From: Patescibacteria group bacterium
Lineage (GTDB): Bacteria > Patescibacteriota > Patescibacteriia > UBA2591 > JAQUPP01
Direction: 5' to 3'
Assembly: GCA_028716665.1 (NCBI GenBank)
Contig: JAQUPP010000001.1
Coordinates: 282,860-346,859 of the forward strand
Length of the DNA stretch: 64,000 bases
Part shown: piece after piece, positions 1 through 64,000 of the stretch
Position numbering within the stretch: position 1 is the stretch's first letter
How the letters are laid out: each line of letters opens with the position of its first letter
Program-made: the position numbers and the translations under genes
The notes under the pieces: generated by a model
What the model saw: only the letters and a program-made list of their open reading frames with translations
What the model was told of the DNA's origin: nothing
The model's database searches: none

Positions 1-828
1 AGTGTTCTAGCCGGACTTCAAGCATCTGAGCTGATTATTTTGGCCGCCAGACCTTCTATCGGAAAAAGCGCCTTGGCTCTTGATATTGCCAGACGCGCGG
101 CCGTTTATCATAAAATTCCGGTGGGAATTTTCAGTTTTGAAATGTCAAAAGATCAAATTTGCGACAGAATAATTTGCGCTCAAGCAGGGGTTAATCTTTG
201 GAAAATCAGAACAGGAAATATTGCCAAAGACGGCGACGGAGATTTTAAAAAATTGGGAGAAGCTTTCAGTGTTTTGGCTGAAACGCCTATTTTTATTGAT
301 GATTCGCCAACCGCGAGCGTGAATGAAATCAGAACAAAAGCCAGAAGATTGCAATCAGAACACGGACTCGGTTTATTGATTATAGATTATTTACAATTAA
401 TGGAAGGCGCCAGCGGTACTGAAAATCGTGTTCAAGAAGTTTCAGAAATTTCTCGAGCGCTTAAAGCTATTGCCCGTGAACTTAATATTCCGGTCTTGGC
501 TCTTTCTCAGCTTTCCCGCGCCACGGAAGCGAGAACTCCGGCTATTCCCAAATTGGCTGACTTAAGAGAAAGCGGCAGTTTGGAACAAGACGCTGACGTG
601 GTTCTCTTTATTTATCGGAAAGCAATGGATAAAAGCATTAAATTTTGTCCGCCTGAAGAAAAAAATGTTGCGGAAATTCATATTGGCAAACATCGTCACG
701 GCCCGGCCGGAGGAATTGTTAAATTATATTTTGAAGCGGAAACAGCCAGTTATAAAAATTTAGACAAAAAAATGTTAGATAATTTGGAAGGAGATAGCAG
801 TGATATTGAAGAATCAGGGCCATTCTAA
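1..828 (+). CDS. dnaB: Replicative DNA helicase DnaB, C-terminal RecA-like domain (5' end lies outside the window)
   Basis: In-frame from base 1; Walker A 'GKSALALD'; DnaB motifs 'LLIIDYLQLM' and 'SQLSR...ESGSLEQDADVVLFIYR'; TAA stop at 826-828. Confidence 0.9.
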   Translation, partial: SVLAGLQASELIILAARPSIGKSALALDIARRAAVYHKIPVGIFSFEMSKDQICDRIICAQAGVNLWKIRTGNIAKDGDGDFKKLGEAFSVLAETPIFIDDSPTASVNEIRTKARRLQSEHGLGLLIIDYLQLMEGASGTENRVQEVSEISRALKAIARELNIPVLALSQLSRATEARTPAIPKLADLRESGSLEQDADVVLFIYRKAMDKSIKFCPPEEKNVAEIHIGKHRHGPAGGIVKLYFEAETASYKNLDKKMLDNLEGDSSDIEESGPF

Positions 829-1006
829 AGAGTTTTGTCTTCGGACGTTAAGTCGGAGCAACAAAACCTTCCCCCTCCTTTATCCCAATGATAAATTTTC
901 GATAATCGTTAGGATAAAAGGCGAAGCCGCTTCGCTTACGGAATATTGTAAAATAAAAGGCTTTCGATGGAGTAAAGGAGGGGGCGTAAATTTCGACAAA
1001 TTTAGT

Positions 1007-1615
1007 ATGTTCTACCCAAAAGACATAAAAAATTTAATTGAGGAATTCAGTAAATTCCCCGGCATAGGACCGAAGTCAGCTCAGCGGTTCGTTTTTTATT
1101 TATTAAGAAAAAGTCCGGAAGATATAAAAAAATTGATTTTGAGTCTTGAAGGAATTAAAAATATTCACATTTGCAGCGTTTGCGGAAATTTTTCCGATCA
1201 AAATATTTGTTCCATTTGCCAAGATAAAAATCGCGATCATTCGGTGGTGGCGGTCATTGCCGAGCCGCAAGATTTAATGGCCATAGAAAAAACAGGAGAA
1301 TATCAAGGAACTTATCACGTTCTTGGCGGCTTGATTGACATGATTGAAAACAAAAGTCCGGAACAAATTAAAATAAAAGAATTATTGACAAGATTGAAAA
1401 ATTCTCCGATTAAAGAATTAATTTTTGCTTTAAACGCCACCATAGAAGGCGAAAGCACAATACTTTATATTACTAATTTAATCAAGGAAGATAAAATTTT
1501 AAGCAGTAAAATAAAACTAACCAGAATAGCGCGCGGCTTGCCTTTGGGAGGAGAACTAGAATATGCGGACGAAATTACTTTAACCGAAGCGCTAAAAGGA
1601 AGAAGGGGAGTTTAA
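1007..1615 (+). CDS. recR: Recombination protein RecR
   Basis: 'MFYPKDIKNLIEEFSKFPGIGPKSAQRFVFYLL' matches the RecR N-terminus/HhH; C4 zinc finger 'CSVCGNFSDQNICSIC'; Toprim region. ORF-track start at 800 is a GTG extension through intergenic DNA; ATG at 1007 gives a canonical ~200 aa RecR. Confidence 0.9.
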   Translation: MFYPKDIKNLIEEFSKFPGIGPKSAQRFVFYLLRKSPEDIKKLILSLEGIKNIHICSVCGNFSDQNICSICQDKNRDHSVVAVIAEPQDLMAIEKTGEYQGTYHVLGGLIDMIENKSPEQIKIKELLTRLKNSPIKELIFALNATIEGESTILYITNLIKEDKILSSKIKLTRIARGLPLGGELEYADEITLTEALKGRRGV

Positions 1616-1643
1616 AAAATATGATAGGCGTATAACTATAGGA

Positions 1644-1672
1644 TTGACAAAAAGTTTAAAATTTGCTACAAT
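1644..1672 (+). promoter_or_regulatory. Sigma70-type promoter (TTGACA-N17-TACAAT) of the conserved 'GGxTTGACAAAA...TGCTAnAAT' family
   Basis: ttgaca at 1644-1649, 17-nt spacer, tacaat at 1667-1672, upstream of the 1745 gene. Confidence 0.5.
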
Positions 1673-1744
1673 TTTAGAGTAAAATAGAAGCACAAATTAA
1701 AGGTTAAAGATATCATTAAATTTTTAAAAGTAAATAAAAAATAT

Positions 1745-2581
1745 ATGGAAAAAAATCATTTAATCCATAAAGAATTTACTAATAACATTGAAGGTGGTGG
1801 GAATGTTAAAAAAAATGTTAAAGAAGAAGCAAAAGGATATGATTTAGAAAGAGACAAGTTGTTGGCAGCAATAGAAAAAGATGAGTTCGCCCTTATGGAT
1901 GTCTCGGCTGAACTTAGAAATGATAAAGAAGTTATTTTGGCAGCAATAAAACAAGATAGTCAGGCTCTTCAACATGCCTCAAAGGAACTTAGGAATGATA
2001 AAGAATTTATTTTAGCGGCAATAAAAGCAGATGGCCCTTCTAAGCGTTATATTCTTCAATATGCCTCAGAGGAACTTAAAAATGACAAAGATATTGTTTT
2101 GGCAGCAGTGAAACAAGATAGTAGGGCTCTTGAATATTCTTCAGATGAATTTAGAAATGATAAAGAAATTATTTTAGCGGTAATAAAAGCAAGAGCAGCT
2201 AATTTTTCTAACTCTTCTGACGATTTGGGTCTTGGATATGCCTCAGAGGAACTTAAAAATGACAAAGATATTGTTTTGGCAGCAGTGAAACAAGATGGCC
2301 ATGCTCTTCAATATGCCTCAGAGGAACTTAAAAATGACAAAGATATTGTTTTGGCAGCAATAAAACAAGACTACTATGCCTTTGAACATGCCTCAAAGGA
2401 ACTTAGGAGTGATAAAAAATTTGTTTTGGCAGCAATGACAAAAACAGTCAATACCTTTCTATATGCCTCAGAGGAACTTAGGAATGATAAAGAAGTTATT
2501 TTGGCGGCAGAGAAATGTGGCTACCCGACGGATGACGAAAGGACAAAGCACAATTTAGATGATGGCCTCTATGGATATTAG
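1745..2581 (+). CDS. DUF4116-like tandem-repeat protein (eight ~25-34 aa 'ELRNDKEIILAAVKQDGxALQYAS' repeats)
   Basis: Strongly periodic protein repeats visible in the translation; the ORF ends at an in-frame TAG (2579-2581) that is followed by 31 more in-frame repeat-like codons. Confidence 0.7.
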   Translation: MEKNHLIHKEFTNNIEGGGNVKKNVKEEAKGYDLERDKLLAAIEKDEFALMDVSAELRNDKEVILAAIKQDSQALQHASKELRNDKEFILAAIKADGPSKRYILQYASEELKNDKDIVLAAVKQDSRALEYSSDEFRNDKEIILAVIKARAANFSNSSDDLGLGYASEELKNDKDIVLAAVKQDGHALQYASEELKNDKDIVLAAIKQDYYAFEHASKELRSDKKFVLAAMTKTVNTFLYASEELRNDKEVILAAEKCGYPTDDERTKHNLDDGLYGY

Positions 2582-2745
2582 AATAATAAAGAAATTATTT
2601 TAGCGGCGGTGAGAGAAAATCCAGACGCTATTATTGAAGCTTCTATAGAAATACAAGATAAATTAAAAATTATTTAAGTAGACTGGATGACTACTTAGCA
2701 TTTATGCTTCAATTTTGTTCCGATCCGCTAGCTGGCGTCTTAAAG

Positions 2746-2777
2746 AATCCCAACGTTTTGCGTTGGGATTCTTTTTT
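2746..2777 (+). terminator. Rho-independent terminator
   Basis: aatcccaacg/cgttgggatt stem followed by a T-run. Confidence 0.7.
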
Positions 2778-2794
2778 GTGATTAATTTTATTAG

Positions 2795-2823
2795 TTGACA
2801 TAATGCTTTTTTTCTTGTATTAT
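2795..2823 (+). promoter_or_regulatory. Sigma70-type promoter (TTGACA-N17-TATTAT); the predicted transcript is near-leaderless for femAB
   Basis: ttgaca 2795-2800, tattat 2818-2823, ATG at 2833. Confidence 0.5.
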
Positions 2824-2832
2824 GAAATCAAG

Positions 2833-3795
2833 ATGACAATTGCTTCTATCAATAATCAAAAAGAATGGGACGATTTTGTTCTCTTAAACGGAGAACAATT
2901 TTTACAATCTTGGCAATGGGGAGAATTCCAAAAAAATCTCGGCCGAAAAATTTGGCGTATGGCTGTTTACGAAGGCAATGAAATTATCGCCGCCGCTTTA
3001 ATCATAAAATATCAATTGCCATTTAATAAAAATTATTTTTATTCTCCGCGCGGGCCAATACTGAAAGAATCTGGAATATGGAATTTAGAATATGGAATAT
3101 TATTGGAAAAAATAAAAGAATTGGCTAAGCAAGAAAATGCGATTTTTTGGCGAATTGAGTCTCCAAATTCCAAATTCTATATTCCAAATTCTAAGCGGAT
3201 TTCTGATGTCCAACCGTCAAAAACAGTGATTCTGGATTTAAAAAAGACAAGTGATGAAATTTTTACCAAAATGCATTCTAAAACCAGATATAATATTCGT
3301 TTAGCCGAAAAACAAGGCGTAAAAATATATGAAAAAACAGGAGAAGGAGCGGAAGTTTTTTTAAAACTTCTTAAAGAAACTTCTCTGCGCGATCAATTCA
3401 GGGCGCACCCGGATAATTATTATTCTCATCTTTTGAATTTTAATCCGCAATTTGTCAGATTGTACGTGGCCGAATATGAAAATAAAATTTTGGCAGCCAA
3501 TTTGATGATTTTCTCTTCAAAAACGGTGACTTATCTTCACGGCGCTTCTTCAAATCTTCATCGCAATGTGATGGCACCTTATCTTTTGCATTGGTTTATT
3601 ATTCAGGAAGCTGTTAAAAACGGTTATTTTTATTATGATTTTTGGGGAATAGACGAAAAAAAATGGCCGGGTGTAACTCGTTTTAAAAAAGGATTTAACG
3701 GTGAAGAAGTTATTTATCCGGGAACTTTTGATTTACCATTTTCTAATTTTTGGTACACTATATATAGGGTCGGAAGGGTAGTAAAAAAGATATAA
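2833..3795 (+). CDS. FemAB-family peptidoglycan interpeptide-bridge aminoacyltransferase
   Basis: Length and motifs resemble FemA/FemX ('KTRYNIRLAEKQGV', 'LYVAEYENKILAANLMIFSSKTVTYLHGASS', 'RFKKGFNG'). Contains two in-frame heptamer-repeat patches: 3072-3098 'SGIWNLEYGILL' and 3163-3195 'SPNSKFYIPNSK'. Confidence 0.75.
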   Translation: MTIASINNQKEWDDFVLLNGEQFLQSWQWGEFQKNLGRKIWRMAVYEGNEIIAAALIIKYQLPFNKNYFYSPRGPILKESGIWNLEYGILLEKIKELAKQENAIFWRIESPNSKFYIPNSKRISDVQPSKTVILDLKKTSDEIFTKMHSKTRYNIRLAEKQGVKIYEKTGEGAEVFLKLLKETSLRDQFRAHPDNYYSHLLNFNPQFVRLYVAEYENKILAANLMIFSSKTVTYLHGASSNLHRNVMAPYLLHWFIIQEAVKNGYFYYDFWGIDEKKWPGVTRFKKGFNGEEVIYPGTFDLPFSNFWYTIYRVGRVVKKI

Positions 3796-3901
3796 ATTAA
3801 ACAGTTTTTGGTTATTAGTTCTTAGTTTTAGTTTATTAGTTTCCAGTTTCAAAATGAATAACCAAATAACCATAACCGTCAACTAAAAACTACAAACTAT
3901 T

Positions 3902-4807
3902 ATGGTCTCCTTGCTTCTGTCAATAATTATCGGTTTTTTTCCATCAAATAATTTGAGTAATTTTAATTTTTTAAAAGACGCAGTTAAAACACCGGTTAAT
4001 ATTTCCGAGTTTCCTTATTCATTCGGTCCAAAATTAACGGCCAAGAGTGCCATTGTTATAGATGTTGATTCGGGTAAAGTTCTATTTGAAAAAAATTCTG
4101 AAGAAAAATTGCCCATTGCCAGTATTACCAAATTGATGACTGCCTTGGTTTTTTTGGAAAATAAAACAAAAACTTGGAATGATACGATAGAAGTAAAAAA
4201 AGAAGATTCGGTGGGAAGTGGAGGATTGTCAAATCAACTCGAACCGGCAAGTTTGGCGGTCAAAGAAGGAGATATTTTAACAGTTAAAGATATTTTTTAC
4301 GGAGGACTGATAAAATCAGCCAATAATGCCATGAAAATTTTAGCTCGCGTAGTATCAAATGACAGCGGAAAAAATTTTATTGACTTAATGAATAATAAAG
4401 CGCAAGATTTATCAATGCTTAACACGCACTTTGAAGAACCGACCGGACTTGATCCGAAAAATTATTCTACGGCTCGAGATTTGGCAAAATTAATTGTTGA
4501 AGCAATGGAGAGGTCGGAAATCAGAGAAGCGCTTGAAAAAAAAGATTATGATGTTCAAATAATAAAATCGGATAAATCTTTGACTCATCTTCATATTCAA
4601 AACACTGACAAATTGCTGGGAAGTTTTATCAATATTAAAGGAGCTAAAACCGGTTATATTAATGAAAGTGATTATTGTTTAGCCGCTTTAAGCCAAATAG
4701 ACAATCATAATTTGGCAGTAATAATTTTGGGGGCAAAAACAAGTGAAAATAGATTTCAAGAAGCAAAAAGTTTAATTTTTTGGGCTAATCAACAATTGAA
4801 CAAATAA
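3902..4807 (+). CDS. D-alanyl-D-alanine carboxypeptidase (peptidase S11, PBP5/6-like)
   Basis: Active-site 'SITKLMT' (SxxK), 'SAN' in 'IKSANNAM', 'KTG' in 'GAKTGYI'; N-terminal signal/TM. Confidence 0.8.
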   Translation: MVSLLLSIIIGFFPSNNLSNFNFLKDAVKTPVNISEFPYSFGPKLTAKSAIVIDVDSGKVLFEKNSEEKLPIASITKLMTALVFLENKTKTWNDTIEVKKEDSVGSGGLSNQLEPASLAVKEGDILTVKDIFYGGLIKSANNAMKILARVVSNDSGKNFIDLMNNKAQDLSMLNTHFEEPTGLDPKNYSTARDLAKLIVEAMERSEIREALEKKDYDVQIIKSDKSLTHLHIQNTDKLLGSFINIKGAKTGYINESDYCLAALSQIDNHNLAVIILGAKTSENRFQEAKSLIFWANQQLNK

Positions 4808-4827
4808 ACAAATAATTTTAAATATAT

Positions 4828-5643
4828 ATGAAACGTCCGATTGTCATCGCTAATTGGAAAATGCAACTGGGATTAAAGGAAGGAGAGTCCTTAATGGATG
4901 ACATTTTGAATCGTCTTGGAAAAATAAAAACAATTGCGGAAAAAGTTGATATTATTTTTTGTCCGCCATTTTTTGCCTTGGAATCTATTTCAAAAAAATT
5001 AAAAGGCAGCTTCTCTTTGCTTAACAGAAAAAATCAAATGACTAATTTATTTTTGGGAGCACAGGATTGTTTTTGGGAGCATAAAGGAGCTTTTACCGGA
5101 GAAATTTCTCCTGATCAATTAAAAGAATTAGGTTGTCAATATGTTATTATCGGCCATTCGGAGCGCAGACAGAATTTGGGAGAAACCGATGAAATGGTTC
5201 ATCACAAAATAAAAACAGTTTTGGAAAGCGAATTAACTCCGATTCTTTGTGTTGGCGAGACTTTTGAAGAACGTCAAAATGGAGCCAAAGATTACGTGAT
5301 TATCAATCAAGTTACCAGAGCTCTAGAGGGAAATGTTTTAAAAGCGGATCAGGAAATAATTGTCGCTTACGAACCGATTTGGGTTATTGGCAGCGGCCAA
5401 GTCGTGACCCAAGAAGAAGCCCAATACACAAATCAAGTTATTCAACAAAGAATGATTGATTTTTATCCTTTACCGTTAATAAAAAATAACATTCGTTTAC
5501 TTTACGGCGGCGGAATTGACTCAACAAATGTCGGTCAATTTATTGAGAAAGACATTATTGACGGAATTTTAGTCGGCAATACGAGTTTAAAAGCGGAAGA
5601 ATTCGTTAAAATGATTGAGGCTATCGGTCTTAAAACTAAATAA
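4828..5643 (+). CDS. tpiA: Triosephosphate isomerase
   Basis: 'IANWKMQ', 'IIGHSERR', 'VAYEPIWVIGSG', 'LYGGGI'. Confidence 0.9.
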   Translation: MKRPIVIANWKMQLGLKEGESLMDDILNRLGKIKTIAEKVDIIFCPPFFALESISKKLKGSFSLLNRKNQMTNLFLGAQDCFWEHKGAFTGEISPDQLKELGCQYVIIGHSERRQNLGETDEMVHHKIKTVLESELTPILCVGETFEERQNGAKDYVIINQVTRALEGNVLKADQEIIVAYEPIWVIGSGQVVTQEEAQYTNQVIQQRMIDFYPLPLIKNNIRLLYGGGIDSTNVGQFIEKDIIDGILVGNTSLKAEEFVKMIEAIGLKTK

Positions 5644-5658
5644 TAATTTAAATTTCAA

Positions 5659-5967
5659 ATGTTAATCAATATTATTCTCTTCATTATTTTTATATTTTCT
5701 CTCGGAGGCATTATTTTTATAATTAAACCGAAATTGCCCTTGATATCCAATCTTGATTTATCTCAAGTCCCCCAGGAAAAAATTGCTCAAGTTAAAAAAG
5801 ATCTTTTAGATAAAAAAATAGACAGGCAAATTATTGAAGTGGTGTATAGGCTTAGAATAAAAAGAGATAATTTGAAAATAAACACGAAAAATGTTTTTTG
5901 GAAACTGAAAAATTTATCATCAAAAATTGCCTTCAAGGCCCTTGCTTTTTTTAGAAAAAAGAAGTAG
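5659..5967 (+). CDS. Small hypothetical membrane protein
   Basis: N-terminal TM helix with a K/R-rich tail; sits at the position SecG often occupies after tpiA but has no SecG motif. Confidence 0.3.
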   Translation: MLINIILFIIFIFSLGGIIFIIKPKLPLISNLDLSQVPQEKIAQVKKDLLDKKIDRQIIEVVYRLRIKRDNLKINTKNVFWKLKNLSSKIAFKALAFFRKKK

Positions 5968-5992
5968 AATATTTAAAATAGTTATCCGATTT

Positions 5993-6064
5993 GCCCAAGT
6001 AGCTCAGTGGTAGAGCAACTCCATGGTAAGGAGTAGGTCGTCGGTTCAATCCCGACCTTGGGCT
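5993..6064 (+). tRNA. tRNA-Thr (anticodon GGT)
   Basis: Cloverleaf folded by hand: acceptor gcccaag/cttgggc, anticodon arm actcc-atGGTaa-ggagt, T-arm gtcgg-ttcaatc-ccgac; no encoded CCA. Confidence 0.85.
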
Positions 6065-6069
6065 TTTTT

Positions 6070-6152
6070 GGGTGGGTAGCAAAGTAGTCAAATGCGGCAG
6101 ACTGTAAATCTGCTGGCTTCGGTCTTCGTAGGTGCAAATCCTACCCCACCCA
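6070..6152 (+). tRNA. tRNA-Tyr (anticodon GTA), long variable arm
   Basis: Acceptor gggtggg/cccaccc; anticodon arm gcaga-ctGTAaa-tctgc; class-II variable arm; T-arm gtagg-tgcaaat-cctac. Confidence 0.85.
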
Positions 6153-6156
6153 CTTT

Positions 6157-6227
6157 GCCGTCCTAGCTCAACTCCGACGTTTTAGAGTCGGAGTCCCGAC
6201 CTCCAATGGAGCGTCGGGATGGACAGG
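6157..6227 (+). pseudogene. tRNA-like remnant: the first 15 nt of tRNA-Thr(TGT), 'gccgtcctagctcaa', fused to a ~56-bp double-hairpin repeat element
   Basis: 18-nt direct repeat 'tttgccgtcctagctcaa' (6154-6171 and 6250-6267); hairpins ctccgac..gtcggag and tcccgac..gtcggga; the 3' 'ggacagg' is a degenerate acceptor strand. Confidence 0.6.
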
Positions 6228-6252
6228 AAATTTATTATGATTTAAATTTTTT

Positions 6253-6324
6253 GCCGTCCTAGCTCAATGGTAGAGCAACAGTTTTGTAAACTGTAGGTTC
6301 TCGGTCCGATCCCGAGGGACGGCT
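6253..6324 (+). tRNA. tRNA-Thr (anticodon TGT)
   Basis: Acceptor gccgtcc/ggacggc; anticodon arm acagt-ttTGTaa-actgt; T-arm ctcgg-tccgatc-ccgag. Confidence 0.85.
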
Positions 6325-6367
6325 TATAAATAATTTTTTAATTTTATTTAATTGTTAATTCAAATAT

Positions 6368-6523
6368 ATGTCTCAAGAAAATTTGATTAAATTAGAATGT
6401 ACAGAGTGCCACAAGATAAACTATTATTCTAAAAAGAATAAAAAGACAATTAAGGAACGTCTTCAATTGAAAAAATATTGCCGTTCTTGCCGAAAACACG
6501 TTTTGCACAAAGAAACGAAATAG
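6368..6523 (+). CDS. rpmG: 50S ribosomal protein L33
   Basis: 51-aa ORF '[51 protein letters not shown]' with the L33 CxxC...CxxC zinc ribbon; absent from the ORF track because it is under 60 aa; conserved rpmG-tRNATrp synteny. Confidence 0.85.
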
Positions 6524-6563
6524 TAGTTTTATTTAATGGTAAAATAAACCCCGCCAGAGCTTT

Positions 6564-6634
6564 GGGGGTGTCGTTCAATGGTAGAATAGCGGTCTCCAAA
6601 ACCGTTGATGAGGGTTCGATTCCTTCCACCCCCG
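6564..6634 (+). tRNA. tRNA-Trp (anticodon CCA)
   Basis: Acceptor gggggtg/caccccc; anticodon arm gcggt-ctCCAaa-accgt; T-arm gaggg-ttcgatt-ccttc. Confidence 0.85.
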
Positions 6635-6922
6635 TGGCATTGGCGGGTAATTATTATCGGAAATATAATTTCTTTTATTTCCGTTTTTATTTTTTCTTGA
6701 CAAATTCTGATAAAATGTTATAGTTTCAATAACTAAAACAACCCACGCAGCAAATCCGAATAAAATTTTTAAAAATAGAAAGCCATTTGCGCGGTACACG
6801 CCTTCGGCTTCATCTATTTTAAAAAATAGTTTATTAATTGATTTGTACGGGGTGCTCCAATTTGTAGCGAAATTTTTAAAAGAAAAAATTTCGAAAAATT
6901 GGGCAAAATAGGAGGTATTTTT

Positions 6923-7621
6923 ATGAAAAGAAAGGAAATTGTAGTTTTAAGTTTAGGAGGATCAATTATCCTCACTAAAGAAGGTCGGCCGGACATTCCC
7001 TTTTTAAAAAGTTTCAAGGAATTAATTGAAACTGAAATTAAAAAAGGGAAACAGTTTATTATTGTTACCGGCGGTGGATCACTTTGCCGTATTCTTAATG
7101 AAGAAATGGCAAAAGATTTCTCCGTTTCTCCGGAAAATTTGGATTGGTTGGGTATTAGCGTCACCAGAGTTAACGCTCAATTAATAAAAATTGTTTTTGG
7201 CGATTTGGTGATGCCGGAAGTAGTTACTGACCCGACAAAGAAAATTGTTTTTAACAAAAAAATTCTTTTGTCCGGCGGTTGGAAACCGGGCCGATCCACT
7301 GATTTTGTGGCGACAAAATTAGCCGAGGTTTATGAGGCAAATACGGTAATAAATCTGAGCAATACTGATTATGTTTATGACAAAGATCCGCGGAAATTTT
7401 CTGACGCTCAGCCAATTAAAAAAATTAATTGGAGCCGTTTTCGCAAGGAAATTGTTGGCACAAAATGGGTGCCGGGTTTAAATAAGCCTTTTGACCCAAT
7501 TGCCAGTAAATTGGCAGAGAAATTAGGCCTTACAGTCGCTTGTTTAAAGGGGACTGATCTCCAGAATTTAGCCAATTTTTTGGAAGGAAGACCTTTCAAC
7601 GGCACAGTAATTGAAAAATAA
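6923..7621 (+). CDS. pyrH: UMP kinase, archaeal-type (amino-acid-kinase fold)
   Basis: 'VLSLGGS', 'IIVTGGGS', 'ISVTRVNAQL', 'GGWKPGRSTDFVATKLAE', 'INLSNTDYVYDKDP', C-terminal 'GTVIE': collinear with archaeal PyrH; SD 'ggaggt' 8 nt upstream of the ATG at 6923. Confidence 0.75.
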   Translation: MKRKEIVVLSLGGSIILTKEGRPDIPFLKSFKELIETEIKKGKQFIIVTGGGSLCRILNEEMAKDFSVSPENLDWLGISVTRVNAQLIKIVFGDLVMPEVVTDPTKKIVFNKKILLSGGWKPGRSTDFVATKLAEVYEANTVINLSNTDYVYDKDPRKFSDAQPIKKINWSRFRKEIVGTKWVPGLNKPFDPIASKLAEKLGLTVACLKGTDLQNLANFLEGRPFNGTVIEK

Positions 7622-7634
7622 AAATTAAAACAAA

Positions 7635-7665
7635 AGAGGCGGTCATCAAAACCGCCTCTTTTTCT
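7635..7665 (+). terminator. Rho-independent terminator
   Basis: agaggcggt/accgcctct stem plus T6. Confidence 0.8.
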
Positions 7666-7666
7666 A

Positions 7667-7695
7667 TTGACAAAACCCAAAAAATATGCTATTAT
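7667..7695 (+). promoter_or_regulatory. Sigma70 promoter with extended -10 (TTGACA-N17-TGcTATTAT), conserved family
   Basis: ttgaca 7667-7672, 'aaaatatgc' spacer, tattat 7690-7695. Confidence 0.55.
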
Positions 7696-7733
7696 TTAAA
7701 CATAATAACCGTTCTTAAAAAAGGGAGGGGAAA

Positions 7734-8363
7734 ATGTTTAATCAGATATTACTAATAGTGAAAATAGCAGCACTAGTGGTTGTTGTGAGCTGTTGGATTG
7801 TATGTGTTGTGGCAAGGAACAACAAAAGTATAAGTTGGAAGGTCTGCATAATTGCCATAGGTACGTCGGTTGCTACTACTGTTATGATGAGTATTTTTGA
7901 GTTTAAACATGGCGATAAGGTGGGGTTTTGCTTTTTAATAGCTTGGACAGTTCTTTTTTTGTTCTTTTTTAAGATGAGTATATTAAAACTTAAAAAGATT
8001 AAAGAAGCTAATCTTATTGGATCTACTAAAACAGGTATAATTCCAAGTTTATATGAGGGAGACACTCTGACGTATAACCTTAAGGGACTTGATCTTCCGA
8101 GACAAGAGGGTGAGTCAGATTGGGAATACCGTCAACGGGTTTTCCCCGAGTTGTACTTCAAAAAGGGATTTACTGTGGCTATTTCAATGCTTATGGGTTG
8201 CAGTGTAACGGAGCTAAGTGACACAGAAAAGATGGTTCTTCTTTCCTCTATGCCCAATGAACCTGAGAACATGAATAGTCATGGGAGGAAGCAGTTTCTT
8301 TTCCAGCTTAAGAATTTCGCTCGAGGTTTTTCAGAAGACCCGCTTAAAACTCGCTCAAAATAA
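7734..8363 (+). CDS. Hypothetical membrane protein
   Basis: Three N-terminal TM helices; strong SD 'gggagggg'; no recognisable domain. Confidence 0.4.
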   Translation: MFNQILLIVKIAALVVVVSCWIVCVVARNNKSISWKVCIIAIGTSVATTVMMSIFEFKHGDKVGFCFLIAWTVLFLFFFKMSILKLKKIKEANLIGSTKTGIIPSLYEGDTLTYNLKGLDLPRQEGESDWEYRQRVFPELYFKKGFTVAISMLMGCSVTELSDTEKMVLLSSMPNEPENMNSHGRKQFLFQLKNFARGFSEDPLKTRSK

Positions 8364-8377
8364 TAAGTAAATAATCA

Positions 8378-8411
8378 GGAGCCTTTCTATACATAATGGA
8401 AGGCTCCTTTT
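8378..8411 (+). terminator. Rho-independent terminator
   Basis: ggagcctt...aaggctcc stem followed by TTTT. Confidence 0.7.
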
Positions 8412-8552
8412 GCATTTGGAAAAAAGTTTCAAGATAAATGTAGATATAGATATTTTCATAAAGAAGTATAGAAAATAAATTACTAATTTTAATAAAAATA
8501 AAAATCTATTTATTACGAGTTCTTATTACTTTTTTAAAAAGTAATGTAGGTG

Positions 8553-8580
8553 TTGACTTTAAGAAAAAAAATAGTATAAT
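8553..8580 (+). promoter_or_regulatory. Sigma70-type promoter (TTGACT-N16-TATAAT) for dnaJ
   Basis: Read directly from the sequence. Confidence 0.45.
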
Positions 8581-8611
8581 TAAAATAAATATTAATTTAG
8601 AATTCTAATTT

Positions 8612-9763
8612 ATGACTGACTACTACAAAATATTGGGGGTTGATAAGGGCGCTTCGGAAGAAGAAATAAAGAGGGCTTATCGCCAGGCGGCGCAAAAATA
8701 TCATCCGGATAAACCGGGTGGTAATGCGGAAAAATTCAAAGAAATAAGCGAAGCTTATCAAACTCTTTCTGATCCTGAAAAAAGAAAGTTGTATGAAGAA
8801 TACGGCTCGGCTTTTAAAAATGCCAAAACTCAAGGCGGTTTTAGCGGTTTTGATAATTTCCGTGATTTTGCCAGTTATGCCGAGGCAATGAAAAATCAAG
8901 GCGAAAGAGGAAATGCTTATGGCGGAGAAGATTTTGGTTTTGGAGATTTGGGAGATATTTTCAACAGTTTTTTTTCGTCCCAAGGACGACCAGCCTCGGG
9001 CTGGGGCTTCGGTCAAACCCATCAATCAAGGACACAACATGGCAGGAATATTGAAATAGAAATAACGGTTAATTTTTTTGAATCGGTTTTTGGTGTTGAA
9101 AAAGATATTGAATTTGAAAAATATGTTAAATGCGAAAAATGCAGTGGCAACGGTTTGGAACCGGGCAGCAAATTTTCCACTTGTAAAACTTGCAACGGAC
9201 AAGGACAAGTAATTAAAACTCAATCAACATTTTTAGGAACTTTTCAAAGCGCTGAAGTTTGCTCGTCATGTCACGGCGAAGGACAAATTGCGGAAAAAAA
9301 ATGCAGTCATTGCCGGGGCGAAGGCAGAGTAAAACAATTTTCAAAAATTAAAATAAAAATTCCAGCCGGAATCAGCAGCGGGCAGACAATCAGATTATCG
9401 GGTCAGGGCGAAGCGGGTAAAAAAAGCGGCCGAGCCGGAGATTTATATGTTAGAGTTAAAGTAACTTCAGATATTCGTTTCAATCGCCAAGGAGATGATA
9501 TTTTATCCGAAAAAGAAATTTCCGTTTCTCAAGCAATTTTGGGCGGAGTGGTTGAAGTGGAAACCATTGACGGAATGGTAAAATTAAAAATTGCGCCCGG
9601 TACTACATCGGGTCAAGAAATCCGTTTAAAAGGAAGAGGAGTTATTCATTTGAATTCTCACGGCCGAGGCGATCATATTGTTACGGTTAAAATTCAAATA
9701 CCCAAGTCATTAACCAGAAAGCAAAAAGATATTTTAGAAACCTTGTCCAAAGAAGGATTGTAA
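8612..9763 (+). CDS. dnaJ: Chaperone DnaJ (J-domain, G/F region, four CxxCxGxG zinc-finger repeats, C-terminal domains)
   Basis: 'DYYKILGV...HPDK' J-domain with HPD; 'CEKCSGNG', 'CKTCNGQG', 'CSSCHGEG', 'CSHCRGEG'. Confidence 0.95.
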
Positions 9764-9793
9764 TTTTTTTTGTTAATGTTAAAATAATATAAT

Positions 9794-10102
9794 ATGCCCA
9801 GTAATACAACTTCCAGTATATTCTTCTATTACGTTTATGTTTTGGAAAGCTCCAAAGATAGGGAAAAGTATATTGGGTTTACCTCAAATCTCAAGAAAAG
9901 GATAGAAGAACATAAAAAAGGCCTATCTTCCGCCACTAAACTACGTTTACCCTTAAAGCTTATTTATTATGAGGCATGCTCAAATTTACAAGATGCCAAA
10001 CGCCGTGAACAATATCTAAAAGGCACCCAAGGACGTCGATTCCTTGGTTTAAGACTTCAAGAGTATAAACGCAATCAGAAAGCGTTTGGCTCTGGAAGAT
10101 GA
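9794..10102 (+). CDS. GIY-YIG nuclease-superfamily small protein (YhbQ/UPF0213-like)
   Basis: 'FYYVYVLESSKDREKYIGFTSNLKKRIEEH' GIY-YIG core. Confidence 0.65.
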   Translation: MPSNTTSSIFFYYVYVLESSKDREKYIGFTSNLKKRIEEHKKGLSSATKLRLPLKLIYYEACSNLQDAKRREQYLKGTQGRRFLGLRLQEYKRNQKAFGSGR

Positions 10103-11426
10103 TATACTGGGTATGGATATTACCATCAATGCAGAATGGTTAGTAACAATCATCACTCATCCGCTTTTTCCGCTGATTTCGATGATGATTTTAGCTATTT
10201 TAGGGCTATTATTTTTATCATTGATTTTCAGGATTACTATGCATAATTATAGTAAGCGTCTTCAGGATCAATACGTGTCCAAACAAGAATATGTTCTATT
10301 GGCTCTTGATGTGCCAAGGAATAACGAGCAAGGACCGGAAGCAGTGGAAAGAATGTTCGCTTATCTGTCCGGCGCCAAAGGTACCGGACCGGCAGAACTT
10401 CCTATTTCCGTAGAAATTATTAGTGTGGCATCCCATATTCAATTTCTTATCAGAATTGCGTCTCAATTTCGAGATTTGGCCGAAGCGGCGATTTATGCGT
10501 CTTATCCGGACGCTGAGATAGTAGAAGTGGAAGATTACACAAAAGAAATGCCCGATAAATTTCCGAATGATAAATATGATTTATGGGGAGCGGATTTCAC
10601 TCTTTACAATAAAAATGCTTATCCGATCAGGACATATACAAATTTCGAACATACCATGAGCGGAGAGTTAAAAGATCCAATGATTGATATGTTGGAAATT
10701 TTAGGAAAACTGCAAGAAGGCGAACAAGTTTGGATACAGATTATTATTAAAGTTTCTGCCAAGGGAACCAAAAAAGAATCAGAAACTGTGATTAAAAAAA
10801 TAATGGGAGAAAAAGTTAAATCGCAAAAAACAATTTCCGAACAGTTAATTAATATACCGATTGAATTTTTACAAGCCGCGACTATTATAACTCCTCCGAC
10901 TGCGGGTTCAAGTTCGCCGGAAAAACAAAAAACGGTTTCTCCGGGAGAAAGAAAAATTATTGAAGCGATTCAAAATAAAGCTTCTAAAATTTCTTTTGAA
11001 ACAAAAATGAGAATAATTTATATCGCGGAAAAAGAAGTATTCAATAAATCCAGAGGAGTAATTGGTGTTTTGGGTGCTTTAAATACGGTTAATACTTTGG
11101 ATATGAATGGATTGATGCCGGATAAAACGGCAAAAACGCTTATTAATATGTATGAAACCAGCAAGTCTTCCAGTCCCAAACAGACGGCGATTATGGCCGC
11201 TTATAAGAAAAGAGGGGGTAACTGGAAAATTGAATCGCAATCCCAAAAAGATTGGAAAAAGTTTTTAGATTTTTTGACTATTTCATCACCAAGTAAAAAA
11301 GATATTTTAAATATTGAAGAATTGGCAACGCTTTATCATTTTCCGGTTATTGCTTCAAGAGTTCCTTTGGTTAAGAAAACAGGCAGTAAACGAGGAGAAC
11401 CGCCATTTAGTTTACCAACAAAATAA
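10086..11426 (+). CDS. Hypothetical membrane-anchored protein (446 aa; one N-terminal TM pair)
   Basis: Long ORF with no recognisable motif; start ambiguous (overlaps the previous gene by 17 nt; ATG at 10113 is an alternative). Confidence 0.4.
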   Translation: MALEDDILGMDITINAEWLVTIITHPLFPLISMMILAILGLLFLSLIFRITMHNYSKRLQDQYVSKQEYVLLALDVPRNNEQGPEAVERMFAYLSGAKGTGPAELPISVEIISVASHIQFLIRIASQFRDLAEAAIYASYPDAEIVEVEDYTKEMPDKFPNDKYDLWGADFTLYNKNAYPIRTYTNFEHTMSGELKDPMIDMLEILGKLQEGEQVWIQIIIKVSAKGTKKESETVIKKIMGEKVKSQKTISEQLINIPIEFLQAATIITPPTAGSSSPEKQKTVSPGERKIIEAIQNKASKISFETKMRIIYIAEKEVFNKSRGVIGVLGALNTVNTLDMNGLMPDKTAKTLINMYETSKSSSPKQTAIMAAYKKRGGNWKIESQSQKDWKKFLDFLTISSPSKKDILNIEELATLYHFPVIASRVPLVKKTGSKRGEPPFSLPTK

Positions 11427-11430
11427 TTTT

Positions 11431-12105
11431 ATGTTATATATTGTTGCCACTCCTATTGGAAATTTACAGGACGTTACCCTAAGAGCATTAGAAATATTGA
11501 AAGAGGCAGATTTTATACTTTGCGAAGACACTCGTCATAGCCGAATTTTTTTAGATCATTATCAAATAAAAATTCCAACCATCAGTTATCACCAGCATTC
11601 CAAATTATCTAAAATGGACTATATTTTGGAATTGATTCAACAGGGTAAAAATTTGGCCTTGATTTGTGATGCCGGCACACCCGGTATTTCCGACCCGGGA
11701 AATAAACTAATCAGTCATTTGGTTGCGCAATTACCTGATTTGAAAATTATTTCCATTCCCGGACCGGCTGCTGTTATTTCAGCTTTAAGCATCTCCGGAT
11801 TTGAAACCGACAAATTTATTTTTTTAGGTTTTCCTCCTCATAAAAAGGGGAGGAAAACATTTTTTGAACAAGCAGCTGAATTCAAATATACTCTTGCTTT
11901 TTATGAATCGCCTTATCGGATTTTAAAAGCTTTAAATGAAATGGCGAATTTGGAAAATTTTAAAGACAGGGAATTAATGGTTGCCAGAGAATTGACGAAA
12001 AAATTTGAAAGTATTTATCGGGGAACGGCTGAGAATATAATAAACAACCTGCCCAAGAACGAAATCAAAGGAGAATTTGTGGTCGTGGTCAGGGCTAAAA
12101 AATAA
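11431..12105 (+). CDS. rsmI: 16S rRNA (cytidine1402-2'-O)-methyltransferase RsmI (tetrapyrrole-methylase fold)
   Basis: 'MLYIVATPIGNLQDVTLRALEILKEADFILCEDTRHS', 'GTPGISDPG'; start 4 nt after the upstream stop (the 11314 extension is an artefact). Confidence 0.85.
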   Translation: MLYIVATPIGNLQDVTLRALEILKEADFILCEDTRHSRIFLDHYQIKIPTISYHQHSKLSKMDYILELIQQGKNLALICDAGTPGISDPGNKLISHLVAQLPDLKIISIPGPAAVISALSISGFETDKFIFLGFPPHKKGRKTFFEQAAEFKYTLAFYESPYRILKALNEMANLENFKDRELMVARELTKKFESIYRGTAENIINNLPKNEIKGEFVVVVRAKK

Positions 12106-12136
12106 TTTTTTGTTTTTTAAAAATTATTGTAATTTA

Positions 12137-12166
12137 AAACCCGCGCTATTATATAGCACGGGTTTG
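12137..12166. terminator. Bidirectional hairpin terminator between convergent genes
   Basis: aaacccgcgct...agcacgggttt. Confidence 0.6.
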
Positions 12167-12173
12167 ATAAGAA

Positions 12174-12893
12174 TTACAAATGAGAATTCCAGGTCGGAGT
12201 AATTTTTTCAGCTATTTTCGGATTATAAGCGCTGAATTGACTGGCGATTGCCACTCCGACAAGTGAGCCGACAATATCAAAAACAGTATTTTGCCAATGA
12301 ATATTTTCTTTTTTTGGGAAAAACAGCAGTTGATTTGCAGTCCAAGAAATATCAGGAATAGTAGTGGCAAAAAAAGTGTAACAAAATAAATCTTTATCAG
12401 AAATAACGCCCGGTGGTTCAATAGTTTTTTCCATAGCATAATGAGCTCCGCTGATTATGCCATTCACCCCAAATCTCAGCCAATTATTTTTTCTGTATTC
12501 TGTGGTGATTTGTTGCAAAAAGTGAGATTCGGGTTTACGATATACGAGCATAATACCTACCCCGATAAAAGACCCCCCTACATCGGAGATAAAATCTCTT
12601 ACAGAAAATCCATCATTTATCAAAGGATAAAAACCGCTTGTTGTTTCATAGGTTATTCCGAAAACAACAGAACTCATAAACGCGTAAGAAAGCAGTTGAG
12701 AATATTGTTCTGTCGGCCATTCTGATTTATCGGCAAGGCAAATATATGAAGTAAAACCAAGATGAGCGAAACAGTGCCAAGCTTTATCTGAGGCCCAAGA
12801 ATCTTCTTCAGTCGGTGTGAAAATAAAACAGGCAGTCTTAACAGGAATAATTAAACTGATAATGATTAATCCCCAAAATAGAATTTTATTCAT
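12174..12893 (-). CDS. Membrane protein, putative VanZ-like family (two repeated halves)
   Basis: Polytopic; 'SDKAWHCFAHLGF' and 'RDFISDVGGSFIGV' resemble VanZ-like motifs; strong SD 'aaggaggaaaaaatg'. Confidence 0.35.
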   Translation of the reverse strand: MNKILFWGLIIISLIIPVKTACFIFTPTEEDSWASDKAWHCFAHLGFTSYICLADKSEWPTEQYSQLLSYAFMSSVVFGITYETTSGFYPLINDGFSVRDFISDVGGSFIGVGIMLVYRKPESHFLQQITTEYRKNNWLRFGVNGIISGAHYAMEKTIEPPGVISDKDLFCYTFFATTIPDISWTANQLLFFPKKENIHWQNTVFDIVGSLVGVAIASQFSAYNPKIAEKITPTWNSHL

Positions 12894-12951
12894 TTTTTCC
12901 TCCTTTTAAAGATCTATTTAAACTATAACAAACTATATAAAATAATCAAAT

Positions 12952-14469
12952 ATGAATAATAAATTTTATATCACTACTCCCATTTATTACGTTAATGATA
13001 AGCCTCATGTCGGAGGAGCATACACGACAATCGCGGCTGATGTTTTAGCGCGATTTCATCGAATGAAAGGCGATCAAGTTTTTTTCTTGACCGGCACTGA
13101 CGAGCATGGTGAAAAAATAGCTATTTCCGCTGAAGCCAATCATAAAACTCCAAAAGAATGGTGCGATGAAAATTCCGCCAAATATGAAGAAGCTTGGGAT
13201 GTTTTAAAAATTTCTCATGATAATTTTATCAGAACCACGGATCCAAAGCATGAAAAAGCAGTAGTGAAAGTTTTGGAAAAATTATTTGAAAAAAAATTAA
13301 TTTATACAGGAACCTACCAGGGGCTTTATTGTATAGATTGCGAAAGATATTATACGCCCAAAGAATTGGTTGACGGTAAATGTCCGTTTCATCATCATGA
13401 ATTAGTAACACTCTCAGAAGATTGTTACTTTTTTAAATTATCAGCCTTTCAGGATATTTTGTTAAAATTGATTTCCAGTAATGAATTTTTAATTGAACCG
13501 GAAGAAAGAAAAAATGAAATTTTAGGTTTTTTAAAATCTGAAAAATTAGAAGACTTGGCTGTTTCCAGAAAAAAGGTAAAATGGGGTATTGAATTCCCAC
13601 TGAACAAAGAACAAACTATTTATGTTTGGGTTGACGCATTGTTTAATTATTTATCAGGTATTGATTGGGATGGCGACGTTAAAAAATTGCCGAAATTTTG
13701 GCCGCCGGAGGTGCAATTAATCGGCAAGGATATTTTACGTTTTCATGCCGTAATGTGGCCGGCACTTCTTTTGGCTCTGGAATTGCCTTTGCCGAAAAAA
13801 CTTTTTGCTCACGGATTTTTTACCGTTAATGGCCAAAAAATGTCCAAATCTTTAGGCACGGGAGTTAATCCGGAAGAATTAGCTGTAACTTTTGGCGCTG
13901 ATTCTCTAAGATGGTTATTGCTTTCTTTATTTCCTTTTGGCCAGGACGGAGATCTCTCAGAGTCAAGACTTTATGATAAATATAATTCCGATTTATCCAA
14001 TGGTTTAGGAAATTTAGTCAGACGAGTTTTGACTTTAGCTCAAGACGGCTCGGAATTTGTCTCTTCCAAAATTATTAATGTTGAATTCAAAGAAAAAATT
14101 GATTCTGTTTGGCAAAAATACGAAAAAGCTTTGGACGGACTGCATTTTGAAATAGCTATTGCGCAAATCAATGATTTGATTTTTTTCTGCGATAAATATA
14201 TCAATCAGGAAGAACCTTGGAAATTGTCAAAAACAAATCCGGAAAAACTGAAAGATGTATTATATAATCTACTTGAATCTTTACGACATTTATCATGTTT
14301 GGCTTGGCCGTTTATGCCGGATAAGAGTAATTTAATATTGGAATCTTTGGGAATTTTAAATCAGGAACACAAGAAAAGTCTTTCAGAAATAAAAAAATTC
14401 GGTGAAGTAAATTTTGAAAAAGTCAGCCAAGGAAAAGTTTTATTTCCGAAAATTGAGAGTGTTAAATAA
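12952..14469 (+). CDS. metG: Methionyl-tRNA synthetase (short form, no C-terminal EMAP domain)
   Basis: 'YYVNDKPHVGGAYTTIAADVLARF' (HIGH-type), zinc knuckle 'CIDCERYYT...CPFHHHE', 'KMSKSLGT'. Confidence 0.9.
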   Translation: MNNKFYITTPIYYVNDKPHVGGAYTTIAADVLARFHRMKGDQVFFLTGTDEHGEKIAISAEANHKTPKEWCDENSAKYEEAWDVLKISHDNFIRTTDPKHEKAVVKVLEKLFEKKLIYTGTYQGLYCIDCERYYTPKELVDGKCPFHHHELVTLSEDCYFFKLSAFQDILLKLISSNEFLIEPEERKNEILGFLKSEKLEDLAVSRKKVKWGIEFPLNKEQTIYVWVDALFNYLSGIDWDGDVKKLPKFWPPEVQLIGKDILRFHAVMWPALLLALELPLPKKLFAHGFFTVNGQKMSKSLGTGVNPEELAVTFGADSLRWLLLSLFPFGQDGDLSESRLYDKYNSDLSNGLGNLVRRVLTLAQDGSEFVSSKIINVEFKEKIDSVWQKYEKALDGLHFEIAIAQINDLIFFCDKYINQEEPWKLSKTNPEKLKDVLYNLLESLRHLSCLAWPFMPDKSNLILESLGILNQEHKKSLSEIKKFGEVNFEKVSQGKVLFPKIESVK

Positions 14470-14488
14470 TTAACTAATTTTAAAATTT

Positions 14489-15001
14489 ATGACATTTTTT
14501 GATTTAGTTTTATTATTAGTCCTTTTTGGTTTTATTTGGTTTAATTTTTGGCAAGGCTTGGTTACCAGTCTGGGCGGAATTATCAGTTTAATTTTGGGCG
14601 TAACTTTTGCCACCCGTTGGTATGATATAATTGCTTCAAATTTTTTAGTTTCAATAATTCATAATCAGAATATTTCAAGGCTTATTGCTTTTATTCTGAT
14701 TTTTATTATTGCTCGTTTTATTGTAATTTTAATATTCAAAATTATAAATAAAATTTTTGATTTACTGTCTCTGATTCCGTTTCTACAACCCATTAATCAT
14801 TTAGGCGGAGGAATTTTTGGTTTAATAGAAGGAGGACTGTCGATTGGTCTAGTTTTAGATTTTTTAAGCAAATTTCCTTGGGGGAATTGGTTGGCTAAAC
14901 TTTTAGCCTCTTCAAATATTGCTCCGATTCTGGTAAAATTCAGTCATATTTTATCTCCGCTTTTGCCCGAAGTTTTCAAACAAATTAAATCTTTAATATA
15001 A
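14489..15001 (+). CDS. CvpA-family membrane protein (putative)
   Basis: Four TM helices with an N-terminal 'FDLVLLLVLFGFIW' pattern typical of CvpA. Confidence 0.45.
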   Translation: MTFFDLVLLLVLFGFIWFNFWQGLVTSLGGIISLILGVTFATRWYDIIASNFLVSIIHNQNISRLIAFILIFIIARFIVILIFKIINKIFDLLSLIPFLQPINHLGGGIFGLIEGGLSIGLVLDFLSKFPWGNWLAKLLASSNIAPILVKFSHILSPLLPEVFKQIKSLI

Positions 15002-15027
15002 TTTGATAATAATTTAAAATTAAGCCT

Positions 15028-17121
15028 ATGAAAAAAATCGCTCCTTTAACCAAAGTAAAAAAAAGAGATGGCCAATTGGCGCCGTTTGATCAAAGTCGAA
15101 TTGAAAACGCAATTTTTAAGGCCATTACGGCTGTTTCCGGAAAAGACGGGAACATATCAAAAAAATTATCCGCTAAAGTGGTTAAAATTATTGGACGACG
15201 TTTTAGAGATATTATTCCAAGCGTGGAAGACATTCAAAATATCGTTGAAGAAGTTTTAATTTTATCGGATTTGGTTAAAGAAGCTAAAGCTTATATTTTA
15301 TATCGAGAACAACACAGTAATATAAGAGACATGGCTTTGTCCATGGAAAACGTGGCAGTCGTGGATCAATATTTGGGCGAAAAAGATTGGGAAGTGAAAG
15401 AAAATGCCAATATGAGTTATTCTCTTCAAGGCTTGAATAACTATATTTCAAACACCATTACAAAAAATTATTGGTTGCATAAAATTTATCCGGGGGAAAT
15501 TCGCGATGCGGTTAAAAGCGGCGATTTTCATCTTCATAATTTAGGCATTTTGGCTCCTTATTGCATGGGTTGGGATCTCTATGATTTTTTATCTCAGGGT
15601 TTCACTGGTGTTTTTGGAAAAATTTCTTCAAAACCGCCGAAACATTTCAGAGCTGCCTTGGGTCAGATAGTTAATTTTATTTATACTGTTCAAGGGGAAT
15701 GCGCCGGCGCGGTCGCTTTTTCTTCTTTCGATACTTTCCTTGCTCCTTTTATCAGATATGACAAATTAACTTATCCGCAAGTCAAACAAGCAATGCAGGA
15801 ATTTTTATTTAATTGCAATGTTCCAACTAGAGTTGGTTTCCAGACGCCTTTTGAAAATGTAACTATTGATTTGACTCCGCCCGAGGCCCTGGCAAAATCA
15901 CCGGTAATTATCGGGGGCAAACTTCAAAAAGAAACTTATGGTGAATTCCAAAAAGAAATGGATATGTTTAATCGGGCTTTTGCCGAAGTAATGTGCGAGG
16001 GAGATGCTCATTCCAGAATTTTTACTTTTCCGATTCCGACTTACAATATCACTAAAAATTTTGATTGGGAAAATCCGGCCTTAAAACCTCTTTGGGAAAT
16101 GACGGCAAAATTCGGCATACCTTATTTTTCTAATTTTATTAATTCTGATTTAAACCCGGAAGATGTCCGTTCAATGTGCTGCCGTCTCAGATTGGAAACA
16201 AAAACACTTCATCATCGCGGCGGCGGACTTTTTGGTTCAGCTCCATTGACCGGTTCTATCGGTGTGGTAACAATTAATCTTCCAAGAATCGGTTATTTGG
16301 CCAAAACTGATCAAGAATTTTTTGAGAAACTTGGTCGAGTGATGGATTTAGCCAGAGAAAGTTTGGAAATTAAAAGAAAAACTTTGGAAGAATTGATTGA
16401 AAAAGGACTTTATCCTTATTCCAAATTTTATTTGCGAAATATCAAACAATTGCGCGGCAATTATTGGGCCAATCATTTCTCAACCATCGGATTAATCGGC
16501 ATGAATGAAGCATTGATTAATTTTATGGGCGAAAATATTGTTTCAAAGCCAGGCAGAGAATTCGCTCTAAAAGTTTTAGATTTTATGCGCGAGAAATTGG
16601 TGACATACCAAAATGAGACCGGTAATATTTATAATTTGGAAGCTACTCCGGCTGAAGGGACAAGTTATCGCTTGGCTAGACAAGACAAAAAAATATATCC
16701 GGATATTATCACTGCCGGAAAAGAAGTGCCGTATTATACTAACTCCACTCAATTCCCGGTTAATGATCAAAACGGATTATTTGAGATTTTAAAAGCTCAA
16801 GATGGTTTTCAGACAAAATATAACGGTGGCACGGTTTTTCATGCTTTTTTGGGAGAAAGAATCAATGATATCTCGGTGGTAAAAACAATAATTAAAAAAG
16901 TTTTTGAGAATTTCCGTTTACCGTATTTTACCTTGTCGCCGACATTCAGTATTTGTCCGAATCACGGTTATTTAAGCGGTGAACAATTCAAATGTCCGCA
17001 ATGCGGCGCTGAAAACGAAGTTTATTCTCGCGTGGTCGGTTATTATCGTCCGGTTCAACAATGGAACAAAGGGAAGCAAGAAGAATATCAAGACAGACAA
17101 GAATTTGATATTACTCTATAA
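15028..17121 (+). CDS. nrdD: Anaerobic ribonucleoside-triphosphate reductase (class III), with ATP-cone and C-terminal glycyl-radical domain
   Basis: ATP-cone 'VKKRDGQLAPFDQSRIENAIFKA'; C-terminal 'CPQCGAENEVYSRVVGYYRPVQQWNKGKQEE' (zinc ribbon plus glycyl-radical motif). Confidence 0.9.
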   Translation: MKKIAPLTKVKKRDGQLAPFDQSRIENAIFKAITAVSGKDGNISKKLSAKVVKIIGRRFRDIIPSVEDIQNIVEEVLILSDLVKEAKAYILYREQHSNIRDMALSMENVAVVDQYLGEKDWEVKENANMSYSLQGLNNYISNTITKNYWLHKIYPGEIRDAVKSGDFHLHNLGILAPYCMGWDLYDFLSQGFTGVFGKISSKPPKHFRAALGQIVNFIYTVQGECAGAVAFSSFDTFLAPFIRYDKLTYPQVKQAMQEFLFNCNVPTRVGFQTPFENVTIDLTPPEALAKSPVIIGGKLQKETYGEFQKEMDMFNRAFAEVMCEGDAHSRIFTFPIPTYNITKNFDWENPALKPLWEMTAKFGIPYFSNFINSDLNPEDVRSMCCRLRLETKTLHHRGGGLFGSAPLTGSIGVVTINLPRIGYLAKTDQEFFEKLGRVMDLARESLEIKRKTLEELIEKGLYPYSKFYLRNIKQLRGNYWANHFSTIGLIGMNEALINFMGENIVSKPGREFALKVLDFMREKLVTYQNETGNIYNLEATPAEGTSYRLARQDKKIYPDIITAGKEVPYYTNSTQFPVNDQNGLFEILKAQDGFQTKYNGGTVFHAFLGERINDISVVKTIIKKVFENFRLPYFTLSPTFSICPNHGYLSGEQFKCPQCGAENEVYSRVVGYYRPVQQWNKGKQEEYQDRQEFDITL

Positions 17122-17173
17122 TAGAATTTTTAATTTTAAATTTTCAATCCGCCAACTTTAAAATAGTGGCGGA

Positions 17174-17905
17174 TTGGATTTAAACAGCATTATTATGATA
17201 TTCAAGGGTTGGCGAAAAGAGTCTTTTATTGAATGGCCGGGCAAAATTACGACGGTCGTTTTTGTCGGAGGATGTAATTTTTGCTGCCCTTTTTGTTATA
17301 ATAGAACTTTAGTCTTGCATCCTCAAGAATTACCTGACATTGACGAGAAAGAGGTTCTGCAATATTTGGAAGAAAATAAAAAAATGATTGAAGGTGTGGT
17401 AATCACCGGAGGAGAACCGCTTACTTCATTTAATTTGAAGTCTCCTTTGATTGAATTTATTAAAAAAGTTAAAGAATTAGAATTGGTAGTTGGGATTGAA
17501 ACCAACGGGACAAATCCGGCCGCGATTGAATATTTGATAAAAAATAAACTGATTGATTACATAGCCATGGATATTAAAGCGCCGCTGGAATCAAAAAAAT
17601 ATCAACAGCTTTCTCAAAAATCGGTTAATTTGGGAAATATCAAAAAAAGCATTAAAATGATTATCGCCTCAAAACTTGATTATGAATTTAGAACTACGGT
17701 TGTCCCGGGCTTGTTGAATCAAGATGATATTTTAAAAATTGCCAAACAAATAAAAGGCGCCAAGAAATATGCCTTGAACCAATTTAATCCTAAAGACGTA
17801 ATAGATAAAAAGACAGGATTGATAAAACCGTATTCCAAAAAATGGTTTAATGAAACTGCTAAAAAAATAAAACCGTATTGTCTTCAAATAGAAGCGAGAA
17901 TATGA
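17174..17905 (+). CDS. nrdG: Anaerobic RNR-activating radical-SAM protein
   Basis: 'GGCNFCCPFCYN' CxxxCxxC cluster; directly follows nrdD. Confidence 0.85.
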   Translation: MDLNSIIMIFKGWRKESFIEWPGKITTVVFVGGCNFCCPFCYNRTLVLHPQELPDIDEKEVLQYLEENKKMIEGVVITGGEPLTSFNLKSPLIEFIKKVKELELVVGIETNGTNPAAIEYLIKNKLIDYIAMDIKAPLESKKYQQLSQKSVNLGNIKKSIKMIIASKLDYEFRTTVVPGLLNQDDILKIAKQIKGAKKYALNQFNPKDVIDKKTGLIKPYSKKWFNETAKKIKPYCLQIEARI

Positions 17906-17991
17906 TTGTTCAAAAACTGGGATTGTATCCTTTGAAATAAGGGTTTATAATATAATTATTAGTTAAAGTTAATAAAATTATCTTAAAATTT

Positions 17992-19383
17992 ATGTTCAAA
18001 AAAATATTTAGGAACAATGAACCAATAGATAATTCTTTGGGGGCAGATGAAGCCCAAGTTATCTGGACGGAAAAACCGAGAGAACAAAAAAAATCACCAC
18101 CCTTTTTAACTTTTACTTTGGCGCTTCGACCGGTGGTAGTGATAATTATGATCAGTATTTTAATCGGTGCTGCCGCTGGCGCGGTAACAGGATTTTATGC
18201 CGGCAGTTACGCATTGACTAAATTTGTTTCTTACTCTACTCCGACTATTCTTCACTCTTCGTCTCAGGTTGCGACTCAAAGCCAAATAGATCCAACCAAT
18301 ACAATCGCACCGATTATTTTAGGCAATCAAGAGGAGAGCGACATTGTTTCCGCAGTTAAAAAAACCAGCCCAGCCGTGGTTAATGTTATTGTTTCAAAAT
18401 ATGTAACCACTTATTATAGCGATACTACCAGTCCTTTTGATGAATTATTCAATGACTGGTTTGGACAGAGCACGCCTACTCCAACTCCAAATAGCAGTCA
18501 AAAACAAAAACAAGAAGTCGGCGGCGGAACAGGATTTGTTGTTTCTTCCAAGGATGGTTTGATTTTGACCAACAAGCATGTGGCCAGCGATGAAACCGCA
18601 GAATACACGGTTGTGACAAATGACGGGAAAAAATATGACGCGAAAATTTTAGCCCAAGATCCATTTAATGACATTGCCATTTTAAAGATTGAAATTAAGG
18701 ATTTACCTGAAGTTAAATTGGGTGATTCTGAAAAAATTCAAATTGGTCAAACAGTTATTGCTATCGGTAATGCTTTGGGCGAATACAGAAACACGGTTAC
18801 CAAGGGCGTGATCAGCGGTGTCGGCAGACGGGTGGTGGCTGGTGATAATGCCGGTCTGTCAGAAGTCTTGGAAAATGTAATCCAAACAGATGCGGCGATT
18901 AATTTGGGTAATTCCGGCGGACCATTAATTAATACTCATGGCGAAGTGATTGGTATCAATACCGCCATTAACAGTCAGGGGCAAATGATAGGTTTTGCCA
19001 TTCCGATCAATCAGGCCAAGCAAGTGATTGAAAGCGTCAAAAAATACGGTAAGATTGTCAGGCCGTATTTGGGCGTAAGGTATGTTTTAATTAATGAAGA
19101 AATAGTTAAAAAAAATAATTTATCCGTTAATTACGGGGCTTTAGTTTTGCGCGGCAGTGATCAGACTGAATTGGCCATTATCCCGGGCGGACCGGCCGAT
19201 AAAGCGGGTATTGAAGAAGGCGATATTATTTTAGAAGTTAATGGCGCAAAAATTACTGAAGAGAATTCTTTAAGCAAAACGATTCAAAATCTTAAACCCG
19301 GAGATGAAGTGGAATTAAAAATTTTACACAAAGGCGCGGAAAAAACAGTTAAGGTGGAATTAGAAGAATATTTACCCCGTTAG
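17992..19383 (+). CDS. HtrA/DegP-family serine protease with PDZ domain, N-terminal membrane anchor
   Basis: Catalytic 'GNSGGPLIN', His in 'TNKHVA', C-terminal PDZ 'GDIILEVNGAKI'. Confidence 0.85.
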   Translation: MFKKIFRNNEPIDNSLGADEAQVIWTEKPREQKKSPPFLTFTLALRPVVVIIMISILIGAAAGAVTGFYAGSYALTKFVSYSTPTILHSSSQVATQSQIDPTNTIAPIILGNQEESDIVSAVKKTSPAVVNVIVSKYVTTYYSDTTSPFDELFNDWFGQSTPTPTPNSSQKQKQEVGGGTGFVVSSKDGLILTNKHVASDETAEYTVVTNDGKKYDAKILAQDPFNDIAILKIEIKDLPEVKLGDSEKIQIGQTVIAIGNALGEYRNTVTKGVISGVGRRVVAGDNAGLSEVLENVIQTDAAINLGNSGGPLINTHGEVIGINTAINSQGQMIGFAIPINQAKQVIESVKKYGKIVRPYLGVRYVLINEEIVKKNNLSVNYGALVLRGSDQTELAIIPGGPADKAGIEEGDIILEVNGAKITEENSLSKTIQNLKPGDEVELKILHKGAEKTVKVELEEYLPR

Positions 19384-19513
19384 AAATTTAACAAAAAATT
19401 TTCTTTTTAAAACAACCAGAGCCAGAGGCGTCTTCGCTCTTGGACTTTCTGCATCAGGAATCGATTGATGAATTTCTGATGGGGCAAAGGATAAAATCAT
19501 TCTGACAAATTAA

Positions 19514-19544
19514 AAAAGAGTCCCGATTTTTTGGGACTCTTTTG
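19514..19544. terminator. Bidirectional terminator hairpin
   Basis: agagtcccgattttttgggactct. Confidence 0.7.
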
Positions 19545-19551
19545 ATTTACG

Positions 19552-20022
19552 TTATTGAAAAAAGAATTTTTTGAGAAGACCAATAACTTCTTCGTTTTGT
19601 TTTATCATTTGATCATGCTGTTGTACTATCTGTTCATTTTGATAATAAATAGCTCTAAGATAATCTATAGTGGCAAGATCATACATATTACATGGACGAT
19701 TATCCCCATCTATCTTAGTTATCATCTTCCTCTGATGTTCTGCTATTTGTAACGCGTCCATTTTCTCCAACTGATTATGATCTGTCTTAGAGGAGATGAT
19801 CGGTAAAGAAGTTGACCTGGGCTTTATTATAGGAATAATCCTTTTCTGGCGAGTGGGCCACGCAGTAGCTGATGTACTTGGTTTAGACTGATTATTAACA
19901 GATTGAGTAATAAAGGGATTATTTGTATCCTTGCGACATTCGGTTGCAGATACAAATGAAACCGTTCCAATCGCGCATAAACTTATTACTGAAATTACCA
20001 GTATTGTGAGAATTTTTCTCAT
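19552..20022 (-). CDS. Hypothetical secreted protein
   Basis: Signal peptide; perfect SD 'aaaggaggaaaaaatg'. Confidence 0.45.
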   Translation of the reverse strand: MRKILTILVISVISLCAIGTVSFVSATECRKDTNNPFITQSVNNQSKPSTSATAWPTRQKRIIPIIKPRSTSLPIISSKTDHNQLEKMDALQIAEHQRKMITKIDGDNRPCNMYDLATIDYLRAIYYQNEQIVQQHDQMIKQNEEVIGLLKKFFFQ

Positions 20023-20034
20023 TTTTTCCTCCTT

Positions 20035-20556
20035 TTATTTTAAACTATAAATAATAGTTCCTTTAAATGCCTGTTTGTTTGGAGTTGCTGAAGGAATTAT
20101 TATTGTTAAGCAAAGCTTCGCTTTTCCTCCAAGCTTGTATGAAGAACCAATCAGAGTCGAGTAACTCTTTTTATTTGAGTACGCTTTAAAGCTAATTGCC
20201 TCATTGATCGAGATATCTCCTTTACCGATAGTTTTTCCAATTCCAATACTTGTTGTGTATTGTATGGGTTCAAACGAAGGGTCCACATTTATTTTTTCAA
20301 CAGCACTTAAAGAATATCCCTTACTTAAAGGATAAGCGCAGATTGCTTGAAAATCCAAAAGTGAATTTTCTATTTTTTCTGCTTTCAGCCTTAAATTCAA
20401 TTTTCCTTCTTTATATGGCTGGCTTAATGTAACCAAGCGATTTGTTTTTCCCTGGTTATACATCGCGCCTATTTCAAAATCAATCGCCCTTAGCGGTAAA
20501 GTCAATACAAATAAAGCGATAAGTACGCAAAAAATCTTTATCTTATTGATTCTCAT
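20035..20556 (-). CDS. Hypothetical secreted beta-rich protein
   Basis: Signal peptide 'MRINKIKIFCVLIALFVLTLPLRA'; SD 'aaggaggaaag' precedes the ATG at 20556 (the ORF-track start at 20592 is likely an extension). Confidence 0.45.
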   Translation of the reverse strand: MRINKIKIFCVLIALFVLTLPLRAIDFEIGAMYNQGKTNRLVTLSQPYKEGKLNLRLKAEKIENSLLDFQAICAYPLSKGYSLSAVEKINVDPSFEPIQYTTSIGIGKTIGKGDISINEAISFKAYSNKKSYSTLIGSSYKLGGKAKLCLTIIIPSATPNKQAFKGTIIYSLK

Positions 20557-20702
20557 CTTTCCTCCTTTTGTAAAAGTACTATATTTCCCCAAACCATTTT
20601 TGTTTGGTTACTATTATTTAAGCAAATTTTTCGGTTTTTGTCAACCCTCTCGCCTAAAACGCTGATAAACAATTAATTTTGTATTTTTCGAATCTCTAAA
20701 TT

Positions 20703-20735
20703 AAAAAAGAGTCCTGATTATAAGGACTCTTTTTG
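20703..20735 (-). terminator. Rho-independent terminator
   Basis: agagtcct...aggactct stem plus T-run on the minus strand. Confidence 0.65.
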
Positions 20736-20740
20736 TTTAT

Positions 20741-21055
20741 TTAGGATGAAAAATATACAGCATATAAATAGAATATCCACCAGAATACCGCTGTTTCAAA
20801 AAATAATAAAACAAACACTACCCATTTTTTAACCCTGAGTTCAGTGGCAATGGCAATAACCCTGACAATAATGGTGGCAATAATAAGAATGGCAAGAATA
20901 ACAAAGACGATCCAGATTTTAGGGGGCGCGATAAAAGGGACAACAAAGGCGATAAACAACAGAGTGCTGATTGGGGTGAACAAGATTGCCATAATTACGG
21001 CAGTTGGAATACAGTGGACCAGAATTGAAATCAGTTTTTTCATTCTTCCTCCCAT
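20741..21055 (-). CDS. Small hypothetical membrane protein (three to four TM helices)
   Basis: ORF with hydrophobic helices; no recognisable motif. Confidence 0.4.
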   Translation of the reverse strand: MGGRMKKLISILVHCIPTAVIMAILFTPISTLLFIAFVVPFIAPPKIWIVFVILAILIIATIIVRVIAIATELRVKKWVVFVLLFFETAVFWWIFYLYAVYFSS

Positions 21056-21064
21056 ACATTTAAC

Positions 21065-21274
21065 TCAACCAATGAATCTTTTTGTTTCCCAAGGTAATTT
21101 TGAAGAATCTTTTTCTAGTTCAGCTTGAGCAGATATCGCGCATCTATAGTTTCTTTCTTCCTTAGAAATTGGGCGGAATCCTTTTAAAAAGTTTTTTCGT
21201 TTTTCACTGACAGAAATGTTTTTAAGTATTTCTTTTAATTTTCCTAATTTCGTCACCTTCTTTAACTTTTTCAT
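21065..21274 (-). CDS. Small basic hypothetical protein
   Basis: SD 'aaaggaggaaaag' before the ATG at 21274. Confidence 0.35.
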   Translation of the reverse strand: MKKLKKVTKLGKLKEILKNISVSEKRKNFLKGFRPISKEERNYRCAISAQAELEKDSSKLPWETKRFIG

Positions 21275-21381
21275 CTTTTCCTCCTTTTTGAAAATAACTG
21301 TTTTCAATTATAAATGAAGCTAAAAAAAAGTCAAATTAACAGGGGATTGCTTTTCTCTTACAATGATTTATAATAATTAAT

Positions 21382-22471
21382 ATGCAGGAATTAATCGCTG
21401 AATTAAAAGATTTTAAGCAGAGGCTCGGAAAGGTCCGAGACTGTCTTTGACATTGATAAAAAAAAGCAAAAAATAAAGGAAATTGAATTTGAAATGGCTG
21501 AACCGGATTTTTGGCAAAACAGAACAGTGGCGGAAAAAAAATCGCGTGAATTCAGCCAATTAAAAGAAGAAGTGGAAAAATGGGAGAAAATAGAAAAGTC
21601 GGTTAGAGATTTCTTGGAAATAGCCCAAGAAGACGAGAAAGATCAATCAGTAAATTTAAGAGAAGACATTAAAGAGCAATTGAATTTAATCAGAAAAGAA
21701 TTGGAAAATTTGGAAAAAACCACTTTTTTCAGCGGAAAATACGACAAAGAAAATGTGATTTTATCAATTTTTGCCGGCGCGGGCGGAGTGGATGCGCAAG
21801 ATTGGGCAGAAATGCTTTTGAGAATGTATTTGAGATATATTGAGAAAAAAAATTGGCGGGCGGCGATTATTGATCAATCGCGCGGCACTGAAGCGGGAAT
21901 AAAAAGCGTTACTTTGGAAATTCAGGGAAATTATGTTTACGGTTTTTTAAAAGGCGAAGCAGGAGTTCATCGTTTGGTGCGCATTTCTCCTTTTGATGCG
22001 GAAAAAATGCGCCACACTTCTTTCGCTTTGATTGAAATTTTACCGGAAATAGAAGAGGTGGAAATTGAAATTAATCCTGATGATTTAAGAATGGATACTT
22101 TTTTGGCTTCCGGACACGGCGGACAAAACGTTCAAAAAACAGAATCGGCCATCAGAATCACTCATTTGCCGACAAAAATTTCCGTCAGTTGCCAATCAGA
22201 AAGAAGTCAATCTCAAAACAAAGAAAAAGCTCTTAAAATTTTAAAATCAAAACTTTTCAGATATTATCAGGCTGAGCAGGAAGAAGAAAAAGAACGGCTG
22301 AGGGGTGAATTCAAATCCGCGTCTTGGGGGAATCAAATTCGTTCTTATGTTATTCATCCGTATAAAATGGTTAAAGATTTGCGGACCGGTTATGAAACAT
22401 CAGATGCTCAAAAAATTTTAGACGGCGAACTGGATGAAATAATTGAAAGTTATCTTAAATTTAAAAAATAA
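21382..22471 (+). CDS. prfB: Peptide chain release factor 2, expressed through a programmed +1 ribosomal frameshift at CUU UGA C (21445-21451)
   Basis: ORF0 'MQELIAELKDFKQRLGKVRDCL' ends at TGA 21448-21450; the +1 frame continues 'DIDKKK...MAEPDFWQN' into the 21494 ORF; RF2-specific 'SPF' and universal 'GGQ' motifs present. Confidence 0.9.
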
Positions 22472-22498
22472 TACAATTGACTCAATAATTGATTTTAT

Positions 22499-23239
22499 AT
22501 GTATCCAACAAGCCGAAAGACTGTCAATCAAATGGAGAAAGAAATTATTCGACGCGCTAAAAGTTTTTTGGGTAAAAATTTAGTTGCTTTATTGGCGGAA
22601 GGAAGTTATGGCAGTTATGATTTTGTGGAAGGGTATAGCGATTATGATCTTTCAATTTTTGTTAAAAATTTTAATAAAATTAAAGAAATTAATTTTACAG
22701 ATATATCTGAGAGATATCATATAGATATTCAATGCGTTGTTAGGTCATATGAAGATTTTCAAAATAGAGTAAAAAATAATCATAAAGCCACAAGATTTAT
22801 CGGTAATTTGGACTTAATCAATATAAAAAAGAAAAAAACAAGATTATTGGTCGGAATGAATATCGCTAATTCGGTGCCCGATATTAAAAAAATAATTAAG
22901 AGGGATTTAGGTTGCGAATTAAGAGCGGAATATTATCATGCCACAAATCTGAATCCCAGTTGGAATATTTACAGAAGAGAACCGAGAAAGTGGGTTAATT
23001 ATATTATCAATCTCAGTGATAGGCTCTTGTTAAGCAAGGGAGTAATATCCAAGAAAGACGATATACCGAAAATGCTGGCCAAATATTATCCGTATTTTAG
23101 GGGCATAAAGTATATCAGAGAAGCGCTTGTTTTAAGAAAAACAAAAAGAGTTTTGAAATTAAATGAAACAGAAAAGAAACACTTGAAAAATATATTAAAT
23201 CAATTTTTAGAAGAATATAAAAGACAAGTTTTTTGCTAG
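22499..23239 (+). CDS. Nucleotidyltransferase-domain protein (Pol-beta superfamily, ANT/KNTase-like architecture)
   Basis: 'LLAEGSYGSYDFVEGYSDYDLSIFV' (GS...DxD). Confidence 0.45.
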   Translation: MYPTSRKTVNQMEKEIIRRAKSFLGKNLVALLAEGSYGSYDFVEGYSDYDLSIFVKNFNKIKEINFTDISERYHIDIQCVVRSYEDFQNRVKNNHKATRFIGNLDLINIKKKKTRLLVGMNIANSVPDIKKIIKRDLGCELRAEYYHATNLNPSWNIYRREPRKWVNYIINLSDRLLLSKGVISKKDDIPKMLAKYYPYFRGIKYIREALVLRKTKRVLKLNETEKKHLKNILNQFLEEYKRQVFC

Positions 23240-23275
23240 ATATTCGTAATGTATAATTTTTTAAAATAATTTATT

Positions 23276-25114
23276 ATGTGTGGAATTGTAGGTTATATTG
23301 GCTTGAAAAATGGAGTGCCAATTGCGATGCAAGGACTCAAAAGATTGGAATACCGAGGATATGACTCGGCCGGTTTAGCCGTGCTAACAAAAAATGGAAT
23401 TAATTCAATCAAAGTTAAGGGCAGAGTCAAAGATTTGGAAGAAAAAATCGGGCAAGAACAATTATCCAGTAATTTGGTAATTGCCCACACTCGCTGGGCC
23501 ACTCACGGAGAACCGAATGAAATTAACGCTCATCCGCATTTTGATTGTAAAAAAGAAATATTCTTGGTTCATAATGGAATTATTGAAAATTATCGAACTT
23601 TAAAAAAATGGCTGGAACAACGCGGTCATAATTTTTATTCAGAAACCGACACAGAGGTGATTGCGCATTTAATTGAAGAATATTATCAAAAAGATTTATT
23701 AACCGCAACGCAAAAAGCTCTAAGTTTGATTGACGGCGCTTATGGTTTGGCTATTATTTCTTCCCGCGAACCGGATAAATTGGTTGTCGCAAAAATGGGC
23801 AGTCCTTTGATTATCGGTTTAATAGGGGAGGGAGAATATCTGGTGGCTTCGGATCCGGCCGCAGTTGTTGAATATACTCGTAAGGTAATTTATTTGGCTG
23901 ACGGAGAAATCGCTGTTTTAACTCGAGACGGTTATCAGGTTACTACGGTTGACAATCAACCGATTCAGAAAAAAGCGGATGAAGTTTCTTGTGATCTGTC
24001 GCAAATAGAAAAAGGCGGTTTTGATCATTTTATGTTGAAAGAAATTTTTGAGCAGCCGGAAACGATTAAAAATGCTATTCGCGGCAGAGTTTTAATAAAT
24101 GAAAATAAAATTCAATTGGGCGGTATCACGGATTGGTTGGATTTTTTAACCAATGTAAAAAGAGTGGTGTTTTTGGCCTGCGGAACTTCTTGGCATGCCG
24201 GAATGATCGGCGAATATTTATTTGAGCATTTAGCCTCTTTACCGGCCGAAATTGAATATGCTTCTGAATTCAGATATAAAAATGTACCCATTAATAATGA
24301 AACGGCTTATTTTGTTATTTCTCAATCCGGAGAAACGGCGGACACGTTGGAGTCGCTTCGAAAAATAAAAAAAGCCGGTGGACACGTTTTTGGAATTGTA
24401 AACACGGTTGGTTCAACAATTGCTCGGGAAACCGATGCCGGAATTTATTTGCATGCCGGACCGGAAATCGGAGTTGCCTCAACCAAAGCCTTTACTTCGC
24501 AAGTTACGGTTTTGGCGGAATTGGCCTTGCTCTTGGGAATAAATAGGAATAAAATAAAGAAAGAAGAAATAGAATCAAGAATTAAAGCAATCAGTGAGAT
24601 TCCGGAAAAAATAAAAATAATTCTTGATAAAAATGAAGAAATTAAAAAAATCGCCAAAAAATATTATAAGTTTAATAATTTTCTTTACTTGGGTCGCGGT
24701 TATAATTTTCCAACCGCCTTGGAAGGAGCTTTAAAATTAAAAGAAATTTCTTATATTCATGCCGAAGGTTATCCGGCGGCGGAAATGAAACATGGGCCGA
24801 TTGCCCTGATTGATAAAAATATGCCGGTAGTGGTCATCGCCACTGACACAGAGGATGTTATTTATCAAAAAGTCGTCAGTAATATTGAAGAAGTGAAAGC
24901 TCGAGGGGGAAATATTATCGCCATTGCCACTGAAGGGAATGGAGAAATTAATAAAATGGCGGAAAATGTCATTTATGTTCCCAAAACCAATGGATTTTTA
25001 ACCCCGCTTTTAAGCGTTATCCCGCTTCAATTATTGGCTTATCATATGGCTGTTTTAAGAGGCTGTGATGTGGATAAACCCAGAAATTTAGCCAAGAGTG
25101 TGACTGTAGAATAA
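23276..25114 (+). CDS. glmS: Glutamine--fructose-6-phosphate aminotransferase
   Basis: N-terminal 'MCGIVGYIG' with nucleophile Cys2, two SIS domains, C-terminal 'KSVTVE'. Confidence 0.95.
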   Translation: MCGIVGYIGLKNGVPIAMQGLKRLEYRGYDSAGLAVLTKNGINSIKVKGRVKDLEEKIGQEQLSSNLVIAHTRWATHGEPNEINAHPHFDCKKEIFLVHNGIIENYRTLKKWLEQRGHNFYSETDTEVIAHLIEEYYQKDLLTATQKALSLIDGAYGLAIISSREPDKLVVAKMGSPLIIGLIGEGEYLVASDPAAVVEYTRKVIYLADGEIAVLTRDGYQVTTVDNQPIQKKADEVSCDLSQIEKGGFDHFMLKEIFEQPETIKNAIRGRVLINENKIQLGGITDWLDFLTNVKRVVFLACGTSWHAGMIGEYLFEHLASLPAEIEYASEFRYKNVPINNETAYFVISQSGETADTLESLRKIKKAGGHVFGIVNTVGSTIARETDAGIYLHAGPEIGVASTKAFTSQVTVLAELALLLGINRNKIKKEEIESRIKAISEIPEKIKIILDKNEEIKKIAKKYYKFNNFLYLGRGYNFPTALEGALKLKEISYIHAEGYPAAEMKHGPIALIDKNMPVVVIATDTEDVIYQKVVSNIEEVKARGGNIIAIATEGNGEINKMAENVIYVPKTNGFLTPLLSVIPLQLLAYHMAVLRGCDVDKPRNLAKSVTVE

Positions 25115-25117
25115 AAT

Positions 25118-25642
25118 ATGCCTAAAATGAGATTTAAAATATTATTTTTTGTTTTATTAATCCTTCTATTTTTAGTTGATTTTTTTGTAGTGGGAAATTA
25201 TGATTCGATTTGCCGCCAGCATAAAGGTTATAATTACAATTATTTTTCTGATGGGGTAACATTTAAACCTGTCGCTCAATTCGGGTTAGAAAGAATTCAA
25301 TATAATTTTAAAAACTTTTTTATTTTTTGGATATCTCCGCCTATTGCTCAAACATTCAGTAATTTAAAAGAATTTATTACTTGTGATGGAAATACGGCGG
25401 CGGAAAATATTTTTCATTTTGTCGGATTCTTTATTTTGACTCTTGTCCTTTTATATTTATTCCGTATTAATATCTGGTATACGTTATTGATTGTTGTCAT
25501 ATTTAATATTTTTCATGAATATGTGGCGGAAGGAGTTTGCTGTGATCCTTCGTTTTTAGATCTTTGGCTGGACAGCGGCGGCATTGCTTTGGGTGTTTTG
25601 TTTTTCTTTTTCAAGAGAGTTATATGGCTGTTTCGAGAATAG
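25118..25642 (+). CDS. Hypothetical membrane protein
   Basis: ORF with TM helices; no assignable motif. Confidence 0.35.
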   Translation: MPKMRFKILFFVLLILLFLVDFFVVGNYDSICRQHKGYNYNYFSDGVTFKPVAQFGLERIQYNFKNFFIFWISPPIAQTFSNLKEFITCDGNTAAENIFHFVGFFILTLVLLYLFRINIWYTLLIVVIFNIFHEYVAEGVCCDPSFLDLWLDSGGIALGVLFFFFKRVIWLFRE

Positions 25643-27087
25643 TTTTTTATTGTTTGCTATTTTTTATCGGGGGCATTGGATTAGCCTCTTTTTTCTATCT
25701 GCCATTTTTCGTTTATTTGCCGGTATTTTTATTAATTTTATTTTTTTGCGTTTTAAAAAGGCCATTTAGAAATATTTGGCCTTTTGTCTTTTTTGTCATC
25801 TTTTTTACTTTGGGTGTTATTCGTTATAATTTAAGTTTTCCAAAAATTGATGAAAATAACGTGGCTTTTTACAATAACACAAATCTTATTTTTGAGGGAC
25901 AAGTTATCAGTGAGCCGGATGTGAAAACGGACAAAACCCAACTGACTGTCGGTAAAATAAATAATAATCAATTTAAAGGTAAGGTTCTAATTTCTGCACC
26001 GCTTTATTCTGATTATCAATATGGCGATTTATTGGAAGTTGATTGTCAACTTAAGGGCGTGCTTGATAATGGATTTAAAAATAATGCGGCAATTGTTAAT
26101 GATATTTATTCGGTTTGTTATTTTCCAAAAATAACAAACTTAAATCATAATCAGGGAAATTTTTTATATCAAAAAATATTTTTATTTAAAAATCAGGTAA
26201 AGAATCTAATTGACCAAAGTTTTTCCGAACCCCAAGGATCTGTTTTTTCCGCTTTATTATTGGGGCTTCAGCGCCAAATTCCTCAAGAAGTCAGAAATTG
26301 GTTTTCTACAACCGGTACAACCCATATTTTATCAGTTTCCGGATTGCATGTGGCGATTTTATCTCAATTGATAATGATTTTTATTGTCAGTGTTTTATTG
26401 ATTCGCCGTCAAATAGCTTTTTGGCTGGCGGCAATATTAATTATATTTTTTGTTATTTTGGTTGGTGCGCCCGCCGCGGCAGTTCGAGCGGCGATTATGG
26501 GCTTGGGTATTCTCTATGCCCAGAAAATCGGCCGTCCCCAGTCAGGATTAAGAATTGTTATTTGGGCTGCGGCGATTATGCTTTTAATTAATCCGAAACT
26601 TTTAGTTCTAGACATCGGCTTCCAATTATCGTTCGCTTCAATTTTGGGTTTAATATTTTTTACTCCGATTTTTAATCAATATTTTAAAAAAATACCCAAT
26701 CTTAGGTATTTACCGATTAAGGATTGCTTGTCAGCCACTTTCAGCGCTCAGGTTTTTGTCTTTCCTTTGATTTTATATTATTTCGGCACCTTATCGCTAG
26801 CCGCGCCTTTGGCGAATATTTTAATTTTGCCCATTATTCCGGTTTTAATGTTTTTGGGAATATTTTTTATTTTATTCGGAACAATTTCTGTTTTTTTGGC
26901 GAAAATTTTATTTTGGCCGATTTGGCTCGGTCTAACCTTTTTGATTTTAACGGTGAAAATAATCGCCAAGATTTTTTATTTTTCGCCCATCATTATCAAT
27001 TTTCCTTTGATTGCCGCTTTAATTTTATATTTTTTTATTGTTTGGTGGTTAATTTATGCTCAAAAAACTCAGTCCAAAAATTCTTAA
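25624..27087 (+). CDS. comEC: ComEC/Rec2 competence channel (DUF4131 and Competence domains only)
   Basis: 'TGTTHILSVSGLHVAILSQ' Competence-domain signature; many TM helices. Confidence 0.8.
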   Translation: MAVSRIVFYCLLFFIGGIGLASFFYLPFFVYLPVFLLILFFCVLKRPFRNIWPFVFFVIFFTLGVIRYNLSFPKIDENNVAFYNNTNLIFEGQVISEPDVKTDKTQLTVGKINNNQFKGKVLISAPLYSDYQYGDLLEVDCQLKGVLDNGFKNNAAIVNDIYSVCYFPKITNLNHNQGNFLYQKIFLFKNQVKNLIDQSFSEPQGSVFSALLLGLQRQIPQEVRNWFSTTGTTHILSVSGLHVAILSQLIMIFIVSVLLIRRQIAFWLAAILIIFFVILVGAPAAAVRAAIMGLGILYAQKIGRPQSGLRIVIWAAAIMLLINPKLLVLDIGFQLSFASILGLIFFTPIFNQYFKKIPNLRYLPIKDCLSATFSAQVFVFPLILYYFGTLSLAAPLANILILPIIPVLMFLGIFFILFGTISVFLAKILFWPIWLGLTFLILTVKIIAKIFYFSPIIINFPLIAALILYFFIVWWLIYAQKTQSKNS

Positions 27088-27949
27088 AATAATCATTTTC
27101 TCAGTCACCGGACTTTTATTGATTAATCTGGTTATTTTGGGTTATTGGTTGATTTTGACCCAGAATAATTATAATTCTTTAAGAGTTGTTTTTTTTGATG
27201 TCGGGCAAGGCGACTCAGCCTTGATACAGACGCCGGAAGGGAAGAATATTCTAATAGACGGCGGGCCGGACAAAAATGTTATTTATAAATTGGATAAATA
27301 TATTCCCATTACTCGCCGAAAAATTGATTTAATGATTTTGACTCATCCGGACCCCGATCATCTGATCGGCCTGGTTGAAGTTCTGCGACGCTGGCCGGTT
27401 GATCAAATCGTAACCAACAATACTGAAGAAACTGACTCTCTTTATTTCGAATGGAAGAAATTAATTCAAGAAAAAAATATTACGCCTGTTATTATTTCAG
27501 AACAGCGAAAAATTTGGTTGAATGATAAAATTTATTTGGATTTTTTGTGGCCGATTCAAGAGTTGGCCGGTCAATCCAATAAAGACGATAATAATCCCAA
27601 TTCTTTGGTTTTTAAGTTGGTTGATAATCAAAATAAAATTCTTTTTACCGGCGACGCCACCAGTGAAATAGAAAAAATATTATTGGACAATAATTATGAT
27701 TTGCAATCACAGGTTTTAAAAGTCGGGCATCACGGTTCCAAATATTCTTCGGATTTGAATTTTTTGGAAAAAATCAGCCCGATTTACGGCGTTATTTCGG
27801 TTGGCCAAAATAATAAATTCGGACATCCCAGCTTGAGGGCTTTAACAAGCTTGGAAGAAGTTGGCGCAGAAATATTAAGAACAGATCAAAACGGCGACAT
27901 TGTTTTTATTGACAAAAACGGGAAATTAATCTTAAAAATTGAGAAATAA
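27056..27949 (+). CDS. Metallo-beta-lactamase domain protein corresponding to the ComEC C-terminal MBL domain, encoded as a separate overlapping ORF
   Basis: 'VVFFDVGQGDSALIQTPEGKNILIDGGPD', 'LTHPDPDHLIGL', 'VGHHGSKYS'; N-terminal TM; different frame from the comEC ORF, with a 32-nt overlap. Confidence 0.75.
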   Translation: MLKKLSPKILKIIIFSVTGLLLINLVILGYWLILTQNNYNSLRVVFFDVGQGDSALIQTPEGKNILIDGGPDKNVIYKLDKYIPITRRKIDLMILTHPDPDHLIGLVEVLRRWPVDQIVTNNTEETDSLYFEWKKLIQEKNITPVIISEQRKIWLNDKIYLDFLWPIQELAGQSNKDDNNPNSLVFKLVDNQNKILFTGDATSEIEKILLDNNYDLQSQVLKVGHHGSKYSSDLNFLEKISPIYGVISVGQNNKFGHPSLRALTSLEEVGAEILRTDQNGDIVFIDKNGKLILKIEK

Positions 27950-27999
27950 TTCATATTTCGGCCATTGATTAATCGTGTGATTGTTATAAAATATCTCTT

Positions 28000-28725
28000 A
28001 TGACATTGTCCATTGTTATCCCGGTTTACAATGAAAAGAAAACGATTTTGGAAATTTTAAAACGCCTTGAAGTGGTAAATTTTGGCTGTGATTACGAAAT
28101 TATTATTATTGACGATTGTTCTACTGACGGCACTGCTGCTTTATTAAAATCCGAAATTCTAAATCCAAAATCCGAAACAAATTCCAAATTCCAAATTCTA
28201 AATTCTAAAATCAGAATTTTTTTTCAAAATAAAAATTCTGGCAAGGGAGCGGCATTGAGACGCGGATTCCAAGAGGCGAGCGGTGAAATAATTGTTGTTC
28301 AGGACGCGGATTTGGAATATAATCCACAAGATTTACCAAAACTTATTCAACTGATTCTGGAAGGAAAAACGGATATAGTTTACGGTTCGCGGTTTTTAAT
28401 TAAACAAAAAGCAAAATATAAAATATTTTATTGGGGTAATCGTTTGATCGCCTTTTTGTTTTTTCTTTTTTACGGTCAGAAAATTACCGATCCCTGGACT
28501 TGCTATAAAGTTTTTAAAAAATCAATTACCCAAAATTTAAAATTAGAATCAAATGGTTTTGAGATGGAGCTTGAGATGACGGCTAAATTTTTGCGTAGAG
28601 GTTATAAAATTTTAGAACTGCCTATTTCATATCGAAGCCGAACTTATACTGAAGGAAAAAAAATCAAATGGATTGATGGAATAAAGGCTATTTTTACTAT
28701 TATTAAGTATAAATTTCATGATTGA
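28000..28725 (+). CDS. Family-2 glycosyltransferase (DPM1/GtrB-like)
   Basis: 'LSIVIPVYNE', 'IIIIDDCSTDGT', 'VVQDADLEY' (DxD). Carries an in-frame heptamer-repeat patch 28151-28212 'ILNPKSETNSKFQILNSKIRIFF'. Confidence 0.85.
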   Translation: MTLSIVIPVYNEKKTILEILKRLEVVNFGCDYEIIIIDDCSTDGTAALLKSEILNPKSETNSKFQILNSKIRIFFQNKNSGKGAALRRGFQEASGEIIVVQDADLEYNPQDLPKLIQLILEGKTDIVYGSRFLIKQKAKYKIFYWGNRLIAFLFFLFYGQKITDPWTCYKVFKKSITQNLKLESNGFEMELEMTAKFLRRGYKILELPISYRSRTYTEGKKIKWIDGIKAIFTIIKYKFHD

Positions 28726-29344
28726 ATTTTTTAAAAATTATTTTTCTTTACCGATTAAACAATATTTTTATATTAACGTTATTCCGGAGTATAATATTGC
28801 CGGAATTTTTGATTCTTTATATTTTTATTTTATTATTATTTTGGCTATTGTTATAATTATTATTTTTAGTAGAATTTTTTTAATTAAATATCGCCACAAG
28901 ATAAATTTTAATAAAACTTTTTTATATTTTCTGTTGATTTTTTGGCTGATTACTTCTTTACGCTGGTTTGGTATTGAAGCAGAATTGTTAAAAAAAGATT
29001 TTAAAGAATTATTCGGACAAAATTTAGCTGTTCAACGCACCAATTTAACAATAAGAGCAATGCGGTCAACGGAATTACCGCCAAATTGGTATGATTTGTA
29101 TGATTTTTTGCAATTTGTCCAAAAAGAAATTCCTGTTGGAAAGACCGCTTATTTTTTACCCGATGATAATACTTTAAAATTTTGGACAAAATATTGGCTT
29201 TATCCGAATTTATGGGTTGAAACTACCTATTTGTTCAGGGCAGATTATATTCTTGTTTTTAATTTAGAAATAAAAGAAATACCTAAAAATTTTGAAAAAT
29301 ATCGCGAATTTGCGCCAAATCAATTCATTTTAAAAAAGATTTAG
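28718..29344 (+). CDS. Hypothetical membrane protein
   Basis: ORF in a glycosyltransferase operon context. Confidence 0.35.
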   Translation: MIEFFKNYFSLPIKQYFYINVIPEYNIAGIFDSLYFYFIIILAIVIIIIFSRIFLIKYRHKINFNKTFLYFLLIFWLITSLRWFGIEAELLKKDFKELFGQNLAVQRTNLTIRAMRSTELPPNWYDLYDFLQFVQKEIPVGKTAYFLPDDNTLKFWTKYWLYPNLWVETTYLFRADYILVFNLEIKEIPKNFEKYREFAPNQFILKKI

Positions 29345-29346
29345 AT

Positions 29347-30705
29347 ATGAATATATTGAAATTAATTTTATTTTTATTCATTCCCGGTTTATTAGGCTGG
29401 GGTATTTTAAGACCATTAATAGGTCAAAAAGAAAAATTTAATTTTTTTAAATTAATGATTTTGTCTTTTGGCTTGGGCACCGGAATACTTACTTTTTTAA
29501 TGTTTTTTTGGGGATTTTTAAATTTGCCTATTAAATATTTTATAATTTTTATTTCAATTTTGGCCGGTTTGATTTTAATATTTTACATATTCTTGGGCGG
29601 GCGTTGGAAAATGCCGAAAATTAAAATGCGCCGGTTTGATTTTAATTGGTTGGAAATGATTTTAATTTTAATTATTCTTTTCCAGGTTTTTTATGTTTTT
29701 TCCACCAGTATGATGCGGCCGATTATAAATTTTGACGCTGTAGCCAATTACGGTCTTAAGGCAAAAATGATTTTTTATGAAATTAAAAACTTTTTCAACT
29801 TGGATTCCAATATATTTTTAGGCGGCGATTCGCATATTAATTATCCTCTTCATATTCCTTTGTTGATGGCTTGGACTTATTTCGGCATGGGCCAGGTAAA
29901 TGATGTTTTAGTAAACATAATTTTTGCTTTTTATTTTTTGGCTTTAATCGGTTTTGTTTATTTAAGTTTAAAAGAAAAAATCGGCCGTCAAAATTCTTTG
30001 ATTTTTACCATGTTTTTGGCTACTCTGCCGCTTTTAAATTATCACGGTTTTAACGCTTATTGCGATTTGCCCTTGGCTTTTTATTTTACCGTGGCCGCCA
30101 TTTCCTTGTTTAAATATTTTAAAAATAAAAACAAAACCGACCTGATTTTGGCCGGTATTTTTGCCGGATTAACAACCTGGATTAAAAACGAAGGATTGAT
30201 TTTGGCCGGTATTTTAATTATTGTTTTCGTAATTTATTTGATTCTTGAAAAAATAATAAAATTTAAATTTAAAAGTTTTTTGTTGTTTATTTTTTGTTTT
30301 TTGATTTTCTTTTTGCCATGGTTTCTTTTTAAAATAATTTTCGGTTTCGGTTACAGCAATCTTTCTCCGGAGGCCGTATTTTTAAACGGTTTTCATCCCG
30401 AAATTTTTTCAAAAATTTTGGAGCAATTATTTATTTTTCATTCTTTCCATATTTGGCCTGGCATTTTTTTGATAATTTTAATTTTAAATTGGCGACAAGT
30501 TTTTATTAAACCTAATATTTATTTGTTTTTAATTATTTTTGGCGCTTTGACCGGTTTTTTATTTATTTATCTTTTTACTTCGGCTTATCAATTTGTGATA
30601 GATAGCACGGCCAGCAGCCGCAATTTATTGGTTATTATGCCGTTAACCGTTTTTTTGGCAGGCCTGCTTTATAAGGGTGGTAAGAAAGAGGAAAATTTGT
30701 TATAA
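29347..30705 (+). CDS. Polytopic membrane protein, putative GT-C-type (ArnT/PMT-like) glycosyltransferase
   Basis: More than 10 TM helices; follows a GT2 that would make a lipid-linked sugar donor. Confidence 0.35.
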   Translation: MNILKLILFLFIPGLLGWGILRPLIGQKEKFNFFKLMILSFGLGTGILTFLMFFWGFLNLPIKYFIIFISILAGLILIFYIFLGGRWKMPKIKMRRFDFNWLEMILILIILFQVFYVFSTSMMRPIINFDAVANYGLKAKMIFYEIKNFFNLDSNIFLGGDSHINYPLHIPLLMAWTYFGMGQVNDVLVNIIFAFYFLALIGFVYLSLKEKIGRQNSLIFTMFLATLPLLNYHGFNAYCDLPLAFYFTVAAISLFKYFKNKNKTDLILAGIFAGLTTWIKNEGLILAGILIIVFVIYLILEKIIKFKFKSFLLFIFCFLIFFLPWFLFKIIFGFGYSNLSPEAVFLNGFHPEIFSKILEQLFIFHSFHIWPGIFLIILILNWRQVFIKPNIYLFLIIFGALTGFLFIYLFTSAYQFVIDSTASSRNLLVIMPLTVFLAGLLYKGGKKEENLL

Positions 30706-30715
30706 TTAAGTCATT

Positions 30716-31489
30716 ATGAATGTTTTTTATTGGTTCTTCAGTTTTATTTTTGGCTTGTCAATCGGCAGTTTTTTGAACTGTTTGATTTGGCGTTTGCATA
30801 TTAAAAAATCAATTCAAGGACGTTCTGTTTGTCCTGATTGCGGCCATCAAATTGCCGGGTATGATAATATTCCTGTTTTAAGTTTTATTTTTTTAAAAGG
30901 GCGTTGCCGTCATTGCCATCAAAAAATTTCTTGGCAGTATCCGATAGTTGAATTGGCGACTGGTCTTCTTTTTGTATTTTCTTTTTTAATTTTAGATTCC
31001 AGGCTTCATATTTTAGACTCTATATTTTATATTTCACTTTTTCGCTATTGGATTATCTCAGCCGTTTTAATCTTTACTTTTGTTTATGATTTTAAATATC
31101 TTGAAATTGAAGATGTTGTTCTTCTGCCTTCGGCCGGAATAGTTTTTGTCTTGGATTTATTGCTCGGTTATTCGGCGATTAAAATATTTTTAACTGTTTT
31201 AATCGCTGTTCTTTTTTTTCTTCTCCAATATTGGATAACCAAAGGCAAAGGAGTTGGACTGGGCGATTATAGAATCGGTATTTTTATGGGCATGGCTTTG
31301 GGTAATTGGTCACAGTTGGCAGTGGCGATTTTTATTTCTTACATTGTCGGCACTTTAATCAGTTTAATTTTATTGATTGGCAAAAAGAAAGGAATAAAAA
31401 GCATGATTCCCCTGGGGCCGTTTTTGGCTATCGGAACATTTGCCGCAATTTTTTACGGTCAACAAATAATTAATTGGTACTTGTATTAG
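30716..31489 (+). CDS. pilD: Type IV prepilin peptidase (A24 family)
   Basis: N-terminal zinc motif 'CPDCGHQ...CRHCHQKI', catalytic 'GLGDYRI' region. Confidence 0.9.
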   Translation: MNVFYWFFSFIFGLSIGSFLNCLIWRLHIKKSIQGRSVCPDCGHQIAGYDNIPVLSFIFLKGRCRHCHQKISWQYPIVELATGLLFVFSFLILDSRLHILDSIFYISLFRYWIISAVLIFTFVYDFKYLEIEDVVLLPSAGIVFVLDLLLGYSAIKIFLTVLIAVLFFLLQYWITKGKGVGLGDYRIGIFMGMALGNWSQLAVAIFISYIVGTLISLILLIGKKKGIKSMIPLGPFLAIGTFAAIFYGQQIINWYLY

Positions 31490-31499
31490 AATTTAGAAT

Positions 31500-32069
31500 A
31501 TGGCAAATAAAAATATACTAAAACCGATTCCAAATTCCAATCCGCCAGCTGGCGGACCAAATTCCGGTAAAAGAGCTTTCACTCTTATTGAGCTTGTTGT
31601 TGTTATCAGTATTACAGCTTTAATTGCCGGGATGGTTTTTGCCAATATGAGAAGCGGCGGTCGTTCCGTAAATATTAATTCCGACGCGGAAAAATTAGCA
31701 GGAGTTATTAAACAGGCCCAAATGATGTCTTTAAGCGGCCAGCAAATTAATGGGATCAGGCCGGACGATGGATACGGCGTTTATATTACAACTAATTCTT
31801 ATAAACTTTTTGTTAATGATAATTTAGGCTCCAGTCATTTATATGAAGCCGAAGATACGGTTGTTCAATCTTTTGATTTTACTCAGTATGTGGAAGCGAG
31901 TCCGACCGGAACGACCATAATTTTTATTCCACCTCAGAGTACAATTTATGTTGATGGAAGCCAACTTGGGGATCCGAAAACATTAATCCTCACTCAAACT
32001 CAAGAAAATTTAAATGCTTATGTGAGAATTAAGGCTTATGGCGAAGTTGATGTCCGCAAGTCGCCATAG
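31500..32069 (+). CDS. Type IV pilin-like protein with a 27-aa leader 'MANKNILKPIPNSNPPAGGPNSGKRA|FTLIELVVV'
   Basis: FTLIEL with Glu+5 and a hydrophobic helix; the leader DNA carries the heptamer repeat and the CCGCCAGCTGGCGG palindrome. Confidence 0.8.
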   Translation: MANKNILKPIPNSNPPAGGPNSGKRAFTLIELVVVISITALIAGMVFANMRSGGRSVNINSDAEKLAGVIKQAQMMSLSGQQINGIRPDDGYGVYITTNSYKLFVNDNLGSSHLYEAEDTVVQSFDFTQYVEASPTGTTIIFIPPQSTIYVDGSQLGDPKTLILTQTQENLNAYVRIKAYGEVDVRKSP

Positions 32070-32114
32070 TAATCAAAATCTTAAAAATTATTTTAGAAAT
32101 CAAAATTATAAATT

Positions 32115-32645
32115 ATGAAACGCAGCGCGCAAAGTTTAATTGAGACCATTGTTGCTATTGGCATGATCACGGTCGCCATAGTGGCTATTTTATCTGTAGG
32201 TTTAAGCAATTTAATGTTAAGCGGACAAACCTCGGAAAGAGTGATAGCGACAAATTTGGCTCGCGAAGGGGTTGAAATTATTAATGCCATCAGGAGTAGC
32301 CAAAGATTGGATCCGGATCAAACCTGGCCTTATGGTATGACAAATGGCAATTGGATAGTTGATTACGACGATTCCAGTTTAACCGCAGCCGATTCCGCTA
32401 CAATTGGTGCATGTGATAATTGCAGTCTTTATATAACCGGTAATGATGTTTATACTCGTGATTCCGGCAGTAATACATTAACGATTTATCGCAGATTAAT
32501 TAATATTTCTGATGGCGATATTTTAGGCGGAAATTGTCTTAACGTGGGAGATTGCGAAAAAATAATTACCTCCACGGTTTATTGGACAGAGAGAGGAAGA
32601 CCGCACAGTATTGAACTTAAAACTCATTTAACAGATTGGAGATAA
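32115..32645 (+). CDS. Minor pilin / pseudopilin-like protein (non-canonical 'KRSA|QSLIETIVAIG')
   Basis: Glu at +5 of a hydrophobic N-terminal helix; small size. Confidence 0.6.
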   Translation: MKRSAQSLIETIVAIGMITVAIVAILSVGLSNLMLSGQTSERVIATNLAREGVEIINAIRSSQRLDPDQTWPYGMTNGNWIVDYDDSSLTAADSATIGACDNCSLYITGNDVYTRDSGSNTLTIYRRLINISDGDILGGNCLNVGDCEKIITSTVYWTERGRPHSIELKTHLTDWR

Positions 32646-32703
32646 AGATGGAATCTAGAATATGGAATTTAGAATTTAGAATAAAAAACAAAAAATTTAA
32701 AAT

Positions 32704-33762
32704 ATGGAAGAAAGAACAATAATAAAATCATTTACTGATTTGATGGTGTGGCAGGAAAGCCATAAGCTTATTTTATTGATTTATAAAATTACCAAAAAAT
32801 TTCCAAAAGAAGAACTTTTTGGTTTAACAAATCAAATGCGTCGAGCCGGAGTTTCAATTACGTCTAATATCGCTGAAGGATTTTCCAGACAAAGTTTTAA
32901 AGAAAAATTACAGTTTTATTATATGGCTCTTGGCTCACTGACTGAAGTCCAAAATCAATTTTTAATAGCCAAAGATTTAAAATATTTAGATCAAATAGAG
33001 TTTAGAGAAGCTATTGGGCAAATAACAAGCGTTCATAAATTATTGAATGCTTTTATTAAAAAATCTAAATTGATTCTAAGTTCTAATCCAAATTCCAAAT
33101 TCCAAATTCCAAATTCTAGTAATAAGGGTTTCACCCTCATTGAGCTTTTGATTTCTTTAAGTATTTTAGTAGTAGTGATCTTATCAGCAGTTGGTATTTA
33201 TATTAATATTATCGGCACGCGCAGTAAAAGTTTGGGGCAATTGAATCTTCAGGAAGATGGGCAGTATATCATGAGCTTGATTGTGAAAGATATCCGCGCC
33301 AATAAAATAGATTATGATGAATATGGCGATAGTGATGAGAAAGATTGCGGAATTATAAACGTGAGCACCCTGAAAGTAGGAGACAATACTTCATCAAGAG
33401 TGGCAAAATTATGTTTACTTGATTTTAGTGCGACGCCGAATAAAATCAGATATAAAAGATGTCTTGATCCGAATAATGCAAACAGAGGTGTCCTAAAAAT
33501 ATGCAGAGGTGTTGACTGCACGACCAATGATTGTCCCTCCACGGGCGATACTTATCAAACAATAACTATGGCTAATTTGGGTGTTGAGCGCCTTGATTTT
33601 TATATCAATCCGTTTACTAATCCTTTTACGGCCGGTTCTATTACTTATATTCATCCTCGGGTTACTATAATTTTAAAATTAAAATCTTTAATTGAGAAAC
33701 CCGGTGAAAAACAAATAATTCTTGAGCAGACGGTTCCCCAGAGATACGAGCTCAAAAAATAG
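32704..33762 (+). CDS. In-frame fusion ORF: N-terminal four-helix-bundle protein (PF05635, '23S rRNA IVS'/Avd-like, ~120 aa), a heptamer-repeat-encoded linker 'SSNPNSKFQIPNSSNK', then a type IV pilin ('GFTLIELLISLSILVVV...')
   Basis: Family signature 'VSITSNIAEGFSR' in the N-terminal half; canonical prepilin cleavage/helix motif at aa ~142; the linker is a 4-unit 'ccaaatt' tandem (33088-33119). Confidence 0.7.
   Translation: MEERTIIKSFTDLMVWQESHKLILLIYKITKKFPKEELFGLTNQMRRAGVSITSNIAEGFSRQSFKEKLQFYYMALGSLTEVQNQFLIAKDLKYLDQIEFREAIGQITSVHKLLNAFIKKSKLILSSNPNSKFQIPNSSNKGFTLIELLISLSILVVVILSAVGIYINIIGTRSKSLGQLNLQEDGQYIMSLIVKDIRANKIDYDEYGDSDEKDCGIINVSTLKVGDNTSSRVAKLCLLDFSATPNKIRYKRCLDPNNANRGVLKICRGVDCTTNDCPSTGDTYQTITMANLGVERLDFYINPFTNPFTAGSITYIHPRVTIILKLKSLIEKPGEKQIILEQTVPQRYELKK
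33088..33119. repeat. AAATTCC/AAATTCT heptanucleotide tandem repeat (4 units); member of a dispersed family
   Basis: 'ccaaattccaaattccaaattccaaattctag'. Confidence 0.9.
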
Positions 33763-33821
33763 AATTTGGAATTTAGAATATAGAATTTAGAAAAAATAAA
33801 AATAAGAAAATAACATAAAAT

Positions 33822-34598
33822 ATGGAAAATAAAAATATACTAAAACTGGTTCCAAATTCCAATCCGCCAGCTGGCGGACCAAATTCTAGTAAAGATGGTC
33901 TTTCCATAATTTTAATTCTTTTGATTATTTCTTCTATTTTAACGGGCACGGTTATCGTTGGAGAAACTATTGTTAGACATACGCAGATAGTCAAAGGCGC
34001 TGAAGTTTCCGAAAAAGCCTTTTTTGCCGCTGAAACCGCGGTTGAAAAAGCGATTTATGGAGTGTTTAAAAATTACGCCAGTGTTACCACCGTTACCGAG
34101 GGCAGTATAATTTATGGCGCGACTTCCGCGACTTATTCAGCCAGTGTTAGCATCGACGTTGAAAATCCCGATACGGGTATTGATATAACAAATAGTGATC
34201 CTTGGATAATTTCTTTGGGAGAAGGAGAATCCTTTCAATTGAATTTGGATCTAAACAGCACGGCTTATCCTACGGCCTTGAGAATTGATCGGACGGGCGA
34301 TGGTTTTGGTGATTTGATTTTTTATCAATGTACCGCTTCCAGTAACGGATGTTCTTCTACGGAAAATCAAATTTTTTACTCGAATTTTACCGGACAGGAT
34401 ATTACTTTTAGTCCGTCTATTCCGACAAATTATTATCGAATTAGAATAAATAATTCAGGCGGAACCGGCACTTATACTTTAAAACCAAATTCCGCTACCC
34501 TGCCGATTGGTGTAAATATCACGGCGGAAGGATTCTATGGCGGTTACGAACGTCAGATAAATGACAATTATCCGAAGTGGCAGAAATTCGGGATATAA
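33822..34598 (+). CDS. Pilin-like protein with a duplicated leader 'MENKNILKLVPNSNPPAGGPNSSKDG'
   Basis: The first 23 codons are nearly identical at DNA level to the 31500 gene, including the CCGCCAGCTGGCGG palindrome; a hydrophobic helix follows. Confidence 0.6.
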   Translation: MENKNILKLVPNSNPPAGGPNSSKDGLSIILILLIISSILTGTVIVGETIVRHTQIVKGAEVSEKAFFAAETAVEKAIYGVFKNYASVTTVTEGSIIYGATSATYSASVSIDVENPDTGIDITNSDPWIISLGEGESFQLNLDLNSTAYPTALRIDRTGDGFGDLIFYQCTASSNGCSSTENQIFYSNFTGQDITFSPSIPTNYYRIRINNSGGTGTYTLKPNSATLPIGVNITAEGFYGGYERQINDNYPKWQKFGI

Positions 34599-34705
34599 TT
34601 TTTTTAATGTTTTTATCCACCCTTAAAGAATTGTAAATTTTATAATTAGTAATATACTTAATAGTATAATAATTAAAATTCTCAGAAAGAATTTTTAATA
34701 AAAAT

Positions 34706-37700
34706 ATGAAAATTTCCAATAAAGCGATAACTAATAAATTTTTAGTAAAAAGTTTTTTTATCGCTATTTTAATTATCAGTGCCAGCGCAATGGTTGTTTT
34801 TGCCTGGACAGAACCGACTTTAAGTCCGCCGGACGGAAATACTTCGCCGCCGATTAATGAGGGTTTAACCAGCCAGGGCAAGCTGGGTAATTTAGGTGTT
34901 GGAACAACAAGTCCGATAGAAAAACTTGAAATATATTCCGGAAATATTAATATTCGCCGTCCGGATAATAGCGCTACTATGGGCCTTCTTTTTTCTCAAG
35001 GAGTTAATGATTTATGGAGAACTTATATAACCAATGATAGCGCATCTGACTTAAGATTCCGGGCAGGCGCTACCGACCATATGACAATTCAATATTCTAC
35101 TGGCAATGTCGGCATCGGAACAACAGTTCCAGGATATCCATTGACAGTCAATGGCATTGTCCAAATTGGAACTAATTTATATCTTAATGGCGGAACGACA
35201 AAATATCTTTATGCCTCAGGGAGTGAATTAAGGATTGGAAGCCTCGGCGGCGGTGGTTTTATTTCATTTTACGGCAATGACGGTTCAAATCGCGAAATGA
35301 TGAGAATGACAGGCGCGAATTTGGGTATCGGGACAACAATTCCGGCATACAAGTTAGATGTGGTAGATAATACAAATGATATTAATGTTGGAGTTCGCGC
35401 AACGGCTGCTTCTAAAGCCGTTTATCTTAGATTAGAAGGTACTCACACTACCTATGGTGGTGTTATATATAAGACATCGGGGGCTGATACTTGGAAATTG
35501 GGAAATTTCGGAGATACTGCCGATTCCTTTAATATTTATACAGCAGGTTCAAATAGAATGACAGTATTATCCGGTGGCAACATCGGCATCGGGACAACAA
35601 TCCCGACTACGGTCTTAGATATTAATGGTGCTTTAACCGCTCGAGGTATGGCTGCTCCTTCAACTTCACCTGCGGGTCAAGGCAGAATATATTTTGATTC
35701 AACGGCCAATGTATTTAAGGTTTCAGAACATGGTGGCGTTTATACTAATCTTGTGGGTGGAAATTATTGGACCCGCGATAGTGGAAATGGATATCTTTAT
35801 TCTACGACTCTTACTGACAAAGTCGGTATCGGGACAACGGTTCCGGGGTATAAATTACAGATCAACAATACAGCAAAATCCGGGGCTGATAATGCGTTAG
35901 TCGCGATTAGCAGTTCTGATGCGACAAATCCTTTTCAATTTATTATTGGTAGGTCTGCGGCAGGAGCAGATTCTTATTACTCACTCCAATCAGTCGAGCA
36001 GAATACTGGTTATCGGGATATCGTGTTGCAACCAAATGGCGGCAATGTCGGAATTGGAACAACGGATCCGGGAGCGTATAAATTAAATGTAAATGGACAA
36101 ATTTTAGCCACTAGCTATATTCGCAGTGATAGTTATGTCCAAAGTCGTTCAACCACTCCTTATCTTGATTTATATCAAGATGGACAACAAGAGTGGAAAA
36201 TTGGACAACTTACAGCTGGCAGTAAAACTTTAACATTACAAGCTACTGGAGCAGCATCTCCAGATGTAATGACTTTATTGTCAACGGGTAATGTCGGTAT
36301 TGGGACAACAGTACCGGTTTCACCGTTGCATATTTATAAAGCAGTTGGCGGTGGAGGTATTACTACTTTTCTTACATTAGATCCGCATAGCGGAACCAAT
36401 GAAGATGGTTCAGCTATTGATTTTATTACTTCAACAGATACGGCAACTGTGGGAACTAAAATTGCAGGGGTGCGCGATGCGGCAGGTGCGTATGCTTCTT
36501 TAAGATTTACAACAAGAGGTTCAGATGGATTATTAGAACGAGTCAGAATAGCAAATAACGGCAAAGTCGGCATCGGGACGACAATACCGGGATATAAACT
36601 TGATGTTTGGGATTCCGGAGATGCGGCTATAACCAGAATTAATAATAATAACACAACCCATTACTATACCGGTTTGCGATTAGACAGAGAAGCTTCAGAG
36701 AAATGGTTTGTGGGTATGAATGCCACTGCCAGTAATGATAATTTAGTATTCAGGCGAGCAGGCACTACTGATGATATGGTAATCAGCACGAGCGGTTATG
36801 TCGGCATTGGAACAACCGCGCCAATATCGCAATTATCCGTAGCCATACCATACGCAAAAACCGATACCACAGAGCGCGATGCAATTAACATGGTGACCAA
36901 TGATACAAATCCCTTTAAACTGAATTTTTCAATTACAGGAGCGGCCACCATAGCCAATCGAGCGGCAATTTTACAAACCAGCGATAGTGGCTTGGCTTAT
37001 GGCGGAAATTTAATTCTTCAACCGAATACGGGCAATGTCGGTATTGGGACAACTGGACCAAGTGCTAATAAATTAGTTGTTGATGGCGGCGGACTTACTT
37101 TTCAAGGCGGCGGTTCTCATTATATTACCGGTTTAACGCCATTGGGAGCTGGCGATCCTGATACTTATGCCGCGAATAAAGGTTATGTTGATGCTATCGC
37201 AACGGGCAGTGTTGGTCTTTGGCAAGGTAGTATGACTGGCAATATTTATAAGGCTAATTCCGGCAATGTCGGCATCGGAACGACAGTGCCAGTAGAATTA
37301 TTGCATCTTAAAAAAGACCAAGCAGCTTATACAAATATAAAAATTGAAAATGCCAATTCTGCTGGAGCTGCGCAGGTATTTATGATTAATGATTTAGGTA
37401 GTGCCTACACTCAAGGACTATATGGTTCTACTCATGACGCCTATGGTGCCGTTTCTGCAAATGGTGGATTTACATATTTTAATGGGGCTGGTGGATTAAC
37501 CCTAATGGCAGATAATGCTGCGGGAATTATTAAATTTGCTACAGGAGGTAATAGTGAAAAGGTTCGAATTAATAGTACTGGTTATGTCGGCATCGGAACA
37601 ACAAACCCCTTAGAAAAACTTGAAGTATATTCTGGGAATATTCGTACTCACCGACCGGATAATAGCACCACCATGGGCTATCTTTACGCTCAAGCAGGCA

Positions 37701-38752
37701 CTGATTTATGGAGAACCTATACAACAAATGATAGCGCATCTGATTTAAGATTCCGAGCAGGCGCTACCGACCACATGGCAATTAAATATTCTACCGGCTA
37801 TGTCGGTATTGGAACGACAGGCCCGACACATAATTTACAAGTAAATGGGTATAATACTACTGGTACAAGCGTTGTTAATACAAAGGGGAACTATGATTTT
37901 TATGCTCCGGCTGGTCAATATCCTAGAGATTTGGGATTTGGGGTGATAGCCGGACCTGTTACGGGTAATGTTAATTTATATGGCCTTACTGACTGGAAAA
38001 GTGGTTATGGCGGTTATATAGGTGCTTGGTCAGATGTTACTGCTGCAACCGAGGGGAATACTAATGCGGCAGGTGTTGTTTCTATTTTACGAGGAAGTCC
38101 AACTAACAGTAATGCCTTTGGTTTTTATTCTGATTTGTCTAATTTTTCTGGGGCAGGAGGTAATACAAAATATGGTATTTATAGTACTGGAGAAACTTAT
38201 GATTATTTTGCCGGCAATGTTGGTATTGGGACAACGGTACCTTCTAATCTTTTAAGTGTTTGGGGGCAATTGGCTGTTGGTGAAATAGACATGCTAGATG
38301 CTCCTGATGGTGATAGAAATATTACAAATGTTAATAAACTTACCGTTGCAACCATTGATCCGGTCTATGAAATTAATGGTAAAAAGTATGCGACTTATGC
38401 CGCTTCAATTGCTGGCGGAGTGAAAGAAGAATACACCGGCAAAGCAAAACTTTTTGAAACAAAAACTTCAGAATACGAATACATAATTGATTTTAATAAA
38501 ATAGAGATTGGCTCTGACTTATGGGTTTGGAGGAATGCAGTGGATTTCTCGCGCGATAACGTGGATATATTGATTACCCCTTATGGAGAATCAGCTGATA
38601 TATATTATTTGATTGAAGGCGATAAAATAATTATTCGCGGCGACAAAATGGTTGAATTTTCTTACCGTTTAACCGGCAAAAGATTTGATTGGCAAAATTG
38701 GCCAACCTTATCTAAAGACCAAAATGAAAAAGCTTCATTTATTATCAAATAG
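34706..38752 (+). CDS. Giant secreted surface protein (1348 aa) with more than 15 copies of a Gly-rich 'xGNVGIGTT(I/V)PxxKLxVxG' repeat; phage-tail-fibre/beta-helix-like
   Basis: Signal peptide; the periodic repeats are readable in the translation; internal ~230-bp duplication (34901-35128 versus 37601-37828). Confidence 0.7.
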   Translation: MKISNKAITNKFLVKSFFIAILIISASAMVVFAWTEPTLSPPDGNTSPPINEGLTSQGKLGNLGVGTTSPIEKLEIYSGNINIRRPDNSATMGLLFSQGVNDLWRTYITNDSASDLRFRAGATDHMTIQYSTGNVGIGTTVPGYPLTVNGIVQIGTNLYLNGGTTKYLYASGSELRIGSLGGGGFISFYGNDGSNREMMRMTGANLGIGTTIPAYKLDVVDNTNDINVGVRATAASKAVYLRLEGTHTTYGGVIYKTSGADTWKLGNFGDTADSFNIYTAGSNRMTVLSGGNIGIGTTIPTTVLDINGALTARGMAAPSTSPAGQGRIYFDSTANVFKVSEHGGVYTNLVGGNYWTRDSGNGYLYSTTLTDKVGIGTTVPGYKLQINNTAKSGADNALVAISSSDATNPFQFIIGRSAAGADSYYSLQSVEQNTGYRDIVLQPNGGNVGIGTTDPGAYKLNVNGQILATSYIRSDSYVQSRSTTPYLDLYQDGQQEWKIGQLTAGSKTLTLQATGAASPDVMTLLSTGNVGIGTTVPVSPLHIYKAVGGGGITTFLTLDPHSGTNEDGSAIDFITSTDTATVGTKIAGVRDAAGAYASLRFTTRGSDGLLERVRIANNGKVGIGTTIPGYKLDVWDSGDAAITRINNNNTTHYYTGLRLDREASEKWFVGMNATASNDNLVFRRAGTTDDMVISTSGYVGIGTTAPISQLSVAIPYAKTDTTERDAINMVTNDTNPFKLNFSITGAATIANRAAILQTSDSGLAYGGNLILQPNTGNVGIGTTGPSANKLVVDGGGLTFQGGGSHYITGLTPLGAGDPDTYAANKGYVDAIATGSVGLWQGSMTGNIYKANSGNVGIGTTVPVELLHLKKDQAAYTNIKIENANSAGAAQVFMINDLGSAYTQGLYGSTHDAYGAVSANGGFTYFNGAGGLTLMADNAAGIIKFATGGNSEKVRINSTGYVGIGTTNPLEKLEVYSGNIRTHRPDNSTTMGYLYAQAGTDLWRTYTTNDSASDLRFRAGATDHMAIKYSTGYVGIGTTGPTHNLQVNGYNTTGTSVVNTKGNYDFYAPAGQYPRDLGFGVIAGPVTGNVNLYGLTDWKSGYGGYIGAWSDVTAATEGNTNAAGVVSILRGSPTNSNAFGFYSDLSNFSGAGGNTKYGIYSTGETYDYFAGNVGIGTTVPSNLLSVWGQLAVGEIDMLDAPDGDRNITNVNKLTVATIDPVYEINGKKYATYAASIAGGVKEEYTGKAKLFETKTSEYEYIIDFNKIEIGSDLWVWRNAVDFSRDNVDILITPYGESADIYYLIEGDKIIIRGDKMVEFSYRLTGKRFDWQNWPTLSKDQNEKASFIIK

Positions 38753-38780
38753 AATAATTAATAATCTAATTATAAAATAT

Positions 38781-39398
38781 ATGAACAAAAAAATTATTTG
38801 GATAATTATAATTGTCGTGGTGATTATTGGCGCAGTTATCGTTATTTTAAATCTTCCCAAAAAATCAACTATTCCTGCCACAGGCCAGGGAGAAAAAACA
38901 ACTCCCGTGGTAGTTCCTGAAGGAACTGTAGCCGCCCCGGAATTAAATCTTTCGCAAATTGTAGAACCGAAAGCGATTGTGCCTGGTGCCAGTCCGGTTA
39001 CCGGAGAAGGAAAAATTTTAACTGATGAAGGAAAAATAGCCAGTCCGGAGGGCGTTGCCCCGGGGGCGAAAGAAACCCCAAAACCATCCGCGCCGATTGA
39101 AGAAAATAAAATTCCTAAATCAGCTTTGACGATAAAAGTGAGCGCTCAAAATGGTTATGAACCTTCTCAATTTCGGGCCAAGGCCGGCCAAGTAGTAACT
39201 CTTTGCTTAGTGGGACTTGATGATAAATCGCATAGTCTTAATTTTCGTCATCCGAGTTTAAGCGGGCTGGTGATTACTATTATTGGAACAGAAACAAGAT
39301 GTCTTACCTTTAATGCGCCGATCGCGGGAACTTATGAATTTGCTTGCAGCAATCCGGATCATTCCAAGGAAGTTGGCCAAATGTTTATTACAGAGTAA
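38781..39398 (+). CDS. Membrane-anchored azurin-like cupredoxin (type-1 copper protein)
   Basis: N-terminal TM, Pro/Glu/Thr-rich linker, copper ligands His ('DKSHSLNF'), Cys/His ('FACSNPDH'), Met ('GQMF'); compare azurin C-x-x-P-G-H. Confidence 0.7.
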   Translation: MNKKIIWIIIIVVVIIGAVIVILNLPKKSTIPATGQGEKTTPVVVPEGTVAAPELNLSQIVEPKAIVPGASPVTGEGKILTDEGKIASPEGVAPGAKETPKPSAPIEENKIPKSALTIKVSAQNGYEPSQFRAKAGQVVTLCLVGLDDKSHSLNFRHPSLSGLVITIIGTETRCLTFNAPIAGTYEFACSNPDHSKEVGQMFITE

Positions 39399-39418
39399 CT
39401 TTAAAGGGTTTTGCCCTT

Positions 39419-41194
39419 ATGATTAAAAAAAATAGTAAAAAATTTAGAATAAAACATTTTTTACTATTTTTTATTTTTATAATTTTAGTTTTGCTTGCGA
39501 TAATTTTGCTTGCCAAAAACGCTCAAGCGCCGGGATTTTTTTATAATACTGAACCGCAGCCGGAAACAAAATCTAACCCTGAGCCTGTCAAAGGGACTAA
39601 CTCTGAGCCCGTCGAAGGGGCGAAAAATTCTCTTTCCGAATATTCTTCGGCCACTTTTAGTGATTCATTCTCGGGCCAGGCTTGGTTGGATACAACTCGG
39701 ACCAATTTATATTTTGATTGGACCAGCCAAAATCTTATTTTCCCGCCGGTTTTAGATACTGAAGAAGTTTCGGCCGGTGATTTTTTAATTAATTTTATTC
39801 CGGAAAAAATCAGTTCTGAAGGTGATTTTGCTCTGTTTGTCGGCACTCACCGCATCAGTCAGAAAAAACAATTGTTGATTTGGCAGATTAAAGAAAATCA
39901 CTGGTCAAAATTTGATGTTTCGACTTTGCTCAACATCAACCCTGAGTCTGCCGAACGGGTTGACTTTTCAACTTTAGGTCTTAGTGATACCGCGTCAATT
40001 CTCGGTTTGGAAAAAATTACTTCATCTTCAAATTGGCTGCTTTTCAGCCAAGACCCTTCAACCAACACTTCGGCCGTGAGCTCAGTGCCAAACGGCTCAG
40101 GGCAAGCCAACAATCTTAAAATTGATATTTTAAAAATTACGGATTCAGAAACAGATCATCCACGGATTGAATTAATAGCTGAAAAATCATGGCCGATTTC
40201 ATCTTTTAAAGATATTCAAATAGAATGCGGCGAAAAAAATTGTTTAATTGCCATCAGCGAGCCGTTAACTATTTTTAAAGTTGACACTAATGGCAGTTTA
40301 ACGACTTTAGAAAATTTGACAAAATCTTTAAAAGAAAATAATCCTGATCAAGTGGTTATTTCTAAGGGATTATCAGCGGAAAATTGGCTGGTGGTTCTAT
40401 CTAAGAAAATTCCGCGTCAGTCCGCGTCAAGTCCGTCTGAGTCCGCGCCTTTGTATCAATATGAGATTAATGAAATTAAAAATGAAACTCTAAATAACAA
40501 AGGTATCACTTTTACGGCCGAATATCCGGGCCGGCCGTCACTTTTAATTTTAAAAAATAAAAACATTTTTCTTTTTTGGGGAAGTTATTTTACTCAGGCC
40601 TATGAAATTACTCCTCAAAATAAACTGATTGATTTATCCGGCGATTTTGGTTGGCGAATTTCAGCCAATAAGCCGTTTCATCTTTATCAACTTTCTCATT
40701 CAATTTACATAAAAAATGAAGACCGTTCCATTATTCGCTGGGGAGGCGGAACCAATGTCAGAATTGATCCGAAATTTTGGTTTACTTTTAATCCCGATTT
40801 TTTAAAAATTATTCCTTATCCTCAAAATCAAGATTCAGGCTATCTTATTGCCGGGGTACCGTCAGGCGGAACAAAAATTTATCAATTTAACGATTTGGGT
40901 TTTGATTTATCCAAACCTCGCCAAATCGTTTCCGCTAAAATTAATTTTTCCGTAACTGAAATTAAAGCGGCTCAAATCACCAATTTACAAGGCAAAATAG
41001 ACAGCGCTCAAACAGAATATTGGCTTTCAAATGATGGCGGAAAAAATTGGGAAAAAGCGGAAATAGGCAAGCCGGTTATTTTTAAGACAGTTGGCAATGA
41101 CCTTCGCTATAAAATTATTTTAACGCCAAATTCCAATGATTCTTATACTGTCCCGGTTTTAAACTCAATCTATCTTTGGTATTGGTATAAATAG
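39419..41194 (+). CDS. Hypothetical membrane-anchored extracellular protein (592 aa)
   Basis: N-terminal TM followed by a large non-repetitive domain; no recognisable motif. Confidence 0.4.
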   Translation: MIKKNSKKFRIKHFLLFFIFIILVLLAIILLAKNAQAPGFFYNTEPQPETKSNPEPVKGTNSEPVEGAKNSLSEYSSATFSDSFSGQAWLDTTRTNLYFDWTSQNLIFPPVLDTEEVSAGDFLINFIPEKISSEGDFALFVGTHRISQKKQLLIWQIKENHWSKFDVSTLLNINPESAERVDFSTLGLSDTASILGLEKITSSSNWLLFSQDPSTNTSAVSSVPNGSGQANNLKIDILKITDSETDHPRIELIAEKSWPISSFKDIQIECGEKNCLIAISEPLTIFKVDTNGSLTTLENLTKSLKENNPDQVVISKGLSAENWLVVLSKKIPRQSASSPSESAPLYQYEINEIKNETLNNKGITFTAEYPGRPSLLILKNKNIFLFWGSYFTQAYEITPQNKLIDLSGDFGWRISANKPFHLYQLSHSIYIKNEDRSIIRWGGGTNVRIDPKFWFTFNPDFLKIIPYPQNQDSGYLIAGVPSGGTKIYQFNDLGFDLSKPRQIVSAKINFSVTEIKAAQITNLQGKIDSAQTEYWLSNDGGKNWEKAEIGKPVIFKTVGNDLRYKIILTPNSNDSYTVPVLNSIYLWYWYK

Positions 41195-41227
41195 AATTTT
41201 CTGATAATTTAAAATTGAAAAATCAAA

Positions 41228-41599
41228 ATGGAAAATGACAATGTAAATTTTAAAAATGAATTCAAAAAACGCCTTTATAACTGGGTTTTAAGATTAATCA
41301 AGTTTATAGACAAGCTTCCCAAAGACTCCGTATGTAATGTCTTGGGAAAACAGCTTCTAAGAAGTGGAACAAGCATTTTGGCAAATTATATTGAGGCAAA
41401 CTCAGCCAGCTCAAAGAAAGATTTTATTAATTTTTTCACTCATTCTTTAAAATCAGCCAATGAATCTAAGGTTTGGCTGACATTATTAAGAGATACTGAC
41501 AAAGGAGATAAAAATGAATTGCAGTGGTCATTAAAAGAACTGATAGAAATAGCCAATATTCTGGCTTCCAGCATTTTAACTCTCAAGGGTAAGAAATAA
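41228..41599 (+). CDS. Four-helix-bundle protein (PF05635 / TIGR02436, '23S rRNA IVS' / Avd-like)
   Basis: 'LRSGTSILANYIEANSASSKKDFINFF' family signature; 123 aa. Confidence 0.7.
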   Translation: MENDNVNFKNEFKKRLYNWVLRLIKFIDKLPKDSVCNVLGKQLLRSGTSILANYIEANSASSKKDFINFFTHSLKSANESKVWLTLLRDTDKGDKNELQWSLKELIEIANILASSILTLKGKK

Positions 41600-41673
41600 T
41601 TTTGACATTTTGAATTGTAATTTTAATTTTTGATATTTACATTTTGCATTTTTTAATTATCCACTTTATATTA

Positions 41674-41702
41674 TTGACCCACCCATAAAAAGGGGATACA
41701 AT
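41674..41702 (+). promoter_or_regulatory. Sigma70-type promoter (TTGACC-N17-TACAAT) for the giant fibre gene
   Basis: Read directly from the sequence. Confidence 0.45.
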
Positions 41703-41751
41703 ATAAGAGTAAAGTTAGTATTTTTAAGTATAAAATTGATTGTTTAAATAT

Positions 41752-44700
41752 ATGAAAAAACAAATATTTTCTTCAAAAATTATTTATTTTTCGATTTTTT
41801 TAATTTTAATTTGTTTTTCTTATTGGGGAGTAGAAAAAGTAAGGGCAGCTGATCCGCTGGACAATGATCAGATTGATATGCTGAAATATTTAGACATGAA
41901 TGAGCACGGGATTTTTAATTTAGCTACTCCGGTAGATGATGATAACGCCGCGACACAAGGATATGTTAAATCAGTAGTTTTAACAAATACTGGTTGGACG
42001 GCTACTGACAGCTATATTTATTTAACTACTATTGGTAATAGCGTCGGTATTGGAACAACAATTCCGGTCGCAAAATTGGAAGTTGCCAATAATTATAGCA
42101 GCACGGCAACGCTACCTTCGGCTAATATTGGTATAGTTGGGCGTAATTATACAGGTTCCGGCGCTGATGTTATTGGTGTCTATGGACAAGGAAAAACCAA
42201 TGACGCTTCTTATAACAGTTATGGCGGTTATTTTTATGGCACTTATAGCAGTAATAGAAATAAAGCGATTGGTATTTATGCTTATGGAAATGATTATGCG
42301 GCTATTTTGGATGGTACTGTCGGAATCGGATCATCAATACCGGCTACAAAATTAGATGTTAATGGCAATATTGCGGCGAATACCTATTATTCTCGTGGTG
42401 ATCCAATCGGTTATTTTCTTAATCCTGCCGCAGGTGGTACGGGTTGGGGATTATATTCCAATGGTTCTGTATATGCTTCTGGAAGTGATGATAATTATTT
42501 TGCCGGAAGCGTCGGAATTGGAATAACAAATCCGGGAGCAAAACTTTCAATCGTAACACCGGATACCAATTATTCAACAATATGGTCTAATAACGGTGGT
42601 GCAAATAATGAATATCTTTCTTTATATCAAACTGTTGATGATTTTATATTTACTTCCAATAAAAATGGTTCAGGAGTTCGTAAGGGTATAGGAATTACTG
42701 CCACAGGTGCGGATAATACCATGCCTAGTGGAATATATTTAAAAACAGACGGTTATGTCGGAATAGGAACAACAATTCCGGGTTTTAATCTTGATGTTTA
42801 TGGTTCAGGGGTTGTGGCATCGCAAATTGTAAGCACTAATAATTATTCAGCTCAATATATTAAAGGTGGTCAGAGCGGAGATGTACGCTGGGGATTATTT
42901 AGCGGATATCCGAATGTGGGAGATTTTACAATCAGAGAGACAGGAGTTGCTGATTATTTGACAGTCAAAAAAACTACCGGCAATGTCGGTATTGGGACGA
43001 CGATTCCAGGCATGGTATTAACAGTTAATACGAGTACTAATGATCAAGGTATTCAAATTCAAGGAGCAGCATCAAATATTAGTCCTGTACTTAAATTCGC
43101 AACTTCGGCAGGTACTGCTTATGCTCGTATTGGTATTGCGGGTGCAGCTGGTAATTTAGCTACAAACAGTGGTCAAAATGATTTAGTTATTAGAACAGAA
43201 GGTACTCAAAAACTTCATCTTGCTCCAGGAGCCGTTATTACTGAAACTTTGCTTTCTACTGGTTATGTCGGCATTGGAACAACAATCCCATCAACAAATC
43301 TTGATGTTAATGGCCAAATAAAAATCAGAGGAGGGGTACCTGGCGCTGGTAAAATTTTAATTTCGGATGCAGTTGGTTTAGCTACTTGGTCTCCTGCCAC
43401 TTCTATCAGCGATGGCGACTGGACAATTTCCGGCAATAATCAATATTCTGCTGTTTCCGGCAACGTCGGTATTGGGACAACGGATCCGACGGCAATTTTA
43501 CAAATTAATAAATCCACTGGCGGTAGTGGACAAAAATGGTTGATTCTTTCTACGACTGGAGCTTCCAGTGAAGGAATGGTTTTTAGAACTGACAATGGTG
43601 ATATTAATCGTATCACGTCTTATGGTGATTTGTATTTAGAATCCAATAATGGTTCAGGTGCTACTTTAGGACTTGATAGTGGTGGTCATTCTAGTTTTGG
43701 AGGTTATGTTTATGCACCCAGTTTGACTGTAGGTGGACTGGACATTACCCCACCGACAGAGGGAGCTATTATTTCCGGCAATGTCGGTATCGGGGTGACG
43801 GATCCAGTTAGTAAATTAGCAATTTTATCCGGAGCGGGTGTTGGCGGAATTTCAATCGGCACTGATGAAACTTATGCTGCTGTAGCTGCTCCCGACGGCG
43901 GAGCAATAATTGAAGGCAATGTCGGTATCGGTTATACAACTGCTTCTATAGATAAATTAAGAGTTAATGGTTCTATTATGTCTACGGGTCCTGCTGGTGG
44001 GAGTCCGTTGCTTACATCGGCTATTAGAATGTCAGTGGAAGGATCCGGAGCTTATGGACAAGTTCAAACTTATAATTCTGTGCCCTTAGTGTTAAACCCC
44101 ACAACTGCGGGCGGTAATGTCGGTATTGGCGTGACAAATCCGGGTAATAAATTAAGTGTTTATGGAGGCACAATAGGTGCTTATAATTTTGACGGAACCG
44201 ATGGTCTATTAATTGAAGGATATAGCGCTTCAGCTAGCGATGATGCAATGATGCAATTTCATACTTCGGGAGCGCTTTATAAAATGGGAATAGATTATTC
44301 TGATGAAGGAAAATTTAAGCTTACTTATGGTAGTGAAGATAATGGACAGACACAAATTGTAATGACTGGCTCCGGTAAGGTTGGAATTGGATTAGCAAAT
44401 CATACTCCGTTATCCAAACTGGACGTGTCGGGTAATATGGCTATTGGTTCTTATGCCGGGGCTAGCGCCGCACCTTCAAATAGTTTAATAGTTAGTGGCA
44501 ATATTGGTATTGGAACAACAGCACCGGGAATAGATTTAGCTATTGGCGATACTGATACCGGTTTAGATTGGGCGAGTGATGGTAATTTAAAAGTAATGAC
44601 TAATAATTCAGAAAGAATAAGAATCGCTTCAGATGGTAAGGTTGGAATTGGAACAACCGGGCCGGTAAATCCACTTCATATTTATTCGTCATCATCTTCT

Positions 44701-45963
44701 GTAATTCCATTGAGAGTTGACGATTATTATTATACTTATTCAATAGGAGCTGGAACTTTTTCATCGCCCAATACAAATGGATGGCAATTATACAAAGCAA
44801 GCTCGGAAACTTATTATGACAGCGTAGTGGGTGGGCATCATTTTTTGACCTCAGGATCTGAAAAAGTTACATTTACGAGTGATGGTAAGCTTGGAATCGG
44901 AACAGCTACGCCAGCAACATATTTAGACATCAAAGGAACACAAGTTGCCGGAAGCTACGGAGATGCCGCAACAGCGATAAAGATTAATATGACAAATGAT
45001 GCTTCATCAATCTATGGTGGAATTGCATGGAAGGACAGCGAAACAGCGGCCGAGACTTGCGGGATTTATCCTATGCGTTCGGGCGGAGTGAATTATTTCG
45101 ATTTTTTAAATACAGGTACAGTTTATATGAGGTTATTAGGCGGAACAGGAACAATCTTGAATGACAACAGCGCTGACTTGGATTTTCGCGTAGAAAGCAA
45201 TGATAACGCAAATATGTTTTTTGTTGATGGTGGGGCAAATACAGTAACAGTAGGATATAACGGATCACTTGGTTCTAAATTTAATGTTTATTCGGCGACA
45301 AATAACACAACACAATTTACCGGTCATCTATTGAATGTCAGAGCAGGAGATGGAACCACTAATACAATTAGTGAAATTGATTTCGGAGTAGCCAATACAG
45401 TAGCACCAGTTATTATCGGAAGTAAAGTTATAGACGGTTCCGGTGCTACAAAGGGAGATTTTTATATCGGGACAAGAGATTCGACAGATGGAGCAACGCT
45501 TCCAACAGAAAGATTAAGAGTAACAACCGCTGGCAAAGTCGGTATCGGGATAACAAATCCGGGACAAGCATTGGATGTTACTGGAACTATTCGCCAATCA
45601 GCTTGTAAAACAGCCGGTACTCTTTCCGCAAATACTTCAGGTGATATTATTTGTACATCTGATGAGCGATTGAAAAATATTTATGGATATTATCAAGGCG
45701 GACTTGCCGCGCTTTCCGCAATTAATCCGATAAAATTTTCTTATAAAGGAGAAGATTTCGTTCATGTGGGATTCTCGGCGCAGAATGTAAAAAGTGTTTT
45801 ACCTGAAGCCAGCGCCTTGCAGGATAGCGGTTATTGGAGCTTGGACGATACATCAATTACGGCATTAACTGTAAATGCCATCAAAGAACAACAAAAAGAA
45901 ATCGAAGATTTGAAAAATGTTGTCTGTCAATTAAAACCCGATGCAGATGTCTGCAATAAGTAA
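41752..45963 (+). CDS. Giant tail-fibre-like surface protein (about 1400 aa) with a C-terminal peptidase-S74 intramolecular-chaperone (autoproteolytic) domain
   Basis: Signal peptide; N-terminal 'IFNLATPVDDDNAATQGYVKS' tail-fibre-like motif; many GNVGIGTT repeats; C-terminal 'CTSDERLKNIYGY...HVGFSAQNVKSVLPEAS...ITALTVNAIKEQQKEIEDLKN' matches the endosialidase-chaperone domain. Confidence 0.75.
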   Translation: MKKQIFSSKIIYFSIFLILICFSYWGVEKVRAADPLDNDQIDMLKYLDMNEHGIFNLATPVDDDNAATQGYVKSVVLTNTGWTATDSYIYLTTIGNSVGIGTTIPVAKLEVANNYSSTATLPSANIGIVGRNYTGSGADVIGVYGQGKTNDASYNSYGGYFYGTYSSNRNKAIGIYAYGNDYAAILDGTVGIGSSIPATKLDVNGNIAANTYYSRGDPIGYFLNPAAGGTGWGLYSNGSVYASGSDDNYFAGSVGIGITNPGAKLSIVTPDTNYSTIWSNNGGANNEYLSLYQTVDDFIFTSNKNGSGVRKGIGITATGADNTMPSGIYLKTDGYVGIGTTIPGFNLDVYGSGVVASQIVSTNNYSAQYIKGGQSGDVRWGLFSGYPNVGDFTIRETGVADYLTVKKTTGNVGIGTTIPGMVLTVNTSTNDQGIQIQGAASNISPVLKFATSAGTAYARIGIAGAAGNLATNSGQNDLVIRTEGTQKLHLAPGAVITETLLSTGYVGIGTTIPSTNLDVNGQIKIRGGVPGAGKILISDAVGLATWSPATSISDGDWTISGNNQYSAVSGNVGIGTTDPTAILQINKSTGGSGQKWLILSTTGASSEGMVFRTDNGDINRITSYGDLYLESNNGSGATLGLDSGGHSSFGGYVYAPSLTVGGLDITPPTEGAIISGNVGIGVTDPVSKLAILSGAGVGGISIGTDETYAAVAAPDGGAIIEGNVGIGYTTASIDKLRVNGSIMSTGPAGGSPLLTSAIRMSVEGSGAYGQVQTYNSVPLVLNPTTAGGNVGIGVTNPGNKLSVYGGTIGAYNFDGTDGLLIEGYSASASDDAMMQFHTSGALYKMGIDYSDEGKFKLTYGSEDNGQTQIVMTGSGKVGIGLANHTPLSKLDVSGNMAIGSYAGASAAPSNSLIVSGNIGIGTTAPGIDLAIGDTDTGLDWASDGNLKVMTNNSERIRIASDGKVGIGTTGPVNPLHIYSSSSSVIPLRVDDYYYTYSIGAGTFSSPNTNGWQLYKASSETYYDSVVGGHHFLTSGSEKVTFTSDGKLGIGTATPATYLDIKGTQVAGSYGDAATAIKINMTNDASSIYGGIAWKDSETAAETCGIYPMRSGGVNYFDFLNTGTVYMRLLGGTGTILNDNSADLDFRVESNDNANMFFVDGGANTVTVGYNGSLGSKFNVYSATNNTTQFTGHLLNVRAGDGTTNTISEIDFGVANTVAPVIIGSKVIDGSGATKGDFYIGTRDSTDGATLPTERLRVTTAGKVGIGITNPGQALDVTGTIRQSACKTAGTLSANTSGDIICTSDERLKNIYGYYQGGLAALSAINPIKFSYKGEDFVHVGFSAQNVKSVLPEASALQDSGYWSLDDTSITALTVNAIKEQQKEIEDLKNVVCQLKPDADVCNK

Positions 45964-46054
45964 TCTATTGATTATTAAAGAATTAACGAGTTATGAAAAT
46001 AAAGAACATAAGCTAATTTCTAATTTTCAATTTCTAATTTCTATTGAATTTTAA

Positions 46055-46433
46055 ATGAATCAATTTTCAAACCCGAAAAACAAGGAATATAATTTAGAAG
46101 AAAGAACAGCCAAATTCAGCGAAGACATAATAGAATTCATAAGAAGCATTAAGAGAGACGATATTAATCGTAATATTATTACTCAATTAGCGCGTGCCAT
46201 AACTTCAATCGGCGCTAATTATTGCGAAGCTAATGCTTCCAGCTCAAAAAAGGATTTTCGCAATAAAATATATATTTGCAAAAAAAGAGGCCAATGAAGC
46301 AAAATATTGGTTAAGGATATTGGCTAAATATCATCCTGAATTGAAAGAAAAAATAAGAATTTTTTGGCAAGAAGCCCATGAATTTCATCTGATTTTTCAG
46401 AAAATTACCAACACCCTGGATAAAAAAGTTTAA
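46055..46433 (+). pseudogene. Four-helix-bundle (PF05635) gene disrupted by a frameshift in an A7 run near 46270 (two overlapping ORFs, 46055-46297 and 46233-46433)
   Basis: 'ITSIGANYCEANASSSKKDFRNK' continues in the +1 frame as 'IYIAKKEANEAKYWLRIL...'; paralogue of the 41228 gene. Confidence 0.6.
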
Positions 46434-46537
46434 AAATTAAAGAATTGAAAATTTAATAAAAATTAAAAATTAGAAATTGAAAATTAATTAAGTATTTATA
46501 ATCCGTTAATTTATAAATTAATAATCTAATTAAAGTT

Positions 46538-47140
46538 ATGAACAAAAAAACAATTTTGACAATCGTCATTATCGTGATACTCGTGGTGGTTGGTATTATT
46601 CTCGTGAAGAATATGCCTGCGCAAAAAACCATTAAAACAACCGTGCCAAAAGAAACGGTTACGCCAGGGACAACTCCAAATGTTGAAACCCCGATCGCTC
46701 CGGTTGAAGGAGCCAAACAAGCCGCGCCTGGGACAAGTTTTGTCACCAAGGAAGGCGAAGTTGTTACTCCGGAAGGAACGCCGGTTAAGCAAGATGCTTT
46801 GCCTGGTGCGCCTGAAGCGCCGAAACAATCAAAATCTTTAACTGAAACAGAAATTCCCGCCGGTTCAGTTCAATTAAACGTAACTGCCAGCGGTTTTACT
46901 CCGAATGAATTTTCCGTCAAAGCCGGTCAAGTTGTCACTTTAACCGTTACTGCCGGTGATGAGAAAACTCACGTTTTTAAATTTGATGACGCCAGTTTAT
47001 CCGCCGTGGCAATCGGTATTGCCGGACACGAAACTCGGGCGATTACTTTTAAAGCACCAGCCAAGGGAGATTATTCTTTCTTTTGTGATGTTCCGGGTCA
47101 TTCCCAGAGAGGCGAGAAAGGCGTGATGCATGTTAAATAG
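46538..47140 (+). CDS. Membrane-anchored azurin-like cupredoxin, paralogue of the 38781 gene
   Basis: 'EKTHVFKF', 'FFCDVPGH', 'GVMHV' ligands; N-terminal TM; conserved 5' region 'attaataatctaatta..atgaacaaaaaaa' shared with 38760-38790. Confidence 0.7.
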   Translation: MNKKTILTIVIIVILVVVGIILVKNMPAQKTIKTTVPKETVTPGTTPNVETPIAPVEGAKQAAPGTSFVTKEGEVVTPEGTPVKQDALPGAPEAPKQSKSLTETEIPAGSVQLNVTASGFTPNEFSVKAGQVVTLTVTAGDEKTHVFKFDDASLSAVAIGIAGHETRAITFKAPAKGDYSFFCDVPGHSQRGEKGVMHVK

Positions 47141-47221
47141 ATTAACGAGTTAACGGATTAATGAATTAAAGAATTTATAACTCGTTAATACGTTAATTCA
47201 TAATTAACAATTTAATTAAAA

Positions 47222-47262
47222 TAGAGGATGAGCTTTTTTAAGCCACATCCTCTATTTAATTT
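47222..47262 (+). terminator. Rho-independent terminator
   Basis: tagaggatg...catcctcta stem followed by TTTAATTT. Confidence 0.6.
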
Positions 47263-47312
47263 GAATTAATTTAAAATCCCTCCACTTGATATTTTGAAGC
47301 GGAGGGATTGTT

Positions 47313-49001
47313 TTAATTTACAAGTTTTACAAATTTCAAACTTTTCTTTCCGATTTTCAGGAAATAAATTCCTGAATTAATCGTTTTCCCTAACTCATCT
47401 TCGCCATCCCAAACTGATTCTTTCGGCGATAATTTTTTGACAACCCTTCCGGATATGTCATAGATAGTCGCTTCCGATTCTGAACCCATATTTACAATAT
47501 GCAGTTCTTTTTGGAATGGGTTTGGCCAAACGGAGAAATCTGTGGTTATCTGAATTTTTTCTTCCGTTTCTGCGATGCCGATAATTTCTTCATCCGATGT
47601 CCAGCTAAAATTGTCTAAACAAAAACAATTTTGCGGTATGGGAAATTGTCCCCTGAATTCAACTGTGACGATAGTATCCATTCTTGGAGTAAAAAATTCT
47701 CCTTTTTTGCCCGTATATCGGAAAGTTTTTCCTTTGTTATCAGAAATTACAATCGTATCTCCATCTGCCAAATCAAGATAATTGAAATGAAATCTTGTGC
47801 CCTTGATTCCGCCATTTGAGAAACAATAATGTTTTTCTTTAATCGTGTCATTGATAGTAGGATTCCAATATGGATGATAATAATCATCCGACCGACCAAA
47901 GTACCAATAATATGGGAAATTATTAGTTTTCAGATACTCGTCCCAATTGGTATTTACACTGGATGAAAGCCCATTATAAGTCGTATCGTAATTTCTAGCT
48001 GTCTGCGGGAAATAAATACCAATTACTTCTTGAAGTTTTTGTGAGGCTGGATCATAAACAATCATCTCATCAATATCTTTGACGATGTTATTAGCTATTG
48101 CTCTGATTGAAACAGAAAGTAATGGATCATCGCGAAGTTTTATAGCAAAACTTCCCAATCTTGTTCTTTCGTTAATATATCCTACGTCGTTAATTAGAAT
48201 TTCATCATCGATAATTTGTTGTTTAACACTATCTGATTCTGTTTTTAGAATCAATGCTAAACTGTTAATATCCTGAGTTAATTGATCTATTCCCGAAGTT
48301 TTGATTGCCGAGAATCCATCTGTCTTAGCAAGCGCTACGGCCAAACTTTCTTGACACCAAGATGGATTTTCAAGCAGTCTAATGAAATAAGTCAATCTCT
48401 GGGGGGCATTAGCAGTTGTCCAGCAACCTACTGTCAAATCTACGAGACTTAATAATTCTTGTTGAACTTCCCACTGCTGCATCTGACAGGCCATTAATCC
48501 GAGAATATTGATGTTTTGACCGATTGCTTGTTTTACTCCCGTAATCGCTGTTTTAAATCTTTTATTGGGAATACTCATCCAATCAAAAGGATTTTTATCC
48601 TGAATGATACCATGCCAATTACAGCCATGGCCGTAGAGTATTAGGGCATATTTAGATGTGGTACCCATTTTTTGAATCGCCGCTTGCGAAAATTTTATCA
48701 GTTCGTTTTCATCAGCCATATTAATTTCAGAATCAATAATTTCTTCTACTGATGAATCCCCAAATAAATAATATCTTCGAGTTGGTATGCTGTCGTCAAA
48801 AGCATCTATTTCTATGGCGACATTTACTGGATAAGATTTACCCACGAAATCCATATTACTAATTATGGATTTACAATATTTTTCAGTAATTTCTTGTAAA
48901 TTACCATCCCCACAGATATAGAAAAGCATTGTCCAATCTGCTGTTGCTTTTGGTGTAAAGTTAGAAACTTGTAATAAAATTGTAAAGAACAGGTTAAACA
49001 T
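47313..49001 (-). CDS. Secreted clostripain-like (C11, clan CD) cysteine peptidase with a T9SS-type C-terminal sorting domain
   Basis: 'WTMLFYICGDGNLQ' C11 N-terminal motif; catalytic His 'LILYGHGCNWHG' and Cys 'LGLMACQMQ'; C-terminal 'WPNPFQKELHIVNMG..ATIYDISGRVVKKL....GIYFLKIGKKSLKFVKLV' resembles the Por_Secre_tail domain; SD 'aagggggat'. Confidence 0.7.
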   Translation of the reverse strand: MFNLFFTILLQVSNFTPKATADWTMLFYICGDGNLQEITEKYCKSIISNMDFVGKSYPVNVAIEIDAFDDSIPTRRYYLFGDSSVEEIIDSEINMADENELIKFSQAAIQKMGTTSKYALILYGHGCNWHGIIQDKNPFDWMSIPNKRFKTAITGVKQAIGQNINILGLMACQMQQWEVQQELLSLVDLTVGCWTTANAPQRLTYFIRLLENPSWCQESLAVALAKTDGFSAIKTSGIDQLTQDINSLALILKTESDSVKQQIIDDEILINDVGYINERTRLGSFAIKLRDDPLLSVSIRAIANNIVKDIDEMIVYDPASQKLQEVIGIYFPQTARNYDTTYNGLSSSVNTNWDEYLKTNNFPYYWYFGRSDDYYHPYWNPTINDTIKEKHYCFSNGGIKGTRFHFNYLDLADGDTIVISDNKGKTFRYTGKKGEFFTPRMDTIVTVEFRGQFPIPQNCFCLDNFSWTSDEEIIGIAETEEKIQITTDFSVWPNPFQKELHIVNMGSESEATIYDISGRVVKKLSPKESVWDGEDELGKTINSGIYFLKIGKKSLKFVKLVN

Positions 49002-49131
49002 TTTATCCCCCTTTGTTTGAAAATGACCCTTTTTCGAGTCATTTATTGCCAAGCGAGCGAGGGAAAAGAAAATTTATTTTCTTTTCCGAGCGAGCGCTGG
49101 CAACACAGGGTCTAGTACCCTTTATAAATTA

Positions 49132-49160
49132 ATCTTAGCATAAAATTTTGATTTTGTCAA
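49132..49160 (-). promoter_or_regulatory. Conserved-family promoter on the minus strand (TTGACA-N17-TAAGAT) driving the C11 peptidase gene
   Basis: Reverse-complement of 49155-49160 is TTGACA; spacer 'aaatcaaaattttatgc'. Confidence 0.5.
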
Positions 49161-49213
49161 TCCCTTAAAAGATCGACAATAAAGCCTTTTCAGGGTTAAA
49201 AAGAAAAAGGGGG

Positions 49214-49242
49214 CTGACAAAACCATTAAAATATGCTTAAAT
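49214..49242 (+). promoter_or_regulatory. Conserved-family promoter (CTGACA-N17-TTAAAT), divergent from the previous one
   Basis: 'gggggctgacaaaaccattaaaatatgcttaaatga'. Confidence 0.5.
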
Positions 49243-49285
49243 GATAATAGTTGAACTAATAAGATTTATTATTTATAAAAATATT

Positions 49286-51343
49286 ATGCGCAATAAAATG
49301 AAGTCCGCCAAAGCCCTTGGCAAAAGTGGAAAAAAATTAATTTTATCTTCAAAACTTATTTATTTTCTGGTTTTTTTATTTGTTATTTGTTTGGGAATAG
49401 AAAGAGCGGGAGCAACCGTGCCGAGTCAATATATTATTTCCGACAAAGCGATAAAAATGGGAAATACCACGCCCTTGAAAATTTTTAATTTAGGCACTCC
49501 GGAAGAATCCACGGATGCCACGACAAAACAATATGTTGATTCAATTGCCACGGGCACGGGCGCGATTGGTCTTTGGATGTCCAATGGTGTTGATATTTAT
49601 AATAATAATTCCGGCAACGTCGGTATCGGATCAACAATACCTTCTGCCAAACTGGATGTTGCGGGAGATATTCGTTCAAAAGGAATTTCAAGTTTTCTCA
49701 TAAATACTCAGAATGAGGGTATTGCAATTTTATATCCCGAAACTGCCAATACATATACCCGAATCGGTCCGACCGGTTTTTCTCCAAGTCTTGCAAGCGG
49801 CGCAGATGATTTGGCAATTGTTGGTAAATTGGAAGTAGCGGGAATAGGTTATTTTAACTATAATGTCGGTATCGGAACAACCGGACCAACGCATCATTTG
49901 GAAGTTATTGAGAGAAATGATGGATATGGAGATTGGAGTCATGGTGTTTTGCCTTTTCAACCGGCGGGTGTTTTTATTCAAGCCAGCAATGTTAATTCAG
50001 CCGGTCTTTATGGCGAAGGTTATACTCGAGGTGTTTGGGGAGTGGCGCGAGCCAATGGAGGAAGTGGCTATGGTATTTTGGGAGAAATGGGAAGCGGAGA
50101 ATGCTCTTGGCCTCTTGATGATGCAACGGGTGGCGCTATTGTTGGTGTGACTAATTGTTCATCAGGTAATTCTGGGGTAGCAATAAGGGCAACTGTATTA
50201 ACCGGTGTTGAAGGGTATGGCATTTATTCTCAAGGAAATTTAAGTAAAAATTATTTTGAAGGCAATGTCGGTCTTGGATCGACAACACCGGCCGCTGATT
50301 TGGATATTAACGGTAATGCTCAATTGAATATTCTTTATGATCGCGTTAATTCAAATTATCATCTTGATCTTGGCGCAAATACATTTACCAGTTCTTTGAC
50401 TGTTGCCGGTAATATTGGTATTGGCGTGACGAATCCCGGATATAAATTAAGTATGGCTGACACTGGCAGTTATATTGGGGCGAGTTTTAAATTTGGCGGA
50501 TCTTATGTTCCGGTAAATATAGTTGGCGGTACAAATGTGGGAGCCTATTGGCGTGAAAATTTTATTGGTTCAAATATTGATTTAGATACGACTACTGGAA
50601 AACCCAAAACCAGTGTAAATGGTTATCGAGGAGGAGCGATCGGATTTGCTCCCGATCCCGGGCAAGGACAAATTCATTTTTTTACCAATGCGGGTTCTAC
50701 TGCCGGAACGGTCTTGTCTGAAAGAATGGTTATAGACAGCGCGGGTAATGTCGGTATTGGAATGGCGCCTTCGTACATACTTGATGTTACGGGCGGTCAT
50801 GGAGCAAAAGTCGCAAGATTTACGGGAGGCACCAGCGGAGATAAAAGTTTGTATATGTATGCGGATAGTGGCGGCTCCGGCATAACTGATGCGGATACTT
50901 ACAAAGAATTAATTTATCTTAAGCCGGCGGATAATTCTATAAATTTTTACAATAATGGCAGCGGCCCGAACGTGACGATAAATGCTACCGGCAAAGTCGG
51001 TATCGGAACAACCGCGCCGAATTCCACTCTTCATGTTAATGGTTCTTTCACGAGAGCAATAGTAACCAAAACTTCAACTTATACGGCAACCGCTTCGGAC
51101 GATATTATATTATGTGATGCATCCGGAGGAGGTTTTGTAATTACTCTTCCCACCGCAGTGGGTATTGCCGGAAGAGAATATACGATAAAAAAAATAGACA
51201 GTTCAGCAAATCAGTGCGGTTATACCACGACATCAGGTCAGACAATAGATGGAGTTGCGCTGACTTATCAATTAGGCACTCAATGGCAGACAAGAACAAT
51301 GGTTTCAGATGGAACGAATTGGATAAGATTGTCAAATATTTAA
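49286..51343 (+). CDS. Large tail-fibre-like surface protein (~685 aa) with GNVGIGTT repeats
   Basis: Signal/TM; 'IFNLGTPEESTDATTKQYVDS' tail-fibre-like N-terminal motif; repeats; the ORF-track start at 49241 overlaps its own promoter. Confidence 0.65.
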   Translation: MRNKMKSAKALGKSGKKLILSSKLIYFLVFLFVICLGIERAGATVPSQYIISDKAIKMGNTTPLKIFNLGTPEESTDATTKQYVDSIATGTGAIGLWMSNGVDIYNNNSGNVGIGSTIPSAKLDVAGDIRSKGISSFLINTQNEGIAILYPETANTYTRIGPTGFSPSLASGADDLAIVGKLEVAGIGYFNYNVGIGTTGPTHHLEVIERNDGYGDWSHGVLPFQPAGVFIQASNVNSAGLYGEGYTRGVWGVARANGGSGYGILGEMGSGECSWPLDDATGGAIVGVTNCSSGNSGVAIRATVLTGVEGYGIYSQGNLSKNYFEGNVGLGSTTPAADLDINGNAQLNILYDRVNSNYHLDLGANTFTSSLTVAGNIGIGVTNPGYKLSMADTGSYIGASFKFGGSYVPVNIVGGTNVGAYWRENFIGSNIDLDTTTGKPKTSVNGYRGGAIGFAPDPGQGQIHFFTNAGSTAGTVLSERMVIDSAGNVGIGMAPSYILDVTGGHGAKVARFTGGTSGDKSLYMYADSGGSGITDADTYKELIYLKPADNSINFYNNGSGPNVTINATGKVGIGTTAPNSTLHVNGSFTRAIVTKTSTYTATASDDIILCDASGGGFVITLPTAVGIAGREYTIKKIDSSANQCGYTTTSGQTIDGVALTYQLGTQWQTRTMVSDGTNWIRLSNI

Positions 51344-51443
51344 ATTTAAGATATTTTAAAAGGGTGGGTCGGTAATGGGCTTGCCCTTTTCTTTTTGTAA
51401 AGCTGCAAATTAATTCCTAAAGCCTAAAAAGATAATAACGGGC

Positions 51444-51472
51444 TTGACAAAACGTCTAAAATATGCTTAAAT
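51444..51472 (+). promoter_or_regulatory. Conserved-family promoter (TTGACA-N17-TTAAAT; alternative TATAAT at 51475)
   Basis: 'acgggcttgacaaaacgtctaaaatatgcttaaatgatataat'. Confidence 0.5.
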
Positions 51473-51560
51473 GATATAATAAATAGCTTGAACAATAATG
51501 TTTAGCTAAATAAAACTCGCCTACGCTTAGAAAGTTACGGCGTGGCAAGAAGGAGGAAAA

Positions 51561-52436
51561 ATGTTCTTTAAAATTTTACTAATTGTAGTTTTATCGGTTT
51601 TATTATCAGGATCTGTTTTTTCACAATCTGATTGGGTAGGAGTAGATTCAAATAATGCGCCATCAGCTATTAAAGCGCGTTATTCAAAGGATTGGTTTCG
51701 CAACACAAATACTGTAGAGATTTCTCAAGAACACGGGAATCTTTTTAACAGCCGGCAAAGCCTAAAAATCACCTATATATCAGGGAATATGCAATGCGGG
51801 GACTGTATGTTTATGAAAGTGTTTAACCCGCCAATTCAGATTCAAAGTGATACTCTTTTTTTGAATGCCGAGATTAAAGGTTTCCAAAATGACGATTCAG
51901 TTTATCAAATCAGGGTACATCCCTTCATGTTAAATAATGATAGTATTTTTGAGGCCGACAATTCCATGTGGACAGATACGTCTTGGACACAAGAGGAATG
52001 CGGGCCATTCAGGAAAGAATACAATTATGGTCTTTTTCCTAGAACGATAGATACTCTATTTTTTACTATTAACATATTGGTAAATGATGTTTCTAATCCT
52101 TATGGTATTTACATGGATAATATTTGGTATCTGGACTCTAATGGGGAACAGGTTATAATTGATTCTTGTGGAGAAGATATTGCCGCGGAAGAACCGGGGA
52201 AAATAAAGGATTTAGTTTCTGCTTTCCCAAATCCGTTCTACGATTTTTGCAAATTCAATGCGCCGGCAAATTCTTTGATTGAGATTTACAACCTCAGCGG
52301 TCAAAAAGTTAAGATGATTAAGAATTTTTCTTGGAACGGCCGGGATGAAAATGGCAAAAAATTGCCAAGAGGAATGTATTTTGCAAGTTTTAAAATTGGC
52401 GATAAAACTATGGTGAAGAAATTAGTTTTGATATGA
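51561..52436 (+). CDS. Secreted protein of unknown function with a T9SS-type C-terminal sorting domain
   Basis: Signal peptide; C-terminal 'FPNPFYDFCKFNAPANSLIEIYNLSGQKVKMI...GMYFASFKIGDKTMVKKLVLI'; strong SD 'aggaggaaaaatg'. Confidence 0.6.
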   Translation: MFFKILLIVVLSVLLSGSVFSQSDWVGVDSNNAPSAIKARYSKDWFRNTNTVEISQEHGNLFNSRQSLKITYISGNMQCGDCMFMKVFNPPIQIQSDTLFLNAEIKGFQNDDSVYQIRVHPFMLNNDSIFEADNSMWTDTSWTQEECGPFRKEYNYGLFPRTIDTLFFTINILVNDVSNPYGIYMDNIWYLDSNGEQVIIDSCGEDIAAEEPGKIKDLVSAFPNPFYDFCKFNAPANSLIEIYNLSGQKVKMIKNFSWNGRDENGKKLPRGMYFASFKIGDKTMVKKLVLI

Positions 52437-52566
52437 TGATTACTTATTATGTTGCGGGCAGGATGAAAACCTGCCCGTTTTTTTATTCATATAAAAATGT
52501 AAATATTTTATGTAGAAATTAGTAAATAATAAAACGTAGTATTCATCAGTATTCTAGGTGAGGGGC

Positions 52567-52595
52567 TTGACAAAAATCAAAAAATATGCTAATAT
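52567..52595 (+). promoter_or_regulatory. Conserved-family promoter with extended -10 (TTGACA-N17-TGcTAATAT)
   Basis: 'aggggcttgacaaaaatcaaaaaatatgctaatattta'. Confidence 0.55.
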
Positions 52596-52599
52596 TTAT

Positions 52600-52880
52600 A
52601 TAGAAAATAAAATAAATTCTTCACTTTTCTGTCTATCAGCGACAAAACCAGTCATCCCTCCTAACTGGGAAGTAGTCGCAATTCAAGGTTGATCTTGTTT
52701 GTCAAGCGTAGGCCTTGGGCTGATAGACATAAAAGTGGAGGATTTAAGGGAAGAGGTCATTGGCCTTGCCCCGTAGTGAACTGAGCTTGTCGAAGTTCTA
52801 CTACTGGGGTTCAAATCCAATGGCGGGTATTTGTACAAAGTTCATTTAAAATTAAAAACTAAAAAAGTAGTTTCGAAGAA
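52600..52880 (+). ncRNA. Candidate structured non-coding RNA or long structured 5' leader (~280 nt) with no plausible ORF
   Basis: 11-bp long-range helix tgtctatcagc (52631-52641) / gctgatagaca (52718-52728) enclosing nested hairpins gcgac...gtcgc and ccagt-catccctcctaa-ctgg (CCUCC loop); T-loop-like 'ggggttcaaatcc'; lies downstream of a strong promoter. Confidence 0.4.
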
Positions 52881-52897
52881 GAAGGAGGAGGACAAAG

Positions 52898-53002
52898 ATG
52901 CCAGGAATGAATTATCTGATAGTAATTTTAATAATTTTTATATTAGTAATTCATTTTACATTAGAGAATAGAAAAAATAGGAGAAAAAGGAGGATAAAAT
53001 GA
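52898..53002 (+). CDS. Small hydrophobic peptide (34 aa) whose stop overlaps the next start (ATGA)
   Basis: Strong SD 'gaaggaggagg' 6 nt upstream; 'MPGMNYLIVILIIFILVIHFTLENRKNRRKRRIK'. Confidence 0.4.
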   Translation: MPGMNYLIVILIIFILVIHFTLENRKNRRKRRIK

Positions 53003-53373
53003 AAAAACTTTTGATAGTAATGGGTATATTAGTGATATGTCTTTTTGCAGGGTGTACACAAACTCCAACACAGGTGACAACCACGCCAGAGTCAAAAATA
53101 GTGGAATTTCCCGATCTTGACATAACCGTTACTTTTTATTATGCCAAACCAGGAGAATTGCCAAAGATTAAAATAGATAATCATAATGAAAATGGCGCAG
53201 ATGTCCTGATTGAGAAGGAGACAAATGAATATGAGGAGTGGCTAAATGTCTTTCATGAAAACATAGGAGGAAATTCCTCGGTTATTAAAAACAAAGAATT
53301 CATACCAGGGAAAAAACACAAAATAACCATTAAATGCGAAGAAGTTACTCGAACAGGATATGTAACTCCGTAA
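52999..53373 (+). CDS. Lipoprotein of unknown function
   Basis: Signal peptide with lipobox 'LFAGC'. Confidence 0.5.
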   Translation: MKKLLIVMGILVICLFAGCTQTPTQVTTTPESKIVEFPDLDITVTFYYAKPGELPKIKIDNHNENGADVLIEKETNEYEEWLNVFHENIGGNSSVIKNKEFIPGKKHKITIKCEEVTRTGYVTP

Positions 53374-53438
53374 TAATAAAGAGCTCGAGATTTTAATCAA
53401 GTAAGATTAAAATTGAGAGCTCTTTTTTCTTACAAAAA

Positions 53439-54032
53439 CTAATTGTATAAACTCATGGTTTTTTCTATTCCTTGTTCCAGAGCCGCAGAGATTGCTTCAA
53501 CAGTTGATTCTTCTGTTTGTTTGAGAAGTTTTTTTTCGCCGACAGAGAAATTTTTTAAAACTAAATCCATAGCTTTCTCCGACGCTTTGGTCGGAGTCCC
53601 GACCCCTTGGCGTCGGGATTGATTTTGAGCGGAGTGATTAATGCCGATTCTGAATCTGACGAAATTTTTCGTTTTTAAATTATCAATAATTGACTGAACG
53701 CCATTATGACCGGCAGACGAGCGATTTATGGAAATCCGAATTTTTCCCAATGGCAAATCCATATCATCATGAATAACCCACAGATTGGAATTTGGAATTT
53801 GGAATTTAGAATTTAGAATTTTAACCGCCAGTCCGGATTCGTTCATAAATGTGGTTGGAATAACCAAACAAACTTCGCCTTTTTTTGAGATTTCAGCTTT
53901 AAAATTTTTGTTCAATTTGAAAGTTGGAAAATCAAAAGTTTTGGCAAAATCCATTACTATTTTTTGCCCGATATTATGGCGGGTATTTTTATATTGTTCG
54001 CCCGGATTTCCCAGACCGATAATAAAAATCAT
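53439..54032 (-). CDS. pth: Peptidyl-tRNA hydrolase carrying an in-frame ~14-aa repeat-element insertion
   Basis: 'IIGLGNPGEQYKNTRHNIG', 'PTTFMNESG', 'HDDMDLPLGKIR', 'GHNGVQSI', 'RFRIGI'; insertion 'SAQNQSRRQGVGTPTKAS' encoded by the double-hairpin element (53577-53620); heptamer tandem (5 units) at 53786-53823. Confidence 0.85.
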   Translation of the reverse strand: MIFIIGLGNPGEQYKNTRHNIGQKIVMDFAKTFDFPTFKLNKNFKAEISKKGEVCLVIPTTFMNESGLAVKILNSKFQIPNSNLWVIHDDMDLPLGKIRISINRSSAGHNGVQSIIDNLKTKNFVRFRIGINHSAQNQSRRQGVGTPTKASEKAMDLVLKNFSVGEKKLLKQTEESTVEAISAALEQGIEKTMSLYN

Positions 54033-54043
54033 AATATTTATTA

Positions 54044-55375
54044 TTAACCTATTAAATTCATTCTAATGGGAGTTCCTTCAAATTGCCAGTGCTTTCTTAT
54101 TTCTTTTTCCAAAATATTTATTTGAGCCGGATTGATTAATTTTCTTTTTAATGTATTGCGCGAAGCTTTTAGATTGAATGTCGGAGGCTTTGCCGAGTTT
54201 TGACTGATTTTGATTTTTTTCCAAATTTTTTGCTCGAATTTTTTATCGCTGATAACTTTTTTGAAAAATTCAGTAAGTTCTTCTTTCTCAATCAAGCGGT
54301 TGGAATTTTTTTCCACTTGCTCAATAAGATTGAAAATTATGTTTACATTTTTTCCCGTTTTGGCCGAGATAAAGACGATCGGCGCAAAGCTGGCTTGAGC
54401 GAAAACTTGCTGGTAATATCTGATAAACTTGTCAAATTTAGCTTCAAAATTGGAAATTTCATCGCATTTGTTAATGACCAAAATCAATCCCTTGCCCGTT
54501 TCCGTGGCCAAGTTTAACAATGATTTGTCTTGGTGGCTGATAATTTCTTTAACATCAAAAACATCAATAATAATATCGGCTTTTTGAGCGGCAAAAATTG
54601 ATTTTTTAACTCCGGTTTGTTCAATCTCTGATTGAATTTTTCTTTTTCTGCGAACACCGGCCGTGTCAACCAAAGTGATGAATTTTTCATTATGGCAAAT
54701 TAAAATATCTTGCGGCTCGCGGGTGGTGTGGGGGATATTGGAAACGATTACCCGTTCTTCTCCGATTAATTTATTTATCAAAGTTGATTTGCCGACATTC
54801 GGTTTGCCGAAAATCGCAACTTTCGTGCTGGACGGCGCGGATGTTTCAAATTTTTCCGGTTGATCGCCGAAAGATTCAAGCGTTTTTATGATTTCATCCA
54901 ATAAATCTCCGGTCCCGATGCCGGTAACGGCCGAAACAGGGTAAGCTTGATTGGTTCCTAATCTTTGCCATTTGAGTTCGTCAAGAAAATTTCTTTTTTT
55001 CAAAGAATCCGCTTTATTGAAAATTACAAAAAACGGTTTTTTGGATTTTTTTATTATCTGGCTTAATTTTAATTCAAAGTGAGAAATTTTTTCATTAACA
55101 TCCAAAACAAAAAGAAGAAGATCCGCTTCTTTAATCGCTACGGAAACTTGTTTTTCAACTTCTCTTTCCAGACTCGACGGTTCTGATTTTTCATTAATCA
55201 ATCCGCCGGTGTCAATCAAAATGAATTTTTTGGTTTGCCAAGAACAGATATCATAATTTCTGTCCCTGGTTGTTCCGGGCATTGACGAAACAAGCGCCTT
55301 TGATTTTGAAATCAGGCGATTAAATAAACTCGATTTTCCGACATTGACTTGACCCACTAAAGCAACTTTATACAT
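54044..55375 (-). CDS. der: Ribosome-biogenesis GTPase Der/EngA (tandem GTPase domains plus KH-like domain)
   Basis: Two P-loops 'GQVNVGKSSLFNRL' and 'GKPNVGKSTLINKL'. Confidence 0.9.
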   Translation of the reverse strand: MYKVALVGQVNVGKSSLFNRLISKSKALVSSMPGTTRDRNYDICSWQTKKFILIDTGGLINEKSEPSSLEREVEKQVSVAIKEADLLLFVLDVNEKISHFELKLSQIIKKSKKPFFVIFNKADSLKKRNFLDELKWQRLGTNQAYPVSAVTGIGTGDLLDEIIKTLESFGDQPEKFETSAPSSTKVAIFGKPNVGKSTLINKLIGEERVIVSNIPHTTREPQDILICHNEKFITLVDTAGVRRKRKIQSEIEQTGVKKSIFAAQKADIIIDVFDVKEIISHQDKSLLNLATETGKGLILVINKCDEISNFEAKFDKFIRYYQQVFAQASFAPIVFISAKTGKNVNIIFNLIEQVEKNSNRLIEKEELTEFFKKVISDKKFEQKIWKKIKISQNSAKPPTFNLKASRNTLKRKLINPAQINILEKEIRKHWQFEGTPIRMNLIG

Positions 55376-55385
55376 AATATTTTTT

Positions 55386-56792
55386 TTATTTTTCCCCCAG
55401 AACAATTAAAAAGTCATAATCATAACTACTGGTAAGAGTTTTTAAATTAGCCGGCATTTCTTGAATAATTTCGGCATTTAAATTTTCTTGAAGCTGGCTG
55501 AGCGCTCCCGGTTGATTGGATTTTTTCGGGAAAATAACGGTTTTTGTCCAATCTTGGGTCGGAGTATTGCCGGTAAAGACAACTTCATAACTGTCGGACA
55601 AAAGCGTATCTCCGATTTCTTTAGCCAAATTATTGATCGTAGTGCCGTTTAAAACAATAATCTTTGGAATGGCAATAATTTCCGGTGTTTCAGGGGTGGT
55701 GTTGGAAACAAATGTTTCCGGATTGAAAATATTTTTAGCCATCGCGGCCAATTCTTTGAAATCTCCGGTTCTTGTTTTTAAAATATAAGCGCCATTTGAA
55801 GCAATTTCATTTTTCAGCGGTCCCTTTGGGTCAATTTCGATTATTTGACTGCTGATATTTCCTTGTTCCACGGCTAAAAGCAATTTGGCCAATTTGACGG
55901 TTTCATTAAAACTTAGATTTGAACTGACGTTATCTTTGAAAAGATTATAAAATCTTAAAATTTTCGCCGGCTGGGACAGTAAATTCAATTTTTCCACTTT
56001 TTGTTTAATGGCGGAAATTATTTTTTGCTGCCGCTTGGAGCGGGCGAAATCAGAACCTTCATTATTTGATCCGTGTCTTGAACGGGCGAATACCAGGGCT
56101 CTGTCGCCATCCATTGTTTGCAAGCCTTTTTCAAATTTTATCACCCGATAGTTGTATCCCGCGCCGGGAAATTGATAATCAACAAAAGTTTTATCAACGT
56201 TCACTTCAACTCCTCCCAATTCGTCAACGATTTTTTTAAAAATATTGAAATCAACTCTTACCCAATAATGAATGGGAATATTGAAGATATTACTCACGAC
56301 TTGCGAAGCCAATTTGCCTCCATTGCCATTTTTCATCCCCAATGAATTGGCAGCATTTATTTTTTGCCAATCATAACCGGGAATCGGCACATATAAATCG
56401 CGGGGGATGGACAAAAGAGACAGTTGTTTTGTTGATGGTTTATAGCTGGCTAAAATCATGGTATCGGTCAAATAAGGTCCGTCATGATTCTCTCCGCCAA
56501 TGCCAAGAATTAAAATGTTAACTCGGTTTGAAAGTTCTCCTTGAAGTATTTGATCTCTGCTGATAATCAGATTGACCGCGTTTTTCCAAAAAGAAATTCG
56601 TCCCATATCGTTTATTAAACTGCTTTGCGAAATAATGGTATTGGTTGAGAATAAAGCAATAATTACTGCCAACACTACCAGTATTCTAAAAATCGGACGA
56701 GACAGTCTGATTTTTTTTGGTTGAATTTTAGCTTGAGGAATATCTTGGTTATCCTCAAGATTTTTAATTAAATCAATTTTATGGCTTGTCAT
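55386..56792 (-). CDS. LytR-CpsA-Psr (LCP) family cell-envelope polymer transferase with C-terminal LytR_C-like domain
   Basis: N-terminal TM; 'DTMILASY', 'LLSIPRDLYV'. Confidence 0.8.
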   Translation of the reverse strand: MTSHKIDLIKNLEDNQDIPQAKIQPKKIRLSRPIFRILVVLAVIIALFSTNTIISQSSLINDMGRISFWKNAVNLIISRDQILQGELSNRVNILILGIGGENHDGPYLTDTMILASYKPSTKQLSLLSIPRDLYVPIPGYDWQKINAANSLGMKNGNGGKLASQVVSNIFNIPIHYWVRVDFNIFKKIVDELGGVEVNVDKTFVDYQFPGAGYNYRVIKFEKGLQTMDGDRALVFARSRHGSNNEGSDFARSKRQQKIISAIKQKVEKLNLLSQPAKILRFYNLFKDNVSSNLSFNETVKLAKLLLAVEQGNISSQIIEIDPKGPLKNEIASNGAYILKTRTGDFKELAAMAKNIFNPETFVSNTTPETPEIIAIPKIIVLNGTTINNLAKEIGDTLLSDSYEVVFTGNTPTQDWTKTVIFPKKSNQPGALSQLQENLNAEIIQEMPANLKTLTSSYDYDFLIVLGEK

Positions 56793-56989
56793 CGAGAGTC
56801 ATTTTTAAACATAATAACAGTAGTAATATTATAGCAAAAAATCAAAATTGAGCAAGGAATATTAAATTTGTAATTCGTAGCAAGAAAACAAAGGACTGTG
56901 GATAACCTGGTTGTTTTAATCGTGGATAAGTTTATAATAAGATTTAAAGAGTCCTATTTTAGTAAAGGTTTTTTAATTTTAAATTATTT

Positions 56990-57475
56990 ATGGAAAAGAA
57001 GAATAAAAAAGGTTTTACCTTAATTGAGTTGTTAGTTGTCGTGGCGATTATGGGTTTAATGGCTGCCTTAGCTATTATTTCTTTAAATCAAGCCAGAGCC
57101 AAAGCTCGAGATGCTCGTCGCGTCGCGGATGTTAAACAAATCCAGACCGCGTTAGAATTGTATTATATGGATAAAGATAAATATCCAGATGCTCCTGCTC
57201 CTACTGTTTTGGATGGAAGTAAATGTTTAGGTAACGGTGGTTTTGCCGCACAAGGTTCTTGCACCGCTCCTATTTATATGGGTTTAATCCCGACAAATCC
57301 TGCTCCGATGAATGATGGCTCTTGCTCTACTCCTAACTCAAGTTATACTTACGCGATTGATGGTGGCGCTACTAACACAAGTTATCATATCCGATGGTGT
57401 CTTGGTGCCAAAACTGGCGAATTAGGCGCTGGAATTCATCATGCTACTCCGGCCGGTTTAGTCGATGGTTTATAA
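56990..57475 (+). CDS. Type IV pilin (major-pilin-like), canonical 'KKG|FTLIELLVVVAI'
   Basis: Short positively charged leader, G-F cleavage site, Glu+5, 'ALELYY' region. Confidence 0.85.
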   Translation: MEKKNKKGFTLIELLVVVAIMGLMAALAIISLNQARAKARDARRVADVKQIQTALELYYMDKDKYPDAPAPTVLDGSKCLGNGGFAAQGSCTAPIYMGLIPTNPAPMNDGSCSTPNSSYTYAIDGGATNTSYHIRWCLGAKTGELGAGIHHATPAGLVDGL

Positions 57476-57500
57476 TCTAGAACAGATTTAAATTTCTCTC

Positions 57501-57977
57501 ATGAAAAAAAGCGGATTTGGTTTTTTGAAAGTATTCATTGTTATTATTATTATAATCGGTTTAACTGTTGTTATTGTTAAAGCGATTATTGGCGGAGAAA
57601 TGGGGCTTAGAGATGCGGAACGCCTTTCCGATATTAGACGACTCAGAAATGCTTTACAACTTTATTATTTAGATCAAGGAATATATCCAATTAATAATAT
57701 TCCGCAAGGTTTAGGTGGAAAATGTTTAGACAATAGTCCGCAAGGTTTTAATGAATCTTGCGGACAAGTTGTTTATATGGAAATAGTTCCAACTGCTCCA
57801 TTTCCAAGAACAGAGGGAGTATGCGGCCAAGAAAATAATTCTTACGATCAAGACTATACTTATTTTGCCAAATTCGATGGCTCAAGTTACGCAATCAGAT
57901 ATTGTTTGGCAAAGAAAGTGGCTAATATGAAAGCCGGTTTGCACTGGGCAACTTCCAAAAATATCGCTGATCCGTAA
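57501..57977 (+). CDS. Pilin-like paralogue with a non-canonical N-terminus
   Basis: Hydrophobic N-terminal helix; C-terminal fold motifs shared with the 56990 gene ('RLRNALQLYY', 'IRYCLA'). Confidence 0.55.
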   Translation: MKKSGFGFLKVFIVIIIIIGLTVVIVKAIIGGEMGLRDAERLSDIRRLRNALQLYYLDQGIYPINNIPQGLGGKCLDNSPQGFNESCGQVVYMEIVPTAPFPRTEGVCGQENNSYDQDYTYFAKFDGSSYAIRYCLAKKVANMKAGLHWATSKNIADP

Positions 57978-57999
57978 TTGTCCGTTAATTTGCGCGAAT

Positions 58000-59394
58000 A
58001 TGGTTATTAATTTCAAGAATTTATCAAAGACGTTAGATAAAATTATAGAAGCCGGCTGGCTTCTAATTTTTGGTTTAAGCCCGATATTTTTTTGTCCTTG
58101 GGTTTACGGCACTTGGCAAGTCGGAGAATATTTTTTATTTCAAGTTTTAACGGAAATTATTTTATTTGTCTGGCTGATAAGAATCATTATTCAGCCCAAG
58201 TCTGATTTGCCTTGGATGGAAATATATAAGAAATACTGGCAAAAAATTAAATTTATTTTGCCGGCGATTATTTTTATCATTATTCTCGGTCTGGCGACAA
58301 TTTTTTCCAGATCTCCTTACCATAGTTTTTGGGGTTATTATCAACGTAAAATGGGGTATATCAGCTGGCTTCATTTTTTTGCTTTTTTTTCGATTTTATT
58401 TTTTAATCTTAAAAATAAAAAACAGATCGACAGAATTTTTTATGTCATTATTGGCGCTCTAACCGCCGTGGTTATTTACGGTTTTTTGCAAATTTTGGGA
58501 TTTGATCCGTTTTATTGGAGTGAGTCGCCATTTTTCAGTTACAGAATTTTTTCCACATTAGGACAACCCAATTTTTTAGCTTCTTGGCTTTTATTGGTGA
58601 TGCCGATAATTTTTTGGGCATTATTGAAAGCCAAAGAACATTTATCAAACAATAATCTTTTTGATAGAATTTTTAAAAGACCCCTGATTGCTTGTTTGCT
58701 ATTCGGATCTGTTATTATTTTAGTTTTAACTCAAAGTCGCGGAGGATGGATTGGTTTTTTTATTGCTTTTTTCTTTTTCAGTATTATTTGGGCTTATTTT
58801 CAAAAACAAAAACGTTTATCATTGATTTTATTGATTTTATTGGCAGTAATTATTTTATTTGTTATTTATTTGAATTTTAATCCCGTCACTCCGCGAGAGA
58901 GCGATTCTTTTTTAATCTCTCGTTTGAAAACTCTGACTAATTTTTCCGAGACCGGCCAGCTTAGGTTAATTTGGTGGAAAATAAGTTTGGGTCTGATCGA
59001 GAAAGCGCCGATTTTAGGATATGGACCGGAAATTCAAAGATTTCTTTTTATTCCTTATTATCAGCCTGATTTTGCGGTTTTGGAAGCGATTAACAGTTAT
59101 CCGGATCGGGCGCATAATGACATTTTGGACACGCTTTTAATCTCAGGTTTTTTGGGCTTAATCAGTTATTTGTTCTTGATTGGCAGCGCTTTTTATTTTG
59201 GGTTAAGAAAAATAAATCAATTAATCAAACAACCGGTTAACCGGGCCGCCATATTAGTTCTGCTTACGGGCCTAATCGGTTATTTTGTTTCTTTGCAGTT
59301 TTCTTTCCATGTCATTCCAACGGCTGTTTATTTTTGGGGTTACCTGGCGATTGTATTGAAATCGTATTTATTAACGGAAGAAAAAGATGAATAA
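58000..59394 (+). CDS. O-antigen-ligase (Wzy_C) domain membrane protein; candidate pilin O-oligosaccharyltransferase (PglL/TfpO-like)
   Basis: About 12 TM helices; Wzy_C-like 'RAHNDILDTLLISGFLGL'; immediately downstream of pilin genes. Confidence 0.55.
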   Translation: MVINFKNLSKTLDKIIEAGWLLIFGLSPIFFCPWVYGTWQVGEYFLFQVLTEIILFVWLIRIIIQPKSDLPWMEIYKKYWQKIKFILPAIIFIIILGLATIFSRSPYHSFWGYYQRKMGYISWLHFFAFFSILFFNLKNKKQIDRIFYVIIGALTAVVIYGFLQILGFDPFYWSESPFFSYRIFSTLGQPNFLASWLLLVMPIIFWALLKAKEHLSNNNLFDRIFKRPLIACLLFGSVIILVLTQSRGGWIGFFIAFFFFSIIWAYFQKQKRLSLILLILLAVIILFVIYLNFNPVTPRESDSFLISRLKTLTNFSETGQLRLIWWKISLGLIEKAPILGYGPEIQRFLFIPYYQPDFAVLEAINSYPDRAHNDILDTLLISGFLGLISYLFLIGSAFYFGLRKINQLIKQPVNRAAILVLLTGLIGYFVSLQFSFHVIPTAVYFWGYLAIVLKSYLLTEEKDE

Positions 59395-59396
59395 CT

Positions 59397-60338
59397 ATGA
59401 GAATTAATAAAATTATTTTAATAGCAGTAATAATTATTTTATTCGGCTCAAGCCTGTGGTTTTTTAATGTTAAAATTTTACTGGCTGATCATTATTTAAA
59501 AGAAGCAATTGCTTATCGTAAGGGGAACAGCTGGCCGGTTTCTTTATTAAATTATGAGAAAGTTTTATTATATCAACCCAAAGAACCGTATTATCAGCAA
59601 TTTTGGGCAATGAATTTATTAAGCGGGTTGGATTTTTATAAAAGCACTGATTCAAAAATTAAAATTCTCGACTTGGCCATTGACCAGATGAAAAAAATTC
59701 CTGAGAGAGACCAGGTTTTTGAGGTTAAAACGTATTTGGCCAGAATATATGGTCAAAAAGCGAAATTAACTAAGAATCAAAATGATTTTTTATTGGCCGA
59801 AAATACCCTTGAACAAGCGGCGGAAATGTCGCCCAAAATGGCGGCAATTTACAATGATTGGTGCCAGGTAAAAATTTATCAGGAAAATTGGTCTCAAGCT
59901 TTGAAAATGTGCGAAAAATCACTTTCTTTATATCCTGATTTGAATAATCCTCAAATGAATGATCTTCATCGCGAGATGGTGAAGTCTGAATTATCCACTC
60001 TCTATGATAAATTCGGCCAAATTTATTTTAATTTAAAAGATTATAAAAAATCAGAAGAAGCGTATAGTCAGGTTCTAGAACTTATGCCTTTGGGTCGGAT
60101 TGATGTTTGGAAAAAGATCGCCGACATTTATTATATTCGAGGCGATTTGGATACGGCTATTCAAAAAAATATGCACGGTTATGATTTAAATCTTGAAGAT
60201 CCGACATGGCCATTGGCGATCGGTGTGCTTTATAAAGAAAAAGGTAATTTAGAAATGGCTCGCAAATATGGACAAGAAGCTTTGAAATTAGTGCCGGAAG
60301 ATCCTCAAATTAAAGAATTTTTAGAAAAATTAAAATAA
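59397..60338 (+). CDS. TPR-repeat protein with N-terminal TM anchor
   Basis: Repeated 34-aa helical hairpins with an 'A..Y......G....A' pattern. Confidence 0.55.
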   Translation: MRINKIILIAVIIILFGSSLWFFNVKILLADHYLKEAIAYRKGNSWPVSLLNYEKVLLYQPKEPYYQQFWAMNLLSGLDFYKSTDSKIKILDLAIDQMKKIPERDQVFEVKTYLARIYGQKAKLTKNQNDFLLAENTLEQAAEMSPKMAAIYNDWCQVKIYQENWSQALKMCEKSLSLYPDLNNPQMNDLHREMVKSELSTLYDKFGQIYFNLKDYKKSEEAYSQVLELMPLGRIDVWKKIADIYYIRGDLDTAIQKNMHGYDLNLEDPTWPLAIGVLYKEKGNLEMARKYGQEALKLVPEDPQIKEFLEKLK

Positions 60339-60355
60339 GTATAAATTATTAAATA

Positions 60356-61288
60356 ATGTTTATGAATTTATTTGGAATTAAAAAAAAGATTAAAAATATA
60401 CTCCCGGAAAATTGTTTTCGTCAATTTAAATATTTCTATCGCAGATATGTTGTTCGGCGGAAAAGCGCGGTTTTTTATCTTTCTTATCAATGTAATTACA
60501 AATGTCCTTACTGTATTATCAGTCGCGCCGGCTATTCGGATATATATCCGAAGAAATGTGAACATTCTTGGAGCGAGTGGGTGGATATTTTTAAAAAATT
60601 GCCGCCATTGATTATTAGTTTGAGCGGCGGAGAGCCATTTCTTAATCTGGGCATCATTGATTTGATCAATAATTTACCCTCCAAACATATTGTCAATATT
60701 ACCACCAATTTATCTCTGCCGGTTGATGAATTTATTAATAGGGTTTCTAGAAAAATACAGATAACGGCAAGTCTTCATCTTTATGAAGCAGACGTGGAAA
60801 TTTTTAAAGAGAGGGTATTGAAATTAAAAAAAGCGAATTTTAGCGTATTCATTAATTTTGTCGGTTATCCTCAAAAGATTTCTCTCATACCGGAATTAAA
60901 ATTATTTTTTGAAAAACACGGAGTCCATTTTAATGTTGATCCGTATATTGACCCCGCTTATAAATATTCATCTCAAGAAATTGAATTAATAAAGAAATAT
61001 GCTAAAAAATTTCGCAAAATGGGTTTTAAAGATAATACGGGTCCTCAAAAATGTTATGCCGGTTCAATGCATTTTATAATTTTGCCCAACGGTGATTGTT
61101 ACGCTTGTCAATCCGGATTTTATTACAATACGTCAAAATTATATAAACATTTTGACGTCAGCAAGGATTTTTGTTTAGGCAATCTTTTTTCGGGTACATT
61201 CAAATTTTGGAACAAACCCGTCATTTGCTCTTTGCCTTGCAATGAAGCCTGCGACATAGAATCTGCTTTTGTTCGCCGTTTGAATTAG
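60356..61288 (+). CDS. Radical SAM protein with C-terminal Cys-rich SPASM/twitch-like domain
   Basis: 'CNYKCPYC' CxxxCxxC; C-terminal 'CYACQSG', 'CSLPCNEAC'. Confidence 0.65.
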   Translation: MFMNLFGIKKKIKNILPENCFRQFKYFYRRYVVRRKSAVFYLSYQCNYKCPYCIISRAGYSDIYPKKCEHSWSEWVDIFKKLPPLIISLSGGEPFLNLGIIDLINNLPSKHIVNITTNLSLPVDEFINRVSRKIQITASLHLYEADVEIFKERVLKLKKANFSVFINFVGYPQKISLIPELKLFFEKHGVHFNVDPYIDPAYKYSSQEIELIKKYAKKFRKMGFKDNTGPQKCYAGSMHFIILPNGDCYACQSGFYYNTSKLYKHFDVSKDFCLGNLFSGTFKFWNKPVICSLPCNEACDIESAFVRRLN

Positions 61289-61314
61289 TTAATTTTTATT
61301 TTTTCGAAAAAACA

Positions 61315-62766
61315 ATGGCTAAAATAATACTTATTGATCCCCAAGGTTGGCAGGGAGCGGTCAATAAACAAATAGCATATCCTAATATAGGAATTGCTTA
61401 TCTTGCTTCGGCGTTGCAAAAAAACGGTCATAATCCGTCAATTATTGATTTAAATAATAAAGATCTTGATTATCAACAGGTATTTAAGATTATAGAAGAC
61501 GGAGCGGCTGATCTTGTCGGATTCTCGGTAAAAACAGCCACCATGAAAAACGCAGAATTATTGGCCAAAGAAATAAAAAAGAAATGGCCGAAATTGCCTT
61601 TAATGGTCGGCGGTTCTCACGCAACCTTGTGTTGGCAAGAATTAATACAAAAAGATATTTTTGATATAGTTTTTGTCGGCGAAGGAGAACAAGTAATTCC
61701 GGTTGTCTGTCAATATTTGGACGAACAAAAACCAATTGAAGATTTGCCAGGAGTGATTACGAAAAAAAATTTTCAAAATAAATTAAATTCAGTTCCGCCT
61801 CTGATTGAAAATTTAGATGAACTTGCTTTTCCGGACTACGATTTTTTTCCAAAAAATATCCAAGAATTTATTCGTTCTGCTTATCCGTTATTAACCAGTC
61901 GGGGATGTGTCTACAATTGTATCTATTGCAGTGTCCCCTTAATCAGCGGAAGAATTTTCAGGAAAAGATCGCCCCAAAACGTTATTGAAGAGTTAAAATG
62001 GGCGATTGATAAATATAATATTAAAGGATTTGAGATTATTGATGATAATTTTAATTTTGACGTTGACCGAACTAAAGAAATTTGCCGGTTATTGATTCAA
62101 AACGATTTTAAATTTAAATGGTCTTGCCCAAATGGCGTGAGAGCGGATCGCGTTGATAAAGAATTGGCCGATCTGATGTTTAAATCAGGTTGTTACAGCG
62201 TTAATGTCGGCATAGAGAGCGGCGACCCAAAGGTTTTTACTAATATTAAAAAAGGAGAAACTTTAGATCAGATTAAAAAGGGAATTGAAATTTTCAAACA
62301 AGCCGGTTTACTTGTTACGGGATTTTTTATAATCGGCTTACCTGACGATTCAATCGAGTCTCAGAAAAAATCCATAGATTTTGCCCACCAACTCGGCATA
62401 GATGCTTTTTTCAGCATGTTGGTTCCTTATCCCAAAACAGAAGTTTGGAATTGGGCGCATAGAAATAATTTTTTTATCGGCAATCCGCAAGACGCGCTTC
62501 ATTTTGCCGACAGTAAAGATAAAGTCAATATTATTTTTGAAACAAAAGATTTTTCCAAAGAAGACAAAGCATTGGTTTATGAAATGGTAAATACCAAATT
62601 CGGACGCTTTGGCGTGTTGATTCCCAAAAACACGCCTTTTCTGCAATATTTAAAACAAGCCTGTTTATTGACTTGGAAATACAACAGATTGAATTTAAGA
62701 GATCAATATTTTTTATTTAAAAATATAATCAACAAATTAAGGCGTAAATTTAAAATTCATTTTTAG
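61315..62766 (+). CDS. B12-binding-domain radical SAM protein (class B)
   Basis: N-terminal cobalamin-binding Rossmann-like domain; 'TSRGCVYNCIYCSVP' cluster. Confidence 0.75.
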   Translation: MAKIILIDPQGWQGAVNKQIAYPNIGIAYLASALQKNGHNPSIIDLNNKDLDYQQVFKIIEDGAADLVGFSVKTATMKNAELLAKEIKKKWPKLPLMVGGSHATLCWQELIQKDIFDIVFVGEGEQVIPVVCQYLDEQKPIEDLPGVITKKNFQNKLNSVPPLIENLDELAFPDYDFFPKNIQEFIRSAYPLLTSRGCVYNCIYCSVPLISGRIFRKRSPQNVIEELKWAIDKYNIKGFEIIDDNFNFDVDRTKEICRLLIQNDFKFKWSCPNGVRADRVDKELADLMFKSGCYSVNVGIESGDPKVFTNIKKGETLDQIKKGIEIFKQAGLLVTGFFIIGLPDDSIESQKKSIDFAHQLGIDAFFSMLVPYPKTEVWNWAHRNNFFIGNPQDALHFADSKDKVNIIFETKDFSKEDKALVYEMVNTKFGRFGVLIPKNTPFLQYLKQACLLTWKYNRLNLRDQYFLFKNIINKLRRKFKIHF

Positions 62767-62824
62767 CATGTTATGACTCCGATAATGCCGTAAATTGCTC
62801 ACAAATTTTAATTATTTATTGATT

Positions 62825-63919
62825 ATGAAAATTGCCATTGATGCCCGACCGTTAACGGCAGGGGAACCGGTCGGCAAAGAAAAATTTACTATTAATGTTT
62901 TGGAGGAGTTATTTAGATTGGATAAATCTAACCAATATATTCTTTATTTAAATCAAGAATATAAGAAGCCCTTGCCGACTAATTTTTCTCCGCGAATAAT
63001 TAAAGTGCCGGATATTTTTTGGCACTTTTTTGTGTTAATTGATTTAATTTTTAAAAAGCCGAATTTATTTTTCGCGCCAATAAGCTATATTATTCCCGCT
63101 CTGAATTTCTTCGGCAAAAATATTATCGTTATTTATGATTTGTGCGTTTTTTTGCCGTTTCAGACCGGTTCGAGTTTTAAAACTAAGTTTATTGAAAAAA
63201 TGTTTTTGCGGTTTGCTATGCGAAATGCAAAAAAAATTATAACTATTTCAGAGAGCACAAAAAAAGATATTATAAAATATTTTCCGATTGCGCCGGAAAA
63301 TATATCGGTGATTTATCCGGCCGTTGCCGATAGTTTCAGGTTTATCGATGACCGTCAAAAACGTAAATCTGTCTTGGATAAATTCAGTTTGCCGGAAAAA
63401 TTTATCCTTTTTGTCGGAACATTGGAGCCGAGAAAAAATTTAGTAAGATTAATTTCAGCTTATCATAAATTGACAGATGGTTGCCCGTTGGTGATTGTCG
63501 GCAAAAAGGGATGGGATTATCAAGAGATATTTGACAAAATCAAAGAGCTGAATTTGGGGGAGAAGGTTATTTTCTTAAATTATGTTTCCAATGAAGATTT
63601 GCCATATCTATATAATGGCGCCGTTTGCTTCGTCTATCCCTCGCTTTATGAGGGTTTTGGGCTGCCGATTTTAGAAGCAATGGCTTGCGGAACACCCACT
63701 GTCACCTCGAATATATCATCCTTGCCTGAAGCAGCCGGTGAAGCGGCAATTTTGGTTGATCCTTGCAATATAGACGATATAACAAGGGATTTGAGTAAAA
63801 TTTTGACTGATGAAAATTTGCGTCAAGATTTACGAGAAAAAGGCCTTAAACAAGCTCAAAAATTTTCTTGGCAAAAAACTGCTCAAGAAGTTTTGAAAGC
63901 ACTTCAAGATATTAAATAA
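62825..63919 (+). CDS. Family-4 glycosyltransferase
   Basis: 'EGFGLPILEAMACGTPTVTSNISSLPE' GT4 signature. Confidence 0.85.
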   Translation: MKIAIDARPLTAGEPVGKEKFTINVLEELFRLDKSNQYILYLNQEYKKPLPTNFSPRIIKVPDIFWHFFVLIDLIFKKPNLFFAPISYIIPALNFFGKNIIVIYDLCVFLPFQTGSSFKTKFIEKMFLRFAMRNAKKIITISESTKKDIIKYFPIAPENISVIYPAVADSFRFIDDRQKRKSVLDKFSLPEKFILFVGTLEPRKNLVRLISAYHKLTDGCPLVIVGKKGWDYQEIFDKIKELNLGEKVIFLNYVSNEDLPYLYNGAVCFVYPSLYEGFGLPILEAMACGTPTVTSNISSLPEAAGEAAILVDPCNIDDITRDLSKILTDENLRQDLREKGLKQAQKFSWQKTAQEVLKALQDIK

Positions 63920-64000
63920 TCCCTTTATTTTTGGTAAAAACATTACGGATTTTTAGGGTCAACCCTAATGCGTCTCATCCGTTGGCTGTATAAAATTTTT

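Follow-up and report, generated by a model that had tools for sequence, protein, structure and literature searches.

The window, by which we mean the whole 64,000-nucleotide stretch of DNA from an uncultured member of the Patescibacteria analyzed here, carries an IVS-type S23p cassette (positions 32650 to 33117) on the 5′ end of a minor pilin gene, and the two are probably expressed as a read-through precursor that is cut by the prepilin peptidase PilD. Most likely, the cassette is a selfish-looking, IVS-type gene element located at the pilin start, and the 7-base repeat that joins the two coding regions would be the element's own end. Coordinates of the cassette, the pilin, and related features are given in Table 1.

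Table 1. The cassette, the fused pilin gene, and related features in the window
Feature	Position	Strand	Basis
Prepilin peptidase PilD, A24 family	30716-31489	+	PF06750 (2.5e-32), PF01478; synteny in L003-L005
ORF-less module of the same architecture, TAGAATTTAGAAT-ATG-xNKNILK-ATTCCAAATTCCAAT-CCGCCAGCTGGCGG-ACCAAATTC	31487-31571	+	start of first minor pilin gene
5′ arm, GGAATCT AGAATAT GGAATTT AGAATTT AGAAT, inverted complement of the linker repeat	32650-32682	+	TRF, pattern matches, MFE pairing
A-rich spacer between the 5′ arm and the 4HB start, no Shine-Dalgarno-like sequence	32683-32703	+	sequence
Four-helix-bundle (4HB) domain, aa 1-122, S23p/23S rRNA IVS protein family	32704-33069	+	PF05635, TIGR02436, 2GSC, AlphaFold2
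Junction TTG ATT CTA AGT TCT, with TTG (candidate start) and relic ATTCTAA (33073-33079)	33070-33084	+	alignment A3
3′ arm, AAT (CCAAATT)x4 CT, encoding NPNSKFQIPNS	33085-33117	+	TRF, MFE pairing; disordered in AlphaFold2 model
Class III (prepilin) signal motif SSNKG/FTLIELLISLSILVVVILSAV	33115-33189	+	PF07963, TIGR02532; motif definition, PMC4471445
Mature minor pilin, 210 aa plus stop	33130-33762	+	orthologous to 4HB-less P0002, P0003, P0007, and P0008
Same leader module, opening the gene that follows the fusion	33761-33893	+	TRF, pattern matches, self-comparison
Second, more distant 4HB cassette, ORF 41228-41599	41202-41652	+	PF05635 (3e-18); TIGR02436 (82 bits); TRF arrays

An earlier note on this DNA had described a 4HB protein fused in frame to a pilin, and we found the same: a single ORF of 352 aa (32704 to 33762, plus strand) runs from a PF05635 domain into a pilin without an intervening stop codon. 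The N-terminal half matches PF05635 in Pfam over aa 12 to 116 (E = 1.3e-37; 128.7 bits versus a cutoff of 33.8) and the PDB entry 2GSC (XCC0516; E = 2e-18), while the C-terminal half contains a match to the Pfam N_methyl model, PF07963, at aa 138 to 162 (31.5 bits; cutoff, 21.2). The NCBIfam models TIGR02436 (124.7 bits; cutoff, 24) and TIGR02532 (25.7 bits; cutoff, 16.3) both recognize the fusion ORF. An AlphaFold2 model (mean pLDDT, 88) predicts two confident domains connected by a disordered linker, with pLDDT of <50 at aa 134 to 140; the predicted 4HB helices span aa 10 to 30, 35 to 61, 65 to 91, and 97 to 127, and the predicted pilin α1 helix spans aa 145 to 199 and is followed by a sheet.

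The pilin half has the hallmarks of type IV prepilins: Gly-1, Phe+1, and Glu+5 (G/FTLIELL), a hydrophobic α1-N helix, and a predicted pilin fold. PilD and other minor pilins are encoded nearby, with a GspH/FimU-like gene at 31500 and a PilV-like gene at 32115 in the same operon as the fusion, and this synteny is conserved. The predicted PilD cut falls between Gly142 (33127 to 33129) and Phe143 (33130 to 33132). Described prepilin leaders are hydrophilic and only 6 to 26 aa long (PMC4471445), whereas here 142 aa, including a folded domain, would precede the cut at Gly-1/Phe+1 in a product started at 32704; the claim that a leader of ~140 aa would lie beyond the known range is therefore borne out. 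So is the reported likeness to the leaders of the neighboring pilins, with which this leader has CCAAATTC units in common. In general, leaders of prepilins remain in the cytoplasm, and their cleavage takes place on the cytoplasmic face after Gly-1 (PMC4471445).

The linker is encoded by heptamers, as had been proposed: TRF reports a period of 7 with 4.3 copies and 100% matches at 33087 to 33116. This tract is one arm of an inverted pair. Positions 32650 to 32682 and 33085 to 33117 pair with each other in both MFE and centroid folds, closing the 4HB ORF (z = −3.5), and their inverted-repeat score is 19, compared to a maximum of 10 among shuffles. Related heptamers are dispersed through the window, where RGAATWTRGAATWTRGAAT at ≤1 mismatch gives 19 matches versus 0.01 expected. 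Mismatches between arms showed no bias toward G·U on the sense strand (57 G·U-type versus 82 A·C-type in the arm alignments of 69 loci, where other types made up the majority), and for this reason a functional stem in the sense mRNA lacks backing; the inverted repeat may act at the level of DNA or of RNA. An Rfam scan of positions 30000 to 36000 at E ≤ 1 yielded only a chance match to an miRNA model and no rRNA.

Syntenic operons at three loci (L003, L004, and L005) encode the same pilin (68 to 90% identical) without the 4HB domain; the closest pilin orthologues, all 4HB-less, are P0002, P0003, P0007, and P0008 (90, 83, 70, and 68% identical, respectively). The net difference in length between filled and empty sites is ~425 nt and, when the two are aligned, lies between the upstream stop codon and ATTCCAAATTC of the leader. 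Because the leaders of the "empty" orthologues themselves hold one or two heptamer units and an N terminus (MKEKNILKF) that resembles that of the 4HB (MEERTIIKSF), this alignment can be drawn in two ways. In P0004, P0010, and P0011, the orthologous pilin is 51 to 61% identical to that of the window, yet the 4HB is only 28 to 35% identical, and the nearest 4HBs (60 to 70% identical) precede unrelated genes. These identities indicate that the 4HB has been captured at this pilin at least twice independently. Gain of the 4HB here is likely, with loss elsewhere as the less likely polarity.

Purifying selection acts on both halves. The dN/dS of the 4HB half is 0.11 to 0.21 versus relatives, and that of the pilin half is 0.14 versus the empty-site orthologue at L003, which is similar to neighboring genes (0.09 and 0.21) and indistinguishable from comparisons between empty-site orthologues. 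Such values speak against the idea that insertion destroyed the pilin start and left the pilin half as a recent, still open pseudogene. That idea, which we regard as very improbable, draws on the original ATG context (TAGAAT ATG), which now reads ATG GAA TTT AGA ATT TAG, and on the closest relatives, which do without the 4HB; but the 210 pilin codons contain no internal stop or frameshift, the arm has none of the C>T variants that would make TAA in this frame, and similar fusions persist in other lineages.

The architecture seen here is common to the family. Among GTDB species representatives from many phyla, inverted tandem-heptamer arrays bracket 67 of 78 related 4HB loci, above every shuffle, and a lag of 7 gives the best periodicity for 71 of the 80 flanks on the downstream side and for 37 of the 80 on the upstream side. 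The sequence of the heptamer unit varies from locus to locus, even among closely related 4HBs. A co-oriented ORF starts within −60 to +120 nt of the 4HB stop codon (median, 28 nt) in 65 of 72 stand-alone cassettes, and ~90% of cassettes have a two-ORF arrangement. The cassette has no associated transposase, integrase, or endonuclease. That it may be a mobile element is suggested by its distribution, which gain and loss of the 4HB by recombination between dispersed heptamer arrays would explain equally well.

ORF-containing IVSs of 23S rRNA that encode S23p (PF05635) occur in Coxiella burnetii, Leptospira, and Xanthomonas. In Coxiella, the IVS is 428 to 444 nt long and comprises an S23p ORF reported to be decaying, tandem heptamers (GACAGAT) before the start codon, and a 28-bp terminal inverted-repeat stem (PMC4990558). 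The cassette in the window resembles the rRNA elements in protein family (PF05635, TIGR02436, and the match to 2GSC), in size, in having its ORF in the loop of a terminal inverted-repeat stem with tandem heptamers adjoining the ORF, in lacking a recognizable mobility enzyme, and in its sporadic occurrence among relatives. It differs from them in that it lies at the 5′ end of a protein gene, between the PilV-like gene and the pilin coding region, and not in a helix of 23S (or 16S) rRNA; its ORF, having lost the stop codon, continues into the host gene; its 3′ arm would be translated as part of the prepilin leader; and excision by RNase III, which for IVSs takes place without religation of the transcript, would here destroy the pilin message. 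Moreover, the 4HB in the window is under purifying selection, unlike the decaying ORF of Coxiella.

We rejected the reading of the 4HB as an accessory protein of the Avd type, serving a diversity-generating retroelement with the pilin as its target. The 4HB and bAvd are four-helix bundles of the same superfamily, and the 4HB weakly matches PF22296 (29.3 bits) and NF033474 (27.9 bits); both scores, however, fall under the curated cutoffs (40 and 80, respectively), the ORFs within ~10 kb on either side include no reverse transcriptase, and self-comparison of the window revealed no TR/VR-like repeat pair involving the pilin. This reading is thus scarcely credible.

In Neisseria opa genes, CTCTT repeats in the region encoding the signal peptide cause slipped-strand phase variation. 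The earlier note suggested a comparable switch here, with slippage of (CCAAATT)4 toggling between a fusion and two ORFs; such a switch would make the minor pilin phase variable. Frame arithmetic supports part of this proposal: the heptamer length is not divisible by 3, only 1, 4, or 7 units keep the fusion in frame, and gain or loss of one unit does separate the 4HB ORF from the pilin ORF. A stop immediately after the repeat, also predicted, appears with 2, 5, or 8 units (TAG, after ...SKF) but not with 3 or 6, where TGA follows only after 10 further codons. As at opa-type contingency loci, a repeat unit that is not a multiple of 3 lies in the leader-coding region of a surface protein, and gaining or losing units can move the reading frame. 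The tract is also perfect (100% matches), as in a recently homogenized tract, and strains of Coxiella vary between 2 and 3 copies of the IVS heptamer (PMC4990558).

Even so, a dedicated switch is quite unlikely. Four units are few for a contingency locus, and three further elements of other genomes (L010, L012, and L018) carry the identical four-unit tract, each time before an unrelated gene; the conservation of an identical tract across different elements argues against rapid length change. All three assemblies that encode this protein carry 4 units, with no length polymorphism, although they represent one population (0 mismatches over 7,059 nt) and count as a single observation. The L002 contig is identical to the window locus as far as the contig's end. 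Unlike the repeats of contingency loci, the tract has an inverted upstream partner and is a member of a dispersed repeat family flanking 4HB genes, so that it is better described as the 3′ arm of the family-wide structure. Out of frame, the pilin would have no ATG, and fusions of other lineages remain in frame over long divergence. Slippage at the tract is mechanistically possible, but a role for it as a switch is unproven.

The junction between the 4HB and the 3′ arm bears on how the pilin is started. In stand-alone relatives, this segment contains the stop of the 4HB ORF and the ATG that opens the following gene, both of which directly precede the array at L012, L016, and L011. The segment is missing from the fusions L010 and L018 and is frameshifted in the window, where the TAA of the relic ATTCTAA unit is out of frame (alignment A3). 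The TTG at 33070, previously singled out as a possible internal start, is indeed in frame (codon 123) and sits where stand-alone relatives place the downstream ATG. At L018, a TTG directly takes the place of that ATG; L010 has TCG and lacks any start codon at the junction.

These observations allow for two separate proteins, in which case the relevant pilin would start at TTG 33070 with the leader M-ILSSNPNSKFQIPNSSNKG and the fusion would be only apparent. The leader would then have 20 aa rather than the 142 aa counted from the start at 32704, which is inside the known range (PMC4471445), and the cassette would conform to the prevailing two-ORF arrangement. We nevertheless find this unlikely. 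Translation begun at 32704 must yield the fusion, since no stop codon intervenes; the fusion at L010 has no junctional start codon to use; Met is absent between the 4HB and the signal sequence in most fusion partners; and long maintenance of the frame, together with partners that are exported only, would be needless for a downstream gene with a start of its own. Prediction of start sites from Shine-Dalgarno sequences is uninformative, because no such sequence precedes the 4HB, the neighboring pilins, or TTG 33070. Should initiation at TTG 33070 prove true, the "fusion" would be partly a matter of annotation.

Read-through fusions are a minority, found at 2 of 80 other species-representative loci in the GTDB scan and in 26 of the best 150 clusters (50% identity) from a search with the 4HB only. 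A query with the whole fusion had returned only long proteins, and this bias wrongly suggested that the 4HB clade is always fused. In the unbiased 4HB-only search, a hydrophobic segment of the prepilin or signal-peptide type comes right after the heptamer-derived linker in 25 of 26 fusions; among genes that follow stand-alone cassettes, only 16 of 65 have such a segment (Fisher P = 1.3e-10). Overall, 76 of 81 fusions have this exported-type segment. P0004, P0010, and P0011 are mutually 48 to 64% identical in the pilin part and are still in frame. In a cohesin-like fusion family, the partner part is 22 to 61% identical, and the identities of partner and 4HB correlate (r = 0.53). Judging from these divergences, read-through fusions recur and are long-lived in frame.

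Heptamer modules also occur elsewhere in the window. The ORF-less module with which the first minor pilin gene begins is 92% identical over 78 nt to positions 33816 to 33893, part of the module that opens the gene following the fusion; the latter module has its 5′ heptamer array at 33761 to 33793 and its ATG at 33822, with the 3′ units and a palindrome in the leader. The flanking period-7 arrays of the second 4HB cassette use another unit (TGAAAAT/ATTTTSA). In-frame repeats of the heptamer family are found inside housekeeping genes of the window, namely Pth, a FemAB-family gene, and a GT2 gene. Rickettsia palindromic elements are likewise in-frame repeat insertions in coding genes. In Xanthomonas, 70 to 75 convergent heptamer pairs have been described, in a study of Xanthomonas and Nostoc that drew no link between heptamer arrays and S23p genes (PMC4692102). 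The repeats in the window resemble both in forming a dispersed family of short repeats that are often convergent pairs and are tolerated in frame; they differ in that they are tandem heptamers, not a long palindromic element, and in that two arrays bracket a protein gene.

We propose the following explanation. In the usual state of the cassette, the 4HB ORF ends at the TAA inside an ATTCTAA unit, an ATG lies within a few bases of this stop, and the 3′ arm, (CCAAATT)4, encodes the residues (PNSKFQIPNS) with which the product of the co-oriented downstream gene begins. Here, the stop/ATG segment appears to have been frameshifted and the ATG lost, with the consequence that the 4HB ORF reads through the 3′ arm into the pilin leader. 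The pilin would then be made either as the 352-aa precursor, which we consider the main product, or from the in-frame TTG at 33070. For either product, the hydrophobic α1-N helix would enter the membrane while the N-terminal part stays cytoplasmic, and PilD, encoded upstream in the operon, would cut after Gly142 to release a normal mature pilin and leave the 4HB in the cytoplasm. The analysis shows the anatomy of the locus, the empty sites of orthologues, the architecture across the family, the preference of fusions for exported partners, and purifying selection on both halves; translation of the fusion, its processing by PilD, and any mechanism of mobility are matters that we infer. Read-through fusions would persist only where leader peptidase or signal peptidase strips off the extension.

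A broader reading, which we offer tentatively and as possible rather than probable, is that S23p cassettes of Patescibacteria are portable 5′ ends: the 3′ heptamer arm would supply the downstream gene's start codon and n-region, and loss of the stop would turn the 4HB into a cleavable cytoplasmic pro-domain of exported proteins. If so, the window would encode a prepilin with a folded leader of 142 aa, ~5 times longer than any described. As part of the same reading, the 4HB protein may recognize the heptamer arrays of its own cassette; this would account for arms that stay paired at each locus despite locus-specific units.

S23p/IVS elements are usually treated as an rRNA curiosity. To our knowledge, no function and no mechanism of mobility have been assigned to them since they came to notice in the early 1990s. 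Our literature search, whose coverage was incomplete so that an earlier description is possible, found no paper tying PF05635 genes generally to heptamer arrays or to pilin fusions. The present comparisons show that PF05635 genes far outside rRNA as a rule have an ORF with inverted tandem heptamers, sited directly 5′ of a gene in the same orientation, and that the arms are complementary at each locus while the unit differs between loci. This raises the questions of what the 4HB protein binds and how much N-terminal cargo prepilin and signal peptidases tolerate. For annotation, calls of "four helix bundle protein" with 300 to 800 aa in CPR genomes hide pilins, adhesins, and other surface proteins, and protein segments like PNSKFQIPNS that are encoded by heptamers are footprints of this repeat family. 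In Patescibacteria, the cassette has been fused in frame repeatedly to pilins and signal-peptide proteins and kept so over long evolution.

The feature in the window is an S23p/IVS-type cassette that occupies the 5′ end of a pilin gene, to which it is fused. Pfam, NCBIfam, AlphaFold2, and TRF all confirmed the ORF as the earlier note had described it, a four-helix-bundle (4HB) domain reading through a heptamer repeat into a pilin. PF05635, the S23p (23S-rRNA-IVS protein) family, matched aa 12 to 116 with an E value of 1.3e-37 (128.7 bits versus a cutoff of 33.8), and the PF07963 prepilin N-methylation motif covers residues 138 to 162; NCBIfam concurs with Pfam, with TIGR02436 ("four helix bundle protein") at 124.7 bits and TIGR02532 above its own cutoff. 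The closest solved structure to the 4HB is X. campestris XCC0516 (2GSC; E = 2e-18). The AlphaFold2 model (mean pLDDT, 88) has a four-helix bundle at aa 10 to 127 and a typical pilin, with its α1 helix at 145 to 199 followed by a β-sheet; the heptamer repeat encodes the disordered joiner between them (pLDDT <50 at aa 134 to 140). We rejected a DGR role for the 4HB, because there is no RT within ~10 kb and no TR/VR pair, and because Avd models fell under their cutoffs (27.9 bits on the fusion ORF for the NCBIfam DGR Avd model, far under its cutoff of 80).

The linker tract (33087 to 33116) has a period of 7, with 4.3 copies and 100% matches by TRF, and the window contains 19 matches to the heptamer family RGAATWT (AWATTCY on the opposite strand), against an expectation of 0.01. 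A second array, which is inverted relative to the linker, directly precedes the 4HB gene, and in both the MFE and centroid folds of 32630 to 33140 an arm-arm stem encloses the entire 4HB ORF (z = −3.5). Thus, the "linker" forms the 3′ arm in a pair of inverted arrays that flank the 4HB gene. Across the arm alignments of 69 4HB loci, the mismatch spectrum showed no sense-strand excess of G·U (57 G·U versus 82 A·C).

Features of the window, with heptamer arrays and their host genes
Feature	Position	Strand	Length	Remarks
4HB-pilin fusion ORF	32704-33762	+	352 aa	
5′ heptamer array	32650-32682			immediately 5′ of 4HB start codon; inverted relative to linker repeat
3′ arm (linker repeat)	33085-33117			
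Second PF05635 gene, distant clade	41228-41599		123 aa	inverted period-7 flanking arrays, unit TGAAAAT / ATTTTSA (41202-41652)
Leader modules	31494-31571; 33816-33893		78 nt	
Array in Pth gene	53785-53821			gene 53439-54032, minus strand
Arrays in FemAB-family gene	3066-3098; 3163-3192			gene 2803-3795
Array in GT2 gene	28146-28218			gene 28000-28725
Intergenic period-7 arrays	3802-3899; 46013-46043; 46430-46487			units TTTTAGN/AACTAAA, CTAATTT, TTAAAAA
Coding tandem repeat	1862-2515			ORF 1745-2581

The tract had been proposed to act as a slipped-strand switch, with gain or loss of one unit bringing a stop at once. When we computed the effect of changing the unit number, the fusion ORF stayed open with 1, 4, or 7 units, met an immediate TAG with 2, 5, or 8, and ended at a TGA after 10 more codons with 3 or 6; the claim therefore holds for a gain (5 units) but not for a loss (3 units). 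Slippage of heptamers is plausible in principle, given the copy-number differences in Coxiella (PMC4990558), but we consider such a switch improbable: the tract forms half of a paired structure and holds only four units, exactly the number found in four different elements in differing genomes and gene contexts (the window and the relatives' loci L010, L012, and L018). In addition, all available assemblies agree on the tract, though they represent one population, and the pilin would lack an ATG whenever the frame was shifted. The fusion and its frame logic stand, but nothing indicates use as a dedicated switch. An assembly artifact is also unlikely, because typical reads are expected to be longer than the 30-nt tract, three assemblies carry the identical locus, and gene order is conserved.

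We scanned one genome per GTDB species for the 4HB domain and took the best 80 loci (L007 to L086), whose hosts include Patescibacteria, Bacteroidota, Omnitrophota, Atribacterota, and others. Only two of these 80 (L010 and L018) are read-through fusions; in the remainder, the 4HB ORF stops 2 to 13 codons past the domain. When the 150-nt stretches upstream of the start and downstream of the domain were compared with 30 shuffles per locus, 67 of 78 loci had a flanking inverted repeat stronger than any shuffle gave. The arms consist of tandem heptamers, with a unit that varies from locus to locus (for example, GAATTTR, GAATTAT, GATTTAA, AGTATTT, AGACAAC, TAGTGGT, CGTATCT, and GGTTGTT). Periodicity peaked at lag 7 in 71 of the 80 downstream flanks and in 37 of the 80 upstream ones, with mean lag-7 identities of 0.48 and 0.39, respectively, versus 0.26 within the ORF. 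Inverted tandem-heptamer flanks are general for PF05635 genes across phyla; the window itself holds a second such gene, just 5′ of the gene for a 1407-aa protein (41740 to 45963) with a Peptidase_S74 chaperone domain. Of the 72 stand-alone loci, 65 have a co-oriented ORF (≥80 aa) that begins −60 to +120 nt from the 4HB stop (median, 28 nt), and in several (e.g., L012, L016, L011, and L015) it begins inside the 3′ arm: the L012 ORF reads MPNSKFQIPNS and then a signal peptide, and L015 has a pilin leader made of arm units.

The cassettes resemble the Coxiella burnetii rRNA IVS in their S23p ORF, tandem heptamers, and terminal inverted repeats: that element is 428 to 444 nt long, has tandem GACAGAT heptamers before the ORF, whose number varies among strains, and ends in a 28-bp inverted-repeat stem cleaved by RNase III (PMC4990558). 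PF05635 ORFs have been reported in CPR 16S and 23S rRNA insertions (PMC11270868) and wedged between cas genes (PMC3936711), and convergent heptamer arrays have been reported in Xanthomonas with no S23p link made (PMC4692102). Our literature search found no paper that connects PF05635 genes as a class with heptamer arrays or with pilins.

An alignment of 3′ junctions bears on the origin of the fusion. In stand-alone loci with the same arm (L012, L016, and L011), the 4HB stop TAA lies inside an ATTCTAA unit and is followed by an ATG right before (CCAAATT)n. The L010 and L018 fusions have lost this short stop/ATG segment; the window retains it in a frameshifted form (TTG ATT CTA AGT TCT) that lacks an ATG and carries the TAA in another frame. 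These junctions argue that the fusion is the derived state, probably arising from a two-ORF arrangement of cassette plus gene.

The orthologous pilin in three relatives (L003, L004, and L005) is 203 to 225 aa and lacks the 4HB; its mature part is 90, 83, and 68% identical to the fused pilin, respectively, and that of the homologous protein P0007 is 70% identical by protein comparison. The L003 and L005 empty sites read TAA-aaaa-TAGAAT-ATG-aaagaaaaaaatatacttaaattt-ATTCCAAATTCCAAT, and L004 has a diverged form of this sequence. By alignment, the window differs from the empty sites by a net ~425 nt, located between the upstream-gene stop codon and ATTCCAAATTC of the leader. L004 carries a stand-alone 4HB gene two genes downstream of the pilin, with its own inverted heptamer-like arrays. 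In the homologous proteins P0004, P0010, and P0011, the orthologous pilin (51 to 61% identical) is fused to a 4HB from a different clade that shares just 28 to 35% identity with that of the window, and the 4HBs nearest the window's (60 to 70% identical) stand before unrelated proteins, which suggests that 4HB genes were placed before this pilin at least twice. A single 4HB clade appears before many different genes. No mobility enzyme is associated with the cassette; recombination between dispersed heptamer arrays would be enough to move it. Because the empty-site leaders contain heptamer units and an N terminus resembling that of the 4HB, they may be decayed cassettes themselves; gain in the window is the likely polarity, and loss in the relatives a possible one.

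The operon, conserved in L003, L004, and L005, is ordered PMT_2, PilD, GspH/FimU-like pilin, PilV-like pilin, fused pilin, another pilin-like gene, and giant protein; the PilD gene is two genes upstream of the fusion ORF. It adjoins ComEC (Competence and metallo-beta-lactamase domains), a PMT_2-family glycosyltransferase, and PilD (25564 to 27949 and 29347 to 31489), a neighborhood that suggests a DNA-uptake or competence-type pilus. The operon's two other leader-bearing pilin-like genes show the cassette layout in miniature, with a 5′ array before the ATG and CCAAATTC units in the leader. Their leader modules (5′ heptamer units, ATG, xNKNILK, and the CCAAATTC units) are 92% identical; the remainder of the two genes is unrelated. 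Inside the module's heptamer array is a perfect 14-nt palindrome, CCGCCAGCTGGCGG (encoding PPAGG), which looks like a second small element nested within repeats.

Heptamer arrays also occur elsewhere in the window. In the Pth gene (PF01195, 5e-52), a 5.3-copy array of the linker's heptamer family is read in frame (AVKILNSKFQIPNSNLWVIHDD); the encoded segment is presumably as long as its E. coli Pth counterpart, in which case the array has taken the place of native sequence instead of adding to it. The FemAB-family gene has inverted arrays 64 nt apart, both in frame (KESGIWNLEYGI ... ESPNSKFYIPNSK), an arm pair without an ORF inside a coding region; they look to bracket native FemAB sequence. 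A degenerate array in the GT2 glycosyltransferase gene, translated SEILNPKSETNSKFQILNSKIRIF, lies between the DxD region and the NxGKG motif of family-2 glycosyltransferases. Three array regions are intergenic, and the one at 3802 is an inverted pair whose arms enclose no ORF. Heptamer hairpins with several kinds of unit seem to be abundant in the genome. One further coding tandem repeat (75/177-nt units, copies about 70 to 80% identical) is unrelated to the heptamer family.

A 4HB-only search of 1.84 billion cluster representatives yielded 22,278 relatives; the best 150 included 26 N-terminal 4HB fusions of ≥225 aa. In all 26, a prepilin motif or signal-peptide/TM segment follows a heptamer-derived linker (PNSKFQIPNS, KSYILNS, SKFKIQNS, and similar). 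An objective hydrophobicity criterion picked out 25 of these 26, and 76 of 81 over every fusion seen, but only 16 of the 65 genes that follow stand-alone cassettes (Fisher P = 1.3e-10). N-terminal 4HB fusion partners are almost exclusively exported proteins, a bias that we did not find described in our literature search; the few cytosolic partners that we examined, DHFR (P0080) among them, each bring a Met of their own to the junction.

P0004, P0010, and P0011 kept frame while the pilin part diverged to 48 to 64% identity, as did a cohesin-like fusion family at 22 to 61% partner identity, and identity in the 4HB correlates with identity in the partner (r = 0.53); such fusions are long-lived. 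The dN/dS of the pilin half (window versus empty-site orthologue) is 0.14, comparable to neighboring genes (0.09 and 0.21), and so its reading as a pseudogene is not supported; values are 0.11 to 0.23 between empty-site pilins and 0.11 to 0.21 for the 4HB half. Prepilins are inserted by SRP/Sec acting on the hydrophobic helix, and their leaders remain cytoplasmic, with cleavage after Gly-1 taking place at the cytoplasmic face (PMC4471445); a folded cytoplasmic N-terminal domain is therefore compatible with prepilin topology. The 352-aa precursor would be the source of the pilin, possibly alongside a form initiated at TTG 33070, and read-through fusions would survive only where leader or signal peptidase takes off the extension.

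The cassette explains the individual window locus. What is surprising, and experimentally approachable, is the cassette's general architecture and its repeated, long-lived fusions to exported proteins, among them prepilins with leaders of about 140 aa.

Follow-up and report, generated by a model that had tools for sequence, protein, structure and literature searches.

The gene at positions 41752..45963 (+ strand) of a 64-kb stretch of Patescibacteria DNA, here called the window, encodes a 1403-aa protein, fibre 2, which combines a predicted export-type N-terminus, a long repetitive shaft related to phage tail fibres and a C-terminal peptidase S74 domain. We consider it probable that fibre 2, encoded on the chromosome, is exported and forms a homotrimeric beta-helical fibre at the cell surface, of the kind described in Bdellovibrio bacteriovorus as mosaic adhesive trimers (MAT; Caulton et al. 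2024, PMC10769870). By analogy with these proteins, it would most likely act as a Sec-exported, self-trimerising adhesin. The initial annotation had interpreted the gene as a phage-fibre architecture used as a cellular appendage or adhesin, and the parallel with the experimentally characterised MAT fibres argues for that interpretation; to call the fibre 'domesticated', as it did, presupposes a direction of transfer.

Among bacterial surface fibres, the cell-encoded type with a self-cleaving trimerisation chaperone is real, has been described before and is very common; the family profile finds more than 250,000 cluster representatives at E of 1e-10 or better. Public annotation already flags the protein as being of tail-fibre type: its counterpart in a near-identical MAG, P0001, differs by 1 aa (tblastn against the P0001 contig), has the same ATG start in the NCBI annotation and is named there 'tail fiber domain-containing protein [Patescibacteria group bacterium]'.

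A C-terminal S74 chaperone domain in fibre 2

The peptidase S74, or ICA (auto-processing intramolecular chaperone), domain (45658..45960, + strand; aa 1303–1403) forms the last 101 of the 1403 residues of fibre 2 and comes straight after a shaft repeat. The initial annotation had read an S74 signature at the C-terminus from the sequence and proposed a search with PF13884. That search matched Peptidase_S74 at aa 1303–1353 with E=3.1e-8 and a score of 34.2 bits, above the curated cut-off of 22, thus bearing out the assignment. The signature begins with S1303-D-E-R-L-K1308 and continues through GFSAQNV and PEA to NAIKEQQKEIEDLK. Ser1303 and Lys1308 are invariant across an alignment of 26 sequences, and in a 17-sequence alignment of C-termini the S, D, R and K of the motif are all invariant.

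A profile built from the 17 sequences matched, in the PDB, the ICA domain of MyRF (7dc3, E=1.7e-22), the long tail fibre of phage S16 (6f45, 2.7e-19), a further tail fibre (8jov, 4e-19) and the phi29 gp12 chaperone (3gud, 1e-5). The chaperone part of fibre 2 was modelled by AlphaFold2 with pLDDT >90, and the fold of the model gave its best PDB matches to MyRF ICA (7dc3), the K1F endosialidase chaperone (3gw6) and T5 pb1 (4uw8) with Foldseek probabilities of 1.00, 0.93 and 0.92 respectively; the TM-scores of these matches are modest because a monomer was modelled. The chain is predicted to be cut on the N-terminal side of Ser1303, Lys1308 serving as general base, which would release a 101-aa fragment. 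Among 50 close homologues that carry the SDxRxK dyad, 35 are without a hydrophobic N-terminal segment, and these may be phage proteins, which tells against the cellular reading.

The protein had also been called giant. The 1403-aa open reading frame is as described, and its size is relative, since relatives found with the profile reach ∼7,900 aa.

A repetitive shaft and a predicted export-type N-terminus

The shaft of fibre 2 carries 15 copies of a G-x-VGIGTTxPxxxLxV repeat (42001..45657, + strand, as seen in motif positions and in the DNA repeat families D1, D3 and D4), which lie 41–216 aa apart in a Gly/Thr/Ser-rich sequence. The motif is one residue longer than the published V-G-G/N-small-x-x-P-x-x-x-L consensus, as it is in the Bdellovibrio structures 8oml and 8ond. 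Near-identical motifs, for example GNVGIGATAPTAKLEVAG, are common to this shaft and the MAT fibres, and the family profile matched the shafts of Bd2133 (8ond, E=5e-22, in three stretches), Bd1334 (8oml, 3e-13) and Bd2439 (8.5e-6). The shaft also matched the tail-fibre families phrog_9942 (E=5e-28) and phrog_18345 (E=8e-22), while an NCBIfam search of the fibres gave no matches. The shaft is predicted to form a trimeric beta-helix with 'capping loops'; it was poorly modelled, with pLDDT <50, in the AlphaFold2 monomer.

Residues 1–32 (41752..41847, + strand) are predicted by hydropathy to be a Sec signal peptide or an N-terminal membrane anchor. They comprise a basic n-region (MKKQIFSSK), a hydrophobic core and then VRA|AD, and contain the sole hydrophobic 19-aa stretch of the protein (Kyte–Doolittle >1.6 only at aa 3–10 onward). 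The segment is nearly identical in the orthologues P0002–P0005. Each of the three fibres encoded at this locus has one such hydrophobic N-terminal segment, presumably serving as a signal peptide or anchor. A virion protein would need no signal segment, and its presence on all three proteins counts in favour of a cellular, non-virion fibre. We identified no cell-wall or membrane anchoring motif by which a cleaved fibre could stay attached, a point that weighs against the surface-fibre reading. A sigma-70-like promoter pattern, TTGACC-17-TACAAT (41674..41702, + strand; 10/12 positions in a consensus scan), lies ∼50 nt upstream of the start codon; as a pattern match only, it carries no functional weight.

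The initial annotation had also pointed to an N-terminal 'NL.TP...DAATQGYV' tail-fibre motif. This is indeed present, as a IFNLATPVDDDNAATQGYV module at aa 54–72 of fibre 2 (41911..41967, + strand, read from the sequence) and at aa 66–84 of fibre 3. Its standing as an N-terminal signature did not hold, because the module is internal in fibre 1 (aa 807–828) and occurs in up to five internal copies in other relatives; it is instead a reusable module. In tblastn it matched phage tail-fibre genes, each match being weak by itself (E from 3e-3 to 1).

Two paralogues with other tips

The locus contains three fibre genes, not two, and the S74 domain is confined to fibre 2. Fibre 1 (34706..38752, + strand) encodes a further, non-S74 paralogue of 1348 aa with 14 shaft repeats of the VGIGTTxPxxxL type and an internal duplication. 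Fibre 3 (49286..51343, + strand; 685 aa, six shaft repeats) had been described as sharing the motif of fibre 2 and ending differently, and both points stand: its C-terminal tip was modelled (pLDDT 94.8) as a beta-sandwich of the T4 gp10-like/tailspike XD fold, matching Solidus gp83 tailspike, CBA120 TSP4 and T4 gp10/gp9 with a Foldseek probability of 1.00. By phmmer, the tips of fibres 1 and 3 gave chance-level matches only against the PDB.

Hypervariable fibres in a syntenic housekeeping locus

Throughout its 64 kb, the window consists of housekeeping DNA of a Patescibacteria genome; the housekeeping proteins that it encodes are found on a contig of 640 kb. A PilD prepilin peptidase gene and four pilin or minor-pilin-like genes (30716..34598, + strand; Pfam A24 and N_methyl matches, and sequences) lie immediately upstream of fibre 1, which directly follows the minor-pilin-like cluster, an arrangement that is kept in related genomes. 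Four related Patescibacteria assemblies keep the locus in synteny, in the order minor pilins, fibre 1, fibre 2 (with S74), fibre 3, Pth, Der; the genes nearest to the fibres encode pilins, cupredoxin, Pth, Der and LCP. A search of the window's ORFs of 100 aa or more revealed no gene for capsid, terminase, portal, tail tube, baseplate, integrase or lysis. For ORFs of this size in the 64-kb window, this lack of phage genes for structure, packaging or integration, together with the chromosomal synteny, bears out the earlier statement that there are no other phage genes nearby and responds to its suggestion of a scan for prophage genes.

Between relatives, the flanking proteins are strongly conserved (Der 97% identical, LCP 93–95%, cupredoxin 90–98%), whereas fibre 2 is only 36–53% identical overall, with patches at 89%. 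The fibres are mosaic and hypervariable relative to the genes that flank them.

Avd-like PF05635 genes flank the fibre. Diversification by a diversity-generating retroelement (DGR) was considered and rejected: the window contains no reverse transcriptase, no template/variable repeat pair was found, and the one long internal repeat of fibre 1 shows no adenine-specific mismatch bias (14 vs 16 of 56 mismatches).

A model for export and assembly

We suggest that the unfolded chain would pass across the membrane through Sec by means of its N-terminal signal or anchor segment. Outside the cell, where ATP-dependent chaperones are lacking, three S74/ICA domains would associate and template folding of the intertwined shaft. 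Once the trimer had formed, Ser1303, activated by Lys1308, would cut the chain, so that the 101-aa chaperone departs and the distal tip is exposed. The mature fibre could then project from the cell and bind a ligand borne by a host cell or by some other surface. Together with its two non-S74 paralogues, which have other tips, fibre 2 would make up a small repertoire, presumably diversified by mosaic recombination.

A more far-reaching version of this scheme, which we offer as speculation and think rather doubtful, is that the three-fibre locus determines the host range of an episymbiotic Patescibacteria cell, acting together with type IV pili. Within a minor-pilin operon, fibre 1 would take the place of PilY1, relatives like P0078 (below) would be true pilin–fibre–S74 fusions, and the S74 domain would let phage-type trimeric fibres fold outside the cell. 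If so, strain-level swapping of tips and shafts would set which hosts can be attached to.

Alternative explanations

The conserved pilin neighbourhood raises the possibility that the machinery of type IV pili deploys the fibres, as adhesins at the tip or in an accessory role and with fibre 1 placed in the genome like PilY1, instead of their being anchored on the envelope by themselves. PilD and the four pilin-like genes directly before fibre 1, in an order conserved in relatives, are what this would lead one to expect. So is a Patescibacteria homologue, P0078, whose gene sits in a housekeeping context and in which the same shaft and an S74 domain (E=1.3e-13) follow, as a fusion, the N_methyl leader of a type IV pilin (E=2.6e-6). 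A Liptonbacteria locus likewise has a pilin-like gene upstream of an S74 protein. Nevertheless, the N-termini of fibres 1–3 are of the Sec type and not class III (G|FTLIE) leaders, adjacency does not equal interaction, and a homotrimer fits poorly on a pilus tip complex that has one copy of each subunit. We regard deployment through the pilus as unlikely, and continue to favour a self-trimerising fibre exported by Sec.

It is very improbable that fibre 2 is the targeting fibre of a tailocin or extracellular contractile injection system (eCIS) with core genes at another place in the genome, even though eCIS operons without an annotated Afp13 fibre recurrently include PF13884 proteins as a 'shell' component (PMC8213781). 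The window has no sheath, tube, baseplate or AAA+ gene, and the genome is small and reduced, as judged from the 640-kb contig. Furthermore, assembly of such particles takes place in the cytoplasm, and a Sec signal would not be expected on their fibres, whereas all three fibres here carry a predicted one.

The founding S74 protein is an endosialidase, and glycanase sites are frequent in the surface clefts of beta-helical tailspikes (PMC10769870), so one might suppose that fibre 2 is a secreted, tailspike-like polysaccharide depolymerase and not an adhesin. This too seems most improbable, given that Pfam, NCBIfam and PHROGs revealed no catalytic domain and that the body of the protein is made of short fibre repeats, with no single large right-handed beta-helix domain.

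Least probable of all is that an ordinary or cryptic prophage tail fibre happens to lie in the window, since the matches of the shaft and C-terminus to phage tail-fibre PHROGs, and the S74 domains 30–39% identical on viral contigs, must be set against the lack of phage structural, packaging, integration or lysis genes among the window's ORFs of at least 100 aa, the shared gene order in four related genomes with flanks about 93–98% identical, the N-terminal signal or anchor segment, and the finding of no close full-length relative in IMG/VR when its viral contigs were searched with the single fibre 2 protein.

Relationship to known fibre systems

The means by which ultrasmall Patescibacteria recognise and attach to their hosts are for the most part unexplained; type IV pili and various large surface proteins have been put forward in the literature (e.g. 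PMC13059738). Our literature searches found no paper on S74 fibres in Patescibacteria, and the table of other lineages in the MAT paper lists Omnitrophica, Micavibrio and the FCB group, with Patescibacteria absent (PMC10769870). Hypervariable, phage-type fibres encoded beside pilin genes are concrete candidates for such a role, and would extend the MAT concept from Bdellovibrio to a monoderm-like, host-dependent lineage.

The MAT family includes fibres with and without S74, and its proteins are located on the surface of the predator; one S74 member, Bd3182, cleaves itself at S782, and this is blocked by S782A (PMC10769870). Fibre 2 resembles this S74 subgroup in being cell-encoded, in its signal peptide (taken here from hydropathy), in a length of about 1,000 aa, and in a C-terminal S74 domain with SDxxxK. 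The shaft carries the same V-G-x-G...P...L capping-loop repeat as the trimeric beta-helix of MAT proteins, its trimeric state being predicted in our case, and in both systems one genome encodes S74 and non-S74 paralogues with differing tips and mosaic evolution. The differences are that the host here is a monoderm-like member of the Patescibacteria and not a diderm predator, that there are three genes instead of the 21 of Bdellovibrio, and that the fibre genes are clustered beside pilin genes. In addition, the segment between the signal and the first repeat, compared by length alone, is 25–65 aa, against ∼130 aa for the conserved beta-rich N-terminal domain of MAT proteins, which is probably not shared.

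With the phage ICA fibres (K1F 3gw6, T5 pb1 4uw8, S16 6f45, phi29 gp12 3gud), fibre 2 shares a chain that ends in an S74 domain containing a Ser-Lys dyad, and a shaft that matches tail-fibre PHROGs. It differs in lying outside any virion gene module, in being inherited with the chromosome, and in having a Sec-type N-terminus in place of a virion-attachment domain. The S74 proteins of eCIS operons (Geller et al. 2021, PMC8213781) are comparable as bacterial PF13884 proteins proposed to be targeting fibres; in contrast to these, fibre 2 has no eCIS core genes nearby, and its predicted signal peptide speaks against cytoplasmic assembly. The best PDB profile match, spanning the ICA domain as well as the capping-loop motif, is to the eukaryotic membrane-bound transcription factors MYRF and MrfA (7dc3), another non-viral use of the ICA module. 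In MYRF, cleavage frees a transcription factor from the ER membrane, whereas fibre 2 has no DNA-binding domain.

The S74 chaperone domain of fibre 2

The fibre 2 gene (41752–45963, + strand) encodes a protein of 1403 aa, the final 101 aa of which form an S74/ICA (intramolecular chaperone auto-processing) domain, as judged from Pfam, alignments, profile searches and a structural model. The Pfam match to PF13884 (Peptidase_S74, 'chaperone of endosialidase') covers aa 1303–1353 with E=3.1e-8 and 34.2 bits, the curated cut-off being 22 bits. The signature S-D-x-R-L-K...GF.AQ.V...PE reported in the initial annotation is present from Ser1303–Lys1308 onward and reads, in order, Ser1303-Asp-Glu-Arg-Leu-Lys1308, GFSAQNV, PEA and NAIKEQQKEIEDLK. 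When 26 full-length homologues are aligned, just nine columns are invariant, S1303 and K1308 among them; in 17 sequences aligned over their C-terminal 220–250 aa, the S, D, R and K residues of the SDxRxK motif never vary.

A profile built from the latter alignment was used for structure searches, and matched the ICA domain of MyRF (7dc3, E=1.7e-22), the phage S16 long-tail-fibre chaperone (6f45, E=2.7e-19), the tail fibre 8jov (E=4e-19) and the phi29 gp12 chaperone (3gud, E=1e-5). In an AlphaFold2 monomer model of aa 1178–1403, pLDDT was >90 over the chaperone part, and the closest folds in the PDB were MyRF ICA (probability 1.00), 3gw6, which is the intramolecular chaperone of K1F endosialidase (0.93), and T5 pb1 (4uw8, 0.92). 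TM-scores stay modest, since the model contains a single chain of what would be an intertwined trimer. The Pfam score, the invariant Ser and Lys and the fold matches bear out the assignment of an S74 chaperone to the end of fibre 2.

Shafts and tips of the three fibres

In aa 1–32 of fibre 2, a basic n-region is followed by a hydrophobic core of 18 residues and VRA|AD. This is its sole hydrophobic 19-aa stretch, and would fit either an anchor at the N-terminus or a Sec signal peptide. A 'IFNLATPVDDDNAATQGYV' module (aa 54–72) precedes the Gly/Thr/Ser-rich shaft (aa ~84–1302), in which the repeat G-x-VGIGTTxPxxxLxV occurs 15 times at a spacing of 41–216 aa; the repeats are also visible in the DNA as repeat families D1, D3 and D4. 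The shaft matches tail-fibre PHROGs (phrog_9942, E=5e-28; phrog_18345, E=8e-22).

The N-terminal hydrophobic segment and shaft repeats are common to all three fibres, with S74 in fibre 2 alone. Fibre 1 (34706–38752, 1348 aa) has 14 shaft repeats and a tip for which no PDB relative was detectable by sequence. Fibre 3 (49286–51343, 685 aa) has six, and its C-terminal domain had been described as different from that of fibre 2, which stood: the tip (50981–51340) is modelled as a T4 gp10-like/tailspike 'XD' beta-sandwich (pLDDT 94.8), matching Solidus gp83 tailspike, CBA120 TSP4 and T4 gp10/gp9 with probability 1.00. The gp10-like/XD domain serves in phages as a docking site for other fibres, and the predicted fold makes branched assemblies of fibres conceivable.

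Fibre 1 also carries an internal duplication of 269 nt (34886–35154 and 37580–37848, 79% identity), in which one full shaft unit is doubled. Small PF05635 '23S rRNA intervening sequence'/four-helix-bundle genes (TIGR02436, with weak bAvd similarity) occupy intergenic spaces near the pilin and fibre genes, at 32704–33070 (sharing its frame with a pilin ORF that runs to 33762), 41228–41599 and, truncated, 46055–46297. The Avd-like genes flanking fibre 2 prompted us to consider a DGR, which was ruled out because the window contains no reverse transcriptase and no template/variable pair, and because the mismatch spectrum of the fibre 1 duplication is unbiased, without adenine-specific excess. The PF05635 genes look like small mobile inserts; their presence, and that of Y1 transposase and GIY-YIG genes, varies among otherwise syntenic genomes (the window and loci L082–L085).

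A hypervariable locus in a stable chromosome

All window ORFs of at least 100 aa were scanned against Pfam. They include genes for replication, translation and core metabolism (DnaB, RecR, TIM, UMP-kinase-like, DnaJ, MetRS, NrdD/NrdG, release factor, GlmS, Pth, Der), envelope functions (FemAB, D-Ala-D-Ala carboxypeptidase, HtrA, glycosyltransferases, an LCP protein, an O-antigen-ligase-like protein), competence and pili (ComEC, PilD, several pilins), and radical-SAM enzymes. Among these ORFs the scan found no gene for capsid, terminase, portal or tail proteins, for an integrase or for lysis, in agreement with the earlier statement that fibre 2 has no other phage genes nearby. A DUF4116 protein with seven 25-aa-type repeats (1745–2581) and a cluster of four tRNA genes (Thr, Tyr, Thr, Trp; 5993–6635) were also noted.

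The window Pth, MetRS and GlmS are identical to proteins of a 640,230-bp 'Patescibacteria group bacterium' contig, and one residue separates fibre 2 from an NCBI 'MAG: tail fiber domain-containing protein [Patescibacteria group bacterium]' (GCA_028713475.1). Four related assemblies have the same gene order: pilin-like genes, fibre 1, a ~600-aa protein, fibre 2, cupredoxin, C11 peptidase, fibre 3, Pth, Der and LCP. Across related genomes amino-acid identity is 97% for Der, 93–95% for LCP and 90–98% for cupredoxin, whereas it is 40–45% for fibre 1 and 36–53% overall for fibre 2, with near-identical N- and C-termini in some relatives and, against the homologue P0003, a single 304-aa patch at 89%. 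The fibres therefore diversify by mosaic exchange within a stable chromosomal background.

P0003 occurs in two assemblies (GCA_043956535.1 and GCA_028716625.1; L083/L084) with the NCBI source name 'Candidatus Omnitrophica bacterium', although Der at these loci shares 97% identity with the Patescibacteria copy in the window; the taxonomic labels of the window and P0003 assemblies probably conflict.

In all relatives the ~600-aa protein (39416–41194) separates fibre 1 from fibre 2 and is conserved (70–84% identity); it has a TM segment at its N-terminus, gave no match in Pfam, NCBIfam or PHROG, and may be part of the fibre system. Two membrane-anchored cupredoxin-like proteins (38775–39398 and 46538–47140; mutual identity 39%), each downstream of a fibre gene, consist of an N-terminal TM, a Pro/Glu/Thr-rich linker and a cupredoxin domain; that after fibre 2 is kept in all relatives (90–98%), that after fibre 1 only in this genome. 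Por_Secre_tail (type IX secretion C-terminal sorting) domains occur in two proteins conserved in related assemblies (47313–49052, − strand; 51561–52436, + strand), one fused to a C11 clostripain-like peptidase; Patescibacteria are not known to encode a T9SS. A 49-nt repeat (49198–49246 and 51428–51476, 82% identity) holding a promoter-like element, TGACAA...TAAAAT, lies upstream of fibre 3 and of the next Por_Secre_tail gene.

Distribution of the family

A search with full-length fibre 2 returned >1,200 homologues, the majority carrying a precomputed PF13884 annotation, under source names that include Patescibacteria, Omnitrophica, Bacteroidales, Verrucomicrobia, Dehalococcoidia and Elusimicrobiota. 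Relatives in a scan of species-representative genomes were chiefly from Acidobacteriota (Pyrinomonadaceae) and Bacteroidota, with others in Ignavibacteria, Chthoniobacterales, Phycisphaerales, Zixibacteria and several Patescibacteria. Two Chryseobacterium genomes, not labelled MAGs, have tandem arrays in which two to four signal-peptide S74 fibres follow one another. When a profile made from ICA and the final shaft repeat was searched against 1.84 billion cluster representatives (50% identity clusters), it matched 389,089 at E≤1e-3, 252,505 at E≤1e-10 and 58,704 at E≤1e-30. Some of the matching proteins reach ~7,900 aa with ~60 matched stretches; with its 1403 aa, fibre 2, previously called 'giant', is of middling size within a very large family. 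Viral contigs had domains alone in common with fibre 2 (S74 identity 30–39%), and no close full-length relative was found among those searched.

Proposed export and maturation, and alternative readings

By homology to T5 pb1, K1F endosialidase, MyRF and Bd3182, we infer that the N-terminal segment would drive Sec export of fibre 2, and that three ICA domains would then associate outside the cell, independently of ATP, templating the intertwined shaft. Autoproteolysis at Ser1303/Lys1308 would free the 101-aa fragment and expose the tip, allowing the mature fibre to bind its ligand. It might be retained on the cell by an uncleaved N-terminal anchor, by binding an envelope component or by association with a pilus.

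A link of the fibres to type IV pili is speculative. PilD and four pilin/minor-pilin-like genes (30716–34598) lie directly upstream of fibre 1, an order kept in relatives, and fibre 1 holds the position of PilY1 in classical minor-pilin operons. In the Patescibacteria homologue P0078, the shared shaft and an S74 domain (E=1.3e-13) follow a genuine pilin N_methyl leader (E=2.6e-6) in one fused protein. The link nevertheless stays a minority reading because the leaders of fibres 1–3 are Sec-type, none being pilin-type. P0078 comes from Hainich groundwater (L147, 666–3005), where it stands in a housekeeping context with SecA, TIM and a ribosome hibernation factor as neighbours. Two of the four pilin-like genes of the window (31500–34598) share MxNKNILKxxPNSNPPAGGPNSxK, a long and unusual leader for which a 78-nt repeat (31494–31571 and 33816–33893, 92% identity) codes.

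We think it very improbable that fibre 2 serves a tailocin or eCIS encoded elsewhere in the genome: eCIS operons do include S74 proteins (PMC8213781), but fibres of particles that form in the cytoplasm would not be expected to have a Sec signal. The housekeeping context, the synteny and the signal segment in practice exclude a prophage fibre, and a depolymerase has no support, fibre 2 having no catalytic-domain match in Pfam, NCBIfam or PHROGs.

The S74/ICA domain, the tail-fibre PHROG shaft and the synteny in four assemblies thus confirm the observation of a phage-fibre-type protein encoded by the cell in a non-phage context, and its interpretation as a cellular appendage or adhesin appears to hold.

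Comparison with Bdellovibrio MAT fibres

Among characterised systems, the window fibres come closest to the mosaic adhesive trimer (MAT) fibres of Bdellovibrio bacteriovorus, a set of 21 proteins of roughly 600–1,100 aa, all with a signal peptide (Caulton et al., 2024; PMC10769870). A conserved ~130-aa N-terminal domain precedes a trimeric beta-helical shaft with repeated 'capping loops' (consensus V-G-G/N-small-x-x-P-x-x-x-L) and variable tips, 13 of them S74-terminated with SDxxxK and 8 without. Bd3182 cleaves itself at S782, which S782A blocks; MAT proteins are located at the surface of the predator, and one of them has prey glycans as its ligand. MAT-like proteins are tabulated there for Omnitrophica, Micavibrio, 'Ca. 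Uabimicrobium' and the FCB-group, Patescibacteria being absent from that table (PMC10769870), and our literature search found no paper describing this fibre family in Patescibacteria.

Fibre 2 belongs to a very abundant family, is already flagged by public annotation and has a functional precedent in Bdellovibrio; mildly new are its occurrence in a Patescibacteria genome, the conserved yet hypervariable three-gene locus beside pilin genes, and the pilin-fused relative. Our C-terminal profile matched the solved MAT shafts Bd2133 (8ond, E=5.4e-22, three stretches), Bd1334 (8oml, 3e-13) and Bd2439 (8ol4, 8.5e-6), and the shaft motifs are near-identical (for example, GNVGIGATAPTAKLEVAG in Bd2133 versus NSVGIGTTIPVAKLEVAN in the window). 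Unlike MAT proteins, the window fibres probably lack the ~130-aa N-terminal domain, as judged by length, because the 25–65 aa between signal segment and first shaft repeat are too short for it. They resemble MAT in having a signal segment, a common shaft, adjacent S74 and non-S74 tips, and mosaic evolution.

What the first reader, a model, noticed from the sequence alone, without database searches (positions are those of the whole stretch)
47313..52436. Two secreted proteins with Bacteroidota-type T9SS C-terminal sorting domains (one a clostripain-like C11 peptidase) in an otherwise Patescibacteria-like context
The C-terminal ~75 aa of the C11 peptidase (47313-49001, minus strand) and of the 51561-52436 protein fit the Por_Secre_tail/TIGR04183 pattern (..PNPF......I.......Y...G..V..........G.Y.....G.K......K..). 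The peptidase has the 'YxxGDxNL' start and a His-Gly...Ala-Cys dyad, like gingipain-type cargo. No T9SS core genes (porK/L/M/N, sprA, porU/V) are in the window. Type IV pili, split ComEC and giant proteins argue against a Bacteroidota host. Possible explanations are horizontal acquisition of cargo genes, a CTD-like Ig domain used for another anchoring route, or a lineage misassignment on my part. These genes also have strong SD sequences and the conserved promoter, unlike most neighbours.
Basis: partly seen in the sequence, partly recalled or inferred. Interest (0 to 1): 0.55.

Follow-up and report, generated by a model that had tools for sequence, protein, structure and literature searches.

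The report
T9SS-type sorting tails in a Patescibacterium
Two secreted proteins of a tiny single-membrane bacterium (Patescibacteria/CPR) end in a sorting domain that is otherwise used to cross the outer membrane of Bacteroidota-like bacteria. The domain is real, old, conserved and strongly expressed here, so it probably does another job such as surface retention or binding.

Summary
ORF 47313-49001(-) is a clostripain-family (C11) cysteine peptidase with a CUB-like middle domain. ORF 51561-52436(+) is a 291-aa protein with an unknown N-domain. Both have signal peptides and end in a domain that passes the curated cut-offs of PF18962 and TIGR04183 (T9SS type-A CTD).

The context is a Patescibacteria genome. 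NCBI names the identical proteins that way, on a contig of 640 kb. The window holds monoderm-type genes and no T9SS or outer-membrane genes.

This is not an assembly artefact or a recent transfer. The same locus occurs in at least five other independent assemblies of close relatives. Composition is native, and the CTD is under purifying selection.

The CTDs and the whole C11-CUB-CTD architecture are closest to WOR-3/Cloacimonadota proteins, not Bacteroidota. Both CTD genes are hypervariable between sister genomes (C11 58-77% aa identity versus 98-99% for Der). Inside the peptidase gene, however, the CTD is the constant module.

My best reading (inferred): an anciently acquired cargo cassette is exported by Sec alone, and its CTD has been repurposed as a conserved surface-retention or binding module.

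Absence of a T9SS from the whole genome could not be tested. Interest is moderate.

The parts
47313..49001 (-). Gene for a 562-aa secreted C11 (clostripain-family) cysteine peptidase: signal peptide, C11 domain, CUB-like beta-sandwich, linker, T9SS type-A CTD
   Evidence: ORF. Same 562-aa product is called in NCBI MAGs. PF03415 51.9 bits, PF18962 33.5, TIGR04183 35.7.
48936..49001 (-). Codons 1-22, MFNLFFTILLQVSNFTPKATAD: hydrophobic N-terminal signal-like segment with no basic n-region. The mature C11 fold starts at W23
   Evidence: Read from the sequence. The first beta-strand 'WT.lFYi.GDn.L' aligns to residue 11 of thetapain 6N9J. No signal-peptide predictor was available.
47877..48935 (-). 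C11 catalytic domain (aa 23-375). Catalytic His125 is at 48627-48629 and Cys172 at 48486-48488. Invariant R148 ('PNxRF') between them is a candidate auto-activation site
   Evidence: Pfam match to aa 45-375 of the 579-aa ORF version. H125, G126, A171, C172 and R148 are invariant. The dyad aligns with 6N9J and with WOR-3 P0014. Foldseek top hits are clostripain 9CIP, iotapain 6NAG and thetapain 6N9J.
47592..47876 (-). Middle beta-sandwich, CUB-like (aa 376-470, 'FHFNYLDLADGDTIVISDNKGKTFRYTGK')
   Evidence: All-beta in the AF2 model, pLDDT up to 78. Collinear with the equivalent domain of WOR-3 P0014. Weak Foldseek hit to CUB domain 1SPP. One of 35 nearest relatives hits Pfam CUB. No Pfam hit for this protein itself.
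47316..47534 (-). C-terminal domain (aa 490-562) of the T9SS type-A CTD family, with motifs WPNPF, IYDISGRVV, WDGxDxxGK and GIYFLKIGKKSLKFVKLVN
   Evidence: PF18962 and TIGR04183 above cut-off. The CTD profile's best PDB hits are the T9SS substrate CTDs 8GLK_D and 8GLJ_D over their full length. Between close relatives: aa identity 79-88%, pS 0.30-0.32, dN/dS 0.16-0.31.
49132..49160 (-). Sigma-70-type promoter with extended -10 (TTGACA-17-TGcTAAGAT) of the peptidase gene
   Evidence: The -35 to +20 region is conserved in five homologous loci.
49007..49011 (-). Shine-Dalgarno GGGGG, 5 nt upstream of the ATG
49286..51343 (+). Intervening gene: 685-aa secreted protein with GIGTTxP-type repeats, no CTD and no Pfam hit. 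It is part of the conserved surface-protein locus
   Evidence: Conserved in L009, L012 and L014 with background-level divergence.
51561..52436 (+). Gene for a 291-aa secreted protein: signal peptide (aa 1-21, MFFKILLIVVLSVLLSGSVFS|QSDW), beta-rich N-domain of unknown family (aa 22 to about 205), acidic linker, type-A CTD
   Evidence: ORF. Identical product in 3 public assemblies, named 'T9SS type A sorting domain-containing protein [Patescibacteria group bacterium]'. Homologues in L009, L014, L012 and L018. The N-domain has no Pfam, NCBIfam or PDB match. AF2 model unusable, pLDDT 37.
52224..52433 (+). CTD of the 291-aa protein (aa 222-291): FPNPF, IYNLSGQKV, WNGRDENGKKLPRGMYF, KTMVKKLVLI
   Evidence: PF18962 34.2 bits, TIGR04183 38.8 bits, CHU_C 26.8 bits. 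PDB hits to CTD-bearing proteins 9WHD and 8GLK_D.
51444..51472 (+). Promoter of the 291-aa gene (TTGACA-17-TGcTTAAAT), near-identical in layout to the peptidase promoter
51552..51556 (+). Shine-Dalgarno GGAGG

Best explanation
The window belongs to a monoderm Patescibacteria (CPR) genome. Two strongly expressed genes in a conserved cell-surface locus encode Sec-exported extracellular proteins. One is a clostripain-family (C11) cysteine peptidase with a CUB-like domain. The other is a 291-aa protein with an unknown beta-rich domain.

Each ends in a true sequence member of the T9SS type-A C-terminal-domain family, of the FlgD-Ig-like subtype that dominates in WOR-3 and Cloacimonadota.

The C11-CUB-CTD cassette was taken up long ago from such an FCB-type diderm. 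It is now fixed at one chromosomal site in a genus-level group of CPR bacteria.

These cells have no outer membrane, so the CTD cannot act as an outer-membrane translocation signal. After Sec export it most likely serves as a folded Ig-like module that holds the enzyme on a conserved partner. That partner would be the cell's own wall or surface layer, or a conserved sorting or attachment factor. The catalytic or ligand-binding N-terminal parts diversify rapidly, as expected for proteins that act on host or prey surfaces.

Shown here: domain identities, lineage, synteny, selection pattern, likely donor type, expression signals.

Inferred: Sec-only export, absence of a T9SS in the rest of the genome, and the retention/binding role of the CTD.
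For: Domain identity
- Curated-threshold hits to PF03415, PF18962 and TIGR04183.
- The CTD profile matches solved T9SS substrate CTDs 8GLK_D and 8GLJ_D end to end.
- The catalytic dyad is invariant.
- The C11 fold is recovered.

Lineage
- NCBI names the proteins 'Patescibacteria group bacterium', on a 640-kb contig.
- Window genes are monoderm/CPR-type and no T9SS or outer-membrane families are hit.
- Patescibacteria are described as monoderm (PMC11665869).
- The T9SS moves cargo across the outer membrane of FCB bacteria (PMC11205867; abstract of PMC10202324).

Not an artefact, not recent
- The order LytR-Der-Pth-lipoprotein-[CTD genes]-cupredoxin-S74 giant protein recurs in NCBI, JGI, ENA and Logan assemblies.
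- GC is 0.350 and 0.353 against a window mean of 0.357; GC3 and RSCU are also within range.

Donor type
- The best-scoring named CTD relatives are from WOR-3, Cloacimonadota and Eisenbacteria, and they hit both PF18962 and PF13860. Bacteroidota CTDs score far lower.
- WOR-3 protein P0014 is collinear over C11, CUB-like domain and CTD (E 1e-29).
- 10 of the 35 nearest C11 relatives carry PF18962.

Function retained
- CTD dN/dS is 0.15-0.31.
- The genomes are very close: Der 98-99% aa identity, pS 0.19-0.36. The C11 gene is only 58-77% identical with pS 0.47-0.67. The 291-aa gene is 35-86% identical with pS 0.33-0.74.
- Nucleotide identity is 68-80% in the C11 gene against 87-92% in the flanks.
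- Within the C11 gene, the CTD segment keeps background-level pS of 0.30-0.32 and 79-88% aa identity.
- Both genes have consensus extended -10 promoters and strong SDs, which are rare in this genome.
Against: - The whole genome could not be read, so absence of T9SS components rests on 64 kb plus general knowledge of the phylum.
- No experiment or structure shows what the CTD binds.
- Both AF2 models are low-confidence (pLDDT 37 and 51).
- The peptidase signal peptide lacks a basic n-region, and no signal-peptide predictor was available.
- A more distant CPR homologue, P0011, has lost the PNPF and WDGxD motifs. Its CTD is therefore not equally constrained everywhere.
- Conservation of the CTD motifs could reflect folding needs only.
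Confidence: 0.55

Rival explanations
1. Host-directed decoy. The epibiont secretes CTD-tagged proteins that dock onto the T9SS shuttle or attachment machinery (PorV/PorU type), or onto the surface glycolipid, of an FCB-type host such as WOR-3 or Cloacimonadota. This would deliver the protease to the host surface.
For: The CTDs are closest to those of WOR-3 and Cloacimonadota and keep the full set of type-A motifs that match solved translocon-bound CTDs. The CTD is the constant module, as expected if it recognises a conserved machine. CPR bacteria are described as obligate epibionts (PMC11665869).
Against: From general knowledge, T9SS components meet the CTD from the periplasmic side or in the translocon lumen, not from outside the cell. 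No host is known for this lineage. There is no co-occurrence or binding data. The conserved partner could equally be a CPR component.
Confidence: 0.08
2. The CTD acts as a removable pro-domain or folding aid, like pre-peptidase C-terminal domains. It helps folding or keeps the enzyme inactive during Sec export and is then cleaved off, possibly by the C11 peptidase itself.
For: Members of the WOR-3 relative's cluster are annotated as pre-peptidase C-terminal domain proteins. 4 of 35 nearest C11 relatives carry PPC domains. An acidic, variable linker precedes the CTD in both proteins. From general knowledge, C11 enzymes self-process.
Against: The 291-aa protein has no peptidase domain yet keeps the same CTD. 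The CTD hits the sorting-domain models, not PPC.
Confidence: 0.12
3. Vestigial passenger. The CTD came along with the transferred genes and has no role of its own in the CPR cell.
For: No cognate machinery is visible in the window. A distant homologue, P0011, has a decayed CTD.
Against: CTD dN/dS is 0.15-0.31 and its aa identity is higher than that of the catalytic domain. It is retained intact in every copy at the syntenic locus, in two unrelated protein families and in tandem paralogues. A useless 70-aa tail should have been lost in a 640-kb streamlined genome.
Confidence: 0.08
4. Ordinary T9SS cargo: this lineage has an outer membrane and a T9SS encoded elsewhere in the genome.
For: The proteins have the canonical cargo layout of signal peptide plus type-A CTD. 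Only 64 of about 640 kb were inspected.
Against: The phylum is described as monoderm (PMC11665869). The window has FemAB, LCP and other monoderm-type envelope genes and no outer-membrane genes. From general knowledge, a T9SS plus outer-membrane biogenesis would need tens of kb in a 640-kb genome. No paper links CPR and T9SS.
Confidence: 0.03
5. Assembly or binning artefact: FCB-derived genes were mis-joined to a CPR contig.
For: One homologous contig is labelled 'Candidatus Omnitrophica'.
Against: The same gene order, with CPR housekeeping genes on both sides, appears in independent NCBI, JGI, ENA and Logan assemblies. Composition is native. The 'Omnitrophica' contig carries the same Der/Pth/LytR genes, so the label is the error.
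Confidence: 0.01

Closest known systems
T9SS type-A CTD cargo proteins of the FCB superphylum (TIGR04183/PF18962), e.g. the Flavobacterium johnsoniae substrate CTDs in PDB 8GLK/8GLJ and the WOR-3 protein MCK4528699.1 (P0014)
   Same: N-terminal signal peptide plus a C-terminal domain of about 70 aa with the PNPF, IYD-xGR-V and GIYF...K..K motifs. Profile scores are above the curated cut-offs. The match to solved CTDs runs end to end. The C11-CUB-CTD architecture is the same as in WOR-3.
   Different: The host is a monoderm Patescibacterium and no T9SS or outer-membrane genes are in view. The CTD therefore cannot have its defining role of outer-membrane translocation followed by PorU-dependent attachment. 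The subtype carries the FlgD-like WDGxDxxG insert.
Clostripain family C11 peptidases (clostripain 9CIP; PmC11; Bacteroides thetaiotaomicron thetapain 6N9J and iotapain 6NAG)
   Same: Pfam C11 match, His-Gly/Ala-Cys dyad, N-terminal 'GDNNL' strand, a candidate basic auto-cleavage site between His and Cys, and secreted.
   Different: Very divergent: phmmer finds no PDB hit and the profile reaches only E 0.007. It forms an isolated clade of about 6-10 sequences among 1.8 billion representatives. It has extra CUB-like and CTD domains. It is hypervariable between sister genomes.
Gingipains (RgpB/Kgp, family C25) of Porphyromonas gingivalis
   Same: Caspase-like cysteine peptidase plus Ig-like domain plus type-A CTD layout, and a secreted effector (general knowledge; the layout here is shown).
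   Different: A different peptidase family, C25 rather than C11. Gingipains are T9SS- and A-LPS-dependent in a diderm.
FlgD Ig-like domain (PF13860)
   Same: The central 'W-x-G-x-D-x-x-G-x-x-v-x-x-G-x-Y' strand-loop-strand aligns with FlgD structures 3OSV and 4ZZF.
   Different: Scores are below the Pfam cut-off (17.5 and 19.1 against 27). FlgD lacks the PNPF start and the K-rich C-terminal strand, which match only T9SS CTDs.
C-terminal surface-retention modules of monoderm bacteria (SLH, LPXTG/sortase, cell-wall-binding repeats)
   Same: The proposed working analogy is a conserved C-terminal module that keeps a variable extracellular enzyme on the cell surface (inference).
   Different: There is no sequence relationship. 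No sortase motif, SLH or LysM was detected in these proteins. The binding partner is unknown.

Membership tests
T9SS type-A C-terminal sorting domain (TIGR04183 / PF18962), as a sequence family | Profile score above the curated cut-off | tested here: met
   Peptidase: PF18962 33.5 (cut-off 27), TIGR04183 35.7 (cut-off 23). 291-aa protein: 34.2 (27) and 38.8 (23).
T9SS type-A C-terminal sorting domain (TIGR04183 / PF18962), as a sequence family | Domain lies at the extreme C-terminus and spans the whole model, with the conserved motifs | tested here: met
   Model positions 1-71 of 72 and 2-70 of 72, ending 2-3 residues before the stop. End-to-end alignment to 8GLK_D and 8GLJ_D.
T9SS cargo, as a functional class | N-terminal Sec signal peptide | tested here: inconclusive
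   Hydrophobic N-termini with plausible cleavage sites were read by eye. The peptidase lacks a basic n-region. No predictor was available.
T9SS cargo, as a functional class | Genome encodes the T9SS translocon and attachment complex (SprA/Sov, PorV, PorU, PorK/L/M/N) | not testable with these tools
   None found in the 64-kb window. The remaining roughly 576 kb of the genome could not be fetched.
T9SS cargo, as a functional class | Diderm envelope with outer membrane and LPS for translocation and anchoring | tested here: not met
   Indirect evidence only. The lineage is named Patescibacteria, a phylum described as monoderm (PMC11665869). The window holds FemAB, LytR-CpsA-Psr and D-Ala-D-Ala carboxypeptidase but no outer-membrane biogenesis genes.
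Peptidase family C11 (clostripain family, clan CD) | Pfam PF03415 above the gathering score over most of the model | tested here: met
   51.9 bits against 25.8, model positions 2-357 of 359.
Peptidase family C11 (clostripain family, clan CD) | Catalytic His-Cys dyad in the conserved H-G and A-C motifs | tested here: met
   H125-G126 and A171-C172 are invariant in 6 homologues. They align with the corresponding motifs of 6N9J and P0014. H and C are invariant across 35 distant relatives.
Peptidase family C11 (clostripain family, clan CD) | Caspase-like alpha/beta fold | tested here: inconclusive
   Foldseek top hits are 9CIP, 6NAG and 6N9J (E 3e-5 to 2e-4, TM 0.24-0.48), but the model's mean pLDDT is only 51.
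Peptidase family C11 (clostripain family, clan CD) | Proteolytic activity and auto-activation by cleavage after a basic residue | not testable with these tools
   Invariant R148 in 'PNxRF' between His and Cys is a candidate site. This is inference only.
T9SS type-B CTD (TIGR04131 / CHU_C PF13585) | Profile score above the cut-off | tested here: not met
   CHU_C 16.7 and 26.8 against 27. TIGR04131 13.7 against 35.
FlgD Ig-like domain (PF13860) | Profile score above the cut-off | tested here: not met
   17.5 and 19.1 bits against 27.

The most novel reading that the evidence does not exclude
A CPR epibiont has captured the T9SS sorting signal of its FCB-type hosts. It uses it as a conserved address tag on fast-evolving secreted effectors (a protease and a binding protein). 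The tag would work either by docking onto the host's T9SS shuttle or attachment proteins, or through a still unknown CTD-recognising sorting or attachment system in a single-membrane cell. Either way, the type-A CTD would have a biological role outside type IX secretion.
Probability: 0.12. Interest if true: 0.8.

Novelty: new variant of a known kind. Interest (0 to 1): 0.45.

Why it matters
The type-A CTD is treated as a marker of type IX secretion. It is routinely used to count 'T9SS cargo' in genomes and metagenomes.

Here it is conserved, selected and highly expressed in bacteria that should have neither an outer membrane nor a T9SS. This has two consequences.
- CTD counts can mislead outside the FCB group. 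PGAP already labels these proteins 'T9SS type A sorting domain-containing'.
- It offers a natural test of what the CTD fold can do without its secretion system.

It also points to a small hypervariable set of secreted proteins (protease, binding protein, lipoprotein, pilin) in an otherwise near-identical genomic frame. These are candidates for host-interaction factors of an uncultured CPR genus, and WOR-3/Cloacimonadota-like bacteria are possible past or present partners.

Tried and rejected
- **Structure route.** AF2 of the 291-aa protein (3-sequence alignment) gave pLDDT 37 and was not searched. AF2 of the peptidase gave pLDDT 51 and was used only to confirm the C11 fold.
- **N-domain of the 291-aa protein.** No Pfam, NCBIfam or PDB match. 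Only 2 close homologues were found by the word-indexed search. Its function is left open.
- **GTDB representative genomes.** The scan with the peptidase alignment returned only one locus, the STD1_195 MAG. No broad taxonomic picture came from that tool.
- **Names for further C11 relatives.** A second cluster look-up returned almost no names.
- **Reading the whole 640-kb genome.** The encoding-contig look-ups returned only 17-kb MAG fragments and never the long contig.
- **Literature.** No paper links Patescibacteria/CPR with T9SS CTDs. The sample name 'Sandtown' was not found.
- **Recent HGT.** Rejected on composition and synteny.
- **Chimeric assembly.** Rejected on independent assemblies.
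- **Upstream TTG start at 49052 for the peptidase.** Rejected in favour of the ATG at 49001, which has the SD and is the start called in the public MAGs. The start region MF..., K18 and W23 are conserved in all homologues.
- **The conserved RNA block at 52563-52745.** I first thought it was anomalously conserved. The housekeeping genes of the same genomes are themselves 91-95% identical at nucleotide level, so it is a conserved RNA gene rather than an anomaly.

Full report
**What is there.** The region 47313-52436 holds three genes.
- On the minus strand, 47313-49001 encodes a 562-aa protein. The same ATG start is used in public gene calls. It follows a GGGGG Shine-Dalgarno box.
- On the plus strand, 49286-51343 encodes a 685-aa repeat protein.
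- On the plus strand, 51561-52436 encodes a 291-aa protein.

The 562-aa protein hits Pfam Peptidase_C11 (51.9 bits, cut-off 25.8). Its last 70 residues hit Por_Secre_tail (PF18962, 33.5 against 27) and TIGR04183 (35.7 against 23). The last 70 residues of the 291-aa protein hit the same two models (34.2 against 27; 38.8 against 23). Hits to FlgD_ig, CHU_C and the type-B CTD model are all below their cut-offs.

A profile of the CTDs of this family aligns end to end with two solved T9SS substrate CTDs, 8GLK_D and 8GLJ_D. FlgD structures match only the central 'WDGxDxxG...G.Y' part.

His125-Gly and Ala-Cys172 are invariant in six homologues. They align with the catalytic motifs of thetapain 6N9J and of a WOR-3 relative. 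Although the AlphaFold model is poor (pLDDT 51), its best PDB matches are clostripain, iotapain and thetapain.

Between the C11 domain and the CTD lies a beta-sandwich of about 95 aa that looks CUB-like. The N-domain of the 291-aa protein matches nothing and could not be modelled. A six-frame scan with a CTD HMM finds the domain only in these two ORFs of the window.

**Whose genome it is.** The identical proteins are in NCBI as 'MAG: clostripain-related cysteine peptidase' and 'MAG: T9SS type A sorting domain-containing protein' of a 'Patescibacteria group bacterium'. Their longest contig is 640,230 bp.

The window encodes DnaB, RecR, FemAB, a D-Ala-D-Ala carboxypeptidase, TIM, DnaJ, MetRS, NrdD/NrdG, HtrA, a release factor and GlmS. 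It also encodes a split ComEC, PilD with several pilins, a Wzy_C protein, LytR-CpsA-Psr, Der and Pth. It contains no T9SS, BAM, Lpt or Lpx family.

Patescibacteria are described as monoderm (PMC11665869). The T9SS is an outer-membrane translocation system of the FCB superphylum (PMC11205867; PMC10202324 abstract). I could not obtain the rest of the genome, so absence of a T9SS is inferred, not shown.

**Not an artefact and not recent.** The gene order is LytR - Der - Pth - small lipoprotein - [CTD genes and 685-aa gene] - cupredoxin - four-helix-bundle protein - giant S74-domain protein. It recurs in independent assemblies:
- GCA_028713475.1 and GCA_028690995.1, plus two Logan runs (same sequence as the window);
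- GCA_028716625.1 and GCA_043956535.1;
- GCA_043956575.1, which has two tandem C11-CTD paralogues;
- GCA_028717225.1, where the C11-CTD gene lies next to a 312-aa homologue of the 291-aa protein;
- JGI Ga0265297 and an ENA assembly.

A further JGI contig has the 291-aa homologue but no peptidase within the 6.7 kb I fetched. One of these contigs is labelled Omnitrophica, but it carries the same housekeeping genes, so the label is wrong. GC, GC3 and codon usage of both genes lie within the window's range.

**Where it came from.** In a full HMMER scan of 1.84 billion representatives the peptidase family is tiny. There is one 50%-identity cluster, one more distant CPR-like homologue (P0011, 415 bits) and a fragment. 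Scores then drop to 137 bits or less for generic C11 proteins.

The only other protein that is collinear over C11, CUB-like domain and CTD is from candidate division WOR-3 (P0014; 23% identity, E 1e-29). Ten of the 35 nearest C11 relatives carry PF18962 and eight carry FlgD_ig.

A CTD-only profile search gives WOR-3, Cloacimonadota and Eisenbacteria as the best named hits. All of these show the PF18962 plus PF13860 double signature. Bacteroidota CTDs appear only at E values of 1e-4 or weaker. The cassette therefore most likely entered an ancestor of this CPR group from a WOR-3/Cloacimonadota-like diderm.

**How it evolves now.** The genomes compared are very close.
- Der is 98-99% identical in protein and 91-96% in DNA (pS 0.19-0.36).
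- Cupredoxin is 91-98% identical (pS 0.18-0.37).
- The 685-aa protein is 76-94% identical (pS 0.16-0.37).

In the same frame, the divergent genes are:
- the C11 gene, only 58-77% identical to the window's copy (pS 0.47-0.67);
- the 291-aa gene, 35-86% identical (pS 0.33-0.74);
- the adjacent lipoprotein and a pilin, which are similarly divergent.

By blastn the C11 gene is 68-80% identical while its flanks are 87-92%.

Inside the C11 gene the pattern is mosaic. The catalytic domain has pS 0.56-0.73 and 60-72% aa identity. The CTD has pS 0.30-0.32 and 79-88% identity against the three closest copies, with dN/dS of 0.15-0.31. So the CTD is the constant, selected module of a fast-diverging secreted protein. 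Raised pS as well as pN suggests old allelic lineages or recombination, as seen at surface-antigen loci. This last point is my inference.

**Expression signals.** Both genes have a near-consensus TTGACA-17-TGnTAnnAT promoter with the same extended layout. The peptidase promoter and a short leader hairpin are conserved in five loci. Both genes have strong SD boxes, although only about 8 of 54 genes in the window do.

**Most likely mechanism.**
- Both proteins are exported by Sec. This rests on signal peptides read by eye; the peptidase's signal is atypical.
- With one membrane there is nothing for a T9SS to cross. The CTD's defining function is therefore unavailable, yet the domain is kept under selection.
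- Because it is the conserved part of otherwise diversifying proteins, it most likely binds a conserved partner. The simplest candidate is the cell's own wall or surface layer, or a conserved attachment factor. This would keep a variable protease and a variable binding protein at the epibiont's surface, where they could act on host material.
- I put this at about 0.55.

Alternatives are a removable pro-domain (0.12), docking onto a host's T9SS components (0.08), a vestigial tail (0.08), true T9SS cargo (0.03) and an artefact (0.01).

**Comparison with known systems.** By sequence, both tails are members of the type-A CTD family and the enzyme is a member of family C11. As a functional class, 'T9SS cargo' fails on the envelope criterion (indirect evidence) and is untested on the machinery criterion, so I do not file these proteins there. 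Gingipains (C25) are an analogy only.

**Novelty.** The database annotation already exists, since PGAP gives the proteins these names. I found no paper that notes or explains T9SS-type CTDs in Patescibacteria. I rate this as a new variant of a known kind. Interest is moderate at 0.45, and would be higher if the CTD proves to have a defined T9SS-independent role.

Noticed in passing
window 52563-52745 (promoter 52563-52595; RNA about 52603-52745): A third copy of the GGGCTTGACAAAA / TGCTAATAT promoter drives a structured RNA of about 145 nt (leader 52600-52890: MFE -90.4, z -5.1). It has no Rfam match. From the -10 box through the RNA (about 165 bp) it shows only one variable position (C/T in 'GTCG[C/T]AA') across 7 loci, while the -35 box and spacer vary slightly. 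One hairpin loop carries CCCUCC (anti-SD-like). It is found only in this CPR group: 3 JGI contigs, plus the NCBI and ENA contigs fetched earlier. The flanking housekeeping genes are 91-95% identical, so it looks like a conserved RNA gene of unknown family rather than an anomaly.
   Followed up: partly
window about 52750-52832; L009 4968-5047; L012 7450-7531; L011 7767-7840: Directly after that RNA, sister genomes carry a tRNA: Tyr-GTA in L009 and L012, Ile-GAT in L011. The window and L014 keep only a degenerate tRNA-like remnant that shares the 3' half GGTTCAAATCCAATGGCGGG. Gene content next to this site varies between genomes (C11 paralogues, Y1 transposase, GIY-YIG), which suggests a recombination or integration hot spot.
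   Followed up: partly
window 52899-53000: A 33-aa hydrophobic small ORF (MPGMNYLIVILIIFILVIHFTLENRKNRRKRRIK) with a strong SD. Its stop overlaps the start of the 124-aa lipoprotein gene. It is conserved in L009 but absent in L012, L014 and L011.
   Followed up: no
window 49047-49098 (minus strand), within the peptidase 5' UTR: An insertion of about 80 nt that forms a long perfect hairpin (leader MFE -43.1, z -5.2). It is present only in the window's copy. Other genomes have different insertions at nearby positions, so these may be small mobile palindromic elements.
   Followed up: partly
whole window: Only about 8 of 54 genes have a recognisable strong Shine-Dalgarno sequence. Those that do are mostly small secreted or membrane proteins (7734, 12174-, 19552-, 47313-, 51561, 52999), plus the RecR-family gene at 800-1615. 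Most genes have A/T-rich upstream regions with no SD.
   Followed up: partly
window 52999-53373 and 56990-57475: The 124-aa lipoprotein (24-79% aa identity) and the 161-aa N_methyl pilin (about 78% to the window's copy) are also far more divergent between sister genomes than Der, LytR or cupredoxin. They form a set of hypervariable surface genes together with the two CTD genes.
   Followed up: partly
window 34706-38752, 41740-45963, 49286-51343: Three large secreted proteins with 'VGIGTTxP'-type repeats. One (1407 aa) ends in a Peptidase_S74 intramolecular-chaperone domain, as in phage tail spikes. Two of them have a cupredoxin-domain protein encoded close downstream (38685-39398, 46538-47140).
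   Followed up: no
window 41228-41599, 46055-46297, 32704-33762: Several '23S rRNA intervening-sequence' four-helix-bundle (bAvd-like) genes. One is truncated to 80 aa and one appears fused to a pilin-like N_methyl protein. No reverse transcriptase was seen in the window.
   Followed up: no
L010 (GCA_043956535.1, JBINNZ010005391.1): This contig is deposited as 'Candidatus Omnitrophica bacterium' but carries the same CPR locus as the Patescibacteria MAGs. This is probably a binning or taxonomy error in the public record.
   Followed up: partly
L016 3165-4913 (Logan ERR14790953): A more distant C11-CUB-CTD homologue (P0011, 582 aa) in a different gene context (RecG, UPRTase, PaaX_M, HopA1). Its CTD has lost the PNPF and WDGxD motifs but still hits PF18962.
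   Followed up: partly
window 51621-51626 (aa 21-22 of the 291-aa protein): The predicted signal-peptidase site is followed by Gln (VFS|QSDW), and this is conserved in the two closest homologues. From general knowledge it recalls the Bacteroidetes 'Q-rule' for exported proteins. The L012 homologue lacks it.
   Followed up: no
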